Shown one piece after another: positions 1 to 64,000 of a stretch of DNA of 64,000 nt (positions within the stretch are counted from its first letter, which is position 1; the number at the start of each line of letters is the position of its first letter). The notes under the pieces were generated by a model, which did no database searches, was not told where the DNA came from, and saw only the letters and a program-made list of their open reading frames with translations. A program made the translations under genes and the position numbers. Source of the stretch: a virus; the IMG/VR virus record IMGVR_UViG_3300037851_000431, positions 32,001 to 96,000 of that record, one strand, 5' to 3'.

Positions 1-28
1 CCGCCGGGGGTGCCAAATTGGAGAGCAA

Positions 29-724
29 ATGAGAAAAGGTATATTAGTTGGTACGTGGAGTGGGGGCAAAGATTTTGCAACTCTTTGCCTAAACAGTCTA
101 GAACCTATAAGAAAAGATTTTCCTATTATTGTAGGAATTAATGATTTTTACAACGCTGATAGCGATTGGGTAGAGTCATTAAGATACAAATACGATATTA
201 TGGAAATATATAAAGATGGTTATGAACTTGCTCCAATATTTGGTATGGCAAATATTTCTCAAATTGATGTAGATGAGTTTTGGTTTTTTCAGGACACAAT
301 AGAAATTACAGACTGTAGTTTTATACCACTTTCCTTACAACAGGAGGGACTTTCTTTTTCTTATTGTAAAGAGTATATGATATTTTATTTAGGAAAATAT
401 CGAACAGAAACATTGAAAAAAATGATGGCTGTTGAAGTAAGATCAAAAAAAGATTCCATGTATTGGGAATGGTATTTTACTAGATTGTATCATTATATTG
501 ATTATGATGGCCAAAATTCTTATGTAGTTGATCCAGAATTAGATATCTGGAATAAAGATAATAATTATATAGAGAACATATTTGGGGAAGATCGGTTAGT
601 CATCAAAGGAAAATATCTAATTAAGCGGTTAGGTTTAACTGATTTTAATATCCCTAATTTATTAGGAAGAAGTTCAGAAGAGACTTTTGAAGCATGGAAA
701 TCCGCGTTTTCGGGAGGTAGATAA
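29..724 (+). CDS. Putative glycosyltransferase-like protein (paralog of 40532..41224)
   Basis: Shares DEF-x3-QDT, YLGKYR and N-x3-E-x2-G motifs with 40532..41224; GT-A-like N-terminus; function inferred. Confidence 0.5.
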   Translation: MRKGILVGTWSGGKDFATLCLNSLEPIRKDFPIIVGINDFYNADSDWVESLRYKYDIMEIYKDGYELAPIFGMANISQIDVDEFWFFQDTIEITDCSFIPLSLQQEGLSFSYCKEYMIFYLGKYRTETLKKMMAVEVRSKKDSMYWEWYFTRLYHYIDYDGQNSYVVDPELDIWNKDNNYIENIFGEDRLVIKGKYLIKRLGLTDFNIPNLLGRSSEETFEAWKSAFSGGR

Positions 725-931
725 ATGGTTAATGTAGTTAGGGATGGTCAGAAAGTTTGGCCGACTTGTCCAGAATGTGGGTGTAGGTTAAATATTGAGG
801 TAATGGAAGAATGGACTTGTTTATCTCATTTTGGAATGGACTCTGAAAAAGATGCAAGAGGTTGCATTTGTGTTTTGTTTGATAAAAATTATTGGACTAA
901 AACAGAATTATTATCCCATATTTGGGGGTGA
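725..931 (+). CDS. Small Zn-ribbon protein
   Basis: CPECG motif plus later His/Cys; SD GGAGG upstream. Confidence 0.6.
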   Translation: MVNVVRDGQKVWPTCPECGCRLNIEVMEEWTCLSHFGMDSEKDARGCICVLFDKNYWTKTELLSHIWG

Positions 932-936
932 ATTAA

Positions 937-1308
937 TTGTCGAAAAGAATTACAATATTGCCATTACTGGCAAGAACAGCAACCACGGTTTCTAGTGCTG
1001 TTAGTACTCATGATGCCGTTGGTGCAGTAGTAATTGTTAATGTTTCTGCTATTGCTAATACCCCTTCTGTCACGGTTACAGTTGAAGGTGTTGATGAAAC
1101 TAGCGCACTAAATACAGCGTATACATTACTTACATCTGCTGCAATAACAGGTGTTGGATTAACAAGATTAACTGTTCATCCTGCTATGACTGCCGCTGCA
1201 AACACGGTTGCCAAGGATGTTATACCATCGAAAATAAGAGTAACCTGTACACACGCAGATACAGATTCAATCACATACGCTGTTTCAGCATATTTAGTAA
1301 ACGCTTAA
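937..1308 (+). CDS. Ala/Thr/Val-rich beta-sandwich protein, possibly virion-associated
   Basis: Composition and beta-strand pattern typical of small phage structural proteins; TTG start with GGGGTGA SD. Confidence 0.5.
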   Translation: MSKRITILPLLARTATTVSSAVSTHDAVGAVVIVNVSAIANTPSVTVTVEGVDETSALNTAYTLLTSAAITGVGLTRLTVHPAMTAAANTVAKDVIPSKIRVTCTHADTDSITYAVSAYLVNA

Positions 1309-1313
1309 TATTT

Positions 1314-1392
1314 CGGGGTGTAGCTCAGTTTGGTTAGAGCGCCCGCTTTGGGAGCGGGAGGTTCGTAGGTTCGAATCCTATCACCCCGACCA
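1314..1392 (+). tRNA. tRNA-Pro(TGG)
   Basis: CGGGGTG/CACCCCG acceptor, loop TT-TGG-GA, TTCGAAT T-loop, encoded CCA. Confidence 0.97.
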
Positions 1393-1414
1393 CCTAGAAA
1401 GGTGGTGATGTAAA

Positions 1415-1690
1415 TTGGGACGTAAGAAAAGAGTCCCAATACCAAGAGGACAGTCTTATTATCCTTTAGATTATAACTTTGTATATCATAGATACGATGG
1501 TAAGGTACAATGTTCATACTGTGGTATTTTTGAAAATTATGATACCATAACACGCGATCATGTATATCCTAAGAGCAAAGGTGGCTCAATAACAGTACCT
1601 TGTTGCTATAGTTGTAATGAAGCGAAAAAAGATGCCTTACCTATCGAATGGGCAATTTTTATTTCTAGCGCCATTGATGTTAATGGTTAG
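1415..1690 (+). CDS. HNH endonuclease
   Basis: CSYCG...TRDHVYPKSKGG...CYSCNEAK HNH signature. Confidence 0.85.
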   Translation: MGRKKRVPIPRGQSYYPLDYNFVYHRYDGKVQCSYCGIFENYDTITRDHVYPKSKGGSITVPCCYSCNEAKKDALPIEWAIFISSAIDVNG

Positions 1691-1743
1691 CATGACAGCC
1701 TTCCAAGCTGTGTGTATCGGTTCGAATCCGATATGGCGCTCCA
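1668..1743 (+). tRNA. tRNA-Gly(TCC)
   Basis: GCGCCAT/ATGGCGC acceptor, ACAGC-CTTCCAA-GCTGT anticodon arm, T discriminator, CCA. Confidence 0.95.
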
Positions 1744-1744
1744 T

Positions 1745-1818
1745 AGGACTGTGGTGTAAAGGTAGCATAAGTGACTCCAAACCATTTGGCGAGGGTTCGA
1801 ATCCTTCCAGTCCTGCCA
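1745..1818 (+). tRNA. tRNA-Trp(CCA)
   Basis: AGGACTG/CAGTCCT acceptor, loop CT-CCA-AA, G discriminator, CCA. Confidence 0.95.
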
Positions 1819-1840
1819 AACTATATAAAAGGAATAGTTA

Positions 1841-2032
1841 ATGAAATGCCATAACATACACTGCTTTAAAGAAGCAGATGTTAATTGCAGTGTAATTTTT
1901 ACAAAGCCTTCTCAGCATGATTCCTATATATTTTGTAAAGATTGTTACAAATTAGTTATATTGACGGTAAGGCGACTTGTAGATTTTGAAGATTATGCCA
2001 CGGTAGCTCAGTCCGGTAGAGCGTCGGTTTGA
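1841..2032 (+). CDS. Small Cys-rich hypothetical protein
   Basis: C-x4-C and CKDC motifs, AAGGA SD; 3' end overlaps tRNA-Phe. Confidence 0.55.
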   Translation: MKCHNIHCFKEADVNCSVIFTKPSQHDSYIFCKDCYKLVILTVRRLVDFEDYATVAQSGRASV

Positions 2033-2073
2033 AGGTCCGTGCGTCGTAGGTTCAAATCCTACCCGTGGCACCA
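1997..2073 (+). tRNA. tRNA-Phe(GAA)
   Basis: GCCACGG/CCGTGGC acceptor, loop TT-GAA-GG, TTCAAAT, CCA; weak anticodon stem. Confidence 0.9.
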
Positions 2074-2093
2074 ATTAATTTGGAGGAAAGGAA

Positions 2094-2414
2094 ATGGTAG
2101 CAAAAGATTGGGACTTTAATTATACAATTAAAGATTCTTATAAACCAGTAAGTACAAATAAAACAATTACTTTAGGTAATGTTTCTTCTACTTATTATCG
2201 GGACGATAATACTTATACAGTCCCATCATATACTTACTCAACTTATTGGTATCCAACAACAATTTATATGTATCAAATATTTTGTCCAAGACCAAGATGC
2301 AAGGGAGTATTTTGGGGGGCAATAGATTCAATAGCAGTATGTCCTAAGTGTAAATCAAGAGTAAAAGTTACAGACTCTCCTCCACCGGATTATGAAGTGG
2401 AAGTGACAAAATAG
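2094..2414 (+). CDS. Hypothetical protein with C-terminal Zn finger
   Basis: Tyr/Thr-rich N-half, CPRPRC...CPKC; GGAGG SD. Confidence 0.65.
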   Translation: MVAKDWDFNYTIKDSYKPVSTNKTITLGNVSSTYYRDDNTYTVPSYTYSTYWYPTTIYMYQIFCPRPRCKGVFWGAIDSIAVCPKCKSRVKVTDSPPPDYEVEVTK

Positions 2415-2430
2415 AGGGGGTGGAATATGC

Positions 2431-2598
2431 GTGGTAAGAATATGGATGATCTTTGAAGATAACACGTTCTATGCCACGCCGCCTCTAGAGCGTTATTTAG
2501 CGGAATTACTATTAGTAAATTTAGGGGTAGACGCTCTTTGGGAGATAACATCAAATCCTCAAACCTTTAAGAGAGTATTAAGGGCTAAATTAATTTAG
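2431..2598 (+). CDS. 55-aa hypothetical protein (absent from ORF track)
   Basis: GTG-started frame (M)VRIWMIFEDNTFYATPPLERYLAELL...LRAKLI*, purine-rich SD-like run upstream; stop abuts tRNA-Lys. Confidence 0.5.
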   Translation: MVRIWMIFEDNTFYATPPLERYLAELLLVNLGVDALWEITSNPQTFKRVLRAKLI

Positions 2599-2672
2599 GG
2601 TGCGTAGCTCAATGGTAGAGTAAGAGACTCTTAACCTCTAGGTTGAAGGTTCAAATCCTTCCGCACTCACCA
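2598..2672 (+). tRNA. tRNA-Lys(CTT)
   Basis: GGGTGCG/CGCACTC acceptor, loop CT-CTT-AA, CCA. Confidence 0.95.
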
Positions 2673-2769
2673 GTAATTATTTTTAGGTTTACAAAGACAC
2701 AACCAAAAGTTGTGGGGCGGAACGCCTATTGGATTGGAGGAAGGTGTAAATAGGGCCAATTACATTAAT
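2673..2769 (+). ncRNA. Candidate small structured RNA between tRNA-Lys and tRNA-Asp
   Basis: Complementary pairs GTAATT/AATTAC, TTTACA/TGTAAA, CACAAC/GTTGTG, GGCG/CGCC, CCTATT/AATAGG; no family recognised. Confidence 0.35.
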
Positions 2770-2845
2770 GGTTCTATAGTATATCGGAATAGTATATCTG
2801 TCTGTCGAACAGAAGGGACGGGTTCGATTCCCGTTAGAACCGCCA
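2770..2845 (+). tRNA. tRNA-Asp(GTC)
   Basis: GGTTCTA/TAGAACC acceptor, TCTGT-CTGTCGA-ACAGA arm, G discriminator, CCA. Confidence 0.95.
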
Positions 2846-2870
2846 AATCTAAGGAATAGGAAAGGTATAA

Positions 2871-3461
2871 ATGGATACATCGACATGGCTATGTGGACCC
2901 CCACCAGCTAAAGGTCAATATCAGAGATACCCAAGTAGATTTATGTACAATCTCAAAAAGTATTACCCGGAGTTTATAAATGACAATACGCTTCATATGT
3001 TTTCAGGTTTTTCTGACTTTGGTGTTACTACCGATTTTCGTCCTGAGACTGGTGCTAGCATTATTGCTGATTATCGCAACATTCCTGTGGGGAATAATGT
3101 ATTTAGCAATGTGTTGGCTGACCCGCCTTACGCGGACCATTGGCAAGGGCAATGGCATGGGGATTTACCCAAGCCTAAGCATATACTACGCGAAGCAAGC
3201 AGAGTTGTTAAATTGGGTGGCCTCATCGGCATCCTCCATATCATCATCATACCTGCCTACAAAGAATTAGGTGTCAAACGAATTGGGTTACACCCTATTC
3301 TTACCGGACCCAATAATGCTATAAGAGTATTTAATGTGTTTAGGCTCGTAACTCAGTCTGGTTTAGAGTACGATCCTGATAAGATCGAAGTCGTTGGTTC
3401 AAATCCAACCGAGCCTACCAGATTTATTCAGTTAACAATGACAGATTATATTGGCCCTTAG
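2871..3461 (+). CDS. DNA amino (N6-A/N4-C) methyltransferase
   Basis: LHMFSG SAM-binding motif I and ADPPY catalytic motif IV; C-terminus reads through tRNA-Ile. Confidence 0.8.
   Translation: MDTSTWLCGPPPAKGQYQRYPSRFMYNLKKYYPEFINDNTLHMFSGFSDFGVTTDFRPETGASIIADYRNIPVGNNVFSNVLADPPYADHWQGQWHGDLPKPKHILREASRVVKLGGLIGILHIIIIPAYKELGVKRIGLHPILTGPNNAIRVFNVFRLVTQSGLEYDPDKIEVVGSNPTEPTRFIQLTMTDYIGP
3342..3420 (+). tRNA. tRNA-Ile(GAT)
   Basis: AGGCTCG/CGAGCCT acceptor, CGATC-CTGATAA-GATCG arm, CCA. Confidence 0.96.
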
Positions 3462-3527
3462 TCTAATTGGTAAAACGCCTGTCTCTGGAACAGGAGAGTC
3501 TTGGTTCGATCCCAAGAGGGCCAGCCA
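3452..3527 (+). tRNA. tRNA-Gln(CTG)
   Basis: TGGCCCT/AGGGCCA acceptor, CCTGT-CTCTGGA-ACAGG arm, CCA. Confidence 0.95.
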
Positions 3528-3528
3528 C

Positions 3529-3604
3529 CCGCCTATAGCACAATGGATAAGTGTAACAGAGTTCGATCCTGTGGATGGGGGTTCGAATCCCTCTAGGCGG
3601 GCCA
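3529..3604 (+). tRNA. tRNA-Arg(TCG)
   Basis: CCGCCTA/TAGGCGG acceptor, loop GT-TCG-AT, TTCGAAT, CCA. Confidence 0.9.
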
Positions 3605-3616
3605 AATTAAAGGGGT

Positions 3617-4294
3617 GTGGAATGGATGAGGGTACTGGATTTATTTTGTGGAGCAGGAGGAGCTTCAGTAGGTTACTTTAAAGCGGGATTTGATGTTACA
3701 GGAGTGGACATTAATCCACAACCTAATTACCCTTTTGAATTTATTCAAGCAGATGCTTTTGAAGTATTTGCTACAATAGGGGGAAGATTTGATCTTATTC
3801 ATGCTAGTCCTCCGTGTCAATACTATTCATGGGGCACTCGCAAAGGAAGAGAAACTAAATTTCCTCGATATATACCACAACTAAAAGAATGTTTTTTTGA
3901 AACACCTTATGTAATAGAAAATATAATGAATGCTAAAAAAGATTTAGATAATCCTATTATGCTTTGTGGAACCATGTTTAATCTTAGGTTACTAAAACAC
4001 AGATTATTTGAATCTAATATGCCGCTACTGCAACCTGAACATAAGAAACATGTGGGGTCAGTTAGTAGCGGTGATTATGTTACAGTAGCAGGACATGGGG
4101 GCAATTCTAAAACAGGGGATTTTTCTATAGCAGCGTGGCAAGAAGCAATGGGTATAAACTGGCTGTATACAAGGCCAGAATTAGCAGAGGCTATCCCACC
4201 CTCTTATACAGAATACATAGGTATACAATTAATGGATCGGTTGAGCAATTTGGCTGGCTCGCCTGACTGTAGATCAGGTCTGAAAGGCGTGTAG
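3617..4294 (+). CDS. DNA cytosine-C5 methyltransferase (start possibly ATG 3626)
   Basis: LDLFCGAGG motif I, SPPCQ motif IV, VIEN motif VI, AIPP-x-YTEYIG motif X; C-terminus overlaps tRNA-Tyr. Confidence 0.92.
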   Translation: MEWMRVLDLFCGAGGASVGYFKAGFDVTGVDINPQPNYPFEFIQADAFEVFATIGGRFDLIHASPPCQYYSWGTRKGRETKFPRYIPQLKECFFETPYVIENIMNAKKDLDNPIMLCGTMFNLRLLKHRLFESNMPLLQPEHKKHVGSVSSGDYVTVAGHGGNSKTGDFSIAAWQEAMGINWLYTRPELAEAIPPSYTEYIGIQLMDRLSNLAGSPDCRSGLKGV

Positions 4295-4318
4295 GTTCGA
4301 ATCCTACCCGGTCCACCA
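4234..4318 (+). tRNA. tRNA-Tyr(GTA)
   Basis: GGATCGG/CCGGTCC acceptor, CCTGA-CTGTAGA-TCAGG arm, long variable arm, CCA. Confidence 0.93.
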
Positions 4319-4321
4319 AAT

Positions 4322-4393
4322 GGCGGGGAGGCTTGGTAGCCCAGCCAGTCTCATAAGCTGTGCTAAGAGTGTTCGATTCACTCCCCCGCAACC
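4322..4393 (+). tRNA. tRNA with CAT anticodon (Met/fMet-like, atypical)
   Basis: GGCGGGG/CCCCGCA acceptor with 1:72 mismatch, loop CT-CAT-AA, short D arm, CCA. Confidence 0.85.
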
Positions 4394-4417
4394 AAAAATT
4401 TTTGAGCGAGGAATATT

Positions 4418-5050
4418 ATGGACGAAAACAAACTAAAAAGGTTAAAGAACCTTAGGTTGTTTAGGGACTGGACACAGGAGCAGATTATTGCTTATATGGA
4501 GGAAAAGGAATCTAGACCCAAGGTTGAATCAACAATAGTAAGCGTTGAGACAGAAGGTAAAACATACGATAGACAGTTTCGAAAATTGCTTTCAGTCTTG
4601 AAAGAAGATTATAGCGTTGATATGAATGATTCTAACGACGCACAAGCACTAATGTCATTAGCGCGGCATCTTATTCAAGCAGAAAAAGCAGATCAAAGAA
4701 TTCGGGCAATTCAAGATAAAGCAACATTGTCTGATGATGATGTTAGGACACTTAAAAATCTAGGCGATTTTCAATCGGGTATTCAACGAACAGTAAATGA
4801 ATTACAGGCACAACTAGGAATATCTAGGAAAATAAGAAAGGAAAAACAAGCAGACGATATTCCTCAGTATATCGCTGCTCTACAAAAGAAAGCCAAAGAT
4901 TTTTGGGAAAGAAAAACAGTAGGTATAAAATGTGAAAACTGTATGATAGAATTAGCCCGCTACTGGATTAACTTTCCTGATTCAGCATATACGGTAAAGA
5001 TGGAGTTGGAATGTTGGAAATGCCAAGAGAAAATAGTATTCGTGAGATAA
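4418..5050 (+). CDS. Putative terminase small subunit
   Basis: Helical protein directly upstream of and overlapping TerL; C-terminal CxxC...CxxC. Confidence 0.55.
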   Translation: MDENKLKRLKNLRLFRDWTQEQIIAYMEEKESRPKVESTIVSVETEGKTYDRQFRKLLSVLKEDYSVDMNDSNDAQALMSLARHLIQAEKADQRIRAIQDKATLSDDDVRTLKNLGDFQSGIQRTVNELQAQLGISRKIRKEKQADDIPQYIAALQKKAKDFWERKTVGIKCENCMIELARYWINFPDSAYTVKMELECWKCQEKIVFVR

Positions 5051-6672
5051 TGACTCCCGAAGAAATAGAAGAAGCAGAGTGGGGATTGGTACAGATCATT
5101 GCTCATCCTGTTCTATTTCGGGAGTTTATTAATGAATCGGATGAAAATTGGTCGCAATTAGAAAATCACGAAAGAGCTTGGTCTACTTGCACTTCTTCTT
5201 ATTTTGGTATGTGTTGTGGACGAGGCGTTAGAAAAACCACAGCAATGATTGAATTGCTTTATTGGTGGATGATAAACAACATGTTTGTGCCGGGTGATCC
5301 CGGCCTTTTTGTTGTGGTACCAAATAAAGCGCAGAAAGATGTTATTTTTTATAGGATACGATCAGCTTGTGAGAAGCACTGGCTTATTAAACACTTTGTA
5401 AGTCCTAATTCGATTAACCAAAACGAAGGTCGTATAGATTTTGTTAATGGATTCCAATTTATTCTTAGAATTGCTGGATCAGCAGGATCGGAATCCAACG
5501 TGATTTCTGTTCACACTTACAGGATATGGGTTGATGAAGCACAGGACTTCCCGTGGAGAACATGGCTCTCACTACAGAATGTTCTTAAGCGTGAAATACC
5601 CGGTTATCAATTAATTGTTTCAGGTGTTCCAAATGGGGAGCGCAGAGAAAATGTTTTATTTGAATGTGATCAAGTAGACGATAAGTATGTATCATTTAAT
5701 ATACCACAGACAATGATGAGTTGGTGGAATCCTGAAGTAGAATTTCAGAGAAGAAAAGAATACCATGCCGTACAAGAAGATAGTGAGGATTATAAGCACT
5801 ATGTTTTGGGTCAGCATGGAATGCCTACTTATTCTGTATTCGATAGAATACGATTCTTACAAGAAGATTTTGAGATTCCTAAGATAGTAGTAACGCAACG
5901 TATGTTTGATTCGTATGCAGAAAATGTGTGGGATGAAAAAGCAGAACAAACGAAGCGTGTGTATCATCCTGAAATGGTGTTAACTCCCTGTCCACCATTA
6001 CCTTTGGAGAATGGTGTCAAGCCACTAGTAGGATTAGGTTACGATGTGGGTTACTCTCCTGATCCGGCTGTATTCTTTATTATGTATCAGACAACTAATG
6101 GTACATGGAGAAATTTAGCCCGGTTTGTACTACAACGAGTAGAGTATGGTATACAGAGAGAAGCTTTTGTATATTTAGATAGAATATATCAATTTGACTT
6201 TTTAGGTATAGATATGGGTGGTCCCGGTAAAGTTCAATATCAAGATTTGGCCGGGGAAACTTCTGATTACGAACCACAGTATCATTATTCAGAAAGAATA
6301 TATCCTGTTGAATTTGGTGGTTGGATGGTTGTTGCTGCTCGTAATGATAAGGGCGAAATAATTGAAAAGAAAGATCAAACAAAAAGAGTAGCAGTTGAAA
6401 CAGTATCCCGATGGGTACACGAAAAGCGTTTTGTGTTCGCTAAGATGGATACTGATTTAATGGAAGAGCTAGAACGAACAAAATTTACACGTACAATAAC
6501 AGGTGAACCTGTTTATAAAACAGAGGACGATCATCAGATGGCGGCAATGATGTGCGCTATCATGGCATATGAACACCGTTTTGGTAAACCATTAATGTTT
6601 GCTAGATCGGAATTTAAACCTAGACTCCTTCCTGCGGGATGGTTAAATGTTAGTAAATATGGGGTAATGTAA
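5050..6672 (+). CDS. terL: Terminase large subunit (track start 5011; ATG 5050 overlaps the upstream stop)
   Basis: Walker A-like CGRGVRKT, Walker B IWVDEAQ, nuclease GYDVG and C-terminal DDH; precedes portal. Confidence 0.88.
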   Translation: MTPEEIEEAEWGLVQIIAHPVLFREFINESDENWSQLENHERAWSTCTSSYFGMCCGRGVRKTTAMIELLYWWMINNMFVPGDPGLFVVVPNKAQKDVIFYRIRSACEKHWLIKHFVSPNSINQNEGRIDFVNGFQFILRIAGSAGSESNVISVHTYRIWVDEAQDFPWRTWLSLQNVLKREIPGYQLIVSGVPNGERRENVLFECDQVDDKYVSFNIPQTMMSWWNPEVEFQRRKEYHAVQEDSEDYKHYVLGQHGMPTYSVFDRIRFLQEDFEIPKIVVTQRMFDSYAENVWDEKAEQTKRVYHPEMVLTPCPPLPLENGVKPLVGLGYDVGYSPDPAVFFIMYQTTNGTWRNLARFVLQRVEYGIQREAFVYLDRIYQFDFLGIDMGGPGKVQYQDLAGETSDYEPQYHYSERIYPVEFGGWMVVAARNDKGEIIEKKDQTKRVAVETVSRWVHEKRFVFAKMDTDLMEELERTKFTRTITGEPVYKTEDDHQMAAMMCAIMAYEHRFGKPLMFARSEFKPRLLPAGWLNVSKYGVM

Positions 6673-8391
6673 ATGACAGAAAAGGTACAATTGGCAAAAG
6701 CCTCCTCAGAGTATATAAAGACTGCTTTGTCTGACTCCGGTGGCTTCTATTTGCCTTCGCAATCTTGGGATTCTCTAAGTCAGAAATATGGATTAACCCC
6801 TGAAAAATTAACCGTACCCAAAAATTACCACAAAGTTTTAACTATGTGCTATGATTTTTATCAAAGGGGCGGGTTAGTAACAACGGTTATAAACAGATTA
6901 TCAGAATTTACAATTACCGAGATTCGAAACGGTCAAAGAAAAACGACAGACGAAGCTAATGCTTATTACAGTGCAGTGCTACATAGAAGCCCATCAAGAT
7001 TAATGCGGTATCTAAGATCGATTGCACTTGAATATTATCTATCAGGTTTGATAATACCCAATGTTACTTGGGAAGAGAAAACGGGAGCCGAGATTTCTCC
7101 TTCGCTTATAGCAGGGAAGAAGTATGTGGTTCCCGTATTTGATTATTATCCACCTATTTTAGTTCACATCGAGTGGGCTGGGTGGGGAAAGAAAAAGTAT
7201 TATCTTAAGGTATCAGATGAAGATAAAAGGATTATAAGGAATGCCAAAACAGTAAAAGAAGAACAAAAGAGAAGGCTGGAATTACTTGAACAGTATCCTC
7301 AGTACTTTAATGATGTTGCCAACGGTGCTGATATGGTAGAAATTAAAGAGGTTAATGCTATCTTAAGAAAGGAGATTTCATACTCTCCTTATCCCACACC
7401 ATACCTATTTAATGTATTAGAGGCTCTTATATTTAAGCAGCAACTTAGAAGAATGGATTTCTCTGTGGCCTCTAGAATTATTAATGCTATCCTACTTGTT
7501 CAAGAGGGTAGTGATATGTTCCCATTAACCGAAGAAACTAGAGAAAATCTAGATGAATTAAAAACTCAGATTTTAGCGCGCGCAAACAATCCTTTACAAT
7601 TAGAAAGGTTGTTCATGCTATTTTCAAACCATACAACAAAACTTACATGGGTAACGCCTGATGTAGCAGCCCTATTGGATCAAGATAAATATCGACAAAC
7701 CAATGAAGAAATTTATGATGCACTAGGATTTCCAAAGATTCTTATTACAGGAGAATCAAGCAATAGTAGTGGTGGGGATATTTCAACTTGGGCTATTCAG
7801 CCTCAGATGGAAGATTTAAGATCAAATTTGAAAGAATGGATAACAGATATCTATGAAGAGGCGGGGGACTTGAACAGATTTAGAAATATACCAGAACCTA
7901 ATTTTAAGCCAGTTAGGTTGGTAGACTTTGTAAAGAATGCCGCAATGTTCCAGCAAGGATTTACAGAAGGAAACATCTCAAGAACAACACGGTCAGAATC
8001 TCTTGGTACAGATTTCGAAACTGAAGTTGAATTAATGAAAGACGAAAGAAAATTAATGGAAGGCTTACCGGAGTTCCCTGCCATGCCTTATAGCGCCGTA
8101 GCGCCGCTTGTAGGCGGTCGTAGCGGAATGCCGGGGATACAGGGACCAAATAATGGGCGACCACTTGGAAGCCAAAATGTTCCTGTTAATAATAGAAACT
8201 CAGGTGTTAAACCTAAGGGTCAACAACCTGTTTCAAGGTTAAAGTCAGCAGCAGAAAATGAAATGGATTTATCTGACGAAGAAGTTATTAACTTAATCGA
8301 TAAGGTAGCAAAGGATCGAGGTATTATTGTAAACATGGAAATGTTTGCCAAAGTTGGAGAATTATTAGATGGCGAAGGAGAAACAATATAA
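6673..8391 (+). CDS. Portal protein
   Basis: 572 aa directly after TerL; IYDALGFPKILITG portal-like motif; low-complexity C-terminal tail. Confidence 0.8.
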   Translation: MTEKVQLAKASSEYIKTALSDSGGFYLPSQSWDSLSQKYGLTPEKLTVPKNYHKVLTMCYDFYQRGGLVTTVINRLSEFTITEIRNGQRKTTDEANAYYSAVLHRSPSRLMRYLRSIALEYYLSGLIIPNVTWEEKTGAEISPSLIAGKKYVVPVFDYYPPILVHIEWAGWGKKKYYLKVSDEDKRIIRNAKTVKEEQKRRLELLEQYPQYFNDVANGADMVEIKEVNAILRKEISYSPYPTPYLFNVLEALIFKQQLRRMDFSVASRIINAILLVQEGSDMFPLTEETRENLDELKTQILARANNPLQLERLFMLFSNHTTKLTWVTPDVAALLDQDKYRQTNEEIYDALGFPKILITGESSNSSGGDISTWAIQPQMEDLRSNLKEWITDIYEEAGDLNRFRNIPEPNFKPVRLVDFVKNAAMFQQGFTEGNISRTTRSESLGTDFETEVELMKDERKLMEGLPEFPAMPYSAVAPLVGGRSGMPGIQGPNNGRPLGSQNVPVNNRNSGVKPKGQQPVSRLKSAAENEMDLSDEEVINLIDKVAKDRGIIVNMEMFAKVGELLDGEGETI

Positions 8392-8653
8392 GATAGTAGG
8401 AGTATTATGGGAAGATCATATTCAAGTAACACGTTCGGAAATTCCTAAAAATATAGAAACCGTCTTAAATAAACCTACTTTATCTATAGGGATATTGGCA
8501 AAGGAAACGGATAAATGTATAATGTTAATATCAGATATTGAGCGGTATATCGAATACGACGAGGGTAATTATATAATAATTTATAAGTCTTCTATAATAA
8601 ATATGAAGGAGTTTGGAGATATACCGCTTAGGATACGATTTACATCATCCTAA
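8369..8653 (+). CDS. Small beta-rich hypothetical protein
   Basis: V-x-WED...SIG-x-L pattern seen in small phage proteins; fits operon. Confidence 0.6.
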   Translation: MAKEKQYKIVGVLWEDHIQVTRSEIPKNIETVLNKPTLSIGILAKETDKCIMLISDIERYIEYDEGNYIIIYKSSIINMKEFGDIPLRIRFTSS

Positions 8654-8669
8654 AGGGCGGTGACACTAT

Positions 8670-8975
8670 TTGGAAACATTATTAGCGGCATTAGTTGGGG
8701 CAGGAGCAACAGTAATAGTTGCTTTGATAGGTGTAATTGGGGCTTATAAATTAAAGATTGGTGTAAATCAAGACCGTTTAATCGAAACTTTAAATTTTTT
8801 AATTCATGCACAAGAGAATAAAATAAAATTATTAGAGGATCAAGCTAAGATTTATGAATCTAAGATAGAAGAGTTAGTTAAAAAAGTTGACGAGTTGGAA
8901 CGAGTTGTTGTTTTACAGGCAGAAACCATAGAAAAACTTTCAAGAGAGGCGGATAATAAAAATATTTCGCCCTAA
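8670..8975 (+). CDS. N-terminal transmembrane plus coiled-coil protein
   Basis: Hydrophobic residues 4-26 followed by heptad-rich segment. Confidence 0.65.
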   Translation: METLLAALVGAGATVIVALIGVIGAYKLKIGVNQDRLIETLNFLIHAQENKIKLLEDQAKIYESKIEELVKKVDELERVVVLQAETIEKLSREADNKNISP

Positions 8976-9018
8976 AATAATGATTTATGAACGATAAATT
9001 AAAGGGGGTGATCCCATA

Positions 9019-10107
9019 GTGAAGGAAGAAAAGACTCCAAAAATAGCGGTTTTTAATACAACAATCGCTGAAATATTCGAAGTCGAAAATGAGGGAGATT
9101 TTAAGCACCCTCTTTTAACAATTGCTAAATTTGTATTCGCTGATGATAAGGGTAACTCAAATAATCAGGGCATTAAGGCCGATGATTTTGATGAGGTTAT
9201 TAAAACGGCAATACACATGCCCGTCAAAATGCGCTATTTAGGCGCATCTGCTGGTGGCCACCAATCATCCGTACCCATTGGACATATTATAAAAATGGAT
9301 AAGGAAACACTTGCTGACTCTAGTAATAGGCTTGTGGCATCGGCTGTACTTTATTCCGAAGAATTTCATGATGAAGTAATGTTTCTAAAGGAAGCATTTA
9401 ATAAAGGTGAGGCACCCGGAATCTCTTATGAGATTATGTATGCTGATAGCGTGGAAGAGAATGGAATTCAATGGCTAAAGAAAATGATTACAAAGGCAGC
9501 AACTTTTGTTAGATCACCAGCATATGGAAATCGAACTGCTCTATTAGCCTTAGCTACTCGACAGGATATTGATAGCGAGGAATTTTTGACAGACTTTGTA
9601 ACAATGGCCCAAGATTGGGCGGGAGAAAGTCTATCGAAAAAGAGCAAGGAAGAAAATACCCAAGAAGAAGGAGGGAAACTAATGGAGGAAGAGCTAAAGC
9701 AGTTAAAGGCTGAAGCTGAAGGACTTAAAGAGCAAATTGAATCTTTGAAGAAAGAGAATGACGATCTTAAGGAAAAGCTTACAACCACAAACGCAGAACT
9801 AGCCAAATTAAATGAGGAAGCCTTGGCGGCAACAAGAGAAAAGAAGTATCTTGAAGCAGGATTTTCTCTAGAGTCAGATGCAGAGAAGGCAGCTAAAAAG
9901 CGGGCATTCTGGATTTCACTTTCAGAGGAAGCCTTTGAAGAATATATTGCTGATTTGAAAGCAGCAAAGGGCGCAACCAAAGCAGCGGAAGCCTCAACAA
10001 CTAAAAAGCCTGAATTACCAAAGTTAGCGGTTGCATCAGGAGATACACAGATAGAATATACAGTAGATAGCCTTAAGGCGGAATTACGGAACGCCGCTAG
10101 AGAATAA
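9019..10107 (+). CDS. Prohead protease / scaffold fusion
   Basis: H...PIG, ISYEI and VRSPAY protease-like motifs, then acidic coiled coil; internal SD+ATG (GAAGGAGG...MEEELK) may give a separate scaffold. Confidence 0.75.
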   Translation: MKEEKTPKIAVFNTTIAEIFEVENEGDFKHPLLTIAKFVFADDKGNSNNQGIKADDFDEVIKTAIHMPVKMRYLGASAGGHQSSVPIGHIIKMDKETLADSSNRLVASAVLYSEEFHDEVMFLKEAFNKGEAPGISYEIMYADSVEENGIQWLKKMITKAATFVRSPAYGNRTALLALATRQDIDSEEFLTDFVTMAQDWAGESLSKKSKEENTQEEGGKLMEEELKQLKAEAEGLKEQIESLKKENDDLKEKLTTTNAELAKLNEEALAATREKKYLEAGFSLESDAEKAAKKRAFWISLSEEAFEEYIADLKAAKGATKAAEASTTKKPELPKLAVASGDTQIEYTVDSLKAELRNAARE

Positions 10108-10133
10108 GGTAAATAAGGAGGTAAGAGGATAAC

Positions 10134-10787
10134 ATGGCGGATTTTTACACACAGAATCCCGTTAAGCCGTTGTTCATCGTCAATAAATATGACGATATTG
10201 ACGGTGGTAGGGTTGCGCAGGAAACTCCAAGAGGAAGATTTGCTTTCCGAGATGCGGCAACAAATAAGTTGACGCTTCCTAGAACATTAACAGAAGCAAA
10301 GTTAGCGGTCTATCCTGTTGATTGGGCAAAACCTCTCAATCCCGGCCCATATTTCTTGAATGGAAATGGACTTAACGGTACAACACTTTATCCATTTAAT
10401 GACGGAAGTTTGAACGAGCAGGAAAATGATTTCTCGCTTGATCCAGACCTACTTTTTTCAACACCCTGGCCAGCGGCAGTTGGACCAACATATGAAATTC
10501 CACCGGCTCTTTATAACCAGCCGATTCCTTCAGGAGCAATGTGCTTAGTTTATGATGGTGAAGCCACCTTCACATTCGGATCAGGTGCTTATGTAGGACA
10601 GAAGGAAGACTATTCTTACGGCAGTAAAGTATATGTTGACTATACCACAGGAAACGAAGGTAAGTTAACTGTATCTGGTGCAGTCGCAGGAAATACAGTT
10701 GTTGGAGTTGTTGTTAACAAGTTGCTATTTGGCGACCCCGGTAACGACACAATCACAGTCAAGATCAAGGGCACACCAGCTCTATAG
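10134..10787 (+). CDS. Capsid decoration / minor capsid protein
   Basis: Between scaffold and capsid genes, strong SD, C-terminal GKLT...VVGVV decoration-like fold. Confidence 0.6.
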   Translation: MADFYTQNPVKPLFIVNKYDDIDGGRVAQETPRGRFAFRDAATNKLTLPRTLTEAKLAVYPVDWAKPLNPGPYFLNGNGLNGTTLYPFNDGSLNEQENDFSLDPDLLFSTPWPAAVGPTYEIPPALYNQPIPSGAMCLVYDGEATFTFGSGAYVGQKEDYSYGSKVYVDYTTGNEGKLTVSGAVAGNTVVGVVVNKLLFGDPGNDTITVKIKGTPAL

Positions 10788-10805
10788 GAAGGAGGGAATT
10801 GACGA

Positions 10806-11810
10806 ATGAAGGAGCTTACTAAAGAGCAGAGATTAGCCCTTGCAGAATTGGCTAAAACAGATAGACGAGCATTTGCTGAAGTTATTACTGAGTATGTTGA
10901 TCCAGTGTTTCTAACACTAGATATCGCAGGAGCATTTATGGGTACTCGGGAAATGAAATTCGGTGATATACTTGTTAAAAGATTTAAGGGTAAGTACCAT
11001 GTCCAGCAGATCGTACCCGGTCAGATCACATTAGGTGAACAGATCGTTGTACGAGACAAGGCAATGAGTATTAACCTTGATATCCTTTCTGCAAAGGCAG
11101 CTTATAATACACTAGAATTAGAACATGGTGGACCAGCATTTAGACCAGAAGTAGTACGAAGTGATGTTCGAAAGGCATTAGAAGAAAGAATTCTTATGCG
11201 CACATGGAATGCACTAGGAAATATCTGGACAGCAGGAAATGCATCCGCATTGACTTTAACAGGTTCAGCATCTTCGAATTTCATTGATGCCTCAGGCGCA
11301 CTTACGGAATCAGTACTTGATACCGCAATTGACCATACAAATTTCTGGTCAGGAAGCGTAAAGGCAATCATTGGAACAGAACAGGCACTAGCGCCACTTT
11401 CTACATTTGGACAGTATAAGCTAGTACAGCAGACATTAACAGGCCCAGCATATACTGGACACCTTCTAAAGAAAGAGGGGCAGGAAGGTATGTGGGATAA
11501 CCGTTCTCCATATGGAGATGGCCCAAAGCCTGTTGAATCATATCGAGGCGTAAATAATATCATTAGAATCAAGCAGATTTTTGATGAGACAGAATATCCT
11601 CCAAAGCCACTTCTACCGACAGACTTTGTGCTGGTAGTGGGAGATAACATCGGAGAATTCATTACTTACGGTGGACCTCAGACCAAGGAATTTATTGATA
11701 ACGAGCCAACTCCTCCATACTGGAACTTCGAAGTTTGGGTACAGTTTGGTATGATGATCTGGAATGCCCGTGGGCTAACCAAGATCAAGGTTACATCAAC
11801 AACACCATAA
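10806..11810 (+). CDS. Major capsid protein
   Basis: 334 aa, position, strong AAGGAGG SD, followed by terminator; HK97-like C-terminal pattern. Confidence 0.8.
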   Translation: MKELTKEQRLALAELAKTDRRAFAEVITEYVDPVFLTLDIAGAFMGTREMKFGDILVKRFKGKYHVQQIVPGQITLGEQIVVRDKAMSINLDILSAKAAYNTLELEHGGPAFRPEVVRSDVRKALEERILMRTWNALGNIWTAGNASALTLTGSASSNFIDASGALTESVLDTAIDHTNFWSGSVKAIIGTEQALAPLSTFGQYKLVQQTLTGPAYTGHLLKKEGQEGMWDNRSPYGDGPKPVESYRGVNNIIRIKQIFDETEYPPKPLLPTDFVLVVGDNIGEFITYGGPQTKEFIDNEPTPPYWNFEVWVQFGMMIWNARGLTKIKVTSTTP

Positions 11811-11851
11811 TATTCGCCCATAGGTAACTATGGTTGAGTGTTAGTAATAAG

Positions 11852-11897
11852 GGGCCATCGGTCATATCACAATGGCCGGTGGCCCACTTATTTTATT
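11852..11897 (+). terminator. Intrinsic terminator after capsid gene
   Basis: GGGCCATCGGTCAT/ATGGCCGGTGGCCC stem then TTATTTTATT. Confidence 0.7.
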
Positions 11898-11924
11898 AGG
11901 AAAAGGAACAGGAGGATTATTACA

Positions 11925-12350
11925 ATGGAACAAGAGGAAATAGTATTTTATCAGAAAACAACAAAATATCCTATAGGTGTAAAAGAAAGTCTTAAGGATG
12001 TTCGGGGAACAGTACTTAATGAAGAACAACCCTATGTAGGAGTTAAAAAGTCTTTATTAAGAGATTTTGTTCTTGCAAATCGATATGCTATTAGTAACGG
12101 GTTACTTATGGAAATTCCTGAACCCCCCTTAGAGATTATAACTCCTAATGCATATACCGACGATGAGCTTAAGGTATTACTTAAAAATTATATACAGTTA
12201 AAGAAAAAATTACCGGAAATAACTTCTGATTCTTTGCTATATAGAATGCTAGGTATCGCAAAAGAAGAGAATCGTCCACCTAAAACAATTCAATTAATCC
12301 AAGATCGTTTGGAAGAAATATCGCCTGTTGTTATGAGGGGTGTGGAATAA
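11925..12350 (+). CDS. Hypothetical head-module protein (start moved from 11838)
   Basis: AGGAGG SD before ATG 11925; the upstream extension would run through the terminator. Confidence 0.7.
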   Translation: MEQEEIVFYQKTTKYPIGVKESLKDVRGTVLNEEQPYVGVKKSLLRDFVLANRYAISNGLLMEIPEPPLEIITPNAYTDDELKVLLKNYIQLKKKLPEITSDSLLYRMLGIAKEENRPPKTIQLIQDRLEEISPVVMRGVE

Positions 12351-12351
12351 A

Positions 12352-12810
12352 ATGAATTTACTCGATCTAGTCCCGACGTTTAAACGTCATATAGGAGTTT
12401 ACTTAGCTGAAGAGGACACTGATTCAAGGCTTACGGGTTATTTAGCGGACGGGATCGAGGCTTTATCCTTTCGATGGTCACGAACCTATGTAGTAACACA
12501 GGTCGGTCCAGAGTCTTTTTCAGTAACACCTGATATAGCATCTAAAGATAAAAGACCCATTATATTAATGTCGTCCATAATCTACAAATTAGCATCCTTG
12601 CAACTAGCAAGTTTTACAGATCAGGATTTCTCCTATGATCCACAGCAGGGTAGACAGAATCCAATTCAATTAGATATTGAAGAGTTGGCCAGATTTCTTC
12701 CTATCTATAGACTAGCGAAACCAGCTACCGCACCTATGCGTGGATTTAATAATGTATATAATCCTGAATCGTATCAGTATATGGATTGGTTAAATACAAT
12801 TTGGCCATAA
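12352..12810 (+). CDS. Putative head-tail adaptor
   Basis: Size, position and helical N-terminus (TFKRHIG...DSRLTGYL). Confidence 0.6.
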   Translation: MNLLDLVPTFKRHIGVYLAEEDTDSRLTGYLADGIEALSFRWSRTYVVTQVGPESFSVTPDIASKDKRPIILMSSIIYKLASLQLASFTDQDFSYDPQQGRQNPIQLDIEELARFLPIYRLAKPATAPMRGFNNVYNPESYQYMDWLNTIWP

Positions 12811-12824
12811 TAAAGAGGTAAGGA

Positions 12825-13493
12825 ATGGAAAGGAATGATACCGTAGTACTTGTAGCTACCTATTTTGGAAACAGTATGACTACTCAATGTATTGGTAGCA
12901 TACTTAATACTGTTACCCAGCCAAAAATTCTTACATATAAAAATGATGAGGGTTGGGTAAAAGCGTGCAATCGCATGATAGATTTAGTACCAAATGCAGA
13001 TGTTATTCTGTTAAATGATGACACATATCTTTTAACTGATATTGTAAAAGAAATGTCGGAAGTTGCTTACTCTGACTCTACAATAGGTATTGTGGGAGCA
13101 AAAGCACTATCAGCAGCAGATAAAGTGACCATTATTAATTATGGAATTTATGTAGCACCTGATGGTAATACAGCACACAGATATTACGGAAAAAGGGATG
13201 AGGAAGTAGATGAAGTTATAACCCAACAGGCTGTGGAAGGCAGTTGTATGTTTATCAAACGAAAGCTTATCGATAAGATGGGAGTTTTCGATGAGGGCTT
13301 TGGAATGGGTTATAGAGCCGAGGTAGACTACTGTTTTAATGCTAGACTATCAGGCTATAAAGTAGTATCAGCACCCAATGCAAAATACCTACACTTTACT
13401 TCTCAAACTGCGGGAAGATTAGGCATTCAAAACGATACTCACGAATATTTCATGAAGCGATGGGCTACACCGTTAGCTCTAGGGAAAGTATAA
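12825..13493 (+). CDS. Glycosyltransferase family 2
   Basis: GWVKACN, ILLNDD, VEGSCMFI, GVFDEGF...EVDYC GT2 motifs. Confidence 0.9.
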   Translation: MERNDTVVLVATYFGNSMTTQCIGSILNTVTQPKILTYKNDEGWVKACNRMIDLVPNADVILLNDDTYLLTDIVKEMSEVAYSDSTIGIVGAKALSAADKVTIINYGIYVAPDGNTAHRYYGKRDEEVDEVITQQAVEGSCMFIKRKLIDKMGVFDEGFGMGYRAEVDYCFNARLSGYKVVSAPNAKYLHFTSQTAGRLGIQNDTHEYFMKRWATPLALGKV

Positions 13494-13505
13494 GGAGAAG
13501 GAAAA

Positions 13506-14486
13506 ATGGCACAAAGAGCAGTAGGCGAAATGGCCATATTTTATGGAGATAAACCAAATAATGGGATGTACGATAATGGTGTTTGGATGCACCTACTTGA
13601 CATTCCTTATTTACAGAAAATAGAGGAAGCTTCGCTATATAAAGTTATTATCAGAACTTTATGGTTAGAGGCTATTGGATGGTCGAGAGAAATACGAAAC
13701 AGGTATCCCGATGTTATTCAAATCGGGTTATCCGATCATCCTCTTTCTACACATATAAGCAAATTACCCGCTAATAAACAGCATGATTACATCTCTGATT
13801 TACAATATTTAGATGGAATAATGGCTCTCACTGAAGAGGAACGCCAATGGTATCAAATTGCTGCACCATCAAAACCTGTAATACATGCTGGCCTTCCGTT
13901 TCCTTTCGAATCATATGAGGAGAAATATGGAAAGTTTAGATCAAATGAAAAACAATGGATAGGTCTAGGTGTCGGGGCATCTGATAATGACCGAAATTTT
14001 GTGAGTAATGTTTTAGCATTTCGTTACTTAAAATTGAATAATCCAGATTTAAAAGGTGTATTTCTATCGATTCCTCACCAGCTTATTATGCAAACATCAT
14101 ATTGGGCTGACCAGATTGAGGGCATTTATATCCATGAAAGGACAAAAATGGATGAATACTTGGAGATTCTTTCTAATTGCAAGTTTGTTCTCAATCTTGC
14201 TGACAGAAATACACCGGGTCGAATTCAGGGGGAAGCCGCGTTTTTAAATGTGCCCGTCATAGGCTCAAACCGACTGGAATTACAGCGGGAGTTGTTTCCC
14301 GATTTGGCTGTTATGCCATATGAATTAGAAAAGGTAGTAGAGTTAGGTCAATACCTACTTGATAAGCCTGACGAGGCCACGCGGCTAGGAAAGCAAGCGC
14401 ACGAATCCCTAAAGAATTACGATTATGAACATAGTAAGATGCGGTTTAATCAACTACTAGAGGAAATTAAAAAGAGGCGATCTTAA
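13506..14486 (+). CDS. Glycosyltransferase, GT-B/GT4-like
   Basis: C-terminal TPGRIQGEAAFLNVPVIGS resembles the GT4 EA-x3-G-x-PVI signature. Confidence 0.7.
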   Translation: MAQRAVGEMAIFYGDKPNNGMYDNGVWMHLLDIPYLQKIEEASLYKVIIRTLWLEAIGWSREIRNRYPDVIQIGLSDHPLSTHISKLPANKQHDYISDLQYLDGIMALTEEERQWYQIAAPSKPVIHAGLPFPFESYEEKYGKFRSNEKQWIGLGVGASDNDRNFVSNVLAFRYLKLNNPDLKGVFLSIPHQLIMQTSYWADQIEGIYIHERTKMDEYLEILSNCKFVLNLADRNTPGRIQGEAAFLNVPVIGSNRLELQRELFPDLAVMPYELEKVVELGQYLLDKPDEATRLGKQAHESLKNYDYEHSKMRFNQLLEEIKKRRS

Positions 14487-14962
14487 TGCCGGAAATTATC
14501 CAAGTAAATAGAGCATGGATTAAACGCCAGATTGATTCTGCGCGACAAAGTATTGGAAGGTACGTAACATTTTATGTTCCTACTAGAACAGCTTGTTCTC
14601 TTTGTCTTGCTAGTGGTTGGTATGACACACAAAATGATACAACCTATTATACAACATGCCCTATATGCCAAGGTGGTTATTGGATAACGGGTTATGATGA
14701 GCATGAGATTTTAGGAAGAATACATTGGGTATCTGATGAAGCTATAACAGCAACTCCGGGGGGAAAATACTACATCGGAGAAGCAACTGTTACCATAGAG
14801 AATAAGTATCTTTCTATAGCACAGGCAGCACAAACCGACAAGGGTAAAGTTATAGTAGATAATCATGAGATGACTATAACGAAAATAATCCCTTATGGTG
14901 CGCCAGAAATAACAAGGTATAGGGTTATATTAAGAAACGCAGGAGAAAAACCTAGCACATAA
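14486..14962 (+). CDS. Putative head-closure protein with CxxC pairs
   Basis: Neck-module position; CSLC and CPIC; beta-rich C-half. Confidence 0.55.
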   Translation: MPEIIQVNRAWIKRQIDSARQSIGRYVTFYVPTRTACSLCLASGWYDTQNDTTYYTTCPICQGGYWITGYDEHEILGRIHWVSDEAITATPGGKYYIGEATVTIENKYLSIAQAAQTDKGKVIVDNHEMTITKIIPYGAPEITRYRVILRNAGEKPST

Positions 14963-14976
14963 AGGAGTGGAAAGGA

Positions 14977-15255
14977 ATGGATAAAATTTTATTTAGTCCT
15001 AATGTGGTTGTATGCCCTCATTGTGAGAAAGAATTTACGTATAATAAAGTCAATGGGATTGCGCTAATAGAAGCTGCACAAAATATTGAATCTAGAAAAC
15101 GTATGTATCTTAGATTAACTTTAGACAATCTTGAAAGACTATCGCGTGAGAATAAGATGGAATTTGCGGCAGTTAAAAAGACTGTCTTGGATAATATAAA
15201 TGATTTAGTTAGAGATATACACACGATATTGGGGTTTGGTAGCGAGGCTGAGTAA
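14977..15255 (+). CDS. Hypothetical protein
   Basis: ORF with SD; single CPHC motif. Confidence 0.6.
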   Translation: MDKILFSPNVVVCPHCEKEFTYNKVNGIALIEAAQNIESRKRMYLRLTLDNLERLSRENKMEFAAVKKTVLDNINDLVRDIHTILGFGSEAE

Positions 15256-15256
15256 T

Positions 15257-16090
15257 ATGCCGTTTAGATTACAGGTAGATACTAGTGAAGTAGATCGAAT
15301 GACGGGGAGTTTTCCCCAATATTTAAATGCTGAAATGACTCGACTCCGAGGAGCAGCGAGTGTCATTGCTAAAGAAGCTTTGATGGATTCTTTTATGGAA
15401 GCTGCTACAGGTCAAGAAGGGTTTTACCCGCAATATATTGAGCATGTATTAACAGTTTTAAGTATGACACCTATTAGAATTGGGATTTCGCCATCAGGCT
15501 TTATTCTAGAATTTACTTGGAATTTACTTGGTAATAGGGAGGAGTTACAAAGAGGATTCCACCAAGGAGCTAAACTTAGAAGTGGTGGGCATCATCCTGT
15601 AGGAGTACCGTGGATGGGATCAGAAAATAATCTTAAAAATCCTCAATATACTAGGTATAAAGCATGGTTAGCTATTGCTACAGGAGAACCGTGGGAGACT
15701 CAGAAAACAAATAAGAAGGGTGTAACTAAATCATACACATGGCCGGGTGAGGATGTAAATCTAGATGAAGCATTAGAAGAAACTATTAATGCAAGAGTTT
15801 CTATATGGGGCAATCGTGCGCCGGAATGGCATTTACTAGATGAGGGTACCACATGGTATCCTCCTGTTACACCTACAGCCTTTACTGAAGATTCATATCT
15901 TGAAGTTGCTAAAAGACTAACACCCTTATTTCATGATGCTGTTAATTATGCTCAATACCGAGCAGCAGAAGTAGCTACTTATGGAAAAGCCCGCAAAACA
16001 GAAGGACAGTCCCTACATGATTTTCAAGTTGAAATATCTTATCTACGCAATAGAAATAGGGGGCAATTTGCTCCCGGTTATATAGGATAG
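15257..16090 (+). CDS. Putative neck / tail-completion protein
   Basis: Position before tail terminator; APEWHLLDEGT resembles HK97-gp10-like motif. Confidence 0.55.
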   Translation: MPFRLQVDTSEVDRMTGSFPQYLNAEMTRLRGAASVIAKEALMDSFMEAATGQEGFYPQYIEHVLTVLSMTPIRIGISPSGFILEFTWNLLGNREELQRGFHQGAKLRSGGHHPVGVPWMGSENNLKNPQYTRYKAWLAIATGEPWETQKTNKKGVTKSYTWPGEDVNLDEALEETINARVSIWGNRAPEWHLLDEGTTWYPPVTPTAFTEDSYLEVAKRLTPLFHDAVNYAQYRAAEVATYGKARKTEGQSLHDFQVEISYLRNRNRGQFAPGYIG

Positions 16091-16100
16091 GGAGTAAATT

Positions 16101-16556
16101 ATGGCAAGAAAAACGTATGAAATAACAGCCTTTCGTGCAGCATTAAACACTTATTTATCTGCGCGCGGTTGGACAGGGATAAACTATAAAGAAAGATTTC
16201 CTACTGAATCTCAGATAGTTGTTCCTACTGTAGCCATAACATTTACCCAACCTTCAAGAGCTTCGGCGTTACAGTTAGGATCAACGGGGGAAAAAACCTT
16301 TCGTAGAATAATACAAGTAGATTGTTTCATGGAAAATAATGAACGAGCAGAGGGCATATCTGATGACATTATGGATTTTATGGATTTAGAAGCCGTATTA
16401 ATTGTTGATAAAATGTCAGATGCTACTATAGGTACATTAATTTGTTTTGATACAGATTCAATATATGCAGATGTTGTGCCCCCGGATTTAGAGATTGAGA
16501 AGGTTAATAGATGGCGGGCAATAGTTAGAGGTAACTATGAAGCCCATTATTTCTAG
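16101..16556 (+). CDS. Putative tail terminator protein
   Basis: 151 aa just before major tail gene; IQVDCF motif. Confidence 0.65.
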   Translation: MARKTYEITAFRAALNTYLSARGWTGINYKERFPTESQIVVPTVAITFTQPSRASALQLGSTGEKTFRRIIQVDCFMENNERAEGISDDIMDFMDLEAVLIVDKMSDATIGTLICFDTDSIYADVVPPDLEIEKVNRWRAIVRGNYEAHYF

Positions 16557-16642
16557 ATTATCGACACACAGCAGGGCGATAATTATAGATCAAGGTAAGG
16601 TGAAATCGAGCGAATCTATTATTTAAGGAGGATTTGATTTAA

Positions 16643-17830
16643 ATGGCAAAGAGAGTTAGGGTTCACTCAAGAGATTTGCAGCCGCAAATCGTAGCACCCC
16701 GAGGAATGTTCGCTGCTGCTAGAGTTCAGAGATTTGATTGGCCTACGTCATTACCAACAACAGCAATTGATGAAATTGGACGAAAGCTACATGTGGGAAC
16801 AACGACAGAAATTCCCGAAGTTACTGTTACAATAGAAGCATTTAATGTTAATCATAACATTGATGCCTATATGACAGGATATACACCGGGAACATTTCCA
16901 ACCGTTTCGGGTGTTTCCATTACAGACCTTAAGGGAATTGATGTTGTAGGTCAAATTAGAGATGCTACAACAGCAGCTATAGTAAATGCACTTTATGTTA
17001 AGAGAGGTATCGTTTCAGGAATGGACGCCACGTTTGGTGTGCGAGATAACTCTTCAGTAACATATACAATTACAGCCTCATCTAAAAAGGAATTTAAAAA
17101 TCCTGTATTTAGTGACGGTTTCACTGTCTCAGGCGCACAGACAAATCTTTATTTAACATACACACCAACATATCTACCACTTACTTCAGGTTATATAATT
17201 AATGCTGGTAGAGTTACGGCAGCAGGAGCGCAAACATACCTCGATGAAGGAACAGACTATACTGTAACAGGTACGAATGTTCAACTATTAGCTGATGGTA
17301 CTACAGGAGATTATGTTTGGTTTACGTATTGTTCCGCACAATCTGCTACATTCCAGCCATTGGATGATGTATCAGCAGCAGCAATTCAGGGTAAATATGT
17401 TCCAGTGGCTATTTCAGTTAACAATATCCCAAGAGCGCAGAGTGCTTCAATTCGGGCTTCAATGGAAGTTGAAAGAATCTTCGAATTGGGTGGATTAGGA
17501 AAGCCCGTAGGAACAGAAATTGGTATTCCAAGTGTTACAGGTGATCTTAGTGTACTAAAGACTGATAACGAGTTACTTAATATTCTAACAGGACAGTCCT
17601 CAACAGCAGATGAAGCTGACTTGGAGTATCAGGCTAACAATCTATCGTTAAAGATTCAGTTGAAAGACCCGGCGAATCCAACAAAAGTTGTTAAAACATA
17701 TTATGTACCATCAATTACGATCACACAAGAAAATGATGAATCAACTGTTAACCAGTCAATGAATGAGACATTCTCATGGGAATCAAAGACCGGAGAATTG
17801 TTCATTGCGTCTGGTGCTGGTCCTTGGTAA
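16643..17830 (+). CDS. Major tail (tube) protein
   Basis: Thr/Val/Ser-rich, strong TAAGGAGG SD, followed by terminator, chaperones and tape measure. Confidence 0.8.
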   Translation: MAKRVRVHSRDLQPQIVAPRGMFAAARVQRFDWPTSLPTTAIDEIGRKLHVGTTTEIPEVTVTIEAFNVNHNIDAYMTGYTPGTFPTVSGVSITDLKGIDVVGQIRDATTAAIVNALYVKRGIVSGMDATFGVRDNSSVTYTITASSKKEFKNPVFSDGFTVSGAQTNLYLTYTPTYLPLTSGYIINAGRVTAAGAQTYLDEGTDYTVTGTNVQLLADGTTGDYVWFTYCSAQSATFQPLDDVSAAAIQGKYVPVAISVNNIPRAQSASIRASMEVERIFELGGLGKPVGTEIGIPSVTGDLSVLKTDNELLNILTGQSSTADEADLEYQANNLSLKIQLKDPANPTKVVKTYYVPSITITQENDESTVNQSMNETFSWESKTGELFIASGAGPW

Positions 17831-17887
17831 ATCATTTAACTGATAATACAATATCGGGTATTTATAAGAATTAACTTATAAAACACA

Positions 17888-17932
17888 GGGATTAAGCTCG
17901 TCAAATCGGCGGGCTTAATCCCTTTTATTTTT
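17888..17932 (+). terminator. Intrinsic terminator after major tail gene
   Basis: GGGATTAAGCTCGTC/GGCGGGCTTAATCCC stem then TTTTATTTTT. Confidence 0.9.
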
Positions 17933-17948
17933 ATTAGGAGGAAAGGTA

Positions 17949-18686
17949 ATGGGCAAGTTAGCAAGTCTTCTTCGATGGAAGAGGAAGGTAGAGTTAAAGG
18001 ACGAACACAATAATCCTATATTAGATGAAAATGGTAGTCCTGTTATAGTATGGGTAAGGCTTCTTGGTGATTTTGATCTACAGGAAGCTTATAAAAGATC
18101 AAGAGTAGAGTCCAGTAAAATGCGAGAGTTACTTAGAACGCCTGAATCACCTGAATATAAGGATCAGGTTGAACCTCTTTTTGAAGCAGATGAGGAACAA
18201 TGCAAGGAAATTATACGTGCAGCCAAGGGTGCTAACTGGACAGCAGATGCGTACTCCGTGGTTGAAAGACCCAATCTAATTGAAATGAGTGAGATAGCAA
18301 TTGATCCTGATGCTCCAACACTTGAAGAACAAGAAAAATTAGATAAACAAAATGAAGAGTTAGATGTTAAATATAAAAAAGATGTTGAAGATTATATAGA
18401 TACAAAATCGAAAGAGTTGGAAGCAGAATTAAGTGTATTAAACTTGGAAGAATTAAGAGAAAAAGCTAAATTTGAAGTTTCAAATGTTATGCCGCTCTCA
18501 ACTTTTGTAGTATCTTTAAATGATGAAAAAGTTTGGCGTTCAGTATATGTAGATGAGGGTTGTAAAGAAAGGGGTTTTTCAAATATTGGGGAATTTAGAG
18601 AAGCCTCTCCCATTATTAGAGAGCAACTTATTAAAGCATATATAAATTTGGAAAGCGGTGTTAGTGTAGAAGAATTAAAAAACTAG
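17949..18686 (+). CDS. Tail assembly chaperone (gpG-like)
   Basis: Acidic protein between tail tube and tape measure ending in slippery A AAA AAC TAG. Confidence 0.8.
   Translation: MGKLASLLRWKRKVELKDEHNNPILDENGSPVIVWVRLLGDFDLQEAYKRSRVESSKMRELLRTPESPEYKDQVEPLFEADEEQCKEIIRAAKGANWTADAYSVVERPNLIEMSEIAIDPDAPTLEEQEKLDKQNEELDVKYKKDVEDYIDTKSKELEAELSVLNLEELREKAKFEVSNVMPLSTFVVSLNDEKVWRSVYVDEGCKERGFSNIGEFREASPIIREQLIKAYINLESGVSVEELKN
18677..18683 (+). promoter_or_regulatory. -1 programmed ribosomal frameshift site
   Basis: X XXY YYZ heptamer AAAAAAC; -1 frame is open and continuous with 18707..18976. Confidence 0.85.
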
Positions 18687-18706
18687 CAGAGGGTAACGCT
18701 TTCGGT

Positions 18707-18976
18707 ATGGCTGTAGCTATTTCCAAGCAATTAGGTATTCCTATTATGGAAGGATTACCTAATTCAACAGAAGAGTTACCCAATATCATTACATATATGA
18801 TTTTACATAGGGCAAAAATTGATTCATTTAATGAGTTACCAAAAGAAAAGCGCCCACCCCGCGATCTTTGGGATAAACCCTATAAACTAGAAGAATTTTT
18901 TGAGGAAATATTTAAAGTTGATGACAAACCAAAGGGAAAATCCTACATAGAATATAATTATAAGGAAGTGGAATAA
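18707..18976 (+). CDS. Tail assembly chaperone frameshift extension (gpT-like)
   Basis: In -1 frame of upstream gene, no clear SD of its own. Confidence 0.78.
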   Translation: MAVAISKQLGIPIMEGLPNSTEELPNIITYMILHRAKIDSFNELPKEKRPPRDLWDKPYKLEEFFEEIFKVDDKPKGKSYIEYNYKEVE

Positions 18977-18979
18977 ACC

Positions 18980-21900
18980 GTGGCTGATGTACGAGTAAGG
19001 TTTATTGGTGATGCAGCATCGCTACGGAGTTTTTATGCCCAATTAGGGAATGAAACCAGAGTAGCAGGGCAGGAAATAAAAAGAGCGGGCGAAAAAGCAT
19101 TATCCGGTCTTTTTGGAGACAACCCTAATGTTCAAATGTCGGGTGTAAGAACTACAATAGATGGTGTTAATAAAACTTTTCGTGCATTAGGTGATGCTGT
19201 TTTAACTGTTGATAGACGAGTTGCAGATATTGATTGGAGAGGGGTTGCGGGGGGAGAGAAAAATTTTAGAAGTACACTTAAAGCGGTACAAGATTTTGAA
19301 AGGGCTGCTAGAAGTGGGATAGTAGCAACAGACGAACAAACAGAGGCGTATAGACAGCAGAAAGTCCAACTTCAAGCTTTAACAACTCAAATGATGGCAA
19401 ATACAAGGGTATCAACTCTTAAACAACCTGTTGGAATACTAGGTCAAGCTCAAACTGTTTTTGGTAACGAACCTTTCTATGAAATAGCTAAGCAAAATTT
19501 AAGTAGACTAAAGCAAACACTCGGAGAAATTGTTCAAGTACTACCCGGTGTAAATTTAAAAGCACTTACAGCATCAATGAGAGAGCCACTTAAATTAGCA
19601 GAAGAATCCTTAAGAAATATGGGGTTAATGGTTGATACAAATGGAAGATTACGAACAACTCAAGGTAGGTTTGCGAGTGTTGCTGATCCAACTGTTGCAT
19701 CTTTAAGAGAAGAGGTTAGATGGCGAAGACAAAATATTGGTGTTATTGAAACTGAAGCAAAAGCTTTAACGCAAAGAAGGATTGCTGCTTCTGCCCAAGG
19801 CCGGGTTGCTTTAGGTCAAGCACAACAAGCGGTTAGTCAAAGTTTTGATATGTTACCACCAATACCAAGTACATTTGGTCAGTTATTAGCGGCAGATAAA
19901 AAGGGACAACTATTAAAATTAATGGGTCGATCAGGCTTTGGAATTGGGCAAAATATCGGTGAGTTATCAAAATCAATAGATGCTTCAGATATCCATGTAG
20001 TCGATGATCTTGTTCGTGGTGTAACTAGAGTTAGTGGATCATTTACAGATGTAAGTGGACGAACGAAAGAATTTTCTGCTGAGTTAGATAAGAACGGAAA
20101 TATTGTTACAAGATTCGGTGGTCAATTAAGAGGTTTAAGGCAATTCTTAGCCCAAACAGGGAGAGACTTTCAAAAAGTTGTTGAATGGACAATTGCTACT
20201 ACTGTTGTATTCGCATCTTTAAGACTTGTAATGCAAGGATTAGGTATAATCAAAGAATTTGATACACTGTTGGCAAGATTTGGTATAACAGCCCAATTAA
20301 CAACCGAACAGGCTCGCCAATATTTCGGTGAATTTGCTCAGATTGCTACCAATACAGCAACACCTTTAAGGGAAATGCTAACTGTAGCCGATGATATAGC
20401 ACTTGGTACTAGAAAGGCTGGACAGACGACAGAACAGTGGAAAGCACAGATGCTTGATTTAGCAAATGCTGTTGGTATTTATACTAATTTAACAGGGCAA
20501 GATGCTACTAAAGCTACAGATATACTGATTTCATCCATGAAACAGTTGGGATTAACTGCTAGTGATGTTGTTGGTGTACTTAACAAAGTTACTGCTGTTG
20601 CTGGTGGTCAAGCAGGAGCAATTTCTGACATTTCACAAGGTCTAGCCGTTATGGCAGAAGCAGGAAAACAGGCTGGATTAAGTGTTGATCAGCAAATTGC
20701 CACTATCCAAGTATTATCTCAGGTAACAGCCAAAACTCCTGCTGAAGTTGCAACTGCTTTCAAAAACCTTGTTGGTGCGCTTGATAATCCTGCGGCTATA
20801 AAAGCATTGGATAAATATAATATTTCCCTTAAAGATCAGGAAGGTAATCTAAGAAATATTATTGATATTTATGGTGAGATAAATCAAAAAATACGACAAG
20901 GTGTAATCCCTGCTAGTGATGTTAAAGGGCTATTACGAGCCATTTCAGGCGGTCCTAGAAGGCTTCCAGATGCAGCCGCATTGCTTTCAAATATTGATAG
21001 TGTTAATGACGTTACCCAAAAGAGCATTAGTGCAACTAATGAAGCCTTAGTTGCAAACGCCAAAGTATTAGATACCTTAAATGCTAAGTGGATACAGCTT
21101 CAAAACCTTCTTCAGAAAAATTTGTTTGGATCATTTGGTTCTCAATTTAGATCGCTAGCAGAAGCCGGTATAGACGCATTAACTGCAATAACAAATTTAA
21201 CCTCGCAATTTTCTTCCGCTATAGTAGTAATACTTAAATTTGTGGCTGTACTAGCACTTGTTAAAGGTGGTTTAGCAATATTTAAAGCCATTTCTGGAAC
21301 ATTCGGTAATATGGCATTTGCATTGTCAGGTGGATACGTAGCAATGCAAGAAAATGTTAAAAGATTAGTAGCAATGACAGAAGCGCAGAGAGCGTATGCG
21401 GCTACTACCAGAACAACAACTGGAATTACATGGCAAAATACATTTGCTATTCAAGAACAGGTAGTGGCTATGGAAAAGGCGGCTATTACTCAAGCAACTT
21501 TCTCACAAAGAATGAAAGATTGGGGAAAAGCTGCTAAAGGAGCTTTTGCCGGTGTTGCAGCGGGTGCTGCTGCTGGTGCAGTAATGGGTGGTTTAGCAAC
21601 AGGAGGAGATATTAGAGGAATTGCCGGTGGTGGATTAATGGCCGGTGGCTTAGGATTAATGCAAATTCCATCTCCTTATGGAATTAGTCAAATTGCTGGT
21701 CTATCAATGATGGTGGGGGGTTTTGCATTAACACAGCTTACAGGGGACCAACAAAAAGCCGCAGATGCTACCAAGATGCAAGTAGAAGAATTAACAAATC
21801 TTATTAAACAATATGAGGAAGCAGGTGCAATATATAGTAATGCTTCTAAAGCAAATAAAGAATTAGAAAAAACTATTGGAGATTTAAATAGTAAGACAAA

Positions 21901-24112
21901 TAAATCAGCAGCAGAGCTTGAACAATTAAAAGAATTCCAAAGAACATATACCTCAAATGTACTTGAAATGGCTGATGCAACCCGACAATTAGATGATGCA
22001 CAAGCTAAAATTTTAGAGAGTACTGGACAAGTAGGTTCCCGAATTACTAAGCCACTCTTGGAAGCAGGGAGATTAACCACCGCCTCTATGCAACAGCTTA
22101 AAAGAGAAGTATATTCTGGTTTATTTGGAATTTCTGATCAACCAATCAGAGGTACCATACCTTGGGGTACTACTGGTAGAGGAGCATTAGCTACTGCTGG
22201 CTCAAGTATAGCAAGAAGTTTAGCACCCGATAAAATCGTGGTGGGTTCAACGGGTGAAACCCAAGCTTTCTATAAAGAGATTAATTTAGCAAAATTAAAT
22301 GCTGAATCTGTTAAGGAATTATTTGATGAACTAGGAAATCTTAAATTTAATATTCCTATAAATGCTGAAAATTTAAAAAATATAGATAAAGCATTACAGT
22401 CTATAAAAGGTACTGTTCCTGATGAAGTGTTTAATAGGATGGAATTGTCTCTTTATGCTGCCGCCGGTGCTGGCTCTCAATTATATGCTACCCTTTTCCA
22501 AATAGATAACGCTATTGCTGAGTTACAAACACGCTCTATATTAGCACTTATTAATCCTGATGATGCCGCAAACGCAGAAAAAGTTTTAAATGCGATGAAA
22601 AATATTATTCCTCAACTTGAAACTAATACAAATATGCTAGGACAAAGTTTGGGTACTAGTGGGTGGCAAGGAGCTTCAACTGTTGGACAAACGAGACTTG
22701 ATGAATTAAGTAAATTAACAGCACAAATAATGTACGGTGATTTATCAAAAGAACAGTTAACAACTGTTTTTGAAAGAGTAGCTGAAATAACAAACGAGTT
22801 AACAGGACAAGCATCTAAATGGGACGATATTAATTATCGTCTAGCATTTATGTCAAATTTAGCTGAGTTGTTTGGATTAAAAGGTAAATTAGCTTTTGAT
22901 GATGTAACGGTATCTGCTAGGGATTTTACAGAAGAGTTAGAAGCAATGACAGGTGCTTTGGAAAAAGCCCGAGACAGTTTCTTAGGGTCATTAGCTGAAA
23001 AATCCGCCTCTTTACAGGCAGATATTTTGGGGGGCCAGTTTAAAGATAAGCCCGGTGAGCAAGCATTTTTACAAGGACAACTTCAGGCCGCATTTGATGC
23101 CATAGATGCATATAATGCTGTTATAGCCAGTTTGGAAAATTTAAAAGATCGAGCAGCAGAAGCAAAAATAAACTTTGAGAATCTTTCACAGGGAATTATA
23201 AGTGATTTTGGAGCAAGTTTAGCGAAAATACCGGGTTTGGAAGACGCTGCCTCCTTGTCATTAGATCAATTAATGACAAGATTATTAGAATTGGGTTTCC
23301 GAATGGGCTTAAGTAGAGAACAGATGGGAAAATTAATTGAAAAGATAGCTGAGTTACCTAAATTAATTAAAGACATTGGTGATTTAAAACTTAGGTTTGG
23401 TATAGTTGGAGATTTAAGCGAGGCAATTAATTCATTTAAACTACTATCTAATGCGACTGCTAGATTAGCAAAAATTTTTCCTCAGTGGCAGGGTATGGCA
23501 GATATGTTTGCTGGTATAGTTAGTGATTTACAAGAAGGGCAAAATAGAATAAATACATGGGCATCAGATATTGGTGGTTATTATGCTGGCGGTAGAGGCA
23601 ATGTAGCTACAGGTAGTAGTTCTGCTGCTGCTAGACAGGCGGGAATGTTGGAAATTCCTGATGAGTTCAGGGAAATGAATAGACCAGTAATTGATCTAGT
23701 AAAAGAAGCTGTTGCTAATGCAAAACTTATACAAAGTCAAATACCGGGAGAAGCCAAACGAAATAAAGACCAAATTGTAGCCATTTTTGATGGTGTAAAG
23801 AAAATTCTTCAAACCAAAGGTATTGGGGAAGAATATCTACGCAAGGCTATGCAAGATTTGACAGATGAAATAAAGAAACAAAATGAATTACTTGCCAAAG
23901 CAGATACCATGAGAAGAATTCGTGTTGGAGCAGGAGATTTTGCAGCCCTCGCAAATGTTCCTATCAATGCAAAATCTGGTATCAGTTTAGGAAGTCCAGA
24001 GGGACCAATAACAATTAGTTTAAATGTTACTGGACAAATATTAACCCCAGCACAGATACAACAATTAGCTGAATTCTTAGGTGCTGCGTTAGGCCGTCAT
24101 ATAGGAGGGTAA
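18980..24112 (+). CDS. Tape measure protein
   Basis: 1710 aa Ala/Gly/Leu-rich helical protein with TMP core (EVATAFKNLV) and hydrophobic segments. Confidence 0.92.
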   Translation: MADVRVRFIGDAASLRSFYAQLGNETRVAGQEIKRAGEKALSGLFGDNPNVQMSGVRTTIDGVNKTFRALGDAVLTVDRRVADIDWRGVAGGEKNFRSTLKAVQDFERAARSGIVATDEQTEAYRQQKVQLQALTTQMMANTRVSTLKQPVGILGQAQTVFGNEPFYEIAKQNLSRLKQTLGEIVQVLPGVNLKALTASMREPLKLAEESLRNMGLMVDTNGRLRTTQGRFASVADPTVASLREEVRWRRQNIGVIETEAKALTQRRIAASAQGRVALGQAQQAVSQSFDMLPPIPSTFGQLLAADKKGQLLKLMGRSGFGIGQNIGELSKSIDASDIHVVDDLVRGVTRVSGSFTDVSGRTKEFSAELDKNGNIVTRFGGQLRGLRQFLAQTGRDFQKVVEWTIATTVVFASLRLVMQGLGIIKEFDTLLARFGITAQLTTEQARQYFGEFAQIATNTATPLREMLTVADDIALGTRKAGQTTEQWKAQMLDLANAVGIYTNLTGQDATKATDILISSMKQLGLTASDVVGVLNKVTAVAGGQAGAISDISQGLAVMAEAGKQAGLSVDQQIATIQVLSQVTAKTPAEVATAFKNLVGALDNPAAIKALDKYNISLKDQEGNLRNIIDIYGEINQKIRQGVIPASDVKGLLRAISGGPRRLPDAAALLSNIDSVNDVTQKSISATNEALVANAKVLDTLNAKWIQLQNLLQKNLFGSFGSQFRSLAEAGIDALTAITNLTSQFSSAIVVILKFVAVLALVKGGLAIFKAISGTFGNMAFALSGGYVAMQENVKRLVAMTEAQRAYAATTRTTTGITWQNTFAIQEQVVAMEKAAITQATFSQRMKDWGKAAKGAFAGVAAGAAAGAVMGGLATGGDIRGIAGGGLMAGGLGLMQIPSPYGISQIAGLSMMVGGFALTQLTGDQQKAADATKMQVEELTNLIKQYEEAGAIYSNASKANKELEKTIGDLNSKTNKSAAELEQLKEFQRTYTSNVLEMADATRQLDDAQAKILESTGQVGSRITKPLLEAGRLTTASMQQLKREVYSGLFGISDQPIRGTIPWGTTGRGALATAGSSIARSLAPDKIVVGSTGETQAFYKEINLAKLNAESVKELFDELGNLKFNIPINAENLKNIDKALQSIKGTVPDEVFNRMELSLYAAAGAGSQLYATLFQIDNAIAELQTRSILALINPDDAANAEKVLNAMKNIIPQLETNTNMLGQSLGTSGWQGASTVGQTRLDELSKLTAQIMYGDLSKEQLTTVFERVAEITNELTGQASKWDDINYRLAFMSNLAELFGLKGKLAFDDVTVSARDFTEELEAMTGALEKARDSFLGSLAEKSASLQADILGGQFKDKPGEQAFLQGQLQAAFDAIDAYNAVIASLENLKDRAAEAKINFENLSQGIISDFGASLAKIPGLEDAASLSLDQLMTRLLELGFRMGLSREQMGKLIEKIAELPKLIKDIGDLKLRFGIVGDLSEAINSFKLLSNATARLAKIFPQWQGMADMFAGIVSDLQEGQNRINTWASDIGGYYAGGRGNVATGSSSAAARQAGMLEIPDEFREMNRPVIDLVKEAVANAKLIQSQIPGEAKRNKDQIVAIFDGVKKILQTKGIGEEYLRKAMQDLTDEIKKQNELLAKADTMRRIRVGAGDFAALANVPINAKSGISLGSPEGPITISLNVTGQILTPAQIQQLAEFLGAALGRHIGG

Positions 24113-24117
24113 AGTAA

Positions 24118-24843
24118 ATGCCTTTAGGACCATCACAACAATATCTCGCTGAATATAATGGATATACTTTACCCGGATATGTTCAGAGTGAATCCTTTGA
24201 TTCTATTATGAATATAGCTCCACATTATGGGGTATACATCGATGGCTCACCGTCTGAGGAGTTGGGCCTACAAAATAAAAAACTCTCCTTGACTTTAAAA
24301 GTGTGGGAAACAGATTATTTAACCTGTAAACAGCAGGTTGAATTAGCCTATACCTATCTTAGAAGTTTTCGTAATGGATTTGCTCAACTAAAAGTACAAT
24401 ATCCTGACAAACATTACATGGCAATGGTTATATCCATTACAACAGAAAAATCTGTACCATCATCAGTACGAGTGCTTGAGTATAAGGTAGATTTTGAGTG
24501 CAAGCCTTGGCTTATAGGTGAAACACTTCATAGTATTAGTAGTGATACAGACGAAGTTGGACGAACCTTAGATAATGGCGGGTGGGCACCAACTATTACT
24601 ACTCTTACAGGAACCAGTATAAGTGGTATAACAGCAGACGGTCAATCAACCGGCAGCGTGGTCACTACAGGCGTTACAGGGCTTGTTATAGACACAGAAG
24701 CATTCACCGCTACCATTGGTGGGGTAAATAAAAATGAGTTGGTTACAACAAAGGATTATAGGCTTTATGTTGGCCCCGGAAAAACCACCTTTACAGTAGA
24801 TGGATCGGCAACTATACAATGGTATGATCGTTGGTATATATAG
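24118..24843 (+). CDS. Distal tail (Dit-like) protein
   Basis: Directly after TMP; VDFECKPW and C-terminal WYDRWYI pattern typical of Dit. Confidence 0.75.
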   Translation: MPLGPSQQYLAEYNGYTLPGYVQSESFDSIMNIAPHYGVYIDGSPSEELGLQNKKLSLTLKVWETDYLTCKQQVELAYTYLRSFRNGFAQLKVQYPDKHYMAMVISITTEKSVPSSVRVLEYKVDFECKPWLIGETLHSISSDTDEVGRTLDNGGWAPTITTLTGTSISGITADGQSTGSVVTTGVTGLVIDTEAFTATIGGVNKNELVTTKDYRLYVGPGKTTFTVDGSATIQWYDRWYI

Positions 24844-24890
24844 ACTAATAATATAGTCTTCTTCAATACAATGAAGGTAGGTGAATAGGA

Positions 24891-27800
24891 ATGGAGTATC
24901 AAAACTACGGACAAGCGGTAGTCTATATTGTTCTGCCTTATGTAGTTGAGTGGAAGTTTGATGAAATTTCTGGAAGTACGCTGTACGATACTCTCAATAC
25001 TAATAACCTTACCGTTACAGGGGCGCTTACCCTTAATCAAGCAGGACCGAATTTATATAATTCAAGCGATAGGGCTGTTACCTTTCCGGGTTCAACAAGT
25101 GCCTATGCGGTCAAAACTTCCCCCACAGGATTACCTACTGGCGCTTCGGCGCGTTCTATTGAGGTTTGGTTTAAAACCACGTCTACTGCTACCCAAACTC
25201 TTATAAGTTATGGTACTGCCAGTACTCGACAAAGTTTTGGTCTTAAGATAAATGGATCAAATTCTATAGGGTTTTGGACATATAGTGATGATGGATACTA
25301 TCCAGCAACAGTAAATAATGGAGCTTGGCATCAACTTGTTGTAACATATAATGGTGGAGTAATTGTTTACGCATATTTAGATGGTATTCAGATTGGAGGA
25401 AAAAATCTCGGGGGAACCTTAAATACTGTTGTTAATGCTAATGGTATAGTAGTAGGAAAAGATTTTCATGCTAGTGCTAATGCATTTAACGGGCAGATAG
25501 GTCAGATTAAAGTCTATAATTTTAAATTATCTCCAATACAAATTTCATCTCAATATAATTTAATATTAAGAGGATTTAGTCTTGCACAAGCACAAGCAGC
25601 CATTCGTGGATTTGTATATGCTCAAACACAAACAGAAATAACACCAACTAAAGCCGCTTTTGCTCAAAGCGAAGTTTTTATAAATAACTGGAATGTTTTT
25701 GCTCAAGCTCAAGCCTTTATTTTTACTTATATAAGTTTAGGACAGGCAGAAACTTTTATTGGTCCTAGATATAAAATTGCTCAAGCAAAAATACTTGTAG
25801 ATTCTCCTATTAAAAATGCTCTAGCTTCAGTTAGAGCACAAATAACTGCTACTACAATACATGGTCTTGCTCAGGTAAAAATATGGGACCAAAGAGCATT
25901 CGGTCAAGCGCACACTAACATACTTCTACCTTTCTATTGGGAAGATCATCAGTTAAAAGATGATGTGTTTGAAGCAGAAACAATATACCTAGGAAGAAAT
26001 ACTTATATAGGCCCACAAAATCTAAATAGTTTTACAGTAAATACAGGTGAAATTTACGATCCTACCTACGTAGGAACATATTATAAAACAGGCTGGATAA
26101 AAATTGTAGTATCCAGTTCTATGACTTTAAGAATAGATACTTTTGGTAGTACTGGAAATCCCTATCTATCTCTTATGGCTAATGAACCGGGAAGTTTCGA
26201 CTTTTATAATTGGGGATATAAAACACTTCCTGCATGTGGTGTTGCTGCTGGTACTTATTATATCGAAGTATCTGCTGATTCTGGTGCTTCTCTCGATAGT
26301 GTTTATTTAAGAATAAGTAGTACTAGTTTTCCTGCATCATCTCCTCAGGCTTTAGGTCAGGCACAAGTATATATTTATCGAGCGCCCCAAAATGATACAC
26401 AAATCTATAGCCAATCTTTGACTTATACTTTAAGAGAACAAGATTATTATAATGAAATAATAGATAATGATGATCCTCTTGCTTATTATAAATTTAATGA
26501 AGATGTAGATTATTTATATAATGATGGAATTATAGATTCATTAGGAAATAGAAATATAATCTATAATTATTCCAACGGTGAGTCTAAACCTCTTTATATT
26601 CAGGGTCCAATTTGGCCTGATTTCAGGGGTATACAACTTGGTCAATCTTATGTGTATTATTATAGTAGCACACAAGGATTATTTACAGGAACTCAGGGTT
26701 GGGCAATAGAGTATTGGGTAAGACCAAATAATCCAGATCAATCTTGGTGTTTTAGACTGTATGATTATAATACATCAGACTATTATATATATCTTGGCTT
26801 AGGTGATCCATCTAATGTGCCCGAAGGTAGTTTACCTTGGTATAATTATACGCCTAACGTGGGAACGCAAGCTATCTTGGCAGTCTATGATTATACTAAT
26901 AGTACATATTATTATAATTATATTGCTAGTCCATCACCTATTTCTAATGAGGATTGGCATCATGTTGTAGGTACTCTTTCAAATGATGGTACAACACTTA
27001 AACTTTATGTAGATGGAAAATTAGTAGCATCTAAAGCATTAGGACATAATGCTAATAAAGTTTGGACAGGCTGGCATCAATATATTCCCGATGATTCGGC
27101 TTATAATGTACAAATAGATGACTATGTTATTTATGATCATGAGTTAACAGAAGATCGGGTATTAAGACACTATAATCTTGTTAATTATGTTTCTTCAGAT
27201 ACACAATTTATCTGGTCACAGGCTCAAACCTTTGTTGTTTATCAAGACGGTAATACGTATACACGATTTAATGTAGGTCAAGCTCAAGTATATAGTGGCT
27301 CATACAAAATATTTGCTCAAGCTATATGTATAATCAAAGTAATAACTGATAGTTATGGTTTATTAGTAGCACAAGATGGAGCAGTTCATTTATATGGAAT
27401 GCATTTAATAAATGCTAGCGGCGGCAGTGATATATACTATTGGGATGATGATATAGGGACGGCTGATGTTTCTAGTTTTTCTGGTACATTTAATTATACA
27501 CTTTCTCCTATTGGTTCTGAGTATTATGGTTTAGTTCAAAGTACAACTTCTGCTAATAGATATTGGACTAGTTCTGCTACTAATAGATTAAAAGAGCTTT
27601 ATGATGTAACTAAATCATGGACAATTGAAACATGGGTTAGATCACCGGGGTCCGCTAATCAACAGGGATGGGTATGGTCATTAGGTGCAACATCCCCCGG
27701 ATATTATCTCGCAGCATTAGGTTTTGGAAGTGGTACTACTAATCCCGCTAATGGAAATCAAATTATTGTTCATTTTTATAATCCTACTACATATGGAACT

Positions 27801-30800
27801 GTTTATGATACTGGAATAACTTACACCCCTAATACTTGGTATCATACCGCAGTTACTTATAACGGTAATAAGGTTTTTAGTGTTTACATAAATGGAACAT
27901 TAGTTAAAACAATTAATTATTCTTATTGGTTATATAATTTACCATATTTTTATCTAGCTTATAATTTTTATTGGGGATCAAATAGTGTAGTATTAGCATA
28001 CGATAATTTAGCAATCTACCCATTTGAATTGTCTCTAAGTAAAATTATATCCCATTCTGAATATAGGGCAACAATTACAAATGCTTATGCTTCCGCATCA
28101 TTCCAAATAAATTCTAATAAATATAATCAGTATGCAAGTGCTGCATTCTATCCTTGGAATCCTACTGGAACAAATAAAGTACAACAGTACTCTCAGGCTG
28201 CTTCCTATCGCCCTTACTACGTATTTGGTCAGGCAAATGCTATTACAAATGTTATACAACAATCATATTATGGATTAGCTGTTGCTAGTATTTTACAAAC
28301 ATATCCTTTACCAGATTATAAAGCAGTGGTATTGGCAGATACACCGGATGTATATTGGCCGTTTGATGATAGTACTGTTACTACCGCGAAAGAGATTGTT
28401 GCTAATAAAATAGCAACACTTGGAGGTTCAAGTACATCACCAACACCAAATACCTATATTGGATATGGTGGTATTGATCCCGGTTGGTCGTGGGCAGGAA
28501 CATCAAGATATGTATATACTAGTTATGCTCAACCTTCTACTAATATTGCTATTGTAGAAGCATGGTTTAAAACTACAGGAACAGGTGAAATTTGGCAAGG
28601 TCGCTATAATCTTGCAGGGAATACCTCTGGAAAAGGTATTACTTTAACATTAAATTCAACTGTAGGATTTGGATGCGAAAACGGTAAACTTAACTTCTTT
28701 GTAAATTCTGATGGTATACTACACGGCATTAAATCCAATAATTTCTATAACGATAATCAGTTATATCATGTTGTAGCAGCATGGCGATCTAGTACGGGTG
28801 TAGGACTTAATAATAGTCAATTTAGTTTGTATGTAAATGGAGTACAAATCTCAACTACGAACCTTAGTACGGCTGGATCGGCTACAGCACCATTAGCAGG
28901 AAATACTGATACCCCATTCGCGGGCGCAAGGTATGGTGTTTTCTCAGGTTATTTATCAAATATAGCATTCTATACACATGATCTAACAACCGATCAAATT
29001 CTTGCCCACTACGATGCCAGAGGATTAGCTGTTAATGCTCGTCCTTTTGGTCAAGCACAGGTATATATTGGACACTTTTTGCCCGGTTTAGCTCAAGCCC
29101 TAATACGGCAAACTACACCTAATTATCCTGTATTTGGTGATAATGGTCCATTTGGTTTAGCTCAAACAATTATTTGGCCATTTAAATTTGGTTTAGCTAT
29201 AGCACAAATTGCTTGGGAACAGGAAGGTTATAGAAAAACTGTACTTGCAGATAAACCTATTTTATACTACCCAATGGAGGAACCAAACTTTAACAATGAT
29301 CTTACAAATCTTGTAAGATATCCTGTAGGTGGTTCAGCAAATTATAGTGCTTCGTCTGTTTATAGTGCTTCATATTCGGTTGACAAAGCTGCTGATGGTA
29401 ACTATGCCGATGGTTGGGCAGCCCTAGGTTATACATCAGGAGAATATTGGAAAGTAACTTGGACTGTACCTCAAACCTTTAAAACTCTTAGGTTGGTTGC
29501 TAGACCCGGTAATGATTATTTTGGTATTGGTTACATTGAATTATATGATGGTACTAATACAACAATAATAGATAATATAACTTACCCGCCTACTCCAAAC
29601 GGAAGTTCAATTTATACTATAAATGCAGAAAATATTCTGTCTATGAAATTAGTAAGTACAAGTGGGGGGGTATCTAATCCCGGCTTCTCAGAGGTAGAGG
29701 CGTTTGATGCTTACGATGCGGCTGGTGTTTTACATACAATAGTAGGCCGAAGAAATGGTTATTGGACAGGAGCATCGGCTACATTTAATGGGGTAAGTCC
29801 TGTATATCCCGGTAAGTCCATCGCATTTAATGGTAATGCGGTATATATTTCCCCTAATGTTAACTATACTACAATTACTGAAAATTTAACTATTCCCGGT
29901 ATTTATTCTTCTGTAGATAATCATAATATTATAGGAAATGATTTTTGGGCAGTAACAGGAGATACCATTACCTTTAGATTAAAAATGACAAATGGTTCTC
30001 CTTATAGTATAGGTGTATACGATGTAACAAATGGGGGAGCCAACAACTGGCTCCAAGTTGCCAGTCAGTATTCGTATATTGATGAAAATGGTTACAAAGT
30101 CTTTAATATTACTATCACTGCTACAGGATTTTTTCACCCCTATATTTATAGTTATAGTAGCTCTTATGCTGGAACAGGTACTATAACAAGAAAACATTAC
30201 GATCAAGATTCTATGATTCCAATAGGAGATTTTCCAACTCCTAATAATGCCTGTGTAACAATTGAAAGCTGGGTTAAATGGGATGGAACAACAAATCGAA
30301 TGATCTTTGGATTTGATTGGAATGATTTGTTTGTAATCTCACAATCAGGTATAGGCTTTATAGGATTTAATACAGGTAATAGTGATAATTATGGGGTAGC
30401 CGCCTTGTCTGTTGGCGGTTGGTATCATATAGTTGCTGTCTTTTATGCTGGACAGTATACAACTATTAAAAATAAGTTGTATATAAACGGTGTTCGTCAA
30501 GAATTAGCATACATAGATGGTAATATATCAAGACAATATCCTACATTTGGACAAGATTTTTATATAGGAAGTTGGCCTACTAATACATCATATCAGTGGA
30601 CAGGCGCTCTAGATGAGTTTGCTATCTTTAATTATGAGTTAACACCTGAACAGATATTAACACATTATAATGCGAGAACAAACTTTCAAGCATTTGCTTA
30701 TAGCCAAGCACATATTTACGTTTACGGCGGAAGTGGCGATCCTCCATATCCACGTAATCAGATGTATGCCGGTGCCTTTACTCATGTTAATACACATTTT

Positions 30801-33800
30801 GGAATTGCTCAAGCCGAAGCAAGAATTATAGGAACCTATTATTTAGGTAGTCAAGCGTTAGCATTAACCACCACACCCGGACAGGGCTTAATGCGAATGA
30901 TCTGGAATGGTGGAGCATATGCTATTGAGAATATCTTTAATTGGTACATTGAGGATGGAGCAAGTCAACCTAATTATTCAAATGGTAATCCTATTCCTTA
31001 TTTCCCCGGTCCTAATGGTGGTGCTGCATGGTCTGCTAGATTTGTAGCAGATGAAGAGGGATGGTGGCAATTTCAGACTTATTCTGATGATAACTCTGAA
31101 TTATGGATTAATAATACAAGAGTAGTGGCAAATAATGGTGGAGGAGGATCAGGCAGTTTCTTTGAGGGTGGACAATCTCCTACTTATAGTAGTGTTGGTT
31201 CTATTTATTTATACGATGGAGCAGAATATAATCTACATCTGCGTTTCGGGAACCTTAATAATTCCGGTTGGGTTATAGGAGCATGGTACAAACGACCAAC
31301 TGACAGTGAATTGAAATATTTAACTAACGGTAGTCCTCCTTGGTTAGATGCTCCAAAGACTAGGAAGTATTCTCAGGCCCAAGCAGAAATTTTCCCACAA
31401 CCCCGTCGTAATCAATCTGCACAAGCAGAAGCTAATATAATTAGAATAATAAAGGTTCATGCTCAGGCGCAGGTACGAGTGAGTTGGCAGCATTGGGCAC
31501 AGGCTAATGCTAGGATAATTGCTTTTAATGTTAATGCATATGGTCAGGCAAGGGTAGTAGCAGGACACCAGCATCACGCTAATGCTCAGGCTAAACTTAA
31601 TTCATTTGATTGGCCACAGTGGGGACAATCTCAAGCAAATATCTATAAATCTGCTGGTTATGGTTTAGCTAGAGCGCATATATATAGAACTGAATATTGC
31701 ATAGGTTATGCTGTAGCAATAATTTTGGGTGGGGTAGGAAAAGGAATTACGCAAGCAAATATTAAACAGACCTACCCATTAATGAGTATGGATGTTAATT
31801 ACGCTCTTATTTCTCAAGGTGCTACAGCCTTTGACTCTACAGGACAACAGGATGTTCCTTACTATGCTATTGATGGAGATGATTTAGGCTCTGCATGGAT
31901 TCTAGGAGGAGCAGCATTAGGTCAATTCCTTGTAGTTAATTTAGGACAATATAGAACTATTAACTTCATAAGAATTTTACCTGTTACTTATAACTGTGTA
32001 GTAAGAATCGAATATTTAGTTGGAACCTATCGGGATGATGACGAACAAAATACTTGGATAAATGTTGCTGAATTACAGTTTAATGTAAGTTATTTTGAAC
32101 CTGTTAATACAGCAAGGGAAGTAAAAGCAGAGGTTATTCCGACTACGGCTCAGTATTGGAGAATTAAAGTTATTGAATTTGGGGATTATGAGGGCATATC
32201 CATAGCCAGCTTTGATTTGGGTTGGGCAACAGTTAAATCCCCAACATTTGCACAGGCCCAAGCATCCTTTGGTCGTTGGGTTGCTGGTCAAGCTTCGTTC
32301 TATATTTCACCGGGTAAGGGTTGGCAGTGGGGACAAGCCAAAACAGCAGCAATTAATACTTTCCAAACTTATGCACAAGCTAATGCTTACTATATTCCAC
32401 CCACAACATTCGGTATAGCAAACAGTGATATCTTACAGACGTATCTGATGTATGCTAATGCCAATTGTTTGTATCTTATACCAACTTTTCATGGTATAGC
32501 GCAAGCAAGAATAGTGGGATTTGATATACCACATATTGCATACGCACAAACCAGTGTAAAGCAAACTTACCTTAAATTTGCCCAAGCCAAAGCAACGATT
32601 TGGAAAAGAACAGGCTTTGCTCAAGCACTTGCAATTATTAAAAACTTTAAATATAGAGTTTATGGATTAGCCAGAACAACGATTAGTACTCAAAGATATG
32701 CTATTGCTACTGCCTATATTAAAAAGAGCGGTGGAACAGCACATACAACGGCTTTAATTAGAGAGCATAATATTAATCATTATGCATATGCTAGAACAAG
32801 TATTAAATTTCCACCGATGGGACTTGCCTTAGCGCATATTCTACGAATGTATCAAAAATATGCTCAAGCAGAATCATTGTTAAATACAGGACTTAAAACA
32901 GCATCAGTACAGGCAAATATTGAACAAACATATCAAAAATATTCACAAACCCAAGTAGGTATTAAACAAACTTATTATACATCTTCTCAGGCATTAACGG
33001 TCGTTAAAATACGATACAGAATGGATGGTCAAGCACGAACAGTTGTTCAAATACAAAGGACTAGGGTAGGCCAATCTATGGTATGGGTAGGATATCATAA
33101 ATTCAGTCAAGCCCAAACACAAATACAGTCCTTCAATGTCCCTAAATTTGGTATAGCAAACGGTTATATATTGATAGGTCACGAAGTCATCCCACCTTCT
33201 GGAATACCATCAAGTAATTATCAAACTTACCTTGTTCGTTATAACAATCAAACTTTACCCGGATATGCTCAATCTGAGTCTTATAAAAATGACTTAACTA
33301 TTGCTATAAATAATGCCCCTTATATGGATGCTTCACTAAATGAGGATTTGGGACTCAAAAACATTATTATTACTATAGAAATGCTTCTGTGGGAAGAGAC
33401 TTATCAAAAATGTAAAGATAAATTACAATTAGCAGCTACTATTCTTAGAAGTAATCTAAGAGGGCAGTTTGTGCCTTTATATATACAACGATATGACAAA
33501 TATTATTTGGCATTAGTTAGATCGATAACAGTTACAAAGACCGTTCCTGAAAGTTCCAGAATTCTTAAATATACAGTAGAATTTGAAGCTAAGCCTTGGC
33601 AGATGAATATAGATGGAACAAGCACCGCTCCTGCTCCTCCACCTATTGAAATACCGCCTGAATTATTACCGCCGCCACCTATTATACCAACACCATCGGT
33701 TATTTATCGAGAAAAATTTGGTATGAGTCAAGTTAAGATTAATAGTTTTGGAACAATTAAAAATGGTTTAACACAAACTAAAATTATTAGAACAGAAGGT

Positions 33801-34034
33801 TATGGATTAAGTCGGGTATTTATTTATAAAATTATTAAATCTGCTCAAGCAGGAACAAGGATTAAAAGAAACTATAGGATAAATGCTCAAGCACAAACAA
33901 GTATTACAAGAAAATTAGGTATCGGACAAGCGCGTTCAAATATCATTAGATTGCCGGGACCACCTACTAATTTAACGGTTACTCCCGGCGATGAAAAAGT
34001 TACATTAAATTGGAATCCGCCATCATATAGTTAG
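24891..34034 (+). CDS. Giant tail adhesin: multiple LamG/concanavalin domains, discoidin (F5/8C)-like, PA14-like, AQA repeats, internal Dit-like domain
   Basis: Five recurrences of IE-x-W...(W/Y)H-x-V...Y-x-(D/N)G LamG pattern; FQTYSDDNSELWIN PA14; A-x-DG discoidin starts; ~12-14 aa AQA repeats. Confidence 0.85.
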   Translation: MEYQNYGQAVVYIVLPYVVEWKFDEISGSTLYDTLNTNNLTVTGALTLNQAGPNLYNSSDRAVTFPGSTSAYAVKTSPTGLPTGASARSIEVWFKTTSTATQTLISYGTASTRQSFGLKINGSNSIGFWTYSDDGYYPATVNNGAWHQLVVTYNGGVIVYAYLDGIQIGGKNLGGTLNTVVNANGIVVGKDFHASANAFNGQIGQIKVYNFKLSPIQISSQYNLILRGFSLAQAQAAIRGFVYAQTQTEITPTKAAFAQSEVFINNWNVFAQAQAFIFTYISLGQAETFIGPRYKIAQAKILVDSPIKNALASVRAQITATTIHGLAQVKIWDQRAFGQAHTNILLPFYWEDHQLKDDVFEAETIYLGRNTYIGPQNLNSFTVNTGEIYDPTYVGTYYKTGWIKIVVSSSMTLRIDTFGSTGNPYLSLMANEPGSFDFYNWGYKTLPACGVAAGTYYIEVSADSGASLDSVYLRISSTSFPASSPQALGQAQVYIYRAPQNDTQIYSQSLTYTLREQDYYNEIIDNDDPLAYYKFNEDVDYLYNDGIIDSLGNRNIIYNYSNGESKPLYIQGPIWPDFRGIQLGQSYVYYYSSTQGLFTGTQGWAIEYWVRPNNPDQSWCFRLYDYNTSDYYIYLGLGDPSNVPEGSLPWYNYTPNVGTQAILAVYDYTNSTYYYNYIASPSPISNEDWHHVVGTLSNDGTTLKLYVDGKLVASKALGHNANKVWTGWHQYIPDDSAYNVQIDDYVIYDHELTEDRVLRHYNLVNYVSSDTQFIWSQAQTFVVYQDGNTYTRFNVGQAQVYSGSYKIFAQAICIIKVITDSYGLLVAQDGAVHLYGMHLINASGGSDIYYWDDDIGTADVSSFSGTFNYTLSPIGSEYYGLVQSTTSANRYWTSSATNRLKELYDVTKSWTIETWVRSPGSANQQGWVWSLGATSPGYYLAALGFGSGTTNPANGNQIIVHFYNPTTYGTVYDTGITYTPNTWYHTAVTYNGNKVFSVYINGTLVKTINYSYWLYNLPYFYLAYNFYWGSNSVVLAYDNLAIYPFELSLSKIISHSEYRATITNAYASASFQINSNKYNQYASAAFYPWNPTGTNKVQQYSQAASYRPYYVFGQANAITNVIQQSYYGLAVASILQTYPLPDYKAVVLADTPDVYWPFDDSTVTTAKEIVANKIATLGGSSTSPTPNTYIGYGGIDPGWSWAGTSRYVYTSYAQPSTNIAIVEAWFKTTGTGEIWQGRYNLAGNTSGKGITLTLNSTVGFGCENGKLNFFVNSDGILHGIKSNNFYNDNQLYHVVAAWRSSTGVGLNNSQFSLYVNGVQISTTNLSTAGSATAPLAGNTDTPFAGARYGVFSGYLSNIAFYTHDLTTDQILAHYDARGLAVNARPFGQAQVYIGHFLPGLAQALIRQTTPNYPVFGDNGPFGLAQTIIWPFKFGLAIAQIAWEQEGYRKTVLADKPILYYPMEEPNFNNDLTNLVRYPVGGSANYSASSVYSASYSVDKAADGNYADGWAALGYTSGEYWKVTWTVPQTFKTLRLVARPGNDYFGIGYIELYDGTNTTIIDNITYPPTPNGSSIYTINAENILSMKLVSTSGGVSNPGFSEVEAFDAYDAAGVLHTIVGRRNGYWTGASATFNGVSPVYPGKSIAFNGNAVYISPNVNYTTITENLTIPGIYSSVDNHNIIGNDFWAVTGDTITFRLKMTNGSPYSIGVYDVTNGGANNWLQVASQYSYIDENGYKVFNITITATGFFHPYIYSYSSSYAGTGTITRKHYDQDSMIPIGDFPTPNNACVTIESWVKWDGTTNRMIFGFDWNDLFVISQSGIGFIGFNTGNSDNYGVAALSVGGWYHIVAVFYAGQYTTIKNKLYINGVRQELAYIDGNISRQYPTFGQDFYIGSWPTNTSYQWTGALDEFAIFNYELTPEQILTHYNARTNFQAFAYSQAHIYVYGGSGDPPYPRNQMYAGAFTHVNTHFGIAQAEARIIGTYYLGSQALALTTTPGQGLMRMIWNGGAYAIENIFNWYIEDGASQPNYSNGNPIPYFPGPNGGAAWSARFVADEEGWWQFQTYSDDNSELWINNTRVVANNGGGGSGSFFEGGQSPTYSSVGSIYLYDGAEYNLHLRFGNLNNSGWVIGAWYKRPTDSELKYLTNGSPPWLDAPKTRKYSQAQAEIFPQPRRNQSAQAEANIIRIIKVHAQAQVRVSWQHWAQANARIIAFNVNAYGQARVVAGHQHHANAQAKLNSFDWPQWGQSQANIYKSAGYGLARAHIYRTEYCIGYAVAIILGGVGKGITQANIKQTYPLMSMDVNYALISQGATAFDSTGQQDVPYYAIDGDDLGSAWILGGAALGQFLVVNLGQYRTINFIRILPVTYNCVVRIEYLVGTYRDDDEQNTWINVAELQFNVSYFEPVNTAREVKAEVIPTTAQYWRIKVIEFGDYEGISIASFDLGWATVKSPTFAQAQASFGRWVAGQASFYISPGKGWQWGQAKTAAINTFQTYAQANAYYIPPTTFGIANSDILQTYLMYANANCLYLIPTFHGIAQARIVGFDIPHIAYAQTSVKQTYLKFAQAKATIWKRTGFAQALAIIKNFKYRVYGLARTTISTQRYAIATAYIKKSGGTAHTTALIREHNINHYAYARTSIKFPPMGLALAHILRMYQKYAQAESLLNTGLKTASVQANIEQTYQKYSQTQVGIKQTYYTSSQALTVVKIRYRMDGQARTVVQIQRTRVGQSMVWVGYHKFSQAQTQIQSFNVPKFGIANGYILIGHEVIPPSGIPSSNYQTYLVRYNNQTLPGYAQSESYKNDLTIAINNAPYMDASLNEDLGLKNIIITIEMLLWEETYQKCKDKLQLAATILRSNLRGQFVPLYIQRYDKYYLALVRSITVTKTVPESSRILKYTVEFEAKPWQMNIDGTSTAPAPPPIEIPPELLPPPPIIPTPSVIYREKFGMSQVKINSFGTIKNGLTQTKIIRTEGYGLSRVFIYKIIKSAQAGTRIKRNYRINAQAQTSITRKLGIGQARSNIIRLPGPPTNLTVTPGDEKVTLNWNPPSYS

Positions 34035-36776
34035 GTGAGGAAATTGCTTCAAATTAGATTGGTTATACCTGAATTCAGTAGTGGTGTAAACTTTACTGAT
34101 CCAATTATATTAGAGCGAGCTGATAATATTAGTTTAGCTAAAACAGTAAACTCGGATATAGAATCAATATCTTTTACTGTACCTTTAACTGATCCTAAGG
34201 TAGTTTATATAAATTATCTTCGATGGTGGGAATGTTGGGATACTGAAACAAATATAAGATTAAATTATGGTCCTATAAGAGAGATTGCTGGCACAGGTGG
34301 AGAACCTAAAAGAGTAAGTGGACCGGGAAGGTCTGCCGTATTGTCAGAGTTTTATAAAAGCATTCAAACATTTTACTATCCTGTTAATTTATTCTTTGAT
34401 GATTTACGATATGAAAATATTGCCGGAGAACCACGAACCTCAACAATTATAAATCAGGCAACTTCCTCCGATTATTATGGGTTAAGCCTGCGATCAAAAG
34501 ATTATGTTATTGATGAGCAGACGGGCTATATTAGTATAGGACGAGACACACCAGTACAAGGACCAATAAAAACAGATGTATTTTGGAGTGGGGTTGCCAA
34601 AGCAGACTGGTTAACTGTAAATTTAGGGGACCAGTATACCATATCTAAAGCTCGTGTTCTCTTACCTTGGTGGGGAGGAGCAACCATTAATACTAACCGT
34701 ACTTATGATTGGAGTTTTTCCTATTCTACTAATAATGATTCTTTTACAGAGGTATATTCTACGCCTGTTCCAAATCAAGCTTTTACAGGTTGGGCTTCAG
34801 AGGGTGGTTTAGCTATTTATATGGATAGCGACTTTGGTGGCTTTGAACGGTATACTGTTTCAGGTTCTACCAGTCCTATTGAAGCACAATATTGGAAACT
34901 TAATATTACTAACACACATGCTTGGTATGGCAACAGGTTTGAGGGTAGTTTAGCAGATGAATGGAATTGGGAGTGTGGGGAAAGTGATGTTCTTTATGGG
35001 GAACCGCGCGAGTCCCCGACAATAAGCGGAGGAATAATACCTAAAGATGACATTAATCCATCGAGTGATTGTCATGCATCTGCTGTTGAAATTGGTTTAT
35101 ACAGAAAAATATTACCACTAGATAATATTCCAAATTTAGTTTATCATCAAATTCAAAATACTAACCGACAAATAACTTATTACCATGTTCCTGATTCAAG
35201 TGAGATGATAACTGTTGGTGGTGGTAATAAATACGAACCGGGATCGTTCTTTAGAAATATACAATTTACTGGCGGTGGCACAGTAAAAGACGAATATAAT
35301 GCAGTGCTATATGAGGGTTCAGGCACAACTTTAAAGTGCCCTGCTTATACTAGAATGTTATTATTTAGTTCCCCGGCTTATATTTTAAATGTAGATACAT
35401 GGATTGGGAAAACCGATGCTTTCTCATATGGTGGAAGTTACTCGTACTCAACAGTTGCAAATGATTATGCAACTCTTCATTTTAGAGGCGTATCTTTAAA
35501 ATGGTTTGCAACAATACCTGAAGGAGAAACGGCTGGACAAGTTACTATCGAGCTACGATCCCAAGGTACTGATGGTACATGGAGTGCTTGGACAGAAGTT
35601 GATGAATCACCTTTAACTTTACCAACAGGTGTTTCAGCAGAAAAAGTATTTGAGATTACCTATGAATCAGGAATTTTGCAAGACGAAACTATTTACGAAT
35701 TAAAAATAACTAACATTAACGGAGGCTATGTATCCATTGATGCTTTTGCTGGTTATTGGTCTGGATCATTTACAGAATATAATCAAGATGATTACCGATT
35801 ACATTTAAGAATACCGGAGGAAGCTACTCAAATATATGATGGTAAATTCTCATTCGGTAGTGTAATAAAGTTTGTGGGTGGGGTATTAACAAAAGGTGGT
35901 TTGTCATTTACAGGTGATAGGGTAGTTGTATACGGTCGTAAGGGACCAGATTACGGTATTATAAGAATAGCTTTATGGAGTCAGGCAGAACCAGAAATAT
36001 CTTTAGTAAATATACCGGGGACAGGTAATGGTTATCTTGAAGTAGATTTAAATCATCCTTATGATATAGCACAGGTAGTATTATTTGATTCAGATGAGTA
36101 TTTTATACCGAATGTAGGTCTTCCTTGGGGCAAGTATTTAGTTGCTATTTATAAACCAGAGGACCCTGATCCTATATGGATTGATGGCATTGGTGTACAC
36201 GAAACAAGTGGGTTAAGTGTTAAATTTTTAAATACTTCCCATCTAGAAATACTTAAAAGTACAGCCGAAGCACTACAACTAGAGTGGGATATAACAGAAA
36301 ATGGGTTATTAATTACCCCAAGATTAGGTACAGATACAGAAGTAATTTTTGCAGAAGGCAGGGGTACAACAATTAATATTGAAAATGTGGAAGATGTAAG
36401 TCAGATTGCTACTATGTTAGTTGCTACGGGTGCGGATATAGATGGGCTTCCCTTATCCGCCGTAGTTGAGAATAAAAAAACGAGAGAATTGTTTGGAAGA
36501 ACGGTTCAAAAATTATACGATTTTAGAAATATAGGTGACTATTTTACACTTATTGGTGCAGCAAGAACAGAACTACTAAGACGAAGGGAACCACAAAGAA
36601 GAATAGTGGTTAGATATGCGGTTGGTCCTTTACCAATTGTTGTAGGAGATAGTTTTATTATAAAAAAATCGGATTTCCAAGCAAGGGTAAGAGCAATAAC
36701 CATTACTAGATCACAAAATTCTAGTACTGGTACAGAGTATGTAGTGGAGTGTTTAGAATGGCCTCAGATAAACTAA
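34035..36776 (+). CDS. Baseplate hub / Tal-like tail protein with inserted carbohydrate-binding domains
   Basis: N- and C-terminal hub-like segments (ISFTVPLTDPK; VGDSFII) flanking discoidin-like and FRG/FTG-DR beta-sandwich repeats. Confidence 0.7.
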   Translation: MRKLLQIRLVIPEFSSGVNFTDPIILERADNISLAKTVNSDIESISFTVPLTDPKVVYINYLRWWECWDTETNIRLNYGPIREIAGTGGEPKRVSGPGRSAVLSEFYKSIQTFYYPVNLFFDDLRYENIAGEPRTSTIINQATSSDYYGLSLRSKDYVIDEQTGYISIGRDTPVQGPIKTDVFWSGVAKADWLTVNLGDQYTISKARVLLPWWGGATINTNRTYDWSFSYSTNNDSFTEVYSTPVPNQAFTGWASEGGLAIYMDSDFGGFERYTVSGSTSPIEAQYWKLNITNTHAWYGNRFEGSLADEWNWECGESDVLYGEPRESPTISGGIIPKDDINPSSDCHASAVEIGLYRKILPLDNIPNLVYHQIQNTNRQITYYHVPDSSEMITVGGGNKYEPGSFFRNIQFTGGGTVKDEYNAVLYEGSGTTLKCPAYTRMLLFSSPAYILNVDTWIGKTDAFSYGGSYSYSTVANDYATLHFRGVSLKWFATIPEGETAGQVTIELRSQGTDGTWSAWTEVDESPLTLPTGVSAEKVFEITYESGILQDETIYELKITNINGGYVSIDAFAGYWSGSFTEYNQDDYRLHLRIPEEATQIYDGKFSFGSVIKFVGGVLTKGGLSFTGDRVVVYGRKGPDYGIIRIALWSQAEPEISLVNIPGTGNGYLEVDLNHPYDIAQVVLFDSDEYFIPNVGLPWGKYLVAIYKPEDPDPIWIDGIGVHETSGLSVKFLNTSHLEILKSTAEALQLEWDITENGLLITPRLGTDTEVIFAEGRGTTINIENVEDVSQIATMLVATGADIDGLPLSAVVENKKTRELFGRTVQKLYDFRNIGDYFTLIGAARTELLRRREPQRRIVVRYAVGPLPIVVGDSFIIKKSDFQARVRAITITRSQNSSTGTEYVVECLEWPQIN

Positions 36777-36997
36777 TTCAGGTAGGAAAAAAGGTTGGAG
36801 CATTTCAACACGAAACTGATAATACTGCTCGTTATGTAGCAAAAAATCTACCTGTAATTGAAAGCTCTTGTGATGTACTTGGAAGATTATATCGCTATAG
36901 ATTAGAATTTAGATTATATAACGCGGGAAACGCACGATTAAGCATTAGATTTTTCCCAAAAATGAAACAACTTGATAGCACAATTATACATTTTTAG
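36758..36997 (+). CDS. Tail-tip protein, short paralog 1
   Basis: N-terminus alignable by eye with 37007 and 37749 proteins; GGAG SD. Confidence 0.6.
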   Translation: MASDKLIQVGKKVGAFQHETDNTARYVAKNLPVIESSCDVLGRLYRYRLEFRLYNAGNARLSIRFFPKMKQLDSTIIHF

Positions 36998-37006
36998 GTA
37001 AATTAC

Positions 37007-37747
37007 ATGGATAAAGTAAACCAAGCTGGTAAAAAATTAAAAAACATACAGAAAGAATCGGGACTTAATGCTCGGCGTTCTCATGAAAATTTTCCCCAAC
37101 CAGAACGTATTGTAAATTCTTTCAATATATTACATCCTTATAGAACTACTTTTGTAACCACTCCTAATGCTGTTGCTCTTTTAAGTTTAAAGATAACTGA
37201 ATTTCCAACGCCTTGTTCAGTTAATCCTCCTCTTTTAAATATCTCTACTGATTCTGATCATTATGGGGATAACCCCGGAACAATCGTTAGGTTATATAAT
37301 ACTACCCAAAATATTGAGCCACCAAATCCTGATTTTTTATTAGTAGATGGCGGCATTCAAGTACCTTTAGATGGTTGTTATAGTGTAATGTGGACTTCAG
37401 GAGCTTATGGTGTAGGATATTATTCTGATAAAACTGTTACAGTAGAAATAAGACGTAATGAATATGGGGTGAGAACCATAGGTCAAGGAACCACAGGATA
37501 TATCCAACTTTTAGGTCCAGCAATTTATTTTTATACTCCTGCATCCCCTGTGTATGCGGTAGTAGATTGTTTGGCGGGAGATATAATAAAAGTAATTATG
37601 ACTCAAGGTGATATTGCTGAAAAATATCCTTGGTATAATGGAGGATTAAACGGTTTTTTTGTAAGTAATCCTCCATATAGTGCCTATGTAAATGTAACTT
37701 TAGTAGCACTAGCCGAAGGCGGCTTTGATGTAATGACGGTAGGTTAG
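37007..37747 (+). CDS. Tail-tip / receptor-binding protein paralog 2
   Basis: Shared N-terminus; C1q-like GIQVPLDGCYSV...CLAGDII head. Confidence 0.6.
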   Translation: MDKVNQAGKKLKNIQKESGLNARRSHENFPQPERIVNSFNILHPYRTTFVTTPNAVALLSLKITEFPTPCSVNPPLLNISTDSDHYGDNPGTIVRLYNTTQNIEPPNPDFLLVDGGIQVPLDGCYSVMWTSGAYGVGYYSDKTVTVEIRRNEYGVRTIGQGTTGYIQLLGPAIYFYTPASPVYAVVDCLAGDIIKVIMTQGDIAEKYPWYNGGLNGFFVSNPPYSAYVNVTLVALAEGGFDVMTVG

Positions 37748-37748
37748 T

Positions 37749-38855
37749 ATGAGAAGATTAGAACAACTTGCTCAAAATGTAAATAAATCTAGAAAAACTA
37801 CTGAATTAAACACGCGACGTATACAAGCAAATTTACCTCTCGTAGAGCGTAAGCTTGATGTTATAACAGGAGAACAAAATTATAACATGCATTTTCCTGT
37901 AACTAAACATGATCATAGTGTTCTTCTAAATTTGTATATTAAGCCTGATAATTGTTGCGAATGTGATCCGGGTGCCCAAACAGTTATAAGAAGTGCTATA
38001 GGATATTTTCCAGAAAGTATTGTCCCTATTACTGTTGAAGAAGATGTTGCATATCCTGCTAAAATAATTGCAGAAGCGTATTCATATTGGGGAAATCCCC
38101 AAGGATTAGTACAAACAGGGAGTAATTTTAATTACGGTTATGATAGCCCCTTCTTCCACAGGCTTTATCAAGAATTCCCCTATATTGGAGGATACTCAGT
38201 TAGACCTGATGGTTATGGAATTGTTGTACCTACTGATGGTGTATACTCAATTTTTTTCAGTTCTGTAATTAATGGGGGAAGTATTGGTGGGGACGATGCG
38301 GAATTAATTGTTTATATTAAAAGAACAACAATAGAAGATGGTGAAGAGTTAACTTACACATTAACTAAAAGAATATATTCAGTTTATAAAGGAAATTTAA
38401 CACCCGGAAATCATGTTCATCATATGATTCATCTAGAAAATAGACCTGAATGGACCATGCTTTTATATGCAGCTTGTGTTAATTTAAATGCTGGTGATAG
38501 TGTTGATGGGTATATTGAGGTTAAAAATTTACCTAATTTTAGTACACAGTTTGGTTGGGGAGATAATACAAATAGTCTTAAGGTAAATCTTCTAGGTTTA
38601 GGTTATGGTACATTAATAGGTTATGTATATAATGTTGATACGCGCGATCCTTTAGAGGGAGCTGCGTTACATTATACTCAAGGCTTTGGAGGAAGTACCG
38701 TTACAGATGAATTTGGGGCCTACGCTTTTTATGAGTTAAGACCCGCTACATATACAGTGACAGCATCTAAGGATGGCTATCACTCATTAACAAGAACAGT
38801 AACAGTATATTTTAATAAAATTTCACAAATAGATTTTAATCTTGAACATATATAA
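37749..38855 (+). CDS. Tail-tip / receptor-binding protein paralog 3 with carboxypeptidase-regulatory-like domain
   Basis: Shared N-terminus; C1q-like GIVVPTDGVYSI...LNAGDSV; C-terminal G-x-V...PLEGA...TDEFG-x-Y...YTVTASKDGY. Confidence 0.7.
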   Translation: MRRLEQLAQNVNKSRKTTELNTRRIQANLPLVERKLDVITGEQNYNMHFPVTKHDHSVLLNLYIKPDNCCECDPGAQTVIRSAIGYFPESIVPITVEEDVAYPAKIIAEAYSYWGNPQGLVQTGSNFNYGYDSPFFHRLYQEFPYIGGYSVRPDGYGIVVPTDGVYSIFFSSVINGGSIGGDDAELIVYIKRTTIEDGEELTYTLTKRIYSVYKGNLTPGNHVHHMIHLENRPEWTMLLYAACVNLNAGDSVDGYIEVKNLPNFSTQFGWGDNTNSLKVNLLGLGYGTLIGYVYNVDTRDPLEGAALHYTQGFGGSTVTDEFGAYAFYELRPATYTVTASKDGYHSLTRTVTVYFNKISQIDFNLEHI

Positions 38856-38866
38856 GGAGAATAGTT

Positions 38867-39133
38867 ATGGCTTATCCAACAGGATTAAAGATTTTTATAG
38901 ATGGAGTCGATTGTACTTATTATATTTTTGGTTCTAATACATTTGATCCGTCAGTAACTAGGGATACTTTTCGTGATTTAGATATTACACCCTATCTGCG
39001 TAAGCCCATATCTCCTATGAAAATGACAGATCGAAATTATAAAGGTAATGCTGGTGTTCAAGATGTACATACAATCGAGATTACAGCACAAGATGGAAAC
39101 GGTCGTGTTGAAGCACGGGTTGAAGTAAGGTAA
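38867..39133 (+). CDS. Small tail-associated protein
   Basis: IFIDG...LDITPYL...HTIEIT beta-sandwich pattern; AAGGAG SD. Confidence 0.55.
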   Translation: MAYPTGLKIFIDGVDCTYYIFGSNTFDPSVTRDTFRDLDITPYLRKPISPMKMTDRNYKGNAGVQDVHTIEITAQDGNGRVEARVEVR

Positions 39134-39139
39134 ATAGAT

Positions 39140-39343
39140 ATGGTAAAATGGCAGATAGAAGCCTCATTAGATAAGGATTATATTTTTAAATTGGCTGAAC
39201 TAAAGGGTTGGTATGATACCCCTCCCAAAGTACAGATTAAAAAAATTCGTGGAGCGGAAGAAGTTTGGTGGGTTATAGAACCGTATGAAGAAGGTTGCAA
39301 TTGTCCTGATTTGGTTCGACCACCTACTAGAAGTAGGGGATAA
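39140..39343 (+). CDS. Hypothetical protein
   Basis: ORF fills the operon gap. Confidence 0.55.
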   Translation: MVKWQIEASLDKDYIFKLAELKGWYDTPPKVQIKKIRGAEEVWWVIEPYEEGCNCPDLVRPPTRSRG

Positions 39344-39346
39344 GGT

Positions 39347-40528
39347 ATGAAAATATTGTTTGTAGGCGACTCACCCACAGTTGAGACTGGTTTTGGCGTG
39401 GTTGCACGTAATCTGCTACCAAGATTACAAGGCTTAGGACATGAAATTCATGCTCTAGGAGTTAATTATTATGGTGATCCATACGATCAACGCAGATTTT
39501 CTTTCCCCATTGTTCCTGTTGATCATGGAAATATTGATTTAATGTACGGGTATAGAAAACTGTGGGAAGTAGAAGATCGTGTTAAACCAGATTTACTTTT
39601 CTTTTTGAATGATCCTTGGATTATACAAAAATATATGCAGCATAAACCTCCTAATCATAGCAGGTATTATAAATCTTTAGCATATTTTCCTATAGATGCT
39701 GGCCCATTAAAGCCTGAATGGGCAGAATTATTAAGTGGGTTCGATGCTCAGGTCTGTTATTCTAATTTTGCAGAGCGTGTTGTAATAGAAGCTAATAATA
39801 ATAAGCGTCCTGATAATCTATATCAGATATATCATGGAGTAGATACAAAAACTTTCTTCCCTGTTAATCAGTCAATAGCAAGAGAAAAATTAGAACTTCC
39901 ACAGGAATCTTTTATTATAGGTATGGTAGCAAGAAACCAGTATCGAAAGAGATTTGATATACTAGTTAAAGCGTTCTCGATCTTTGCTAAAGATAAACCT
40001 AATGCTAAACTGTATTTACACACAGGGATAAAAGATGTGGGGTTTGATATAGCCGATTTATCGAGGCAATTTAAGTTGGGGGAGAAATTAATTCTTACCG
40101 AGGGTATGGATGTACAGCAACCTATACCAGTAGAAGCATTAAATTTAATTTATAACTCTTGGGATGTAAATACACTTATAAGTTTAGGTGATGGGTTTGG
40201 ATTACCTGTAGCAGAAAGCATGGCTACAGGATGTGTTCAGTTAGTTAGCGATCACTCATGTCTGAAAGAATTAGTAGACGGTCACGGTGGGTTAACGGTT
40301 AAAACAGCAGCATGGATGTTAAATACAAATGGTATTAATACTTGGGGAGGAGTTTCAGATGTGGATGATCTTGTGGATAAACTATCAATTCTTTACGCGA
40401 ACAAAAATTTAAGAATAAAGATGGCGGAAGAAGGCTATGAATTTATAACACAGGAAAAATTCTCTTGGGATTTTGCTGCCAGTGAGTTTCATAAGATAAT
40501 AAAAGATATATTTCATCTGGTGAAATAA
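39347..40528 (+). CDS. Glycosyltransferase family 4
   Basis: MKILFVGDSP...TGFG, ARNQYRK, DGFGLPVAESMATG. Confidence 0.92.
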   Translation: MKILFVGDSPTVETGFGVVARNLLPRLQGLGHEIHALGVNYYGDPYDQRRFSFPIVPVDHGNIDLMYGYRKLWEVEDRVKPDLLFFLNDPWIIQKYMQHKPPNHSRYYKSLAYFPIDAGPLKPEWAELLSGFDAQVCYSNFAERVVIEANNNKRPDNLYQIYHGVDTKTFFPVNQSIAREKLELPQESFIIGMVARNQYRKRFDILVKAFSIFAKDKPNAKLYLHTGIKDVGFDIADLSRQFKLGEKLILTEGMDVQQPIPVEALNLIYNSWDVNTLISLGDGFGLPVAESMATGCVQLVSDHSCLKELVDGHGGLTVKTAAWMLNTNGINTWGGVSDVDDLVDKLSILYANKNLRIKMAEEGYEFITQEKFSWDFAASEFHKIIKDIFHLVK

Positions 40529-40531
40529 ACT

Positions 40532-41224
40532 ATGAGACAGGCTTTAGTTATAGTAACATGGGCAGGAAATCTAGATGAAACTTTACCACCACTTTTAACT
40601 TCTTTAGAAAGATATCATAAAGTTCCTATTGTAGTTGTAGTAAATGAAGCAAAGCTTTTAAATGAAAATGTCAGGGAGTTTTTAAATAATCATTACATCT
40701 TACTAGAAAATAAGGAAGATTTATGGGAGTGTGGAGCAATCTACTCTGTATTAAAAAATACAGATTTTGATGAGTTTATTTTATTACAGGATACAATGAT
40801 TGTAATTAATCCAACAGTATTTAATGTTATGTTTGATATGAAAGATACTACTGTAACATTAGGTAAAGAGTGGAGATGTTATCTAGGAAAATATAGACGG
40901 AAAGTTTTAGAAAAACTTCGAATACCTAAGACAACAACAAAATTACACTCTATGGTACAGGAAGTTGCATTGGCTTATTTTTATATCAAAGCAGCTACAG
41001 ATGAACCCTACCTTCATTATTTATGTGAAGATTGGGGGGATGATAATCCTAATAATAAAATAGTTGAATTTTATGGGAGAAAGAATCTTGTATTAGACAA
41101 TCCATATATATTAAAATATAAAGCTACGGTTGCAACAGCCAAAGAGGGTGCATTTGCTACAACAAATATTACATGGGAAGAATTAACAGACAATTGGAAT
41201 AAAACAGGAGATTATTTTAACTAG
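40532..41224 (+). CDS. Putative glycosyltransferase-like protein (paralog of 29..724)
   Basis: DEFILLQDT, YLGKYR motifs; adjacent to GT4. Confidence 0.5.
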   Translation: MRQALVIVTWAGNLDETLPPLLTSLERYHKVPIVVVVNEAKLLNENVREFLNNHYILLENKEDLWECGAIYSVLKNTDFDEFILLQDTMIVINPTVFNVMFDMKDTTVTLGKEWRCYLGKYRRKVLEKLRIPKTTTKLHSMVQEVALAYFYIKAATDEPYLHYLCEDWGDDNPNNKIVEFYGRKNLVLDNPYILKYKATVATAKEGAFATTNITWEELTDNWNKTGDYFN

Positions 41225-41235
41225 GAGGTGATTAC

Positions 41236-41874
41236 ATGGCATCAACAAACATATTAGACTACACACCAAAATTTCAATTTGGTCAGGCGGGAGTACCTTG
41301 GGCGCTTCAAAAAGTAGCTTGTACTGATACTTGTGTTCAAATGATTATTAATTATTATAAGGATAGATACATAAGTCTTAATGAAGTTAGAAAAGACTCG
41401 GGTGTTGCTCCTTATGGAACAGGTTTAACAGTCACTCAAGCTTTAAAATCATTAAGTGCTAACGGAGTAACACATTATAGATGGACACTAGGATATGATC
41501 GAGTATTTATGCTTGGTCGATTAAAGCTGGGTCCGGTTATTGTATCAACATATTATAAATACTATCCTATTTGGGACGGTAAGAAATGCACAGGTACCAA
41601 TAAGGCTCAGATAGGAGGAAAAACTGATTGCTACTTTACTGGTGCCCATGCAGTACTGGTAATCAAGGCGATACCTGTTTATTCTGATGGAAAATTACTT
41701 AGATATGATTATCTTGTACGCGATCCAGATCATAATTCTCCCGGTCGTCCAGAAAAGCCTAAGTATGATCGAATGACAGAAACACAGTTAAAGAGGGCAA
41801 TGGAGTATATAAAGTATCTTCCTGTATGGGAAAAACCGTCTGTTATGTATCCAACACAGAGAAAAATATTATAG
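41236..41874 (+). CDS. C39-like cysteine peptidase, putative endolysin
   Basis: Q...ACTDTCVQMIINYY, GAHAVLV, VRDPD Cys-His-Asp arrangement; next to holin. Confidence 0.75.
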   Translation: MASTNILDYTPKFQFGQAGVPWALQKVACTDTCVQMIINYYKDRYISLNEVRKDSGVAPYGTGLTVTQALKSLSANGVTHYRWTLGYDRVFMLGRLKLGPVIVSTYYKYYPIWDGKKCTGTNKAQIGGKTDCYFTGAHAVLVIKAIPVYSDGKLLRYDYLVRDPDHNSPGRPEKPKYDRMTETQLKRAMEYIKYLPVWEKPSVMYPTQRKIL

Positions 41875-41877
41875 GAG

Positions 41878-42162
41878 ATGATAAATATGCCACAAGGTAT
41901 TCTTGTCCCGTATACGCTGCTTGAAAAAGTACCAGCGTGGGCAAATCTAAATCCAGCAACTAAGGCTGTCTTATTAAGAGCAATTAAAGCAGCCGTTGCT
42001 ACATTTATTTCTATTCTATTAGCTGCTGCTACAGCAGGAGTATTATTTCCTGTTGAATGGAGTCCTGTAGTAGTTATTGCTATCACTACAATTCTACAGA
42101 CAATAGACAAGGCTCTACGATCAACACCGGATGAGCCACCACCAACTGATCCTACTGAATAG
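41878..42162 (+). CDS. Putative holin
   Basis: Two hydrophobic helices, RAIKAAVATF motif, charged C-terminus; ends late operon. Confidence 0.7.
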   Translation: MINMPQGILVPYTLLEKVPAWANLNPATKAVLLRAIKAAVATFISILLAAATAGVLFPVEWSPVVVIAITTILQTIDKALRSTPDEPPPTDPTE

Positions 42163-42166
42163 TTAG

Positions 42167-42192
42167 CTAAGGGAGCCTAGCGGCTCCCTTAG
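42167..42192. terminator. Hairpin ending the late operon
   Basis: Perfect CTAAGGGAGCC/GGCTCCCTTAG stem followed by AT-rich run. Confidence 0.7.
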
Positions 42193-42322
42193 TATATATA
42201 ATACATATTATTATATTATAATAGTAAAATAAGACGGGTTGAAACCGGACCTGTTCAGAGTCTATGATGAAAGCAGAGCAGGGACGGGAAACTTCGACCG
42301 AAGGCAAGGAGGCTTCGTAACC

Positions 42323-42352
42323 ACTATACCCGAACCGTTCAATGAATGTCAA
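42323..42352 (-). promoter_or_regulatory. sigma70-type promoter on minus strand
   Basis: TTGACA-18 nt-TATAGT. Confidence 0.65.
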
Positions 42353-42389
42353 GATTTGACTAATATAACCAACAAGGAGAATGATTTAA

Positions 42390-43127
42390 ATGCCGTTCGC
42401 AGAGACAACCAGAACATCTACTGAAACACGAAAAAGAACTTCTGACAATTATGTTAAGTTTACCGATAATTATCGGGTGATATTACGCATCCTCAACACA
42501 ACCGCCCGTGTTGCATGGAAGCATTGGATACCAGAGGCTAATGGTGGTCGTGGTCTAATGGCTACTTGCCCTAATGTTGGATCACAGGTTAGGCCGTGCC
42601 CCATTGAAAAAATGTCTGCTGGTAAGGCAAAGGATGACGCAGAGTATACCGAGCGTCGGGCACGACCAAGATACATTGTAAATGTGCTAGATCGAACGCC
42701 TCATGTTGTTTGTCCTAACTGTAATACTACAACTCCCGGTAAGGTTTGCCAGAGTTGTAAGGCAGATGTAAGTAAAGAGAAGTCCTTTCCTTTGAATAAG
42801 GTTAAGATTCTTGAGCAGGGACCAAGACTGTTTAATGAGCAGTTGAATGCTGTTGAGAAACTTCAGCAGGAAGAGTTGAACGCTGAAATTACTGATTACG
42901 ATATCGTATTTCAGACTAATGGATCAGGTCGTGATCGGAAGATTACAGCCATTCCACAGCAGCCAAAGGAATTAGATGCTAGTGTTCTAGTTGATCCTGA
43001 AACTGGTGAGGAGCAGAAACTTTTTGATTTGGATGCCCTATGTGAGCCTAACACAGTCGAAGAGATTGAGGCTATGCTTCGGGGAGCAACGATAGAGGAG
43101 TTAAATGCCCTAAGAGGAATTGTATAA
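42390..43127 (+). CDS. Putative single-stranded DNA-binding protein (gp32-like)
   Basis: YVKF...ILRIL...H...CP...RYIVNVLDR...VKIL...YDI...G-x-G pattern; first gene of replication module. Confidence 0.65.
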   Translation: MPFAETTRTSTETRKRTSDNYVKFTDNYRVILRILNTTARVAWKHWIPEANGGRGLMATCPNVGSQVRPCPIEKMSAGKAKDDAEYTERRARPRYIVNVLDRTPHVVCPNCNTTTPGKVCQSCKADVSKEKSFPLNKVKILEQGPRLFNEQLNAVEKLQQEELNAEITDYDIVFQTNGSGRDRKITAIPQQPKELDASVLVDPETGEEQKLFDLDALCEPNTVEEIEAMLRGATIEELNALRGIV

Positions 43128-43453
43128 TGGTTGATCCAAATCTTTTTAATGACATAGAAAAGTTTCTTAAGTCAGGTGACTTCCCTTGGCCAACCGATCC
43201 TCTAGTATCGGAGGATGAGTGGAAGACACTTATTCTTTCTGCTAATGATTATAATGGTGGCCCAATATTTGCTGATCAGGCAGAAGGTCTACTCCGATGG
43301 GCAGAAAACATAAGGGTAGGATCAGTATTGCTTGATCTGGTTCTTAATGGGCTAGTAAATATTGTCCCCAATGATGAGGATTCAATGAATCCATCATTCA
43401 TAATTTCTGAACACGGTAAAAAGGTATTTGATGCAGGAACCCAAATCTCTTGA
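43127..43453 (+). CDS. Hypothetical protein
   Basis: Coupled ORF. Confidence 0.6.
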   Translation: MVDPNLFNDIEKFLKSGDFPWPTDPLVSEDEWKTLILSANDYNGGPIFADQAEGLLRWAENIRVGSVLLDLVLNGLVNIVPNDEDSMNPSFIISEHGKKVFDAGTQIS

Positions 43454-43802
43454 TCAATGGCGGCAGGAGATTCGGGTAATTGGAAAGAAACATTGGGGCA
43501 CCTTCTACGAGTCATTCGTAGGGGTGCCCATTTCCAATTATCCACGATTCTATCGTGCGCTCAATTTATATGGTGAATGGGCAATTCTTGAGGCTATCAT
43601 TTCTAGCTCTAATCAAACTCTAATAGGTGATCCTCTACCATATGTATTAAAGGTCGCTCAAACTAAGTGGAAAGAAGATCAACTAGTTAAAGATGAGGCA
43701 ATTAATTACGAGGATACCATAAGAGAGGCTATCGAAAATAGCAGAAAACATAATGAAGAGTTAGATAAAAAGCTAAAGAAAGCAAAGGCCCGAAGGAGGT
43801 AA
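43431..43802 (+). CDS. Hypothetical protein, possible initiator/helicase loader
   Basis: Directly before DnaB; AILEAI...PLPYVLKV resembles DnaD-like helical motif. Confidence 0.45.
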   Translation: MQEPKSLDQWRQEIRVIGKKHWGTFYESFVGVPISNYPRFYRALNLYGEWAILEAIISSSNQTLIGDPLPYVLKVAQTKWKEDQLVKDEAINYEDTIREAIENSRKHNEELDKKLKKAKARRR

Positions 43803-43805
43803 GTA

Positions 43806-45104
43806 TTGAATACTATCCCGTTCTCAGAAGAGTTTGAAAAGGCGGTCATTGTAGCAGTACTGACCGATCCAAGAATTCTATCCAAAATTCAAGGTACACT
43901 AGCCCCGGAAGATTTCTACAAAGAAGCACACAAAGAAATCTTCCGGGTCATTGTTGATATAGAGGTAGATAATATTGACTCACTAACTATCGAAGATAGG
44001 CTAAGTGAGAAGACTAAGGAATACTTTAAAACCCTCGTTGAAGATAGCGACAGGATGCTTCCCTCGCTTTCTAATGCTGTGTTTTATGCTGAATCTATTA
44101 AAGCAAAATCTAAACTAAGAAGCGGTATCGATCTAGGACAAAAAATAATTGCTTCATGTTATCAGTCTACAGTTGATGCTGATGTAGTGTTAGCTGATTT
44201 AGAGCAAATGTTTTCAGAGTTTATACACAAAAGGGTGCAAGATTCTGAAAAAGAGACAACCAAGGAACAATTTAAAGAATTTTTTGAAAACCTAGGTCAT
44301 CGTATCAAAGATGACATAGGAGTTAAATCAGGTTTTTATGATCTTGATCTCATTTTACATAGATTAGAGGGATTAATCATTCTTGCTGCAAGACCGGGGA
44401 TGGGTAAGACAGCGATGGCAATTAATATTGCGCGCAATGTAGCCCAAACAAGGCCAGTATTATTCTTCTCATTGGAACAAGCAAAGGATCAAATATTTGA
44501 GAGAATGCTAGCAGCAGAATCGGAAATAAGTCTTGAAGAAATTAAGACAGGCTCATTTATTGGTGACACGATGACAAAGGCTGCCGTGCAAACGGGCAAA
44601 GAGTCTTTGTTAAAAGTCATGGACAATTTACATGTGGATGATACGCCGAGCGTATCAAGCGGTTATATCTCTTCCGTTACTAGACAAAAGATGTTTGAGT
44701 GGGGAAACATAGGATTAATCGTTGTTGATTATCTTCACATCATGAGCCTTCCCGAAGGAAACAAAGTAGATACATTAGGAGATGCTGTTAAACAATTAAG
44801 GGCGCTAGGAAAAGAGTTGGATTGTCCTGTTCTATTACTTAGCCAGTTATCCAGACAAACTGAAAGTGATGAAAGATCAAAGGTAAAGCGTAGACCGCGT
44901 ATGTCTGATCTTCGATCCTCTGGTGAGATTGAACAGTCAGCCGATGTAGTACTTTTTATTTATAGAGATTCATATTATCAAGAACCCGGATTAACACCTG
45001 ACGCAGATACCGCAGAAATTATTGTATCAAAACAGCGCAATGGACGCCAAGGTATTGTACCTATCCGTTGGTATCCAGCGTTTACTAAATTTAAAAACTT
45101 ATAG
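43806..45104 (+). CDS. dnaB: Replicative DNA helicase
   Basis: AARPGMGKT, FFSLE, VDYL, LSQLSR, SDLRSSGEIEQSAD, KQRNG. Confidence 0.96.
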   Translation: MNTIPFSEEFEKAVIVAVLTDPRILSKIQGTLAPEDFYKEAHKEIFRVIVDIEVDNIDSLTIEDRLSEKTKEYFKTLVEDSDRMLPSLSNAVFYAESIKAKSKLRSGIDLGQKIIASCYQSTVDADVVLADLEQMFSEFIHKRVQDSEKETTKEQFKEFFENLGHRIKDDIGVKSGFYDLDLILHRLEGLIILAARPGMGKTAMAINIARNVAQTRPVLFFSLEQAKDQIFERMLAAESEISLEEIKTGSFIGDTMTKAAVQTGKESLLKVMDNLHVDDTPSVSSGYISSVTRQKMFEWGNIGLIVVDYLHIMSLPEGNKVDTLGDAVKQLRALGKELDCPVLLLSQLSRQTESDERSKVKRRPRMSDLRSSGEIEQSADVVLFIYRDSYYQEPGLTPDADTAEIIVSKQRNGRQGIVPIRWYPAFTKFKNL

Positions 45105-45118
45105 TCAGGTGAGAATTA

Positions 45119-45742
45119 ATGGTTTACACAAAAAGACCTAGAAAAGAATATCGATGTAGTTGTGGTAAAATATTTCTTAAATGGCAGGGTATATGTCCTT
45201 CATGTAAGAAGGCAGGAACAATACAAGAATACATACTTGTTCCTGCTAAAGCAAAACCTACAGCAAGTCAACAAACATTACAGCGTAGAGCTAAAAGATC
45301 AGAGCGTGGTATAGCCAAGCGTATGTTGGAAGCAGATGGTGCTGATCCCGCATACAAAAATGTCACCACAACTACTGGAAGAGTAGGACATATAACTGGT
45401 ATGAGGATCGATGCTATAAGTCGATCCTATGTTACAGAAAATAAGAATAGAAAAATGCCTTCATGGTTAATAGATGCATGGATATTAATTAACCAGAGAG
45501 GTAAATCTTTCAACAAAAATGTTTTACTTCACATTGAACCGCCCAACATGCCAAAAAATTTCCCTATTGATGGGAGTCTAGAAAAGCTAGATACAATGGC
45601 TGTTATAACGCAAACTCGTCATGAGGAGCTAATCAAAAACGAGAGGTTATTGCAGGACTTACTGGACGAAATTTTCTCAGACAATCCAGTTTATAAAGAC
45701 CTTCAAAGTAGGGCATGGGAGTTGAAAGATAGGTACAAGTAG
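45119..45742 (+). CDS. Zn-ribbon plus PD-(D/E)xK nuclease (resolvase-like)
   Basis: YRCSCG...KWQGICPSC like RadA N-terminus; SER...IDA...ENK nuclease motif. Confidence 0.6.
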   Translation: MVYTKRPRKEYRCSCGKIFLKWQGICPSCKKAGTIQEYILVPAKAKPTASQQTLQRRAKRSERGIAKRMLEADGADPAYKNVTTTTGRVGHITGMRIDAISRSYVTENKNRKMPSWLIDAWILINQRGKSFNKNVLLHIEPPNMPKNFPIDGSLEKLDTMAVITQTRHEELIKNERLLQDLLDEIFSDNPVYKDLQSRAWELKDRYK

Positions 45743-45778
45743 GTTGCGAAAGCATAATATCGTGAGGTAACTACCGTC

Positions 45779-46129
45779 ATGTCACAGGATCAAAATCGTA
45801 GGGAGAAGTCTAAAATTTGGGTTGACATAAAGAGTGGCAAAAGGCTAACATGTATGCATGAGGTTGATCAGGAGCGACAAGACCGGCTTGTCGCATCTGA
45901 CAAGACGGGAGCAGTAAATGTAGGGAGATATAAAACTATGATTAGCTCAGATTTTTGGGGGGAGTTTATAGACTACGCCAAACTCCTATACAAATACAAC
46001 GAAGATGTTGAAGTCTATGATGTTTTTATGTTTATCAGAGAACAGCATGGCAACCGACCTTTCAGTGACGCTTTTTTAAAGGATATTGATAGGGAGATTG
46101 CCAATGAAGAGGCGCGTAAAAACAAGTGA
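45779..46129 (+). CDS. Hypothetical protein
   Basis: ORF with GAGGT SD. Confidence 0.6.
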   Translation: MSQDQNRREKSKIWVDIKSGKRLTCMHEVDQERQDRLVASDKTGAVNVGRYKTMISSDFWGEFIDYAKLLYKYNEDVEVYDVFMFIREQHGNRPFSDAFLKDIDREIANEEARKNK

Positions 46130-46419
46130 ACATTGATGAGTTATACAAAGAGGTTGTTGCATATCTTAATGATATTGATGTAACTGAGGATGGTCCCCAT
46201 CTATGGGATAACTATGAAAAGATAACATCGATACTAGTTAGGCTAACACAGATTAGAATAGAGTTAGCGTGGGAAGAAATTAATGGGAGGTCAGCAACAG
46301 AGGCTAAGAAGTTTAGAACCATGATTGTTGACCCAGCAATTGAGCGCGTAGGTGATGTGGCTCGTTACGAAAGTCGCAAGATTTCTGCTCGCCAAATAGA
46401 AGCACAAATGGAGAAGTGA
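46126..46419 (+). CDS. Hypothetical helical protein
   Basis: GTGA-coupled ORF. Confidence 0.6.
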   Translation: MNIDELYKEVVAYLNDIDVTEDGPHLWDNYEKITSILVRLTQIRIELAWEEINGRSATEAKKFRTMIVDPAIERVGDVARYESRKISARQIEAQMEK

Positions 46420-46435
46420 TTTAACCTTGGAAGAA

Positions 46436-46579
46436 ATGAGCGAATACTGTTCTTGGTGTGATTTTGGGTATGATAGTCCAGATGATTGTACCTGTGATGA
46501 AAATTGTGGTGCAGTAGGATGCCAAGGTGGTTTAGGAGTTGAGTATGCGTGGCAGCTAGAGATGTTCCCGGCAAATTAG
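46436..46579 (+). CDS. 47-aa Cys-rich microprotein (absent from ORF track)
   Basis: MSEYCSWCDFGYDSPDDCTCDENCGAVGCQGG...; fills gap between + strand genes. Confidence 0.55.
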   Translation: MSEYCSWCDFGYDSPDDCTCDENCGAVGCQGGLGVEYAWQLEMFPAN

Positions 46580-46587
46580 TCGAGAAA

Positions 46588-46731
46588 ATGAATAAAAAGA
46601 TATTCATTATGGTCAACCGTGCTGGACAGACAGGTAGGTATGGAGTCAAAGGCCCGGTTGAAAGACGCGAAGAGTATATCAAGAATAAACAGAGAAGAAT
46701 GAAGGCGAAAGGACCAAAGATTTATCCATGA
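46588..46731 (+). CDS. Small basic hypothetical protein
   Basis: Coupled by ATGA to next gene. Confidence 0.5.
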   Translation: MNKKIFIMVNRAGQTGRYGVKGPVERREEYIKNKQRRMKAKGPKIYP

Positions 46732-46943
46732 TCGGAGATTATAGTGTTTATACAATGTATCGTGGCCCGCTCACAATTGTTGAGGTTGAGTTTGAGGGTG
46801 TTCGGGCGCGAGGCAACTCCCGGCTACACCCTGACGATACATACGATCCCAACCTAGGGCTAGCGTTGGCCTACGCCCGTGCTATTGAGCGGCTGGGCGC
46901 AAAGCTACGCAAGCGAACCATGAGGGTTGTAAATAGCCGATGA
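46728..46943 (+). CDS. Small conserved phage protein
   Basis: G-x-S-x2-HPDD-x-YD-x3-G-x2-LA-x2-RA motif common in phages. Confidence 0.65.
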   Translation: MIGDYSVYTMYRGPLTIVEVEFEGVRARGNSRLHPDDTYDPNLGLALAYARAIERLGAKLRKRTMRVVNSR

Positions 46944-47176
46944 GCCAACGAAGGTTTGTAGTTGTACTAATGCCTGACTATGATCGGGCACTAGCAGCTA
47001 AGAAAATTTTTGAGAAAGAGAACCCTGAGATTACTTATCAGATTAGGCGTAAGAGGGGAGGTTCGTTTGCTGTAGTTAAACGACTACAATCGGATGAACC
47101 TAATCCTACAACTAGAAGCAAGAAGCGGCGGAATAGGTATAGGTATTTTGCAGAAGAGGAATCAAATGAAAATTAA
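46940..47176 (+). CDS. Basic hypothetical protein
   Basis: ATGA-coupled ORF. Confidence 0.55.
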   Translation: MSQRRFVVVLMPDYDRALAAKKIFEKENPEITYQIRRKRGGSFAVVKRLQSDEPNPTTRSKKRRNRYRYFAEEESNEN

Positions 47177-47414
47177 AGATGCTCTTGTTCTAAATAAGAA
47201 TTGGAATCTATGGGGATACACTGATAAGAAGATCAAAAATCTCCAAGCGTGGGCAGTCTATCCTGAAGATAAGCGTGGCTATGCCATAACCTTATTTGGT
47301 ACGCTACCTAATGGTAAGAAGAGTATTCAGATTTGTATTGAAGAGGATATGCTGATTAAACTGTTGGATGATATTAACCTGCTCAAGTTGAGGAACAAGA
47401 AAAATGACTTCTGA
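47166..47414 (+). CDS. Hypothetical protein
   Basis: GAGGA SD before ATG 47166. Confidence 0.55.
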   Translation: MKIKDALVLNKNWNLWGYTDKKIKNLQAWAVYPEDKRGYAITLFGTLPNGKKSIQICIEEDMLIKLLDDINLLKLRNKKNDF

Positions 47415-47673
47415 TACTATTGCTAACTCTAAGATGCTGCTTACCAATAAGAATAGTGAAAGTTTTTATCTTGGTTCACCCAAGCACGTTAAATCTACAA
47501 ACAAAGGCTACTCAGTCCGATGGGCAGTAGCCTCTAGTCCCCCGATTCAGACATATCCTTATGATCGTGCTGTTCTTTTTGATGGCAGCGGTACTCTTAT
47601 TACTTCCGTTAGGATTGTTCCTACTATCATTCCTGATAATATTAAGGAAATTACGCTAACACTCAATTCTTGA
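47404..47673 (+). CDS. Hypothetical protein
   Basis: Overlapping ORF with SD. Confidence 0.55.
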   Translation: MTSDTIANSKMLLTNKNSESFYLGSPKHVKSTNKGYSVRWAVASSPPIQTYPYDRAVLFDGSGTLITSVRIVPTIIPDNIKEITLTLNS

Positions 47674-47686
47674 AACGATTAACCGG

Positions 47687-47723
47687 AATTTTTTTCAGGA
47701 AAAATTTTCAAGACTTTTTAGAA
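47687..47723 (+). repeat. T-tract/CAGGA element, copy 1
   Basis: AATTTTTTTCAGGAAAAATTTTCAAGACTTTTTAGAA, near-identical to 55565-55600. Confidence 0.7.
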
Positions 47724-47733
47724 AGGTGATTTA

Positions 47734-48546
47734 ATGTCATTACAGATGCGAAGTATTAGTTATTCGTACTTACATACATTTGCCTGTCCTTATGCGGCAT
47801 TCCTGCGATATCAGGGTGGGCTTAAAGGTAAGACGACTAAATACTTGGCACTAGGCAATGCCCTTCATCTAGCCTTAGAGGAAGGGCATCGTCTTGTACC
47901 TTGGGATTTCCCGAAGGTAGTCAAGTTATTTAAAGATGAGTTTATGAGAATTATATGGGATGATGAGGTAGCAGTAGGTTGGCCCGAAATTAAAAAGATG
48001 GAAGGCGAGGGTATAAAAATGCTGGAAATCTTTGAGGGTCAGAGAAGCGAAGGATTATTTCCAGCGACACCAACAGACATAGAGAAAGAATTTAGGCTAG
48101 CCTTTAATAATATAGAAATCATAGGTAAAATGGATCGCATTGATATTATTGACGATCAACTGATTGTTTCTGATTATAAAAGTGGCAGCAAGGAACCTGA
48201 TCTATGGTTTTTAAGGCATAATTTACAGTTTACAGTATATGCTTGGGCAACCAAAGAATTATATGGTAAACTTCCAGATAAAATTTATTGGCATCACCTT
48301 CGAAACGGAAAAAGATTAGAAACTACTAGAACAGATGAAGATATCGCTGAATTACAGCGAACCATTTCTAGTGTTATTGGTATGAATGAAAACGGTACAC
48401 GTTATAGGATTTATCATGAGTATATCTGCGGTTTTTGTGAATACAAAGGGGAAATCTGTGATGACAGAGAGTTGGAACAAAGAATCATCCTTGATTCCGA
48501 GGCTTCATATAGAAGCATTGAAGGAAGCAGAAAAATCTCCTTGTGA
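47734..48546 (+). CDS. PD-(D/E)xK (RecB/Cas4-like) exonuclease
   Basis: ISYS...CP, G-x3-H-x2-LE, GKMDRID, DYKSG, Q-x3-Y, C-x2-C-x5-C. Confidence 0.88.
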   Translation: MSLQMRSISYSYLHTFACPYAAFLRYQGGLKGKTTKYLALGNALHLALEEGHRLVPWDFPKVVKLFKDEFMRIIWDDEVAVGWPEIKKMEGEGIKMLEIFEGQRSEGLFPATPTDIEKEFRLAFNNIEIIGKMDRIDIIDDQLIVSDYKSGSKEPDLWFLRHNLQFTVYAWATKELYGKLPDKIYWHHLRNGKRLETTRTDEDIAELQRTISSVIGMNENGTRYRIYHEYICGFCEYKGEICDDRELEQRIILDSEASYRSIEGSRKISL

Positions 48547-48994
48547 AAGACGTAAGTATGGTATGTCTCTGGCTTTGGGAAATGTTATTTTTGCATATCA
48601 TAATGAAAGGGTGTGTGACTCTTGTAATGATGGATGTATTAGAACAAAGCTAGGACTACGGGCAGGGGAGAGAACAGAGATAGGTGCAGAGATTCATGCT
48701 GAACAGGCTATGCTAATAAATGGGGGCGGAAAGATAAGCCATAAAGTAAAACATAGTTTGTTTTTGGCTGGTTTGGAAGATGGTAAAGAATTACTAGACC
48801 CCAAACCCTGCCCAACTTGCGCCAAGATGCTTCTCTATGCTGGATATAAATACTACTATACAGCTTCTCTTGATTTGTCTGATGTTTTTGACAGTTCTTA
48901 TGTTTCTTATACTAGGTATAGCATAGATGATCTAGTTAAAGAGTATGAGAGGGAGGCCCGAAGTGCCGCACGATATAGTACATCTAAAACCTAG
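48386..48994 (+). CDS. dCMP/cytidine deaminase family protein (start may be 48461 or later)
   Basis: SPCERRKYG, HAEQ, PCPTC. Confidence 0.88.
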   Translation: MKTVHVIGFIMSISAVFVNTKGKSVMTESWNKESSLIPRLHIEALKEAEKSPCERRKYGMSLALGNVIFAYHNERVCDSCNDGCIRTKLGLRAGERTEIGAEIHAEQAMLINGGGKISHKVKHSLFLAGLEDGKELLDPKPCPTCAKMLLYAGYKYYYTASLDLSDVFDSSYVSYTRYSIDDLVKEYEREARSAARYSTSKT

Positions 48995-49532
48995 ACTAAC
49001 GGGAAGCCGTATCGCATTTTACGGGAAAATGTGTTCTGGTAAAACTTATAATGCACGATACCTAGTTAATGGGGGGAGTTTTGTTAAGATAGCACTAGCA
49101 GATAAATTGAAAGCCATTGCATATGACCTTTATGGATTAGAGGGGAAGGACGGGCATTCTAGGGCGCTCCTACAGGGTTTGGGAGATGACCTACGCAAAT
49201 GGGATGAGGATGTATTTATTAAAACCGTTCTTCGAAAAGTTCAAGCCATTGAAAATCAGAGATATCCACCGCGAATTGTAGTTGATGATGTACGATTTGT
49301 TAATGAGGCTAGTGCATTCTTAAATGCAGGATTTACGTTGGTTCATGTAATTTGCGAGGAGCATGAAAGGCTTCGAAGAATACAGGAGTTGTATCCTAAC
49401 ACAAACATGGAATCATTGAATCATACTTCGGAACAACAGGTAGATAAAATCACAGAGATGTTTGGATGGAGTTACTGGATAACTAGTAATGAGCCATCTG
49501 ATGTTGTTCAACTTGAGAAATTATTTATATGA
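48945..49532 (+). CDS. Deoxynucleoside monophosphate kinase
   Basis: GKMCSGKT P-loop, LADKLK, RALLQGLG, DDVRFVNE, HTSE. Confidence 0.88.
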   Translation: MRGRPEVPHDIVHLKPRLTGSRIAFYGKMCSGKTYNARYLVNGGSFVKIALADKLKAIAYDLYGLEGKDGHSRALLQGLGDDLRKWDEDVFIKTVLRKVQAIENQRYPPRIVVDDVRFVNEASAFLNAGFTLVHVICEEHERLRRIQELYPNTNMESLNHTSEQQVDKITEMFGWSYWITSNEPSDVVQLEKLFI

Positions 49533-50068
49533 GACTAGTATTAATATGTAGGGAACAAATCATAAAGACATACGCATCAAGGTACCTAGAAAGTCGGCAT
49601 AAGTTTAAAACGATGCGTATGTCTGACGGTATTACCCGGTTACACAAGATTTTTTATTGGCAGGATGCCAAATATAAAAGAGTAAGTTGGCAGGAGAGGG
49701 TTCGTTGGTACGATGCCCTCTATAAGTTGGATAATAACTTCTTTGTTAACTGGATAGAATATAAAATTTCCAAGTCTGTTAAAGAAGACATTGTTATCTC
49801 TGATGTAAGGTACATGAATGAGTTAGTTAAACTCAAAGATGACCTTGGGTTTAAAGTTGTACGCATTGCTGTACCAAGAGCAGGAAGGATGATCAAACCG
49901 ATGGTTGCTCTTGGTAAGGAACATAGTGCTGGTACTATACTATTGCGCGAATTATTTGGTAACTTTGATGATATCGGAGTAGATTACTCGATCTATTCTG
50001 AAAGTTATCAGGATATGAAAAAAGGTTTTGATGAATTGGTTGACAAGGGACGTAACAATCTTCTATAA
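49529..50068 (+). CDS. dNMP-kinase paralog with degenerate P-loop
   Basis: SDVRYMNE and KTYA-x-RYL retained; P-loop glycines absent. Confidence 0.7.
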   Translation: MRLVLICREQIIKTYASRYLESRHKFKTMRMSDGITRLHKIFYWQDAKYKRVSWQERVRWYDALYKLDNNFFVNWIEYKISKSVKEDIVISDVRYMNELVKLKDDLGFKVVRIAVPRAGRMIKPMVALGKEHSAGTILLRELFGNFDDIGVDYSIYSESYQDMKKGFDELVDKGRNNLL

Positions 50069-50069
50069 T
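50040..50069 (+). promoter_or_regulatory. sigma70-type promoter
   Basis: TTGACA-18 nt-TATAAT, followed by GTGGTGA/TCACCAC hairpin and AGGAGG SD. Confidence 0.8.
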
Positions 50070-50110
50070 TATCGTGGTGAGATAATTCACCACAATATAG
50101 GAGGTTGTGT

Positions 50111-50584
50111 ATGGCTAGAAAGAAAAGTGCGCACCTAACGCGCGTCTTAATTGAAGGTATATCAAGTTATTCACCATACCGTGGAGCAAGACTAGCGTAT
50201 GTTAGGGAGTATGATCCAGCACCACAGATAAACGTAGACTTAACAACTAAGATTGATATCGAGTGGGCTATGGCTGAATTACATCGAAGAGGAGAGTTAT
50301 CAGAACAAGAGTTAATGATGCTCCACTATGTAATGATGGATGGACGCCTATCACGTAGAGATATATCACATATGATTGAGAAGGAGCAAGGATACTATGT
50401 AAATCAAAGAACCATTTCAAGAAGATTGGAATCTGCTTATTGGAAGATAAGTAAATTTTTAGGTTTTGAGTACAGTGATTCCAGACTTTTTAAGATGGTG
50501 GCTAAGAAAATGGGTAAACCTTATCCGTATATTTTAAATGATGATGAGATAGAAAAATGTCAGACGATATGGGAGAGAATATGA
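50111..50584 (+). CDS. HTH transcription regulator (sigma region 4-like)
   Basis: LSEQE...LSRRDIS...VNQRTISRRLESAY-x-KI. Confidence 0.7.
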   Translation: MARKKSAHLTRVLIEGISSYSPYRGARLAYVREYDPAPQINVDLTTKIDIEWAMAELHRRGELSEQELMMLHYVMMDGRLSRRDISHMIEKEQGYYVNQRTISRRLESAYWKISKFLGFEYSDSRLFKMVAKKMGKPYPYILNDDEIEKCQTIWERI

Positions 50585-50868
50585 TGTTCTCCTCTGCTGT
50601 ACTTACTGAGATGACCCTGCTTCTAGCACAAGAGTTTTGGAAGCAGGAGAGTGAACATGATGCTGTATGGGCAGAGAATTTCAAAGAGGGAGCGACCCTA
50701 TTTATTAAGGAGTTATTCCCATTAATTATACTTAAGTGTGATGATAAGACAGATGTTAAGGCACAAGCGATGGTAGAGGGGGTAGCTTATATGGCTACAC
50801 AAACAGCGTGGTTAATAAAACTACGTATAAAGGACTGGAAGGAAGATGGCCCTGAGAGGAAGACCTAG
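50581..50868 (+). CDS. Hypothetical protein
   Basis: ATGA-coupled ORF. Confidence 0.55.
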   Translation: MMFSSAVLTEMTLLLAQEFWKQESEHDAVWAENFKEGATLFIKELFPLIILKCDDKTDVKAQAMVEGVAYMATQTAWLIKLRIKDWKEDGPERKT

Positions 50869-51022
50869 AAAAATCCAGCCTATTGTGGTAGAACCAAATA
50901 CAATACAATGGGACATAGCTAAAATACTATCGGAGTATTGTGGAGTACCGGGATGTAGTCCTAGAAATCATTTTGAAGCAGCGTCCCGTATAATAGAAGT
51001 TATAAATAAAAGGAGTAAGTGA
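50846..51022 (+). CDS. 58-aa protein with AT-hook-like motif (absent from ORF track)
   Basis: MALRGRPRK...; overlaps both neighbours in coupled fashion. Confidence 0.6.
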   Translation: MALRGRPRKIQPIVVEPNTIQWDIAKILSEYCGVPGCSPRNHFEAASRIIEVINKRSK

Positions 51023-51255
51023 AAAGAAGGATGGCCAGATGTGTAGTCTGTGAAAAGCCAACTAGCGGATCATTAGAGTTTTGCCAACGTCATTATACAC
51101 AACACAAAGATGACATTAAAAGTAAAAAGCCTTGGGTACGAGCATTAAAGAATGATGCTCAGAGAGAAAGGCGGCGCAAGGAGAAAGAGTATCTTACAAC
51201 TAGTTTAGATATGATCCTTGACGCACAAATGACAGGACGGAGATTGAATGGGTAA
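51019..51255 (+). CDS. Small Zn-finger protein
   Basis: CVVC...FCQRH. Confidence 0.65.
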   Translation: MKRRMARCVVCEKPTSGSLEFCQRHYTQHKDDIKSKKPWVRALKNDAQRERRRKEKEYLTTSLDMILDAQMTGRRLNG

Positions 51256-52030
51256 GAAGTGGACGAGCGTAGAATTAGATGCTTTGAAATTAGTATCTGA
51301 ACAGGGTTTGAAAGGTACCGATGCCTACCATAAATGGGGTGAGATAACAGGGTACTCCAAAACCTATAATGCGTGGGAAGTTAAACAGCGGAGAGTAGCA
51401 ACAGATAATATCTTAAATGATATCGAACCAATGATAGACTACTGGACCCTTCCAGAAGATAATGCCCCCTCATTTAACAGTCAGGAATACAATCTTAGGA
51501 TTGGATTTTTTGACCTTGAAACCACTGATTTGAAGGGAAATTTTGGCCGAATATTGTGTGGATCAATGGCTAATCAGGCTGGTGTAGTCACAACCCTACG
51601 GGGGGATGATCCCAAGTACCGGGGCAGCAAGGTACGGGATGACAGCCGCCTTGTTGCCGCTCTCAGGGACATGGTAGAGTCCTACGATTGGATAACCACA
51701 TGGAATGGCAAAGCATTTGATATGAAATTTCTTGATACAAGACTTGCTTTAGCCGGTGAAAGACCTGTTCGAAAAGACCTACTTCACACCGATCTTTATT
51801 ACACATGTAAACAGGCTTTTAGACTTCATAGTTATCGACTGGATGCTGCTGCAAAAACATTTAATTTGCCAGTGCAAAAGACTGTGCTTGATTTTGATGT
51901 ACTACAAGATGCTGCTATGGGTGATGAGGCAGCGATGAATAATATAGTAGAGCATTGTGAAGCAGATGTATTAGTATTAAGAGGAATATTCGGAGTTCTA
52001 AGACCGTATATTAAAATCGTTCATCGCTAA
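51248..52030 (+). CDS. RNase H-like DEDD 3'-5' exonuclease
   Basis: FDLETT, TWNGKAFD, HTDLY, HCEADV. Confidence 0.85.
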   Translation: MGKKWTSVELDALKLVSEQGLKGTDAYHKWGEITGYSKTYNAWEVKQRRVATDNILNDIEPMIDYWTLPEDNAPSFNSQEYNLRIGFFDLETTDLKGNFGRILCGSMANQAGVVTTLRGDDPKYRGSKVRDDSRLVAALRDMVESYDWITTWNGKAFDMKFLDTRLALAGERPVRKDLLHTDLYYTCKQAFRLHSYRLDAAAKTFNLPVQKTVLDFDVLQDAAMGDEAAMNNIVEHCEADVLVLRGIFGVLRPYIKIVHR

Positions 52031-52042
52031 GGGTGTGATTTT

Positions 52043-52399
52043 ATGGAGATGGGTTTAATTTTAGCTTTGGCGCTGTCAAATTTTCTGTTGGTTGGTATAT
52101 ACTTCTTTCAACGACACACTATTAATAAAACCCAATCGTTTTTGAATAATTTTATAGAAAATTCAGAAGTAATTGTGGAAGCAGTTGAAAAGTGTATAGC
52201 TATTGTTAACAAAAATGCAGAATTGCTGCTGAAGACAGCAGAGAAAACAGATGGTTTAGAAGAAGAAATTACAAGATTGAAAGTAGTATATGATCTTACA
52301 AAAGATTATCTAAATGCATTAGAAACACTTAATGAGGCTCGTAGGATTGAGATACCTCTTTCTAAGAGGGTATACCAATTATCTCACACCGAAGATTAA
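52043..52399 (+). CDS. N-terminal transmembrane plus coiled-coil protein
   Basis: Hydrophobic residues 3-22 then heptads. Confidence 0.6.
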   Translation: MEMGLILALALSNFLLVGIYFFQRHTINKTQSFLNNFIENSEVIVEAVEKCIAIVNKNAELLLKTAEKTDGLEEEITRLKVVYDLTKDYLNALETLNEARRIEIPLSKRVYQLSHTED

Positions 52400-52402
52400 G
52401 GC

Positions 52403-52444
52403 AAAAAAATATCCCCGGTCCCATTCAGGACCGGGGATATTTTT
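52403..52444. terminator. Bidirectional intrinsic terminator between convergent arms
   Basis: AAAAATATCCCCGGTCC/GGACCGGGGATATTTTT perfect stem. Confidence 0.92.
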
Positions 52445-52718
52445 AGTTTTGTATCGATGTTTCGTGGCGATGTTCCAAGAAGGTTTGATAAAATTTGAGT
52501 ATGCCTGTAAAGATATACTCAAAACAATCCTCATGAAATGATAGTAAGAATCCTTCGGTTCTAATCTGCATTTTCACATATTTAGAACCGTCAGTTACAT
52601 CAATATCTTCCCCACAAGCATCGCAAATTCCCGAACGATGGGTGGGATTAATATCTACATGCTTTAGAATAAACCCGTGTCCAAGACGAGTGGGTTCATT
52701 AAGCATTAGCAATCTCAA
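52443..52718 (-). CDS. Small Zn-finger protein
   Basis: CDACG...HEDC. Confidence 0.6.
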   Translation of the reverse strand: MRLLMLNEPTRLGHGFILKHVDINPTHRSGICDACGEDIDVTDGSKYVKMQIRTEGFLLSFHEDCFEYIFTGILKFYQTFLEHRHETSIQN

Positions 52719-53295
52719 TCAATTCAGTACGACTATTTTCCTTATGCTTTTCTTTTAGGTATGCAACATCTCTTTGGGCTGCTTCTAGATCATATCGAAG
52801 AGATGTTAGTTCTGAAATAGCAGACTGAAGATTTTCGGCCAACCAAATAGCCTCTTCTCCAATAGGGTCTTCATCAAAGAGTACTTGGTTAGGATCAAGA
52901 TCATTCTTGCGCAGTAATTCGCGTGCTTCTTCGATAGCAGATTTACGCCGAATATACTCTGAAAGATTAACAAGTCTACTCATAAAAGTTACTTGTTTTT
53001 TAATTTCTTTCGATGCAGCCTTCTCCGCAGACTTCGCAAGAATATCCGATGAAGATGCTAACTTATTAAGCCTAATGCCAACGATACGTGAACGGGTAGT
53101 ACCATCCGACTCTTTAAGCAGTTCTATCTCTCCTGTTCTTGCCATGCCATAAAGGGCTTGATAAACAACAGCATTAGCTTGTCCGATTTTCTCTGCAATA
53201 TCTTCAACAGCGTAGGGAATATCCCTATCCCCATACTCTTCAAGAGTAAGTCGAATCTGATCCCTTAAAGAAATACTGCGATCAAGCGGTTCCAT
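52699..53295 (-). CDS. Winged-helix plus coiled-coil protein
   Basis: VEDIAEKIG...VYQALYGM...GEI wHTH pattern. Confidence 0.55.
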   Translation of the reverse strand: MEPLDRSISLRDQIRLTLEEYGDRDIPYAVEDIAEKIGQANAVVYQALYGMARTGEIELLKESDGTTRSRIVGIRLNKLASSSDILAKSAEKAASKEIKKQVTFMSRLVNLSEYIRRKSAIEEARELLRKNDLDPNQVLFDEDPIGEEAIWLAENLQSAISELTSLRYDLEAAQRDVAYLKEKHKENSRTELIEIANA

Positions 53296-54289
53296 CTATC
53301 TCTTTAACCTTCACACGACCACTTCTGGTTCGGTCAATTAGACCCCTCTGCATTAGATATGGCTCAATTTCCTGTTCAATAGTCTTGTCATCAACTCCTA
53401 ACATCGCAGAAAGATACTGAAGGCCAACCGGACGATCTTCAGGAAGTGCCCGCATATACTTATAATCAATATCAGAAAATCCGCTGTTGTCGATGCCAAG
53501 ACTTTCAAAGGTCTGAGCAATAACTTCCTTCGACATGATTGACTCCTTTCTAACAGCCATCATGTCAAAGATCATCGCCAAGTAATTAAGAGCCAACCTA
53601 GGAGTTAGGCGAGAACGTAAAGCAATGTCCTTCAAAATAACCTTGGTAACAATCACCCCCTTACGCTTGCAAGCATTGTCCAGAATGGTGACGATATTAG
53701 CGAGGGTGTAAGGCTCTAGGTGAATGTACCTAAAGCGGGAGCGGAAAGGGGCAGTCAACTCGCCGGGGTCTGTGGTACAACCGATAATCGAGATTGCCCC
53801 ACTATCCATGCGGATATGTAGCGAGTCAGAAACTTCGGGATCGAGGTTATGAATTTCGTCAATAATGATGGGAGCATTGGTAGATGGAAGCCCCTTGTTA
53901 GCGGACATACCATCAACAATGATCGGGGTTGTTCCACTCAACTCAACCAAAAGTTTAGCGAGGGTAGTTTTACCCTGACCAAAACCCCCTGTTAGCATGA
54001 TATGAGGGAGCGGTCTGTTCTCAATCTTGGCTGCTTGGACAATGACCATCCCGATCTTTTTGGCTTTATCCTGACCAATATAATCAGCCAAAGAGGCGGG
54101 CGAAAAGATACCACCCGACGATGTATGCCTTATATTATGCTCTTTCTTAAGGCTTTGTCTAACCTCATCTCCAAACGCTGTTAATTCATCAACCTTTTTC
54201 TGGAAGGCTTTGCCGGATAGACCGATCACCTCCCCCATTCGGGTAGCAAGTGCGCGGGAAACTCTCATCTCAATCTCTGTGTCAGTCAT
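53282..54289 (-). CDS. ruvB: RuvB-like Holliday junction branch migration ATPase
   Basis: P-x-SLADYIGQ, HIMLTGGFGQGKTTLA, IDEIH, LTAPFRSRF, PVGL...IEPYLMQRGLIDRTRSGR. Confidence 0.9.
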   Translation of the reverse strand: MTDTEIEMRVSRALATRMGEVIGLSGKAFQKKVDELTAFGDEVRQSLKKEHNIRHTSSGGIFSPASLADYIGQDKAKKIGMVIVQAAKIENRPLPHIMLTGGFGQGKTTLAKLLVELSGTTPIIVDGMSANKGLPSTNAPIIIDEIHNLDPEVSDSLHIRMDSGAISIIGCTTDPGELTAPFRSRFRYIHLEPYTLANIVTILDNACKRKGVIVTKVILKDIALRSRLTPRLALNYLAMIFDMMAVRKESIMSKEVIAQTFESLGIDNSGFSDIDYKYMRALPEDRPVGLQYLSAMLGVDDKTIEQEIEPYLMQRGLIDRTRSGRVKVKEIDGTA

Positions 54290-54298
54290 CCTGCAACC

Positions 54299-54327
54299 AT
54301 GTTAGCACAGTTTCTAGGTCTTGTCAA
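54299..54327 (-). promoter_or_regulatory. sigma70-type promoter directly before ruvB
   Basis: TTGACA-17 nt-TAACAT with extended -10 TGc. Confidence 0.7.
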
Positions 54328-54565
54328 TATCAAAAGATTTGGTGATCTTTTGTATGGTATCACCTCTATCTATCTGAATGCATACATCCCTAGTGATGAT
54401 ATTATCTCCTGATAAGTATACCATAATACCACCATCATTTTTTTTACACATTCCGGTAATAATACCTAAATGAAATCCTGAAAAGTTACCGGGTTGACTA
54501 ACTTTTACAAAATCACCTTGTTTAAAGGGTGCAGGAAAGGGTTGTTCTTTCTTATGCCTCGGCAT
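54314..54565 (-). CDS. Hypothetical protein
   Basis: FKQGDFVKV SH3/KOW-like start. Confidence 0.55.
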   Translation of the reverse strand: MPRHKKEQPFPAPFKQGDFVKVSQPGNFSGFHLGIITGMCKKNDGGIMVYLSGDNIITRDVCIQIDRGDTIQKITKSFDIDKT

Positions 54566-54770
54566 CCTTTACCCCCGCAACTGTGACAGTTAGAGTATCC
54601 TCATCGAAGGTGATATTAAGGCTACCACCAACAACAGAACCGATACCAGACTCCCAAGTAGATTGGGCAAGTACTAGGATGCCATTGTAATGTTTAAGAA
54701 CACAGTAAGCTACGATTACTTGAAGCAAAGCAACGTATTCTTCATCCGGTAGATGTTCGTACTGTTTCAT
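54552..54770 (-). CDS. Hypothetical protein
   Basis: Coupled ORF in minus arm. Confidence 0.55.
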   Translation of the reverse strand: MKQYEHLPDEEYVALLQVIVAYCVLKHYNGILVLAQSTWESGIGSVVGGSLNITFDEDTLTVTVAGVKDAEA

Positions 54771-54775
54771 ATAGA

Positions 54776-55546
54776 TTACCCCTTGTTAAGTTGCTTGGGA
54801 CCAATACTGCCACCCGTAGTGACACCTGTTTTAAACTGGATGTTTTTTCCTACCTCTTTACCAACATTAAATCCAGAACGACTAAACGAGGTATTAGCAA
54901 CTTGATGTGTGCGTGTAATTTTGAGGCCATCATAATAATTTGCTAGATCATTATCGTTAACAACGATAAGCGCATTCATATTGGGATCGGCTTTGAAGGT
55001 TTTAAACTGTTCCCTTAGTTTATCTCCGATACCAATAACTGCTCCCATATAAAAAGAATTTTTCCATGTTTTTCCATGTACGGTTTGCAATTCATAAGAG
55101 AGCAAGTTAACTTCAGGATAGGAATCCTGTAGTTTTCTAAGCTGCTGAATTTGCTGCCATTTGGTATCGCAAATGTGCTGCAAATCGTAGCATAGAGTCT
55201 TATGCAGATACTCTGCAACTTCGATGTTAGAGGTTTTTCCTACCCAAACAATAGCATTGCCGCGATAGAAAATCTTGCACAGGTTGAACATCGCAATGGT
55301 ATTGGCTAGATCAGCCTTCCACTGGATGAGGTTTCTATTGGCTGTTTTTTCACCCGTTTTTTGGGTGATAGGTTCCTTCTTAGAATCGTCGTAGTTTTCA
55401 GCCTGACTCTCTTCAAGGTTAAATTTGAACAGTAATTCCTGTGCTTTTTGCGCTGCAACCTCTGCTTCGTGAAGGTTGGACTTATCCCTTGAAAGAGCGA
55501 GTAGTTTCTTAATTTTTTTCAGGATCACACTTTCTTCGTTGGTCAC
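54776..55546 (-). CDS. DUF2786-family protein
   Basis: ILKKIKKLLALS...N-x-HEA-x2-A-x2-KAQELL...SFYMG. Confidence 0.8.
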   Translation of the reverse strand: MTNEESVILKKIKKLLALSRDKSNLHEAEVAAQKAQELLFKFNLEESQAENYDDSKKEPITQKTGEKTANRNLIQWKADLANTIAMFNLCKIFYRGNAIVWVGKTSNIEVAEYLHKTLCYDLQHICDTKWQQIQQLRKLQDSYPEVNLLSYELQTVHGKTWKNSFYMGAVIGIGDKLREQFKTFKADPNMNALIVVNDNDLANYYDGLKITRTHQVANTSFSRSGFNVGKEVGKNIQFKTGVTTGGSIGPKQLNKG

Positions 55547-55564
55547 AAAATACCTCTCTTTTCA

Positions 55565-55600
55565 AATTTTTTCAGGAGAATTTTTCAGGACTTTTTAGAA
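55565..55600 (+). repeat. T-tract/CAGGA element, copy 2
   Basis: AATTTTTTCAGGAGAATTTTTCAGGACTTTTTAGAA. Confidence 0.7.
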
Positions 55601-55824
55601 TATCTAATGCCTTCAGATTGAATAAATTGCTCAATATCGGAAATATTGTATCTTCTATCGCCTCTAGTAGATACACGAATATACGGTAAATTATCGTAAG
55701 GAATACGCTTCAATGTATTTACATGTATATTAAGAAGAGTTGCAACTTGAGTTGCAGTTAGCCATAATATTTCTTTACTCTCTAATTGTGAGGCAACCTG
55801 AAATGCGGTAGTTTTCTCTCTCAT
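55585..55824 (-). CDS. Excisionase/MerR-like HTH protein
   Basis: WLTATQVATLLNIHVNTLKR...RGDRRY. Confidence 0.8.
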   Translation of the reverse strand: MREKTTAFQVASQLESKEILWLTATQVATLLNIHVNTLKRIPYDNLPYIRVSTRGDRRYNISDIEQFIQSEGIRYSKKS

Positions 55825-56129
55825 TTTTCTCTACGCAGAGGAAATTCGACAACTTCCTCACAAGAATAAATTTTTGGATAACTGTAACCCTCTTGTTCCC
55901 TAATTTCTTGAATGCGCAGTACCATAAATTTTGCCGGGGAATACGACTGCTCTCCTCGCGCAGACCAATACATTCCACCATGAAATTTAAGAACAATAAT
56001 TGATCCTACCTGTAACTGTGTTTGATATCTAGGAATAGAATACCACCATTCGACTTTACCAGTCTCAATACCGGGTGTTCTTACTAGATTATCTTTATCA
56101 GGTGGTGTGATGTTCCATTGAAAGCTCAT
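55821..56129 (-). CDS. Hypothetical protein
   Basis: Coupled ORF with GAGGA SD. Confidence 0.55.
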   Translation of the reverse strand: MSFQWNITPPDKDNLVRTPGIETGKVEWWYSIPRYQTQLQVGSIIVLKFHGGMYWSARGEQSYSPAKFMVLRIQEIREQEGYSYPKIYSCEEVVEFPLRREK

Positions 56130-56289
56130 TTTGGTTCCTCATGCTCCAAATTATATATAGAAGATCACCAAGAGGAATTTCCTCAAAGCCATCTTTCATC
56201 AATTCTATGATATGAAGACGCAACTCGGGTATATTAACTTTGATTGTATTTAAATATTTATATTCCTCAGAGTTTGGATTCACGATCAT
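56098..56289 (-). CDS. Hypothetical protein
   Basis: ORF in minus arm. Confidence 0.5.
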   Translation of the reverse strand: MIVNPNSEEYKYLNTIKVNIPELRLHIIELMKDGFEEIPLGDLLYIIWSMRNQNELSMEHHTT

Positions 56290-56560
56290 CCATCCACATT
56301 ACATACCCTTTATAGATATCGTCATCTAAATCATCGAATTGATACATCCGTAAGATTTTACCATTTGATGCTGCTACAGCATAAAGGCTTCCAACGCTTC
56401 GATTAGGACCATAAGCAAAAACTGTTTTACCAGCAAGCAAATCCAAAACCATTTGATTAGTAGGAGGTTTCTTGTTGCGGTAGTTTCTTACTGGTACGCA
56501 TTCTCTCCAAGATTTGGGTACAATCTTGTACTTAATTCCTGCAACACCATTTTTGTACAT
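56267..56560 (-). CDS. Hypothetical protein
   Basis: ORF in minus arm. Confidence 0.55.
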   Translation of the reverse strand: MYKNGVAGIKYKIVPKSWRECVPVRNYRNKKPPTNQMVLDLLAGKTVFAYGPNRSVGSLYAVAASNGKILRMYQFDDLDDDIYKGYVMWMDDRESKL

Positions 56561-56563
56561 ACT

Positions 56564-57154
56564 CTACCAACAGGATGTTGCTTCGATGGCTGCTGTAGCC
56601 TCTTCTAGATTTTCATTTCCACTTTGAATATAAGTTAGAAATTTGTTAAAATCGCTTTCTGAGCCATAAGGAAAGGCGTTTAGCCACCTAATTTGGTATT
56701 TTGTAGCTTCTGCGATATCTTTGGCTGCATTATGCGAGAGTATCCATGTTTCTCTGTAGCAGCTAGTAGGTTTGTGGGCGTCCAACCAGCGTGTATATGT
56801 AAGTGACTTATTACGCAATTGCTGCGCATAGTAGGCTGCCCCGGAAATATCGTAAATTTCAAGGGTGCTTGTAATATTTTCGAATAGAGGTTGTACATCA
56901 GAGCTATATTCAATTGTTCTACTAAGAAAATCCATAAATTTTCCCTGTCCAACATTAGGCGTTGGTTCAGGTGTAGGTACCGGCGTAATTTTTGGTGTAG
57001 GTGTAGGAGTTGGTGTGGGAGATGGGGTTGGAGTTAAAGTTGGTGTGGAGGTTGGTTCGGGAGTAACATAAATAATTTGTGGGGTAGGTGATGTACTTCC
57101 ACAGGCTGCCAATAGTAGTGTTACTACTACGACACTAGAGGCAACTTTTCTCAT
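56564..57154 (-). CDS. Lipoprotein with Pro-Thr linker
   Basis: Signal peptide with LAAC lipobox, (PT)n repeat, helical C-domain with two Cys. Confidence 0.85.
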   Translation of the reverse strand: MRKVASSVVVVTLLLAACGSTSPTPQIIYVTPEPTSTPTLTPTPSPTPTPTPTPKITPVPTPEPTPNVGQGKFMDFLSRTIEYSSDVQPLFENITSTLEIYDISGAAYYAQQLRNKSLTYTRWLDAHKPTSCYRETWILSHNAAKDIAEATKYQIRWLNAFPYGSESDFNKFLTYIQSGNENLEEATAAIEATSCW

Positions 57155-57381
57155 GATACATCAAAATATTTAAGAGCGGTTCTAATTAAAGCATCATAGT
57201 CGCCAGTCGTTGCTTCGGCAAAGAAGGCATCTCTTGCCTCTTTGGGAACCCCTGCACGACTCATGGCGCTCGTACAGCGGCCTAGGATGGCGAAAGCGTT
57301 ACCATCCTCACCAATTAGTTTTACTTTGATCTTGTCGCCATTCTTGTCTTTAATAATCTCTTCCAGATCACTCATTTCCAC
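57151..57381 (-). CDS. Small conserved phage protein
   Basis: LIGEDGNAFAILG...A-x2-GDYD-x-L motif. Confidence 0.75.
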   Translation of the reverse strand: MEMSDLEEIIKDKNGDKIKVKLIGEDGNAFAILGRCTSAMSRAGVPKEARDAFFAEATTGDYDALIRTALKYFDVS

Positions 57382-57491
57382 AATCCTGATGCAAGCATGA
57401 AGCCTATAAAAGCACCAACAAATAGTCCTGCCATAATAACCCCTATAAGAATAAGGGCTATAAATATGAGTATTAGCGTAATCTCAGCCAT
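57372..57491 (-). CDS. 39-aa membrane peptide (absent from ORF track)
   Basis: MAEITLILIFIALILIGVIMAGLFVGAFIGFMLASGLWK; TAATG/ATGA coupling. Confidence 0.65.
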   Translation of the reverse strand: MAEITLILIFIALILIGVIMAGLFVGAFIGFMLASGLWK

Positions 57492-57715
57492 TATTCACAG
57501 CGATGCTTATTAATATGACGGGCGCAAAAAGGTTTAATGCAATTGGGACAAGTTTCTTTTACAGAATAGTTACATCTAAATACATAAGAACGATCTTTTA
57601 CAAGAGATGAGCATTTTAGTGATACATGAATTTTATTAATTTTAGATTTTCCACAAAAAGGACATAGCCCCATACCACCTTTTGGGTAAGCATGGGGCTT
57701 TGTCTCTGTAAGCAT
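57491..57715 (-). CDS. Small Cys/His-rich Zn-finger protein
   Basis: CPFCG, CPNC-x3-FCARH-x3-H-x-C. Confidence 0.6.
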   Translation of the reverse strand: MLTETKPHAYPKGGMGLCPFCGKSKINKIHVSLKCSSLVKDRSYVFRCNYSVKETCPNCIKPFCARHINKHRCE

Positions 57716-57716
57716 T

Positions 57717-58343
57717 TTAATTCTTAAGCTTATTAAACTCTGTCTGAAGGTTTCTCAGGGATTTCTCCAGATGCTCGATGTATGGAACAACTAGAGCAAT
57801 CGTGGCAAACTTTTCATCATGTTTAAGATGAACAGCCTCATAAATTGCTGTCTCATCCACATCCATTCCTAGAGCCTTAAGCTCATCGACCATAATTCTT
57901 ACGGCTTCAATTCGGTGCATATAAGTCTTTGCAGACTTGGCCCAACCTTTGGCCTGTGCAAGAGACTCACTTTCGGTAGGAACAGGCTCAGGAGCAGGAA
58001 TATTAGGCTCTTGGTGATAAGTATTAAACTTCTCACCACGCATACTTTGATCTGCAATCAGAGCATTATAAGCTTCTCTGTACGGCTTGACCAATCTCCA
58101 ATAAGAGGCACGATCACCCTTACCGTTAGTATTGCTATACTGGTCACGACGAACATAAATGCCTTGATCGCGCATGACCTTCATCACGCGAACAACAACA
58201 TGATGCGGAACACCCGTAATCTCTGAAATTTTCTTTTGAGATGTACGGAATTCCTTACTTGTTCCAATGTAGCTATAAAGTTTCTTAAGAAAATCTTTTT
58301 CAAGAACAAGTGTAGTTTCCCGGTTTGTCACAGCCGTTGACAT
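57717..58343 (-). CDS. HTH-containing hypothetical protein
   Basis: SQKKISEITGVPHHVVVRVMKVMRDQG wHTH-like. Confidence 0.55.
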   Translation of the reverse strand: MSTAVTNRETTLVLEKDFLKKLYSYIGTSKEFRTSQKKISEITGVPHHVVVRVMKVMRDQGIYVRRDQYSNTNGKGDRASYWRLVKPYREAYNALIADQSMRGEKFNTYHQEPNIPAPEPVPTESESLAQAKGWAKSAKTYMHRIEAVRIMVDELKALGMDVDETAIYEAVHLKHDEKFATIALVVPYIEHLEKSLRNLQTEFNKLKN

Positions 58344-58807
58344 TATTTCTCCTTAGCAGTAAAAATCATCAAACCACTTCGCTCATCCCAAGCAACATTC
58401 ATGATATTTGACATATCAGGAAATTTAACTTTGGGAAGTTTGCGCCCTTCCTCTTCAGGAAGTTTTTCAGATTCCTCAAACTCTTTAAAGTTAAACCAGC
58501 CTCTTCCAAAACAAGTAAATACAACTTCTTTTCGTTCGCGGGAAAAGGTATAGGCAAAATCTGTTGTGCGGGAATTCTCCCAAGGCCACGGCCACCCCAT
58601 TTGAGGGTATGTTACATCATCGCGCCCTGAAAAGAAATCAACGAGAAATTTACGATAGGTTTCCTCGCTATCACAGTCGGTTAGATATTTAGTATTACCT
58701 TCTTTGTCCTTAATATACACCCCTTCGGGATAACCATCCCAAGCAATGGATGCGATCCAAACTAACTTGTCTTCTGTATCAAGATAAAAATCTGCCCTTG
58801 TACCCAT
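58343..58807 (-). CDS. Conserved phage protein (MGTR...DGYP family)
   Basis: MGTRADFY...WDGYPEG motif. Confidence 0.7.
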   Translation of the reverse strand: MGTRADFYLDTEDKLVWIASIAWDGYPEGVYIKDKEGNTKYLTDCDSEETYRKFLVDFFSGRDDVTYPQMGWPWPWENSRTTDFAYTFSRERKEVVFTCFGRGWFNFKEFEESEKLPEEEGRKLPKVKFPDMSNIMNVAWDERSGLMIFTAKEK

Positions 58808-58810
58808 TTA

Positions 58811-58891
58811 TTACCACTCGTCATCATCTAGATCAATTCTGAATAGTCCAATTAATAGGACTAAACAAAAGATAAACGCAAAGAATTCCAT
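58811..58891 (-). CDS. 26-aa membrane peptide (absent from ORF track)
   Basis: MEFFAFIFCLVLLIGLFRIDLDDDEW; GGTGA SD. Confidence 0.55.
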   Translation of the reverse strand: MEFFAFIFCLVLLIGLFRIDLDDDEW

Positions 58892-58907
58892 ATATCACCA
58901 AATAAAC

Positions 58908-58960
58908 TCAGCCCGATAGATCATACAACATTTTCTTTATTGTACAATCTATCGGGCTGA
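58908..58960 (-). terminator. Long hairpin (terminator or processing site)
   Basis: TCAGCCCGATAGAT/ATCTATCGGGCTGA 14-bp perfect stem. Confidence 0.7.
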
Positions 58961-59000
58961 AATTTTAGTTACAAGTTAGAGGGAACCGGACCCGGTATAT

Positions 59001-59573
59001 TCACTTGCTTGAAAGTGTATTCTTGATAAGTGCCTGAAGACGCTCCAACTCGTCGGAGTTAACATCCTTAAGCACAGTCTCATCCAATTCGGAAAGGTTA
59101 TCCAGCCGGAACACCTTCCGCTTGGGACCACGCCGAGTCTTGACACCAAGAGTGCCCTTATACCCAGCAACCGCTGAACGAACATAAGCGGGAGCCTTTG
59201 CGGTGCCCTCTTCCACAGACCCACGGAAATACTGAACCATAAAGTTAGTCATTTCCTGTGAGTTAGCGAAATCATCGGGAGGATTACCATTGATCCAGAG
59301 GATCGCAGGGAACAACTCCACGCGCCGGTCACGCTTAGAAATATCGGTGATAATCTGCTCAGGATCGTAACCGTCCTTAACGGTAAATCCTTCAGCGATA
59401 ACACCCTCCGGGGTCACAGCCCAATTCTGCACACGCCCGCCGAAAAAGTGGTAAATACCCTTCCATGCGGCGAGAACAGATTTAGACTGCTCCGGGGTAA
59501 GAATAAGGGGATCAGCAATCGGAAGCATAATCTCTTCCATAACTGTATCCGTATCAGTCTTGCGAGTAGCCAT
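59001..59573 (-). CDS. First gene of left early arm, hypothetical
   Basis: AAGGA SD, two strong promoters upstream. Confidence 0.75.
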   Translation of the reverse strand: MATRKTDTDTVMEEIMLPIADPLILTPEQSKSVLAAWKGIYHFFGGRVQNWAVTPEGVIAEGFTVKDGYDPEQIITDISKRDRRVELFPAILWINGNPPDDFANSQEMTNFMVQYFRGSVEEGTAKAPAYVRSAVAGYKGTLGVKTRRGPKRKVFRLDNLSELDETVLKDVNSDELERLQALIKNTLSSK

Positions 59574-59642
59574 CGAAAAGTAGTTTCCTTTCTTTCACTA
59601 CCCGGTCCCGGTTCCATCTTCACTTGTTAAGGTTCGTAGCCT

Positions 59643-59671
59643 AGTCTAGCACCAAAACGAACCAATGTCAA
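59643..59671 (-). promoter_or_regulatory. Early promoter L1
   Basis: TTGACA-17 nt-TAGACT with TGc extension. Confidence 0.85.
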
Positions 59672-59766
59672 GCGTCTACAAAAAATTGTGGCCTACTATT
59701 TTGAAGCCATCTTTTATATTAGACTTGCTAGGTTCGTCGCGGCTCGTCAACCGGCCCGTCTAGGGT

Positions 59767-59795
59767 ACTCTAGCACACAACCCGAGCCGTGTCAA
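59767..59795 (-). promoter_or_regulatory. Early promoter L2
   Basis: TTGACA-17 nt-TAGAGT with TGc extension and upstream A/T tracts. Confidence 0.85.
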
Positions 59796-60108
59796 GCCCT
59801 AAGAATAAAAAACTTTTTTATGTAGATCACTTTTGTACTTCTTTGTTCCGTACTTTGTTGATCGAATTTCATCCGGTGGCCTGTTACTCACCGAAATTCT
59901 GGATTTTAGAACCTAAAATAAATCCAATTTCATGCTCCCATAAAGAGGAATTTTAGCCACCCATTTACAGGGATTTTGGAGCCGAAAACCTAGGATGCGT
60001 GCCCCATATAAGCTGCACGCGCGAGCAGCTATATCACGCGCGAGGGGTTTTTTCGTACCGAATTTTGGGTTCCTTTAGAGCGTTTTCAAAAAAACCCCTT
60101 TTTGGGGC

Positions 60109-60137
60109 TTGACAGGGTGTGCCCGGTGTGCTATGCT
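60109..60137 (+). promoter_or_regulatory. Early promoter R1
   Basis: TTGACA-17 nt-TATGCT with TGc extension and upstream A/T tracts. Confidence 0.85.
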
Positions 60138-60199
60138 CTTAGCAGAGGTTAGTTGAACATATAAATCACAATCCGTATAGATGAAAGGTAAGTGAATAT

Positions 60200-60826
60200 A
60201 TGAGCCTCGATGTTTCGGCTTTGCTTGCCGAAGCAAAAGCCCTTGGTATGTATGAGGAAGCAAAGCCTCGTAAAAGGGCAATTACCATCAGGCGATATAA
60301 TGTCACAGTAGATGGTAAAATCGTAGCCCAATTCTGCACCATAAACGATGTGCGAACGCTTCGTCAACATTATCGGGAGCAAGGAAAGTCAATTGTAATT
60401 GATGAGGTTTACACCCTCGATGGAAATTACAAAGACATTTCTAATCTCCCTCCCGCTGATCTTCCCAAAGTCGGAAAATATTCGGTAGCAGAAATCAAGG
60501 GCATTCAAAACTTCGCAACCCCCACAATTACGGAGCAAAAAGAAAAGTCAAAGCGCCGGAACAAGAGAAATCAGCAAAAGGTAGTCTGTACTACCAGAGT
60601 CATCGAAAACCCTTGGCGAAATCCTAACTCTTCTCTTCATAAGGAATATATGAAAGGAGTGATAAGGGACGGGTTTATCGTAACTCATAAGGAAAGCGGA
60701 CAAATCCTCTTTTGGGGGCAAAGAAAGGAAGTCATTGACTATCTGAAGGATTATTCAGGAGACATTAGCCAAATCAAATGTCTCTCCTTTACAAAGCAAG
60801 CACAAAAGAAATACGGGCTAATGTAA
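60200..60826 (+). CDS. First gene of right early arm, basic hypothetical protein
   Basis: Long ORF after promoter R1. Confidence 0.7.
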   Translation: MSLDVSALLAEAKALGMYEEAKPRKRAITIRRYNVTVDGKIVAQFCTINDVRTLRQHYREQGKSIVIDEVYTLDGNYKDISNLPPADLPKVGKYSVAEIKGIQNFATPTITEQKEKSKRRNKRNQQKVVCTTRVIENPWRNPNSSLHKEYMKGVIRDGFIVTHKESGQILFWGQRKEVIDYLKDYSGDISQIKCLSFTKQAQKKYGLM

Positions 60827-60834
60827 AAAATGGA

Positions 60835-60864
60835 TGGACAAGCAGACCGCGTTTCTGCTATAAT
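60835..60864 (+). promoter_or_regulatory. Early promoter R2
   Basis: TGGACA-18 nt-TATAAT with TGc extension. Confidence 0.7.
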
Positions 60865-60937
60865 TGGGGTAGCCATCGTGGTATTACTTATCACGATGGT
60901 TGCCCTAAAGTTTATCTCAGGGCAATGGAGTTTCTAA

Positions 60938-61330
60938 ATGCCGAAGATTGTAGTGGATAGAATTTGGATTGGCACAGATCAAGATGATGAGGATGATCCT
61001 GCCAATTGGAAAGAATTATCTATTCCGGCAAAGTATGAAGTTTGTCCTGATTGTGAAGGTGAGGGTACATCAAGTGCCTATCTTGGAGCCTTTACTTGGG
61101 ATCAAATCGATGAATTAGGAGATGACTTTAGGGAAGACTATTTTGCTGGTCGATATGATAGGTTGTGCGAAACCTGTAAAGGGGAGCGAGTAGTCCCTAT
61201 CCCCGATAGAGAAAATGCCGATCCTGAAATTCTCAAAATGTATGATGAAATTCAGGATGAGGAGAGACAAAGCGAACAAATGCATCGAATGGAGATGCAA
61301 GCCGAATACGGCCCCGATTATATGTGGTAA
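60938..61330 (+). CDS. Acidic protein with DnaJ-like CxxCxGxG motifs
   Basis: VCPDCEGEG...CETCKGER. Confidence 0.7.
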   Translation: MPKIVVDRIWIGTDQDDEDDPANWKELSIPAKYEVCPDCEGEGTSSAYLGAFTWDQIDELGDDFREDYFAGRYDRLCETCKGERVVPIPDRENADPEILKMYDEIQDEERQSEQMHRMEMQAEYGPDYMW

Positions 61331-61336
61331 GGAAAA

Positions 61337-61582
61337 ATGACACAGGGAATTTTTATCAACTACCGAAGGCCCAAGTCAAAGAAGGAGGTCATTGAAGCAG
61401 TCAAGACTAATCCTGAAAGTGTTAGTCTTGAAGCAACATCATTCTTTGGCAATGAGTATGACGGTCCAATCACAGAAATGCCTGAGAATAAGATGGTGTT
61501 TGTGGTTGGTCCCGATCCTGCTACTAAGCGTAATTTCTATCTCAATGTAACCCGTGTGGGTAACAAGTTTACTGTAAAGTAA
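61337..61582 (+). CDS. Small hypothetical protein
   Basis: TAAGGA SD; KSKK...TSFFG-x-EY...VVGP motif. Confidence 0.7.
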   Translation: MTQGIFINYRRPKSKKEVIEAVKTNPESVSLEATSFFGNEYDGPITEMPENKMVFVVGPDPATKRNFYLNVTRVGNKFTVK

Positions 61583-61596
61583 AGAAAGGTTGGGAA

Positions 61597-61989
61597 ATGG
61601 AAGCCGAAAAGCCTGAGTGCCGTCACTACTCAATCAAGGATGAGGAAGGTGTTTCGTATTGCCGCGATTGCCTTCTTATCCATATCCCCGAAAAGTTTTG
61701 GTACGGCGAAATCAAGATCGGTCAGCTTTCGAATAGGTTCGAACATACTACGGTCGATTTCGATTTCAAAGACCTGATCGAATTGCAGCTTGGTACATCC
61801 GTTGAGTTGACGAATATTATCAAGACTGAAAAGTCTGATCGCTATTGGGCACAGTCTTATATCGTTTGGTATAAGATTGGACGATCAGAAATGTCTGCTA
61901 GTGTTGACGATCTAACCCGTGGTACTCGATATAACCCGACTAACAGGTTCTACGAGCCTAAGTTGGAAGTGGTCGAGGAAACCACCTAA
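61597..61989 (+). CDS. Hypothetical protein
   Basis: ORF with SD; N-terminal C-x-H...C-x2-C. Confidence 0.6.
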   Translation: MEAEKPECRHYSIKDEEGVSYCRDCLLIHIPEKFWYGEIKIGQLSNRFEHTTVDFDFKDLIELQLGTSVELTNIIKTEKSDRYWAQSYIVWYKIGRSEMSASVDDLTRGTRYNPTNRFYEPKLEVVEETT

Positions 61990-62044
61990 ATTTGGGGGAG
62001 CCGCGATCTTACAGTAAAGGAGGTGAAAAGCAATCTATATTGTA

Positions 62045-62167
62045 ATGAAATGCGGCTCCTGTCCTGAAAAGCAGTATTTCGGTAAACTTGTCGAAAAGGG
62101 CAAGGAAAATACTGCTAAGTGCCCTAACTGCGGGCACAAACTTATCGTCGTGGCAAACGATAAGTAA
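62045..62167 (+). CDS. 40-aa Zn-ribbon microprotein (absent from ORF track; alternative in-frame ATC start 62033)
   Basis: MKCGSCPEKQYFGKLVEKGKENTAKCPNCGHKLIVVANDK; AAAGGAGGTGA SD at 62016-62026. Confidence 0.75.
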   Translation: MKCGSCPEKQYFGKLVEKGKENTAKCPNCGHKLIVVANDK

Positions 62168-62169
62168 CT

Positions 62170-62794
62170 ACATAATGGCGAAGGTTAGGTTGGCTAGACC
62201 TAATCTATTCGATGCCCCGAGAATTATGCCTGTGACGACAGGCTTTGGGGATAGCCCATCGAATAGGAAGCCGAAAACTGAGCCTTAGGCTTAGGGTTTC
62301 GGGCCAGATTTATTAGGCTAGGATACGAGAAAGTACGATCTGGTGCAAGTATCGTCGTATAAATGCCTAGCGAGTCGGTCAATGCGTAAACCGACATTAT
62401 TAATAAATTATGTGTTGAGTAGAGAACAACACGAAGCAGTACTATAAGGCTCTGATCGATCCATCCTTATACCTGTGGATATGGCCTACCGGACACATAA
62501 TTTAGAGTACGCTACTGGTAGAATTACTGGTCATGAACAGAGAAGAGCCAGTCTCAATGCGTATACTGTGGATTATGAAGTGATATCCATATTAAAGTCT
62601 AAGAGTACGATAGGTTCCTTTGGCGTAGTCAATAGATAGGGTAGCGAGCTGCAAATCGTCCTATCGAAAAGAACCTCACAATGCGTACACTGCCCGATCA
62701 ATTATGTGATATCGGGCATCCGAATTATAAAGGCTTCCAGCGGGCAGTATTATATTTTATTTTAATCCAAACACTGCCCGCTAGAGTCCTTTAT
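62170..62794 (+). ncRNA. Candidate large structured ncRNA / leader with repeated CAATGCGTA motif
   Basis: No credible ORF over ~630 nt; more than ten back-to-back stems; motif at 62380, 62555, 62679. Confidence 0.6.
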
Positions 62795-62805
62795 TAGAGG
62801 TTAGT

Positions 62806-63156
62806 ATGTACCGACGAATTCAACTAATTAATCACTACGATCCTAAGAAACATGAACACGAACAAAACGACTTCATCCATGGGTTGATGGGTATTTGTAA
62901 TAGTGTTGAGATTGCAGATGCGTGGACCTATAAATTGCGCGGTTCAAATCACGCTCTACCCACCAATGCACGATTTTATTTTACAGAGAAGGGTTGGAAG
63001 GAAGTTGGACGAGAAGTAATTGCCGCTTGTCAGCGATCAGGTCAAGACTATAGAGTTATTAAAGTCAAAGAGACTGACGCGCAAGTTGTTTGGCGAGATA
63101 AGTATACTGAATATGAAGTTGCTATCCAGCCTAAAAGAAAGGTAAGTAAGAAGTAG
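62806..63156 (+). CDS. Hypothetical protein
   Basis: GAGGT SD; RFYFTEKGW motif. Confidence 0.7.
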   Translation: MYRRIQLINHYDPKKHEHEQNDFIHGLMGICNSVEIADAWTYKLRGSNHALPTNARFYFTEKGWKEVGREVIAACQRSGQDYRVIKVKETDAQVVWRDKYTEYEVAIQPKRKVSKK

Positions 63157-63456
63157 ATGAAGCGCGGAATTCCCGTCACATTTTCTACTTGCCGCAAAGA
63201 GCATGGCAAGTGTGATATTTGCTTGCAACCCATCAAACCCGGTGAAAAGTATATTCGGGTTGTTATTCCCCCGTGGGAAAGTGAGATAGAATTCGTATTC
63301 AACGATTTTGGGCAAATTATTAATTCTTGGTACATTAACTCCCACAAATGGGAAGTCCATGAAACTCACGAAAAGTGCGAGAAATGGCGCGCAGAAGAGA
63401 TGCGCGAAGCCGAGATGGATTTGGAGTGGGAAACTCCCTTGGAGTATGATTACTAA
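63157..63456 (+). CDS. Zn-finger protein
   Basis: RKEH-x2-CDIC-x2-PIKPGEKY...HEKC. Confidence 0.7.
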   Translation: MKRGIPVTFSTCRKEHGKCDICLQPIKPGEKYIRVVIPPWESEIEFVFNDFGQIINSWYINSHKWEVHETHEKCEKWRAEEMREAEMDLEWETPLEYDY

Positions 63457-63791
63457 TGTCTAGGCATCTTTTTGCTCCGGGTGAAACAGTTTCTTATTGT
63501 GGTGTGGCAACAATCGAGTCCAATGCTAGGTGGAAGAATAGCGAAATCATTTGCTATTCTTGTGCTAATAGGCGTCTGGATAAAACGCTATACTCCACAA
63601 GAAGGTTAATCAAGACATTTTACTGGCAGAGTAACCGACAGTGGGGACTGCAAACTAAACTTGCAAAACTGTTTGGTATCTCGCGCCAGCGGGTTCACCA
63701 AATTGTCTATGATCCTGATATTAAAGTCTTTGACGTGGAGATTTCGCTTGTTGAACTGAAAGAAGCGAAAGAAAAGGAATGGAAGACATAA
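63456..63791 (+). CDS. Protein with C-terminal HTH
   Basis: QTKLAKLFGISRQRVHQIV. Confidence 0.7.
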   Translation: MSRHLFAPGETVSYCGVATIESNARWKNSEIICYSCANRRLDKTLYSTRRLIKTFYWQSNRQWGLQTKLAKLFGISRQRVHQIVYDPDIKVFDVEISLVELKEAKEKEWKT

Positions 63792-63877
63792 TGTTAGTAG
63801 AAATGACAGGTGTTATTTGGGTAATTACTTTAGTAGTTTTTGCCTTTACTATGATTTGGATGGAACTTCATAGATGA
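63791..63877 (+). CDS. 28-aa membrane peptide (absent from ORF track)
   Basis: MLVEMTGVIWVITLVVFAFTMIWMELHR; TAATG/ATGA coupling. Confidence 0.55.
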   Translation: MLVEMTGVIWVITLVVFAFTMIWMELHR

Positions 63878-64000
63878 ATACCCCTTATATTGGTTTTGGT
63901 AATGATACGTTAAATAAACTGCCCGAAGTAAAGATTGGGGATTCTTTTCAATGTCCAGATTGTAACCAAATTCATTGGCTACGGGGCGATGATAATGGCG
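63874..64000 (+). CDS. Partial ORF running off the window
   Basis: MNTPYIGFGND...CPDC-x3-H, open to window end. Confidence 0.55.
   Translation, partial: MNTPYIGFGNDTLNKLPEVKIGDSFQCPDCNQIHWLRGDDNG

Follow-up and report, generated by a model that had tools for sequence, protein, structure and literature searches.

How receptor-binding proteins are attached to the tails of long-tailed phages is known for a few model phages only, and the attachments described comprise the arm-and-hand of the distal tail protein (Dit) of p2, BppU of TP901-1, the collar of T5 and the carbohydrate-binding module (CBM) inserts of evoDits. In siphophages, the order of the genes roughly mirrors the topology of the tail tip (PMC7291167). 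The evoDits of Lactobacillus, Lactococcus, Streptococcus and Bacillus siphophages carry sugar-binding modules on Dit and display them from the ring (PMC7291167); such a phage has a single Dit, whose C-terminal galectin domain bears one or two CBMs as loop insertions. For phage p2, two Dit-level rings have been described within one baseplate (PMC7291167); a single gene product forms both of them, and neither has an arm. In T5, p140 forms an extra stacked tube-fold ring and the side fibres are anchored through the p132 collar, while gp48 and gp54 of T4 are solved extra rings of the same fold (10.1101/2022.09.20.507954). T5 p140 arose by duplication of the tube protein, contains two tube domains, assembles as a trimeric pseudo-hexamer and holds the fibres non-covalently via the collar. 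In the ceduoviruses c2 (L15/L16) and bIL67 (ORF35/36), two adjacent paralogous Dit-like genes each encode sugar-binding modules (PMC12474359); both proteins are small, with the CBM inserted mid-protein and no plain copy beside them, and their hetero-hexameric ring is a prediction only. Full-text literature searches on Dits that are extended, duplicated or C-terminal yielded the evoDits, the double ring of p2 and the ceduovirus prediction, and nothing else.

Here we describe a phage tail module in which a plain Dit is followed by a giant protein whose C-terminal part holds a second Dit N-domain, which probably makes a very long arm an integral part of the tail tip; no published description of such a mounting of host-binding proteins was found. 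As in the SPP1 gp19.1-type Dits (PDB 2x8k; TP901-1, p2, 80alpha, NF5, monocin, Douge), both copies have the tube-fold N-domain of the ring, the first copy likewise has an outer C-domain, and its gene directly follows that of the tape measure protein (TMP). Unlike these systems, the module has two different Dit genes without a sequence-level link to the Dits of Pfam, PHROG or PDB, and the second lacks the C-domain and bears a 2,770-aa N-terminal extension. With the evoDits it shares the combination of a ring domain and carbohydrate-binding modules on one polypeptide, binding here being predicted from Pfam; the modules, however, are borne by a separate paralog beside a retained plain Dit and form an array of at least nine lectin-type modules, all of them N-terminal to the Dit N-domain rather than in galectin-domain loops. 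T5 p140, like T4 gp48/gp54, is a duplicated tube-fold protein forming an extra ring of the distal tube, in T5 as a fibre mount, whereas the domain found here is a duplicate of Dit (46% identity to the first copy) and its arm is part of the same polypeptide. As in the ceduoviruses, a single tail module encodes two Dit-like paralogs, a pair that is conserved here among relatives. What sets the module apart from both evoDits and p140 is a very long, covalent N-terminal arm borne by a second paralog while a plain Dit is retained.

The tail module and its giant protein

The window, the whole stretch of 64,000 nucleotides that was analysed, comprises bases 32001-96000 of a linear IMG/VR record of 105.7 kb (88% complete, 39% GC). 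The phage is uncultured, and cultured kin were not found in the collections searched: among 50,697 GenBank phage records there was no relative of the first Dit and a single terminase match (22% identical), and no prophage relatives were found among 185,579 genomes. No sheath-like gene was seen between the probable tube protein and the head genes, which points to a long non-contractile tail. The features of the module, in window coordinates, are as follows.

16643-17830, + strand: probable major tail tube protein of 395 aa (TM 0.61-0.63 to Phage_tube_2 / Phi812_tail_tube clusters in an Atlas structure search)
Between the probable tube protein and the tape measure gene: ORF of 245 aa
18980-24112, + strand: TMP, 1,710 aa (PF10145 PhageMin_Tail, E 3.6e-19; same position in all related loci)
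24118-24843, + strand: Dit1 (P0002), a plain Dit of two domains, 241 aa (AF2 model and Foldseek)
24891-34034, + strand: Dit2, giant arm-bearing second Dit, 3,047 aa, P0003 (single uninterrupted ORF)
25110-32177, + strand: variable lectin array of Dit2, with short runs of AQA repeats between modules (Pfam)
32208-33200, + strand: AQA-repeat stalk, residues ~2440-2770, directly upstream of the Dit module (regex map)
33204-33605, + strand: Dit2 N-domain, residues 2772-2905, ring-type tube fold (46% identity to Dit1; model)
33606-33701, + strand: Pro-rich linker, residues ~2906-2937, in place of the start of the Dit C-domain (sequence)
33702-33950, + strand: about six further AQA-type repeats, 3' of the Dit domain (repeat map)
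33951-34031, + strand: conserved C-terminal end, LPGPPxNLxVxPGDxxVTLxWxPPxYS (shared with other clusters)
34035-36776, + strand: Tal-like tail-tip protein of 913 aa carrying an F5/8C insert (at this position in every relative)

The order TMP, Dit1, giant Dit2 and Tal-like gene is shared by the window and every complete related locus, which places the Dit genes where a Dit is expected, between the tape measure gene and that of Tal, as far as the tentative assignment of the latter goes. The Tal-like gene starts immediately after the TAG of the giant gene, and its product has homologs that are 40-64% identical. Position, together with weak leads from Atlas 'putative tail protein' / Prophage_tail clusters (0.83-0.90) and from one of six homologs that weakly matches PF06605 (E 0.0017), suggests that the 913-aa ORF may be Tal. 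A tandem-duplicated tube protein, if present, would favour three-fold rings; comparison of the two halves of the 395-aa protein for a T5-like duplication gave an hhalign probability of 4%.

The giant ORF runs for 9,144 bases without an internal stop, and a public collection includes its product as a protein of 3,047 aa. Its lectin array consists of five LamG_3 stretches (best at residues 74-219, Pfam E 7.8e-69), a DUF7402 module (1482-1605, E 1.2e-06), a PA14 module (2030-2133, E 1.6e-09) and an F5/8 type C module (2312-2429, Pfam E 4.6e-09), which are predicted from these matches to bind sugars. The AQA repeat of the stalk has a period of ~13 aa and the motif aromatic-A/G-Q-A-x-A-x-I. At the other end, the protein closes with 'LPGPPTNLTVTPGDEKVTLNWNPPSYS', which looks like the first two strands only of an FN3 domain. 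The same FN3-like ending is found in P0007, P0018, P0016 and P0020, which belong to different lineages; in P0007 and P0018 it follows a Pro-rich linker and AQA repeats as in the giant, and in P0016 and P0020 it sits after a complete Dit C-domain. An ending common to other lineages points to a conserved add-on, and a truncated FN3 domain left as a scar of recombination was rejected on this ground. Since this tail is found after Dit modules and the arm before them, both ends of the Dit module can carry extensions.

Two other readings of the 3' part of the gene were also discarded. Read-through or frameshifting that would join the giant to Tal does not agree with the in-frame TAG-GTG junction, which is not conserved (in L004 the genes overlap, in another frame), with the other frames, which stop at once, or with the N-terminus of Tal, which does not continue the FN3-like end. 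An internal start yielding a free Dit2 domain was dismissed, as the linker has no Met, Val or Leu start context.

Sequence and fold of the two copies

A preliminary description of the window had proposed a second copy of the Dit N-domain near the C-terminus of the giant ORF, with Pro-rich linkers on both sides. Pairwise alignment by BLASTP bears out the copy, pairing residues 1-131 of Dit1 (P0002) with residues 2772-2903 of P0003 at 61/132 identities (46%) with one gap (E 4e-35), and the peptide that had been quoted for window positions 33222-33602 is an exact translation. Both copies contain the 16-mer ACTTTACCCGGATATG, at 24166 and 33252, and the window has no further occurrence of it (expectation from shuffles, 0); the whole 105.7-kb record holds exactly two copies of the domain. 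As for the linkers, the downstream one is indeed rich in proline (13 Pro in 27 residues), but the link on the upstream side, 'HEVIPPSGIPSS', is short and has a mild proline enrichment only.

By sequence, neither copy, nor the profile of the family (an alignment of 23 members), matched a Dit family in Pfam, PHROG or PDB, so the link to Dits is made by fold comparison only; the C-domain of one ortholog matched PF22768 SPP1_Dit at E 4.6e-4 and 20.8 bits, below the cutoff of 25. The AF2 monomer model of Dit1 (pLDDT 79) has the SPP1 Dit as its top Foldseek match (PDB 2x8k, E 5.9e-11, TM 0.67), followed by the monocin tip, NF5, TP901-1, 80alpha, p2 and Douge Dits, with both domains covered. Dit1 models as a complete SPP1-type two-domain Dit, and the Dit identity that had been suggested for the 241-aa ORF finds its counterpart in these fold matches to SPP1 gp19.1, TP901-1, p2, 80alpha, NF5 and monocin Dits.

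For the giant, a model of residues 2700-3047 is confident over ~2777-2904 only (pLDDT 85-95), and the order of strands and helix there is that of the Dit1 model. This domain aligns with residues 9-140 of the SPP1 Dit (2x8k) over 122 residues at Z 12.0 and an rmsd of 3.2 Å, and it has kept the tube fold of a Dit N-domain, as had been proposed. Further structural matches, Foldseek being among the methods used, are other Dits, tube initiators, tube proteins and Hcp, including a solved Hcp2-Hcp3 heterohexamer of the same fold (9vne); the phage's own 395-aa tube protein showed no relation to the domain (hhalign probability <1%). Both the embedded domain and Dit1 have the N-terminal tube fold, a beta-sandwich with a helix resembling Hcp and gpV. 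The peripheral, galectin-like C-terminal domain is present in Dit1, as its full-length match indicates, and absent from the copy in the giant; Dits of the lambda gpM type (8iyk_E) are likewise without it. Segment 31-50 has a low pLDDT in both monomer models and a conserved sequence, which fits an inter-subunit hairpin that would be ordered only in the oligomer.

Relatives and history of the pair

Eight related loci were found in IMG/VR, and the seven that are long enough to show gene order all present a TMP, a plain Dit, zero to three genes, a large Dit-ended protein (1,005-2,292 aa) and a Tal-like gene (909-1,050 aa). In five loci, the terminal module corresponds to the whole of Dit1, with N- and C-domains (39-46% identity), and the N-domain only is left in L003, L004 and the window. 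A metagenome scan for further loci added two, at least one of which is probably an already counted record, and for the deep-branching member P0106 no locus was found. According to BLAST, what the large proteins of the relatives share with the giant is the AQA stalk and the Dit module, while their distal lectin content varies; the Dit2 domain is 64-70% identical to its orthologs and the rest of the arm diverges. The layout is that of a modular receptor-binding protein, in which the tip varies and the anchor is conserved, except that the anchor here is C-terminal. The small genes that separate Dit1 from Dit2 in relatives have no similarity to the giant, and an origin of the giant by their fusion was rejected on that ground.

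A profile search of 1.8 billion representative proteins retrieved 108 clusters. An N-terminal extension is present in 94 of them (median 902 aa, maximum 3,503), and the other 14 are plain Dits of ~250 aa or fragments. Approximately 78 of the extended clusters continue for ~100-130 residues after the N-domain, the length of a Dit C-domain; eight stop right after the N-domain, and a few have other tails. In a tree of the N-domain, a single compact clade (SH-aLRT 92) unites the plain Dits and the fused copies fall into many deeper clades, the two copies of the window grouping with their respective orthologs. The shape of the tree implies that the duplication is old, that both copies have been kept and that the fused copy evolves faster. 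Judged from these alignments and the tree, the giant is an old second Dit gene with a grown N-terminal arm, not a stray domain in an adhesin, and the loss of its outer C-domain is secondary in this phage, most orthologs keeping both Dit domains. The preliminary reading of a Dit domain copied into an adhesin is upheld as regards the domain and revised as regards its placement, which the survey of relatives identifies as the remnant of a clade-wide second Dit gene.

The same observations bear on whether the domain has a present role at all. The lost C-domain and the protein end resembling a cut FN3 domain could suggest a relic of gene fusion or an ORF chimeric by assembly, but the 9,144 bases lack a stop, the architecture recurs in independent metagenomes, the domain has stayed 64-70% identical to its orthologs in an otherwise diverging arm, and at least four other clusters share the unusual C-terminal end; such an origin is very improbable.

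Place of the second copy in the tail tip

The fold of the Dit2 N-domain, its conserved core, a gene order that does not vary and an architecture seen throughout the family make it likely that the domain is a ring subunit by which the arm becomes part of the tail tip, whether in a ring of its own or in one shared with Dit1. The domain keeps the 21 positions that are conserved in both paralog groups, among which E47, G50 and K54 lie in or next to the 31-50 segment of low pLDDT. The alternative that the domain has become a recognition module docking on the exterior of the tip, for instance on the outer domains of Dit1 or on the tube, outside the axial channel, is improbable. It would accommodate the long extensions at both ends of the domain in this phage and its neutral to slightly basic charge (net +2, pI 8.6) next to an acidic Dit1, a difference in charge that we regard as uninformative; however, core positions of the tube fold and residues 31-50 have been kept across 94 diverged clusters, as befits a ring subunit, a complete Dit is present in most orthologs, and no example of a Dit N-domain outside a ring was found in the literature consulted.

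For a ring subunit, two arrangements are to be weighed. We prefer a model in which Dit2 forms its own ring, layered between that of Dit1 and the Tal-like hub, to an alternating ring of three and three subunits, although this stacked arrangement is itself tentative and held with somewhat less than even confidence. Dit1 is much more conserved than Dit2, and six positions are conserved in Dit1 only, including L3 and P5 at its free N-terminus, with none conserved in Dit2 only; the two copies thus share a core but are not interchangeable and should occupy non-equivalent places. A stacked ring is favoured because each paralog keeps its own pattern of constraint, because most Dit2 orthologs are complete Dits, because gene order approximates tip topology, with Dit1 by the TMP and Dit2 by the Tal-like gene, and because extra stacked tube-fold rings have precedents in T5 and T4, next to the second Dit ring of p2.

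A single mixed ring, in which three Dit1 and three Dit2 N-domains alternate as a pseudo-hexamer and display three arms matching the symmetry of a Tal trimer, is the main alternative, though a rather unlikely one. At 46% identity and with a shared conserved core, the lateral contacts of the two copies could be compatible, and an outer-domain loss from Dit2 in some lineages would be tolerable if Dit1 supplied these domains; three arms are also sterically easier than six. The Hcp2-Hcp3 heterohexamer (9vne) is a solved example in this fold, and an alternating ring of two adjacent Dit-like paralogs has been predicted with AlphaFold3 for c2 and bIL67 (PMC12474359), though the ceduovirus case is itself prediction only. 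The higher conservation of Dit1, with its six private positions, is more in keeping with self-contacts than with contacts to a partner that evolves fast, and a complete two-domain Dit, able to form a ring by itself, has been kept in most Dit2 orthologs.

On the stacked reading, the Dit2 N-domain would serve as an anchor, six copies of which would form their own tube-fold ring, with the plain Dit1 ring, adjoining tube and tape measure, on one side of it and the Tal-like hub on the other. Homology, fold, conservation of the pair and architecture of the family are observed; that a ring forms, how it stacks and how many copies it has is what we infer. The tip would carry six covalently attached sugar-binding arms, each a 2,770-residue N-terminal extension with lectin modules on an AQA-repeat stalk, of a polarity that would be the reverse of ordinary fibres, with the anchor C-terminal and the binding modules N-terminal. 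Distal modules are swapped between phages, and stalk and ring domain are inherited vertically. In this phage, the outer, galectin-like domain has been replaced by the Pro-rich linker, six AQA repeats and the FN3-like two-strand end, a C-terminal tail that may tie the arm to a neighbour.

Several points weigh against the stacked ring. Six arms of 335 kDa on one ring amount to ~2 MDa and may be crowded, and the AQA stalk, if it is a trimeric fibre, makes a six-fold display awkward. The N-terminus of the tube fold is normally engaged in contacts between rings (10.1101/2022.09.20.507954), with which a huge extension might interfere. The identity of the downstream gene as Tal, moreover, derives from its position and weak leads. 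The fuller picture of the clade's tip, with two stacked non-identical Dit rings, arms of 100-400 kDa as subunits of the second ring, and AQA shafts and FN3-like strands as cross-ties, is possible but, taken as a whole, doubtful.

A ring subunit that is the arm's own end would, if true, be another solution to the attachment of receptor-binding proteins, and it would account for very large adhesins being secured with no adaptor protein. In the fuller picture, the arms would be mounted as part of the tail tube itself and in reversed polarity, and a new shaft repeat of ~13 residues, the AQA repeat, together with an FN3-like two-strand end that would complete a partner's domain, would cross-tie them. 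A conserved stalk and ring anchor with variable distal lectins provides a clear annotation rule for giant ORFs from metagenomes, and the modular layout offers a natural chassis for studies of host-range change in an uncultured clade of phages of ~105-120 kb. Two more giants with AQA shafts are encoded in the same genome, at genome positions 20522-25228 and 25204-30105.

AQA repeats and arm placement

The Dit domain of the giant protein Dit2 is bordered on both sides by AQA repeats (window 32208-33200 and 33702-33950), the unit of which, according to the motif map, spans about 13 residues and reads aromatic-A-Q-A-x-A-x-I-K-x-T-Y. Long tandem runs of the same repeat are found in two more giant proteins, of 1,569 and 1,634 aa, with 40 and 52 motif hits, respectively. 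These further AQA-repeat giants are located upstream of the window, at the following positions of the whole virus record:

G000:C1:20522-25228, AQA-repeat giant protein
G000:C1:25204-30105, AQA-repeat giant protein

The AQA repeat is a candidate for an undescribed fibre-shaft repeat. In P0057, a 1,501-aa member of the Dit-domain family in the protein library, the Dit module lies mid-protein (residues 865-994 plus the C-domain) and is followed on its C-terminal side by AQA repeats and a lectin-like domain, which indicates that Dit2 arms are able to grow from either end.

The C-terminus of Dit2 and the Tal-like gene

The giant protein terminates in a conserved motif (window 33951-34031) that resembles strands A and B only of an FN3 domain, and a matching ending is present in four other clusters belonging to different lineages. 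This FN3-like end might act as a strand donor, completing a domain of a partner protein. The Tal-like gene begins with a GTG immediately after the TAG stop of the giant ORF, without a change of frame (window 34032-34037). This in-frame TAG-GTG junction, also found in the related locus L006, while the genes overlap in another frame in L004, probably reflects tight coupling rather than read-through.

The Tal-like protein itself (window 34035-36776), the proposed tail-tip hub, contains a discoidin (F5/8 type C) insert at around residues 180-303, and because of this insert the hub may be a sugar binder too.

Neighbouring genes

Further downstream, a 368-aa tail protein (window 37749-38855) has a CarboxypepD_reg domain at its C-terminal end (E 9.5e-14). 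Three glycosyltransferase genes (GT2-like, GT1-like and GT4/GT1), within or adjoining the structural module (window 12825-14486 and 39347-40528), may have a role in the glycosylation of virion proteins. Upstream of the terminase gene lies a cluster of ten tRNA genes (Pro, Gly, Trp, Phe, Lys, Asp, Ile, Gln, Ser and Tyr; window 1314-4318).

Follow-up and report, generated by a model that had tools for sequence, protein, structure and literature searches.

What is encoded by 638 nt of gene-free DNA lying between two co-oriented genes of an uncultured phage? The stretch, referred to below as the island, falls within a window of 64,000 nt (bases 32001-96000 of an IMG/VR virus record that is 105.7 kb long and, by estimate, 88% complete; "the window" always means these 64,000 nt). 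It forms the core of the longest ORF-poor segment of that window (61990-62805, 816 nt without an ORF of at least 70 aa), and the initial annotation, which had singled it out as the longest non-coding stretch, was right in this respect. The phage carries 26 tRNA genes in several clusters, the nearest of them 2.6 kb from the island. Its large terminase is 22% identical to the best match among GenBank phages, a comparison that yielded no cultured relative of the lineage, and no GenBank phage has a DNA match to the stretch.

The island sits among small rightward genes (Table 1). Promoter-like sites are predicted at about 60.1 and 60.8 kb and none within the island, and no terminator is predicted before it. 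Further upstream, a 626-nt gap at 59574-60199 has divergent genes on either side and near-consensus promoter-like sites pointing both ways (TTGACA-17-TATGCT on the + strand; TTGACA-17-TAGAGT and TTGACA-17-TAGACT on the - strand). This gap is likely to be the early control region, and it is a better candidate for an origin than the RNA island.

Table 1. Position of the island, its modules and helices, and the adjacent genes in the window.
Feature	Position	Strand	Remarks
81-aa gene	61337-61582	+	rightward block of small genes
130-aa gene	61597-61989	+	rightward block of small genes
Zn-ribbon ORF, 40 aa, CxxC...CxxC	62045..62167	+	directly 5' of the RNA stretch
Gene-free RNA stretch, 638 nt	62168-62805	+	between Zn-ribbon ORF and 116-aa gene
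Module A, four-way-junction cloverleaf	62176..62306	+	covariance model, covariation
A, P1	62176-79/62303-06	+	terminal stem
A, P2	about 62183-90/62198-205	+	in covariance model CM R1; covariation
A, P3	62205-14/62257-66	+	variable tip hairpin 62228-33/62238-43
A, P4	62271-76/62297-302	+	pairing kept across four copies
Module B	62308..62408	+	outer AU stem 62308-15/62401-08; folds alone
B, inner domain	GCTAGG 62317-22 / CCTAGC 62366-71	+	within the outer AU stem
B, hairpin	GTCGGT 62374-79 / ACCGAC 62390-95	+	loop CAATGCGTAA
Module C, long hairpin	62405..62503	+	perfect 11-bp base AAATTATGTGT/ACACATAATTT
Module E1	62504..62591	+	closing stem AGAGTACG 62504-11 / CGTATACT 62560-67
Module E2, paralogue of E1	62602..62718	+	closing stem 62602-09 / 62684-91
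Module F, terminal hairpin	62727..62794	+	25-nt arms, 84% complementary; AU-rich loop of 18-24 nt
116-aa gene	62806-63156	+	own SD and ATG, directly 3' of module F

All of the stems and motifs that the initial annotation had listed were recovered at the same positions. The stretch as a whole is more stable than its dinucleotide shuffles on either strand (z -4.2 on + and -5.2 on -, 20 shuffles per strand). Folding was also compared with the window background, by GC-corrected MFE from a regression over 639 windows of 200 nt. Exceptional values came only from 62101-62400 in the 5' part (ranks 2 and 5) and from 62601-62800 at the 3' end (rank 12); the middle, 62301-62700 (ranks 137-287), was no more stable than the background. 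This qualifies the description of the island as almost fully tiled by stems. Elsewhere in the window, the segments 11701-11900, 43201-43400, 52401-52600 and 17801-18000 match module A in GC-corrected folding energy (z -3.1 to -3.5). The nonamer CAATGCGTA, reported as thrice repeated, does start at 62380, 62555 and 62679 on the + strand; there are four copies in the window where 0.28 are expected, and none of 100 shuffles had four. The two module starts marked by AGAGTACG were likewise verified at 62504 and 62602. A search of 61000-64000 against Rfam returned nothing at E values up to 10 except for chance miRNA-type hairpin matches on module F, and GOLLD was not found at its gathering score anywhere in the window.

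Relatives were reached through the terminase: among terminase relatives in IMG/VR, two phages with TerL 65-69% identical carry homologous modules. One, G004, is a 117-kb contig with DNA matches to several pieces of the stretch, and the other, G002, is a complete 120-kb genome in which the locus was located by synteny via the 81-aa gene. A further complete relative, G003, has the 81-aa gene and tightly packed genes, and does not contain the element. With a covariance model of helices P2 and P3 of module A (CM R1), the copy here reaches 112 bits, the two copies in G004 reach 99.6 and 33.3 bits (E 5e-7), and the G002 copy reaches 83 bits; there was no other hit, apart from the weak one given below, in these genomes, in ten further related viral records or in 156 bacterial genomes (5 MAGs and 151 Chloroflexota), which were sampled solely for homologues of a neighbouring gene. 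Within the window, there is also a weak CM R1 hit at 60937-61020 (16.8 bits, E 0.02), at the start of a 130-aa gene, which includes AATGCCGAAG-TT as in the 5' frame of module A and is probably due to chance.

Motif scans added no further members. The pattern AGAGTACG-N40-70-CAATGCGTA gave 70 matches in IMG/VR, none of them homologous to the region, and missed G004 because the gap there is 81 nt; a scan with CTCACAATGCGTAYACTG returned G004 and one chance match (L195) in GC-rich coding DNA. Only G004 and G002 were real among the 46 matches to the 5' frame of module A, and a marginal match to the same frame, L208, has no covariance model score. As it stands, the family consists of three contigs with four copies of module A, borne by uncultured phages of 105-120 kb with 26-29 tRNAs each.

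Module A is the core unit of the island. Across its four copies from three genomes, which are too few for a proper phylogenetic test, 97% of the cells in P2 and P3 are paired and 7 of the 17 pairs show double compensatory changes. None of 500 shuffles reached the observed values, and pairing fell to 26-44% when the partner strand was shifted by 1-3 columns. Pairing is also retained in every variant of P1 (TGGC/GCCA, CTGGTC/GGCCAG and CTCTTGCC/GGCAAGAG) and of P4 (CCGAAA/TTTCGG, CTAGAG/CTCTAG, TTAGAG/CTCTAG and CTATC/GATAG). The purine-rich junction nucleotides CGAAGG and GAAG are invariant in all four copies, and the tips of P3 and P4 tolerate large insertions. RNAalifold agrees with these helices, and folding alone produced the same junction for three of the four copies. 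Four cells are wobbles, all of them G-U or U-G and valid on the + strand only, with no A-C cell, which indicates rightward reading of the RNA, in the same direction as the flanking genes. Over its first 42 nt, the module is identical in this phage and G004 (42/42), compared with 76-79% in adjacent genes. Since six-frame matches between the two phages fall in several frames and on both strands, and the frame across A contains a stop codon in G002, it is the nucleotide sequence that is conserved here and not a coding sequence.

The whole stretch can be divided into six abutting modules, each of which has its own closing stem and folds alone to the same shape. Module B has a homologue in G004 (L192 4832-4930, 88% identity over 41 nt), located 5' of the Zn-ribbon ORF, in which the outer stem is TAGAAT/ATTCTA, one G-C pair has become G-U and the loop is CAAGGTATAA. 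The thrice-repeated nonamer, which had been taken for the key motif, has thus not been kept as a motif of the loop; within the E modules it is mostly the 3' strand of the closing stem, to which the bulk of CAATGCGTAYACTG belongs. Module C is a candidate double-strand RNase site; in its place G004 has a non-homologous long hairpin with a perfect base of 15-16 bp (L192 5944-6098), directly 5' of E. Module F has no counterpart in G004 or G002.

Modules E1 and E2 have a frame in common and nothing more: in both, AGAGTACG pairs with CGTAYACT as the closing stem, and the module further comprises an inner stem, the joiner CNCA(C)AATG and a trailing hairpin. E1 has ACTGG/CCAGT as its inner stem and CTCAATG as its joiner, with the trailing hairpin placed at about 62567-62591; in E2 the parts are the inner stems AGGTTC/GAACCT and GATAGG/CCTATC, the joiner CACAATG and the trailing hairpin TGCCCGAT (62691-98) / ATCGGGCA (62711-18). 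Over 50 nt, E2 and the G004 E module are 86% identical, and the latter keeps both frames. The trailing hairpin displays a compensatory C-G to U-A change (TGCCCGAT/ATCGGGCA here, TGCTCGAT/ATCGAGCA in G004), the E1 stem being different again, and the inner stem covaries as well (AGGTTC/GAACCT, AGGGA/TCCCT and ACTGG/CCAGT). The closing stem is invariant apart from one G-C/G-U change and so offers no proof by covariation. We also note that, in each of the three E modules, a mini-ORF with MR(I/T)L as its first residues starts from the ATG within CAATGCGTA (62557-62583, 62681-62797 and L192 6190-6216).

Between the three phages, modules have been gained and lost, duplicated, and moved to other positions. 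The G004 island extends over 1.1 kb and contains two full copies of A, both with T-loop-like sequences in the P3 tip and the second with a large insert in P4, together with extra B-like units. A second, structurally intact tRNA-Tyr(GTA) is embedded in it (L192 5855-5943, equivalent to G004:69854-69942), a paralogue that has diverged from the canonical tRNA-Tyr of the phage (G004:6643-6728). The two copies are alike in the acceptor stem, anticodon loop, T arm and encoded CCA; the island copy has an anticodon stem altered on both sides with its pairing intact and an enlarged D loop, was detected by ARAGORN at a relaxed threshold only, and scores 23 bits against the clan model. The same island has two CCGG-ATAA(T)GTAA-CCGG hairpins (L192 5407-5424 and 5496-5514), which look like the GTCGGT-loop-ACCGAC hairpin in module B and like an element of G002, GTCGGG-ATAAGCAATA-ACCC; such hairpins may represent a recurrent protein-binding hairpin.

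In G002, the locus consists of module A and a short tail only, about 0.3 kb in all. By eye, an extended -10 site (TTGCTT-17-TGC-TACAAT) can be seen 5' of A and a GTGACGG/CCGTCAC hairpin followed by a T-run 3' of it, neither of which was listed by the scanning tool. A long inverted repeat with arms of about 19 nt lies just 5' of A (L199 5818-5877), overlaps the promoter-like site and attracts spurious Rfam matches to miRNA precursors on both strands. The order A ... long hairpin ... E is common to this phage and G004, with A duplicated in G004 and E duplicated here, and the genes 3' of the island are unrelated in all three phages.

The neighbouring genes differ in how closely they are associated with the island. 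The 81-aa protein, which has no family match, is 65-79% identical at the amino acid level among phages with terminases that are 65-69% identical, and has 38 invariant residues. Its gene lies 0-0.9 kb 5' of the island in all three phages and is also found in eight viral contigs without the island. Tracing this gene family led to seven viral contigs beyond the relatives above, which contained neither module A nor any similarity to the other modules. The well-conserved 116-aa family has 56 homologues, found in unrelated phage contigs and in MAGs of Chloroflexota, Planctomycetota and Verrucomicrobiota, with neighbours that are not conserved. It is marked by invariant N..RFYFTEKGW and MYRR N-terminal motifs, has no Pfam domain, and behaves like a mobile moron gene. 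At 92 loci of the family, drawn from viral, metagenome and genome collections, there was no common synteny, RNA homology or long gap, and the family loci had no nucleotide or six-frame similarity to the RNA stretch.

The Zn-ribbon ORF had been put forward together with the RNA as the parts of one system. It has weak Zn-ribbon matches only in Pfam, is 67% identical (aa) to a homologue in G004 with an in-frame one-codon indel, and adjoins the island there too; no homologue is present in G002, although module A is. The proposed link is therefore weak: the ORF is a real gene, but the RNA does not require it as a partner.

On the strength of these comparisons, the stretch is a genuine structured non-coding RNA locus on the + strand, as its helices are under selection as RNA. 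Compensatory helices are found in module A, the outer stem of B, and the inner stem and trailing hairpin of E, and there is no conserved ORF. Part of what the initial annotation had proposed is thereby upheld: conserved frames with variable inserts in a structured RNA, membership of no known family (the Rfam check gave no match) and covariation, the helices being supported by two related phages. Short conserved ORFs, which it had named among the findings that would overturn its reading, were found neither in the relatives nor at 90 gene-family loci. Among the functions it offered, an array of small RNAs fits best, with processing the conjectural part of that proposal.

Of the RNAs described to date, GOLLD and ROOL come closest to the island in kind. 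GOLLD occurs in phages and prophages near tRNA islands and has one conserved and one variable half, sometimes with tRNAs in the linker; ROOL, also large and structured, likewise comes from phages and prophages and is frequently located near tRNAs; it has a fixed multi-junction architecture that includes three pseudoknots, and its partner and function are not known. Both RNAs are abundant and were recently shown to build RNA-only cages, with a function still lacking. The island resembles GOLLD in being phage-borne, several hundred nucleotides long, heavily folded and part of a tRNA-rich genome, and the tRNA that can lie within the variable part of GOLLD recalls the second tRNA-Tyr of G004, a feature of context and not of homology. 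However, the Rfam model for the conserved 3' domain of GOLLD matches none of the three loci, and the units here are autonomous and vary in number and position. Similarly, ROOL is like the island as a large structured phage RNA in a tRNA-rich context, but there is no Rfam match to it, and neither its global architecture nor a pseudoknot is seen in the island.

The tRNA regions of phages are also known to hold tRNA-like RNAs such as stable RNA species 1 and 2 of T4. Module A resembles tRNA in topology only. Its cloverleaf has junctions of 3/0/4-5/0, compared with 2/1/4-5/0 in tRNA, but its arms are far longer (7-9 bp in P2 and 10 bp or more in P3), it has neither an anticodon loop nor a 3' CCA, and the copy in this window is without a T arm. 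Module A is of the same type, and from the same data source, as the 8,495 candidate IMG/VR motifs of Fremin et al. (2023; PMC10690425), which are covarying, intergenic and from uncultured phages, and of which many resemble tRNAs. That pipeline required at least three distinct IMG/VR regions, a number that the module A family just reaches.

Because the modules are autonomous and vary in number, order and position, we regard the stretch as a chain of separate RNA units and not as one giant RNA. The account that we favour, with confidence slightly above even, is that six independent RNA modules are co-transcribed and processed to small RNAs that act in trans via the A junction. The island would lie in a rightward operon of small early-type genes and be transcribed with those that flank it. 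The long perfect hairpins C and F could then provide entry points for RNase III, and the tRNA-Tyr embedded in the G004 island one for RNase P/Z, and processing would release stable small RNAs. Once released, these may act in trans as a scaffold or a decoy, with a partner (protein or other) held at the A junction. The cloverleaf layout of A and the T-loop-like inserts of its G004 copies make a tRNA-handling factor a plausible partner. A bolder variant, which we consider improbable, takes module A to be the functional core of a new RNA class that has its own biochemical activity, either a tRNA-shaped decoy or a ligand-binding or catalytic core, and the other modules to be exchangeable accessories that would be released from the same transcript. 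In its decoy version, A would shield the tRNA investment of the phage from host tRNA-targeting defences.

Two other readings also assign a role to the RNA itself. It might be a single ornate RNA, 0.6-1.1 kb in size, that works as one molecule in the way of GOLLD or ROOL and perhaps self-assembles, which is a serious reading although on balance an unlikely one; the same can be said of the layout that it implies, with A as a conserved 5' domain, E and a hairpin as a conserved 3' domain, and a variable tRNA-holding linker between them. The order A ... long hairpin C ... E, as in G004, and the better conservation of the two ends speak for it, as do the conserved and variable halves, linker tRNAs and tRNA-island context of GOLLD and the similar context of ROOL. 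On the other hand, G002 keeps only A and a short tail, module B of G004 is on the opposite side of a protein gene, A is duplicated in one phage and E in another, and every module has a terminal stem that closes it and adopts its fold when taken alone. Conserved pairing between modules was looked for and none was found, and there was no GOLLD or ROOL match at E values up to 10 here and in G002 or up to 5 in G004. The variation in module number, order and position among the three phages equally speaks against the single RNA of ~630 nt, in the class of OLE, ROOL and GOLLD, that the initial annotation had considered. Distinctly improbable, in our view, is a cis-acting inter-cistronic spacer with no role in trans, whose hairpins would set the mRNA processing, stability and translation of the flanking genes. 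The unrelated downstream genes of the three phages argue against a gene-specific cis-regulator, 90 other loci at which the 116-aa gene family occurs have no such leader, a leader of 640-1100 nt would be very long, and stability alone hardly explains the perfect 42-nt conservation of a four-way junction. The arrangement of the locus does suit such a spacer: there are co-oriented genes on either side and no predicted promoter or terminator of its own, hairpin F stops immediately 5' of the SD belonging to the next gene, the two occurrences of ACTGCCCG would allow an alternative pairing with CGGGCAGT, and the G002 unit ends in a hairpin and T-run just before an SD and start codon.

The remaining readings place the function in DNA or in protein. 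A DNA-level element, whether a replication origin, an iteron or operator cluster, or a recombination cassette shuffling a hyperplastic early region, might account for the repeated short motifs (CAATGCGTA three times, AGAGTACG and ACACTGCCCG twice each), the many inverted repeats, the stability of both strands relative to shuffles and the variable gene content of the surroundings among relatives. We nonetheless judge it very improbable, as the G-U wobbles that are kept would turn into A-C mismatches if the other strand were read and into G-T mismatches at the level of DNA, stem sequences vary while pairing stays, and the relatives have not preserved the repeated motifs themselves. Even less credence can be given to missed small ORFs or a decayed gene, for example a mini-ORF starting from the ATG in CAATGCGTA, and it is hardly believable that its products (MRILWIMK and MRILLDKM in E1 and the G004 E module, respectively, and a 38-aa product in E2) are what the locus is for. 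ATG CGT AYA CTG does recur in the three E copies, and two of the frames run for 8 codons before they reach the TGA in the conserved GTGATATC; however, the ATGs have no clear SD 5' of them, and peptide conservation ends at MR(I/T)L, while the same bases are part of stems that covary. When the relatives and 90 neighbour-gene loci were compared in six frames, there was no protein-level match, and the frame across A is broken in G002.

Several established classes were considered and set aside. A group I/II intron was rejected as there is no Rfam match, the upstream ORF has its own stop and the downstream gene starts at its conserved MYRR. An antitoxin mimic had been among the initial suggestions, yet TRF detected no tandem repeat in the stretch, E1 and E2 are alike in their frames only, and there was no Rfam match of the ToxI type, which disposes of a ToxI-like antitoxin and of a CRISPR-like array. 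A riboswitch or gene-specific leader was rejected on the grounds of the unrelated downstream genes in the three phages and the 90 other 116-aa loci without the element. No tRNA or tmRNA was found in 61000-64000 with ARAGORN and the Rfam tRNA model, only the insert in G004 (L192 5855-5943) qualifying as a tRNA. A retron was likewise considered and rejected.

These results describe an RNA family that is unrelated to GOLLD and ROOL, as far as the missing Rfam match tells, in a tRNA-rich phage lineage of 105-120 kb. Its organisation is also unlike theirs, with autonomous modules that are swapped, duplicated and interspersed with tRNA genes. The present value of the island is that of a well-supported candidate rather than of a mechanism, and the family is rare (three contigs). 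Module A, at about 130 nt and strongly constrained, is a compact target for structure probing and binding assays. If such islands are general in phage genomes, they would perhaps constitute a common, unstudied layer of phage-host interaction.
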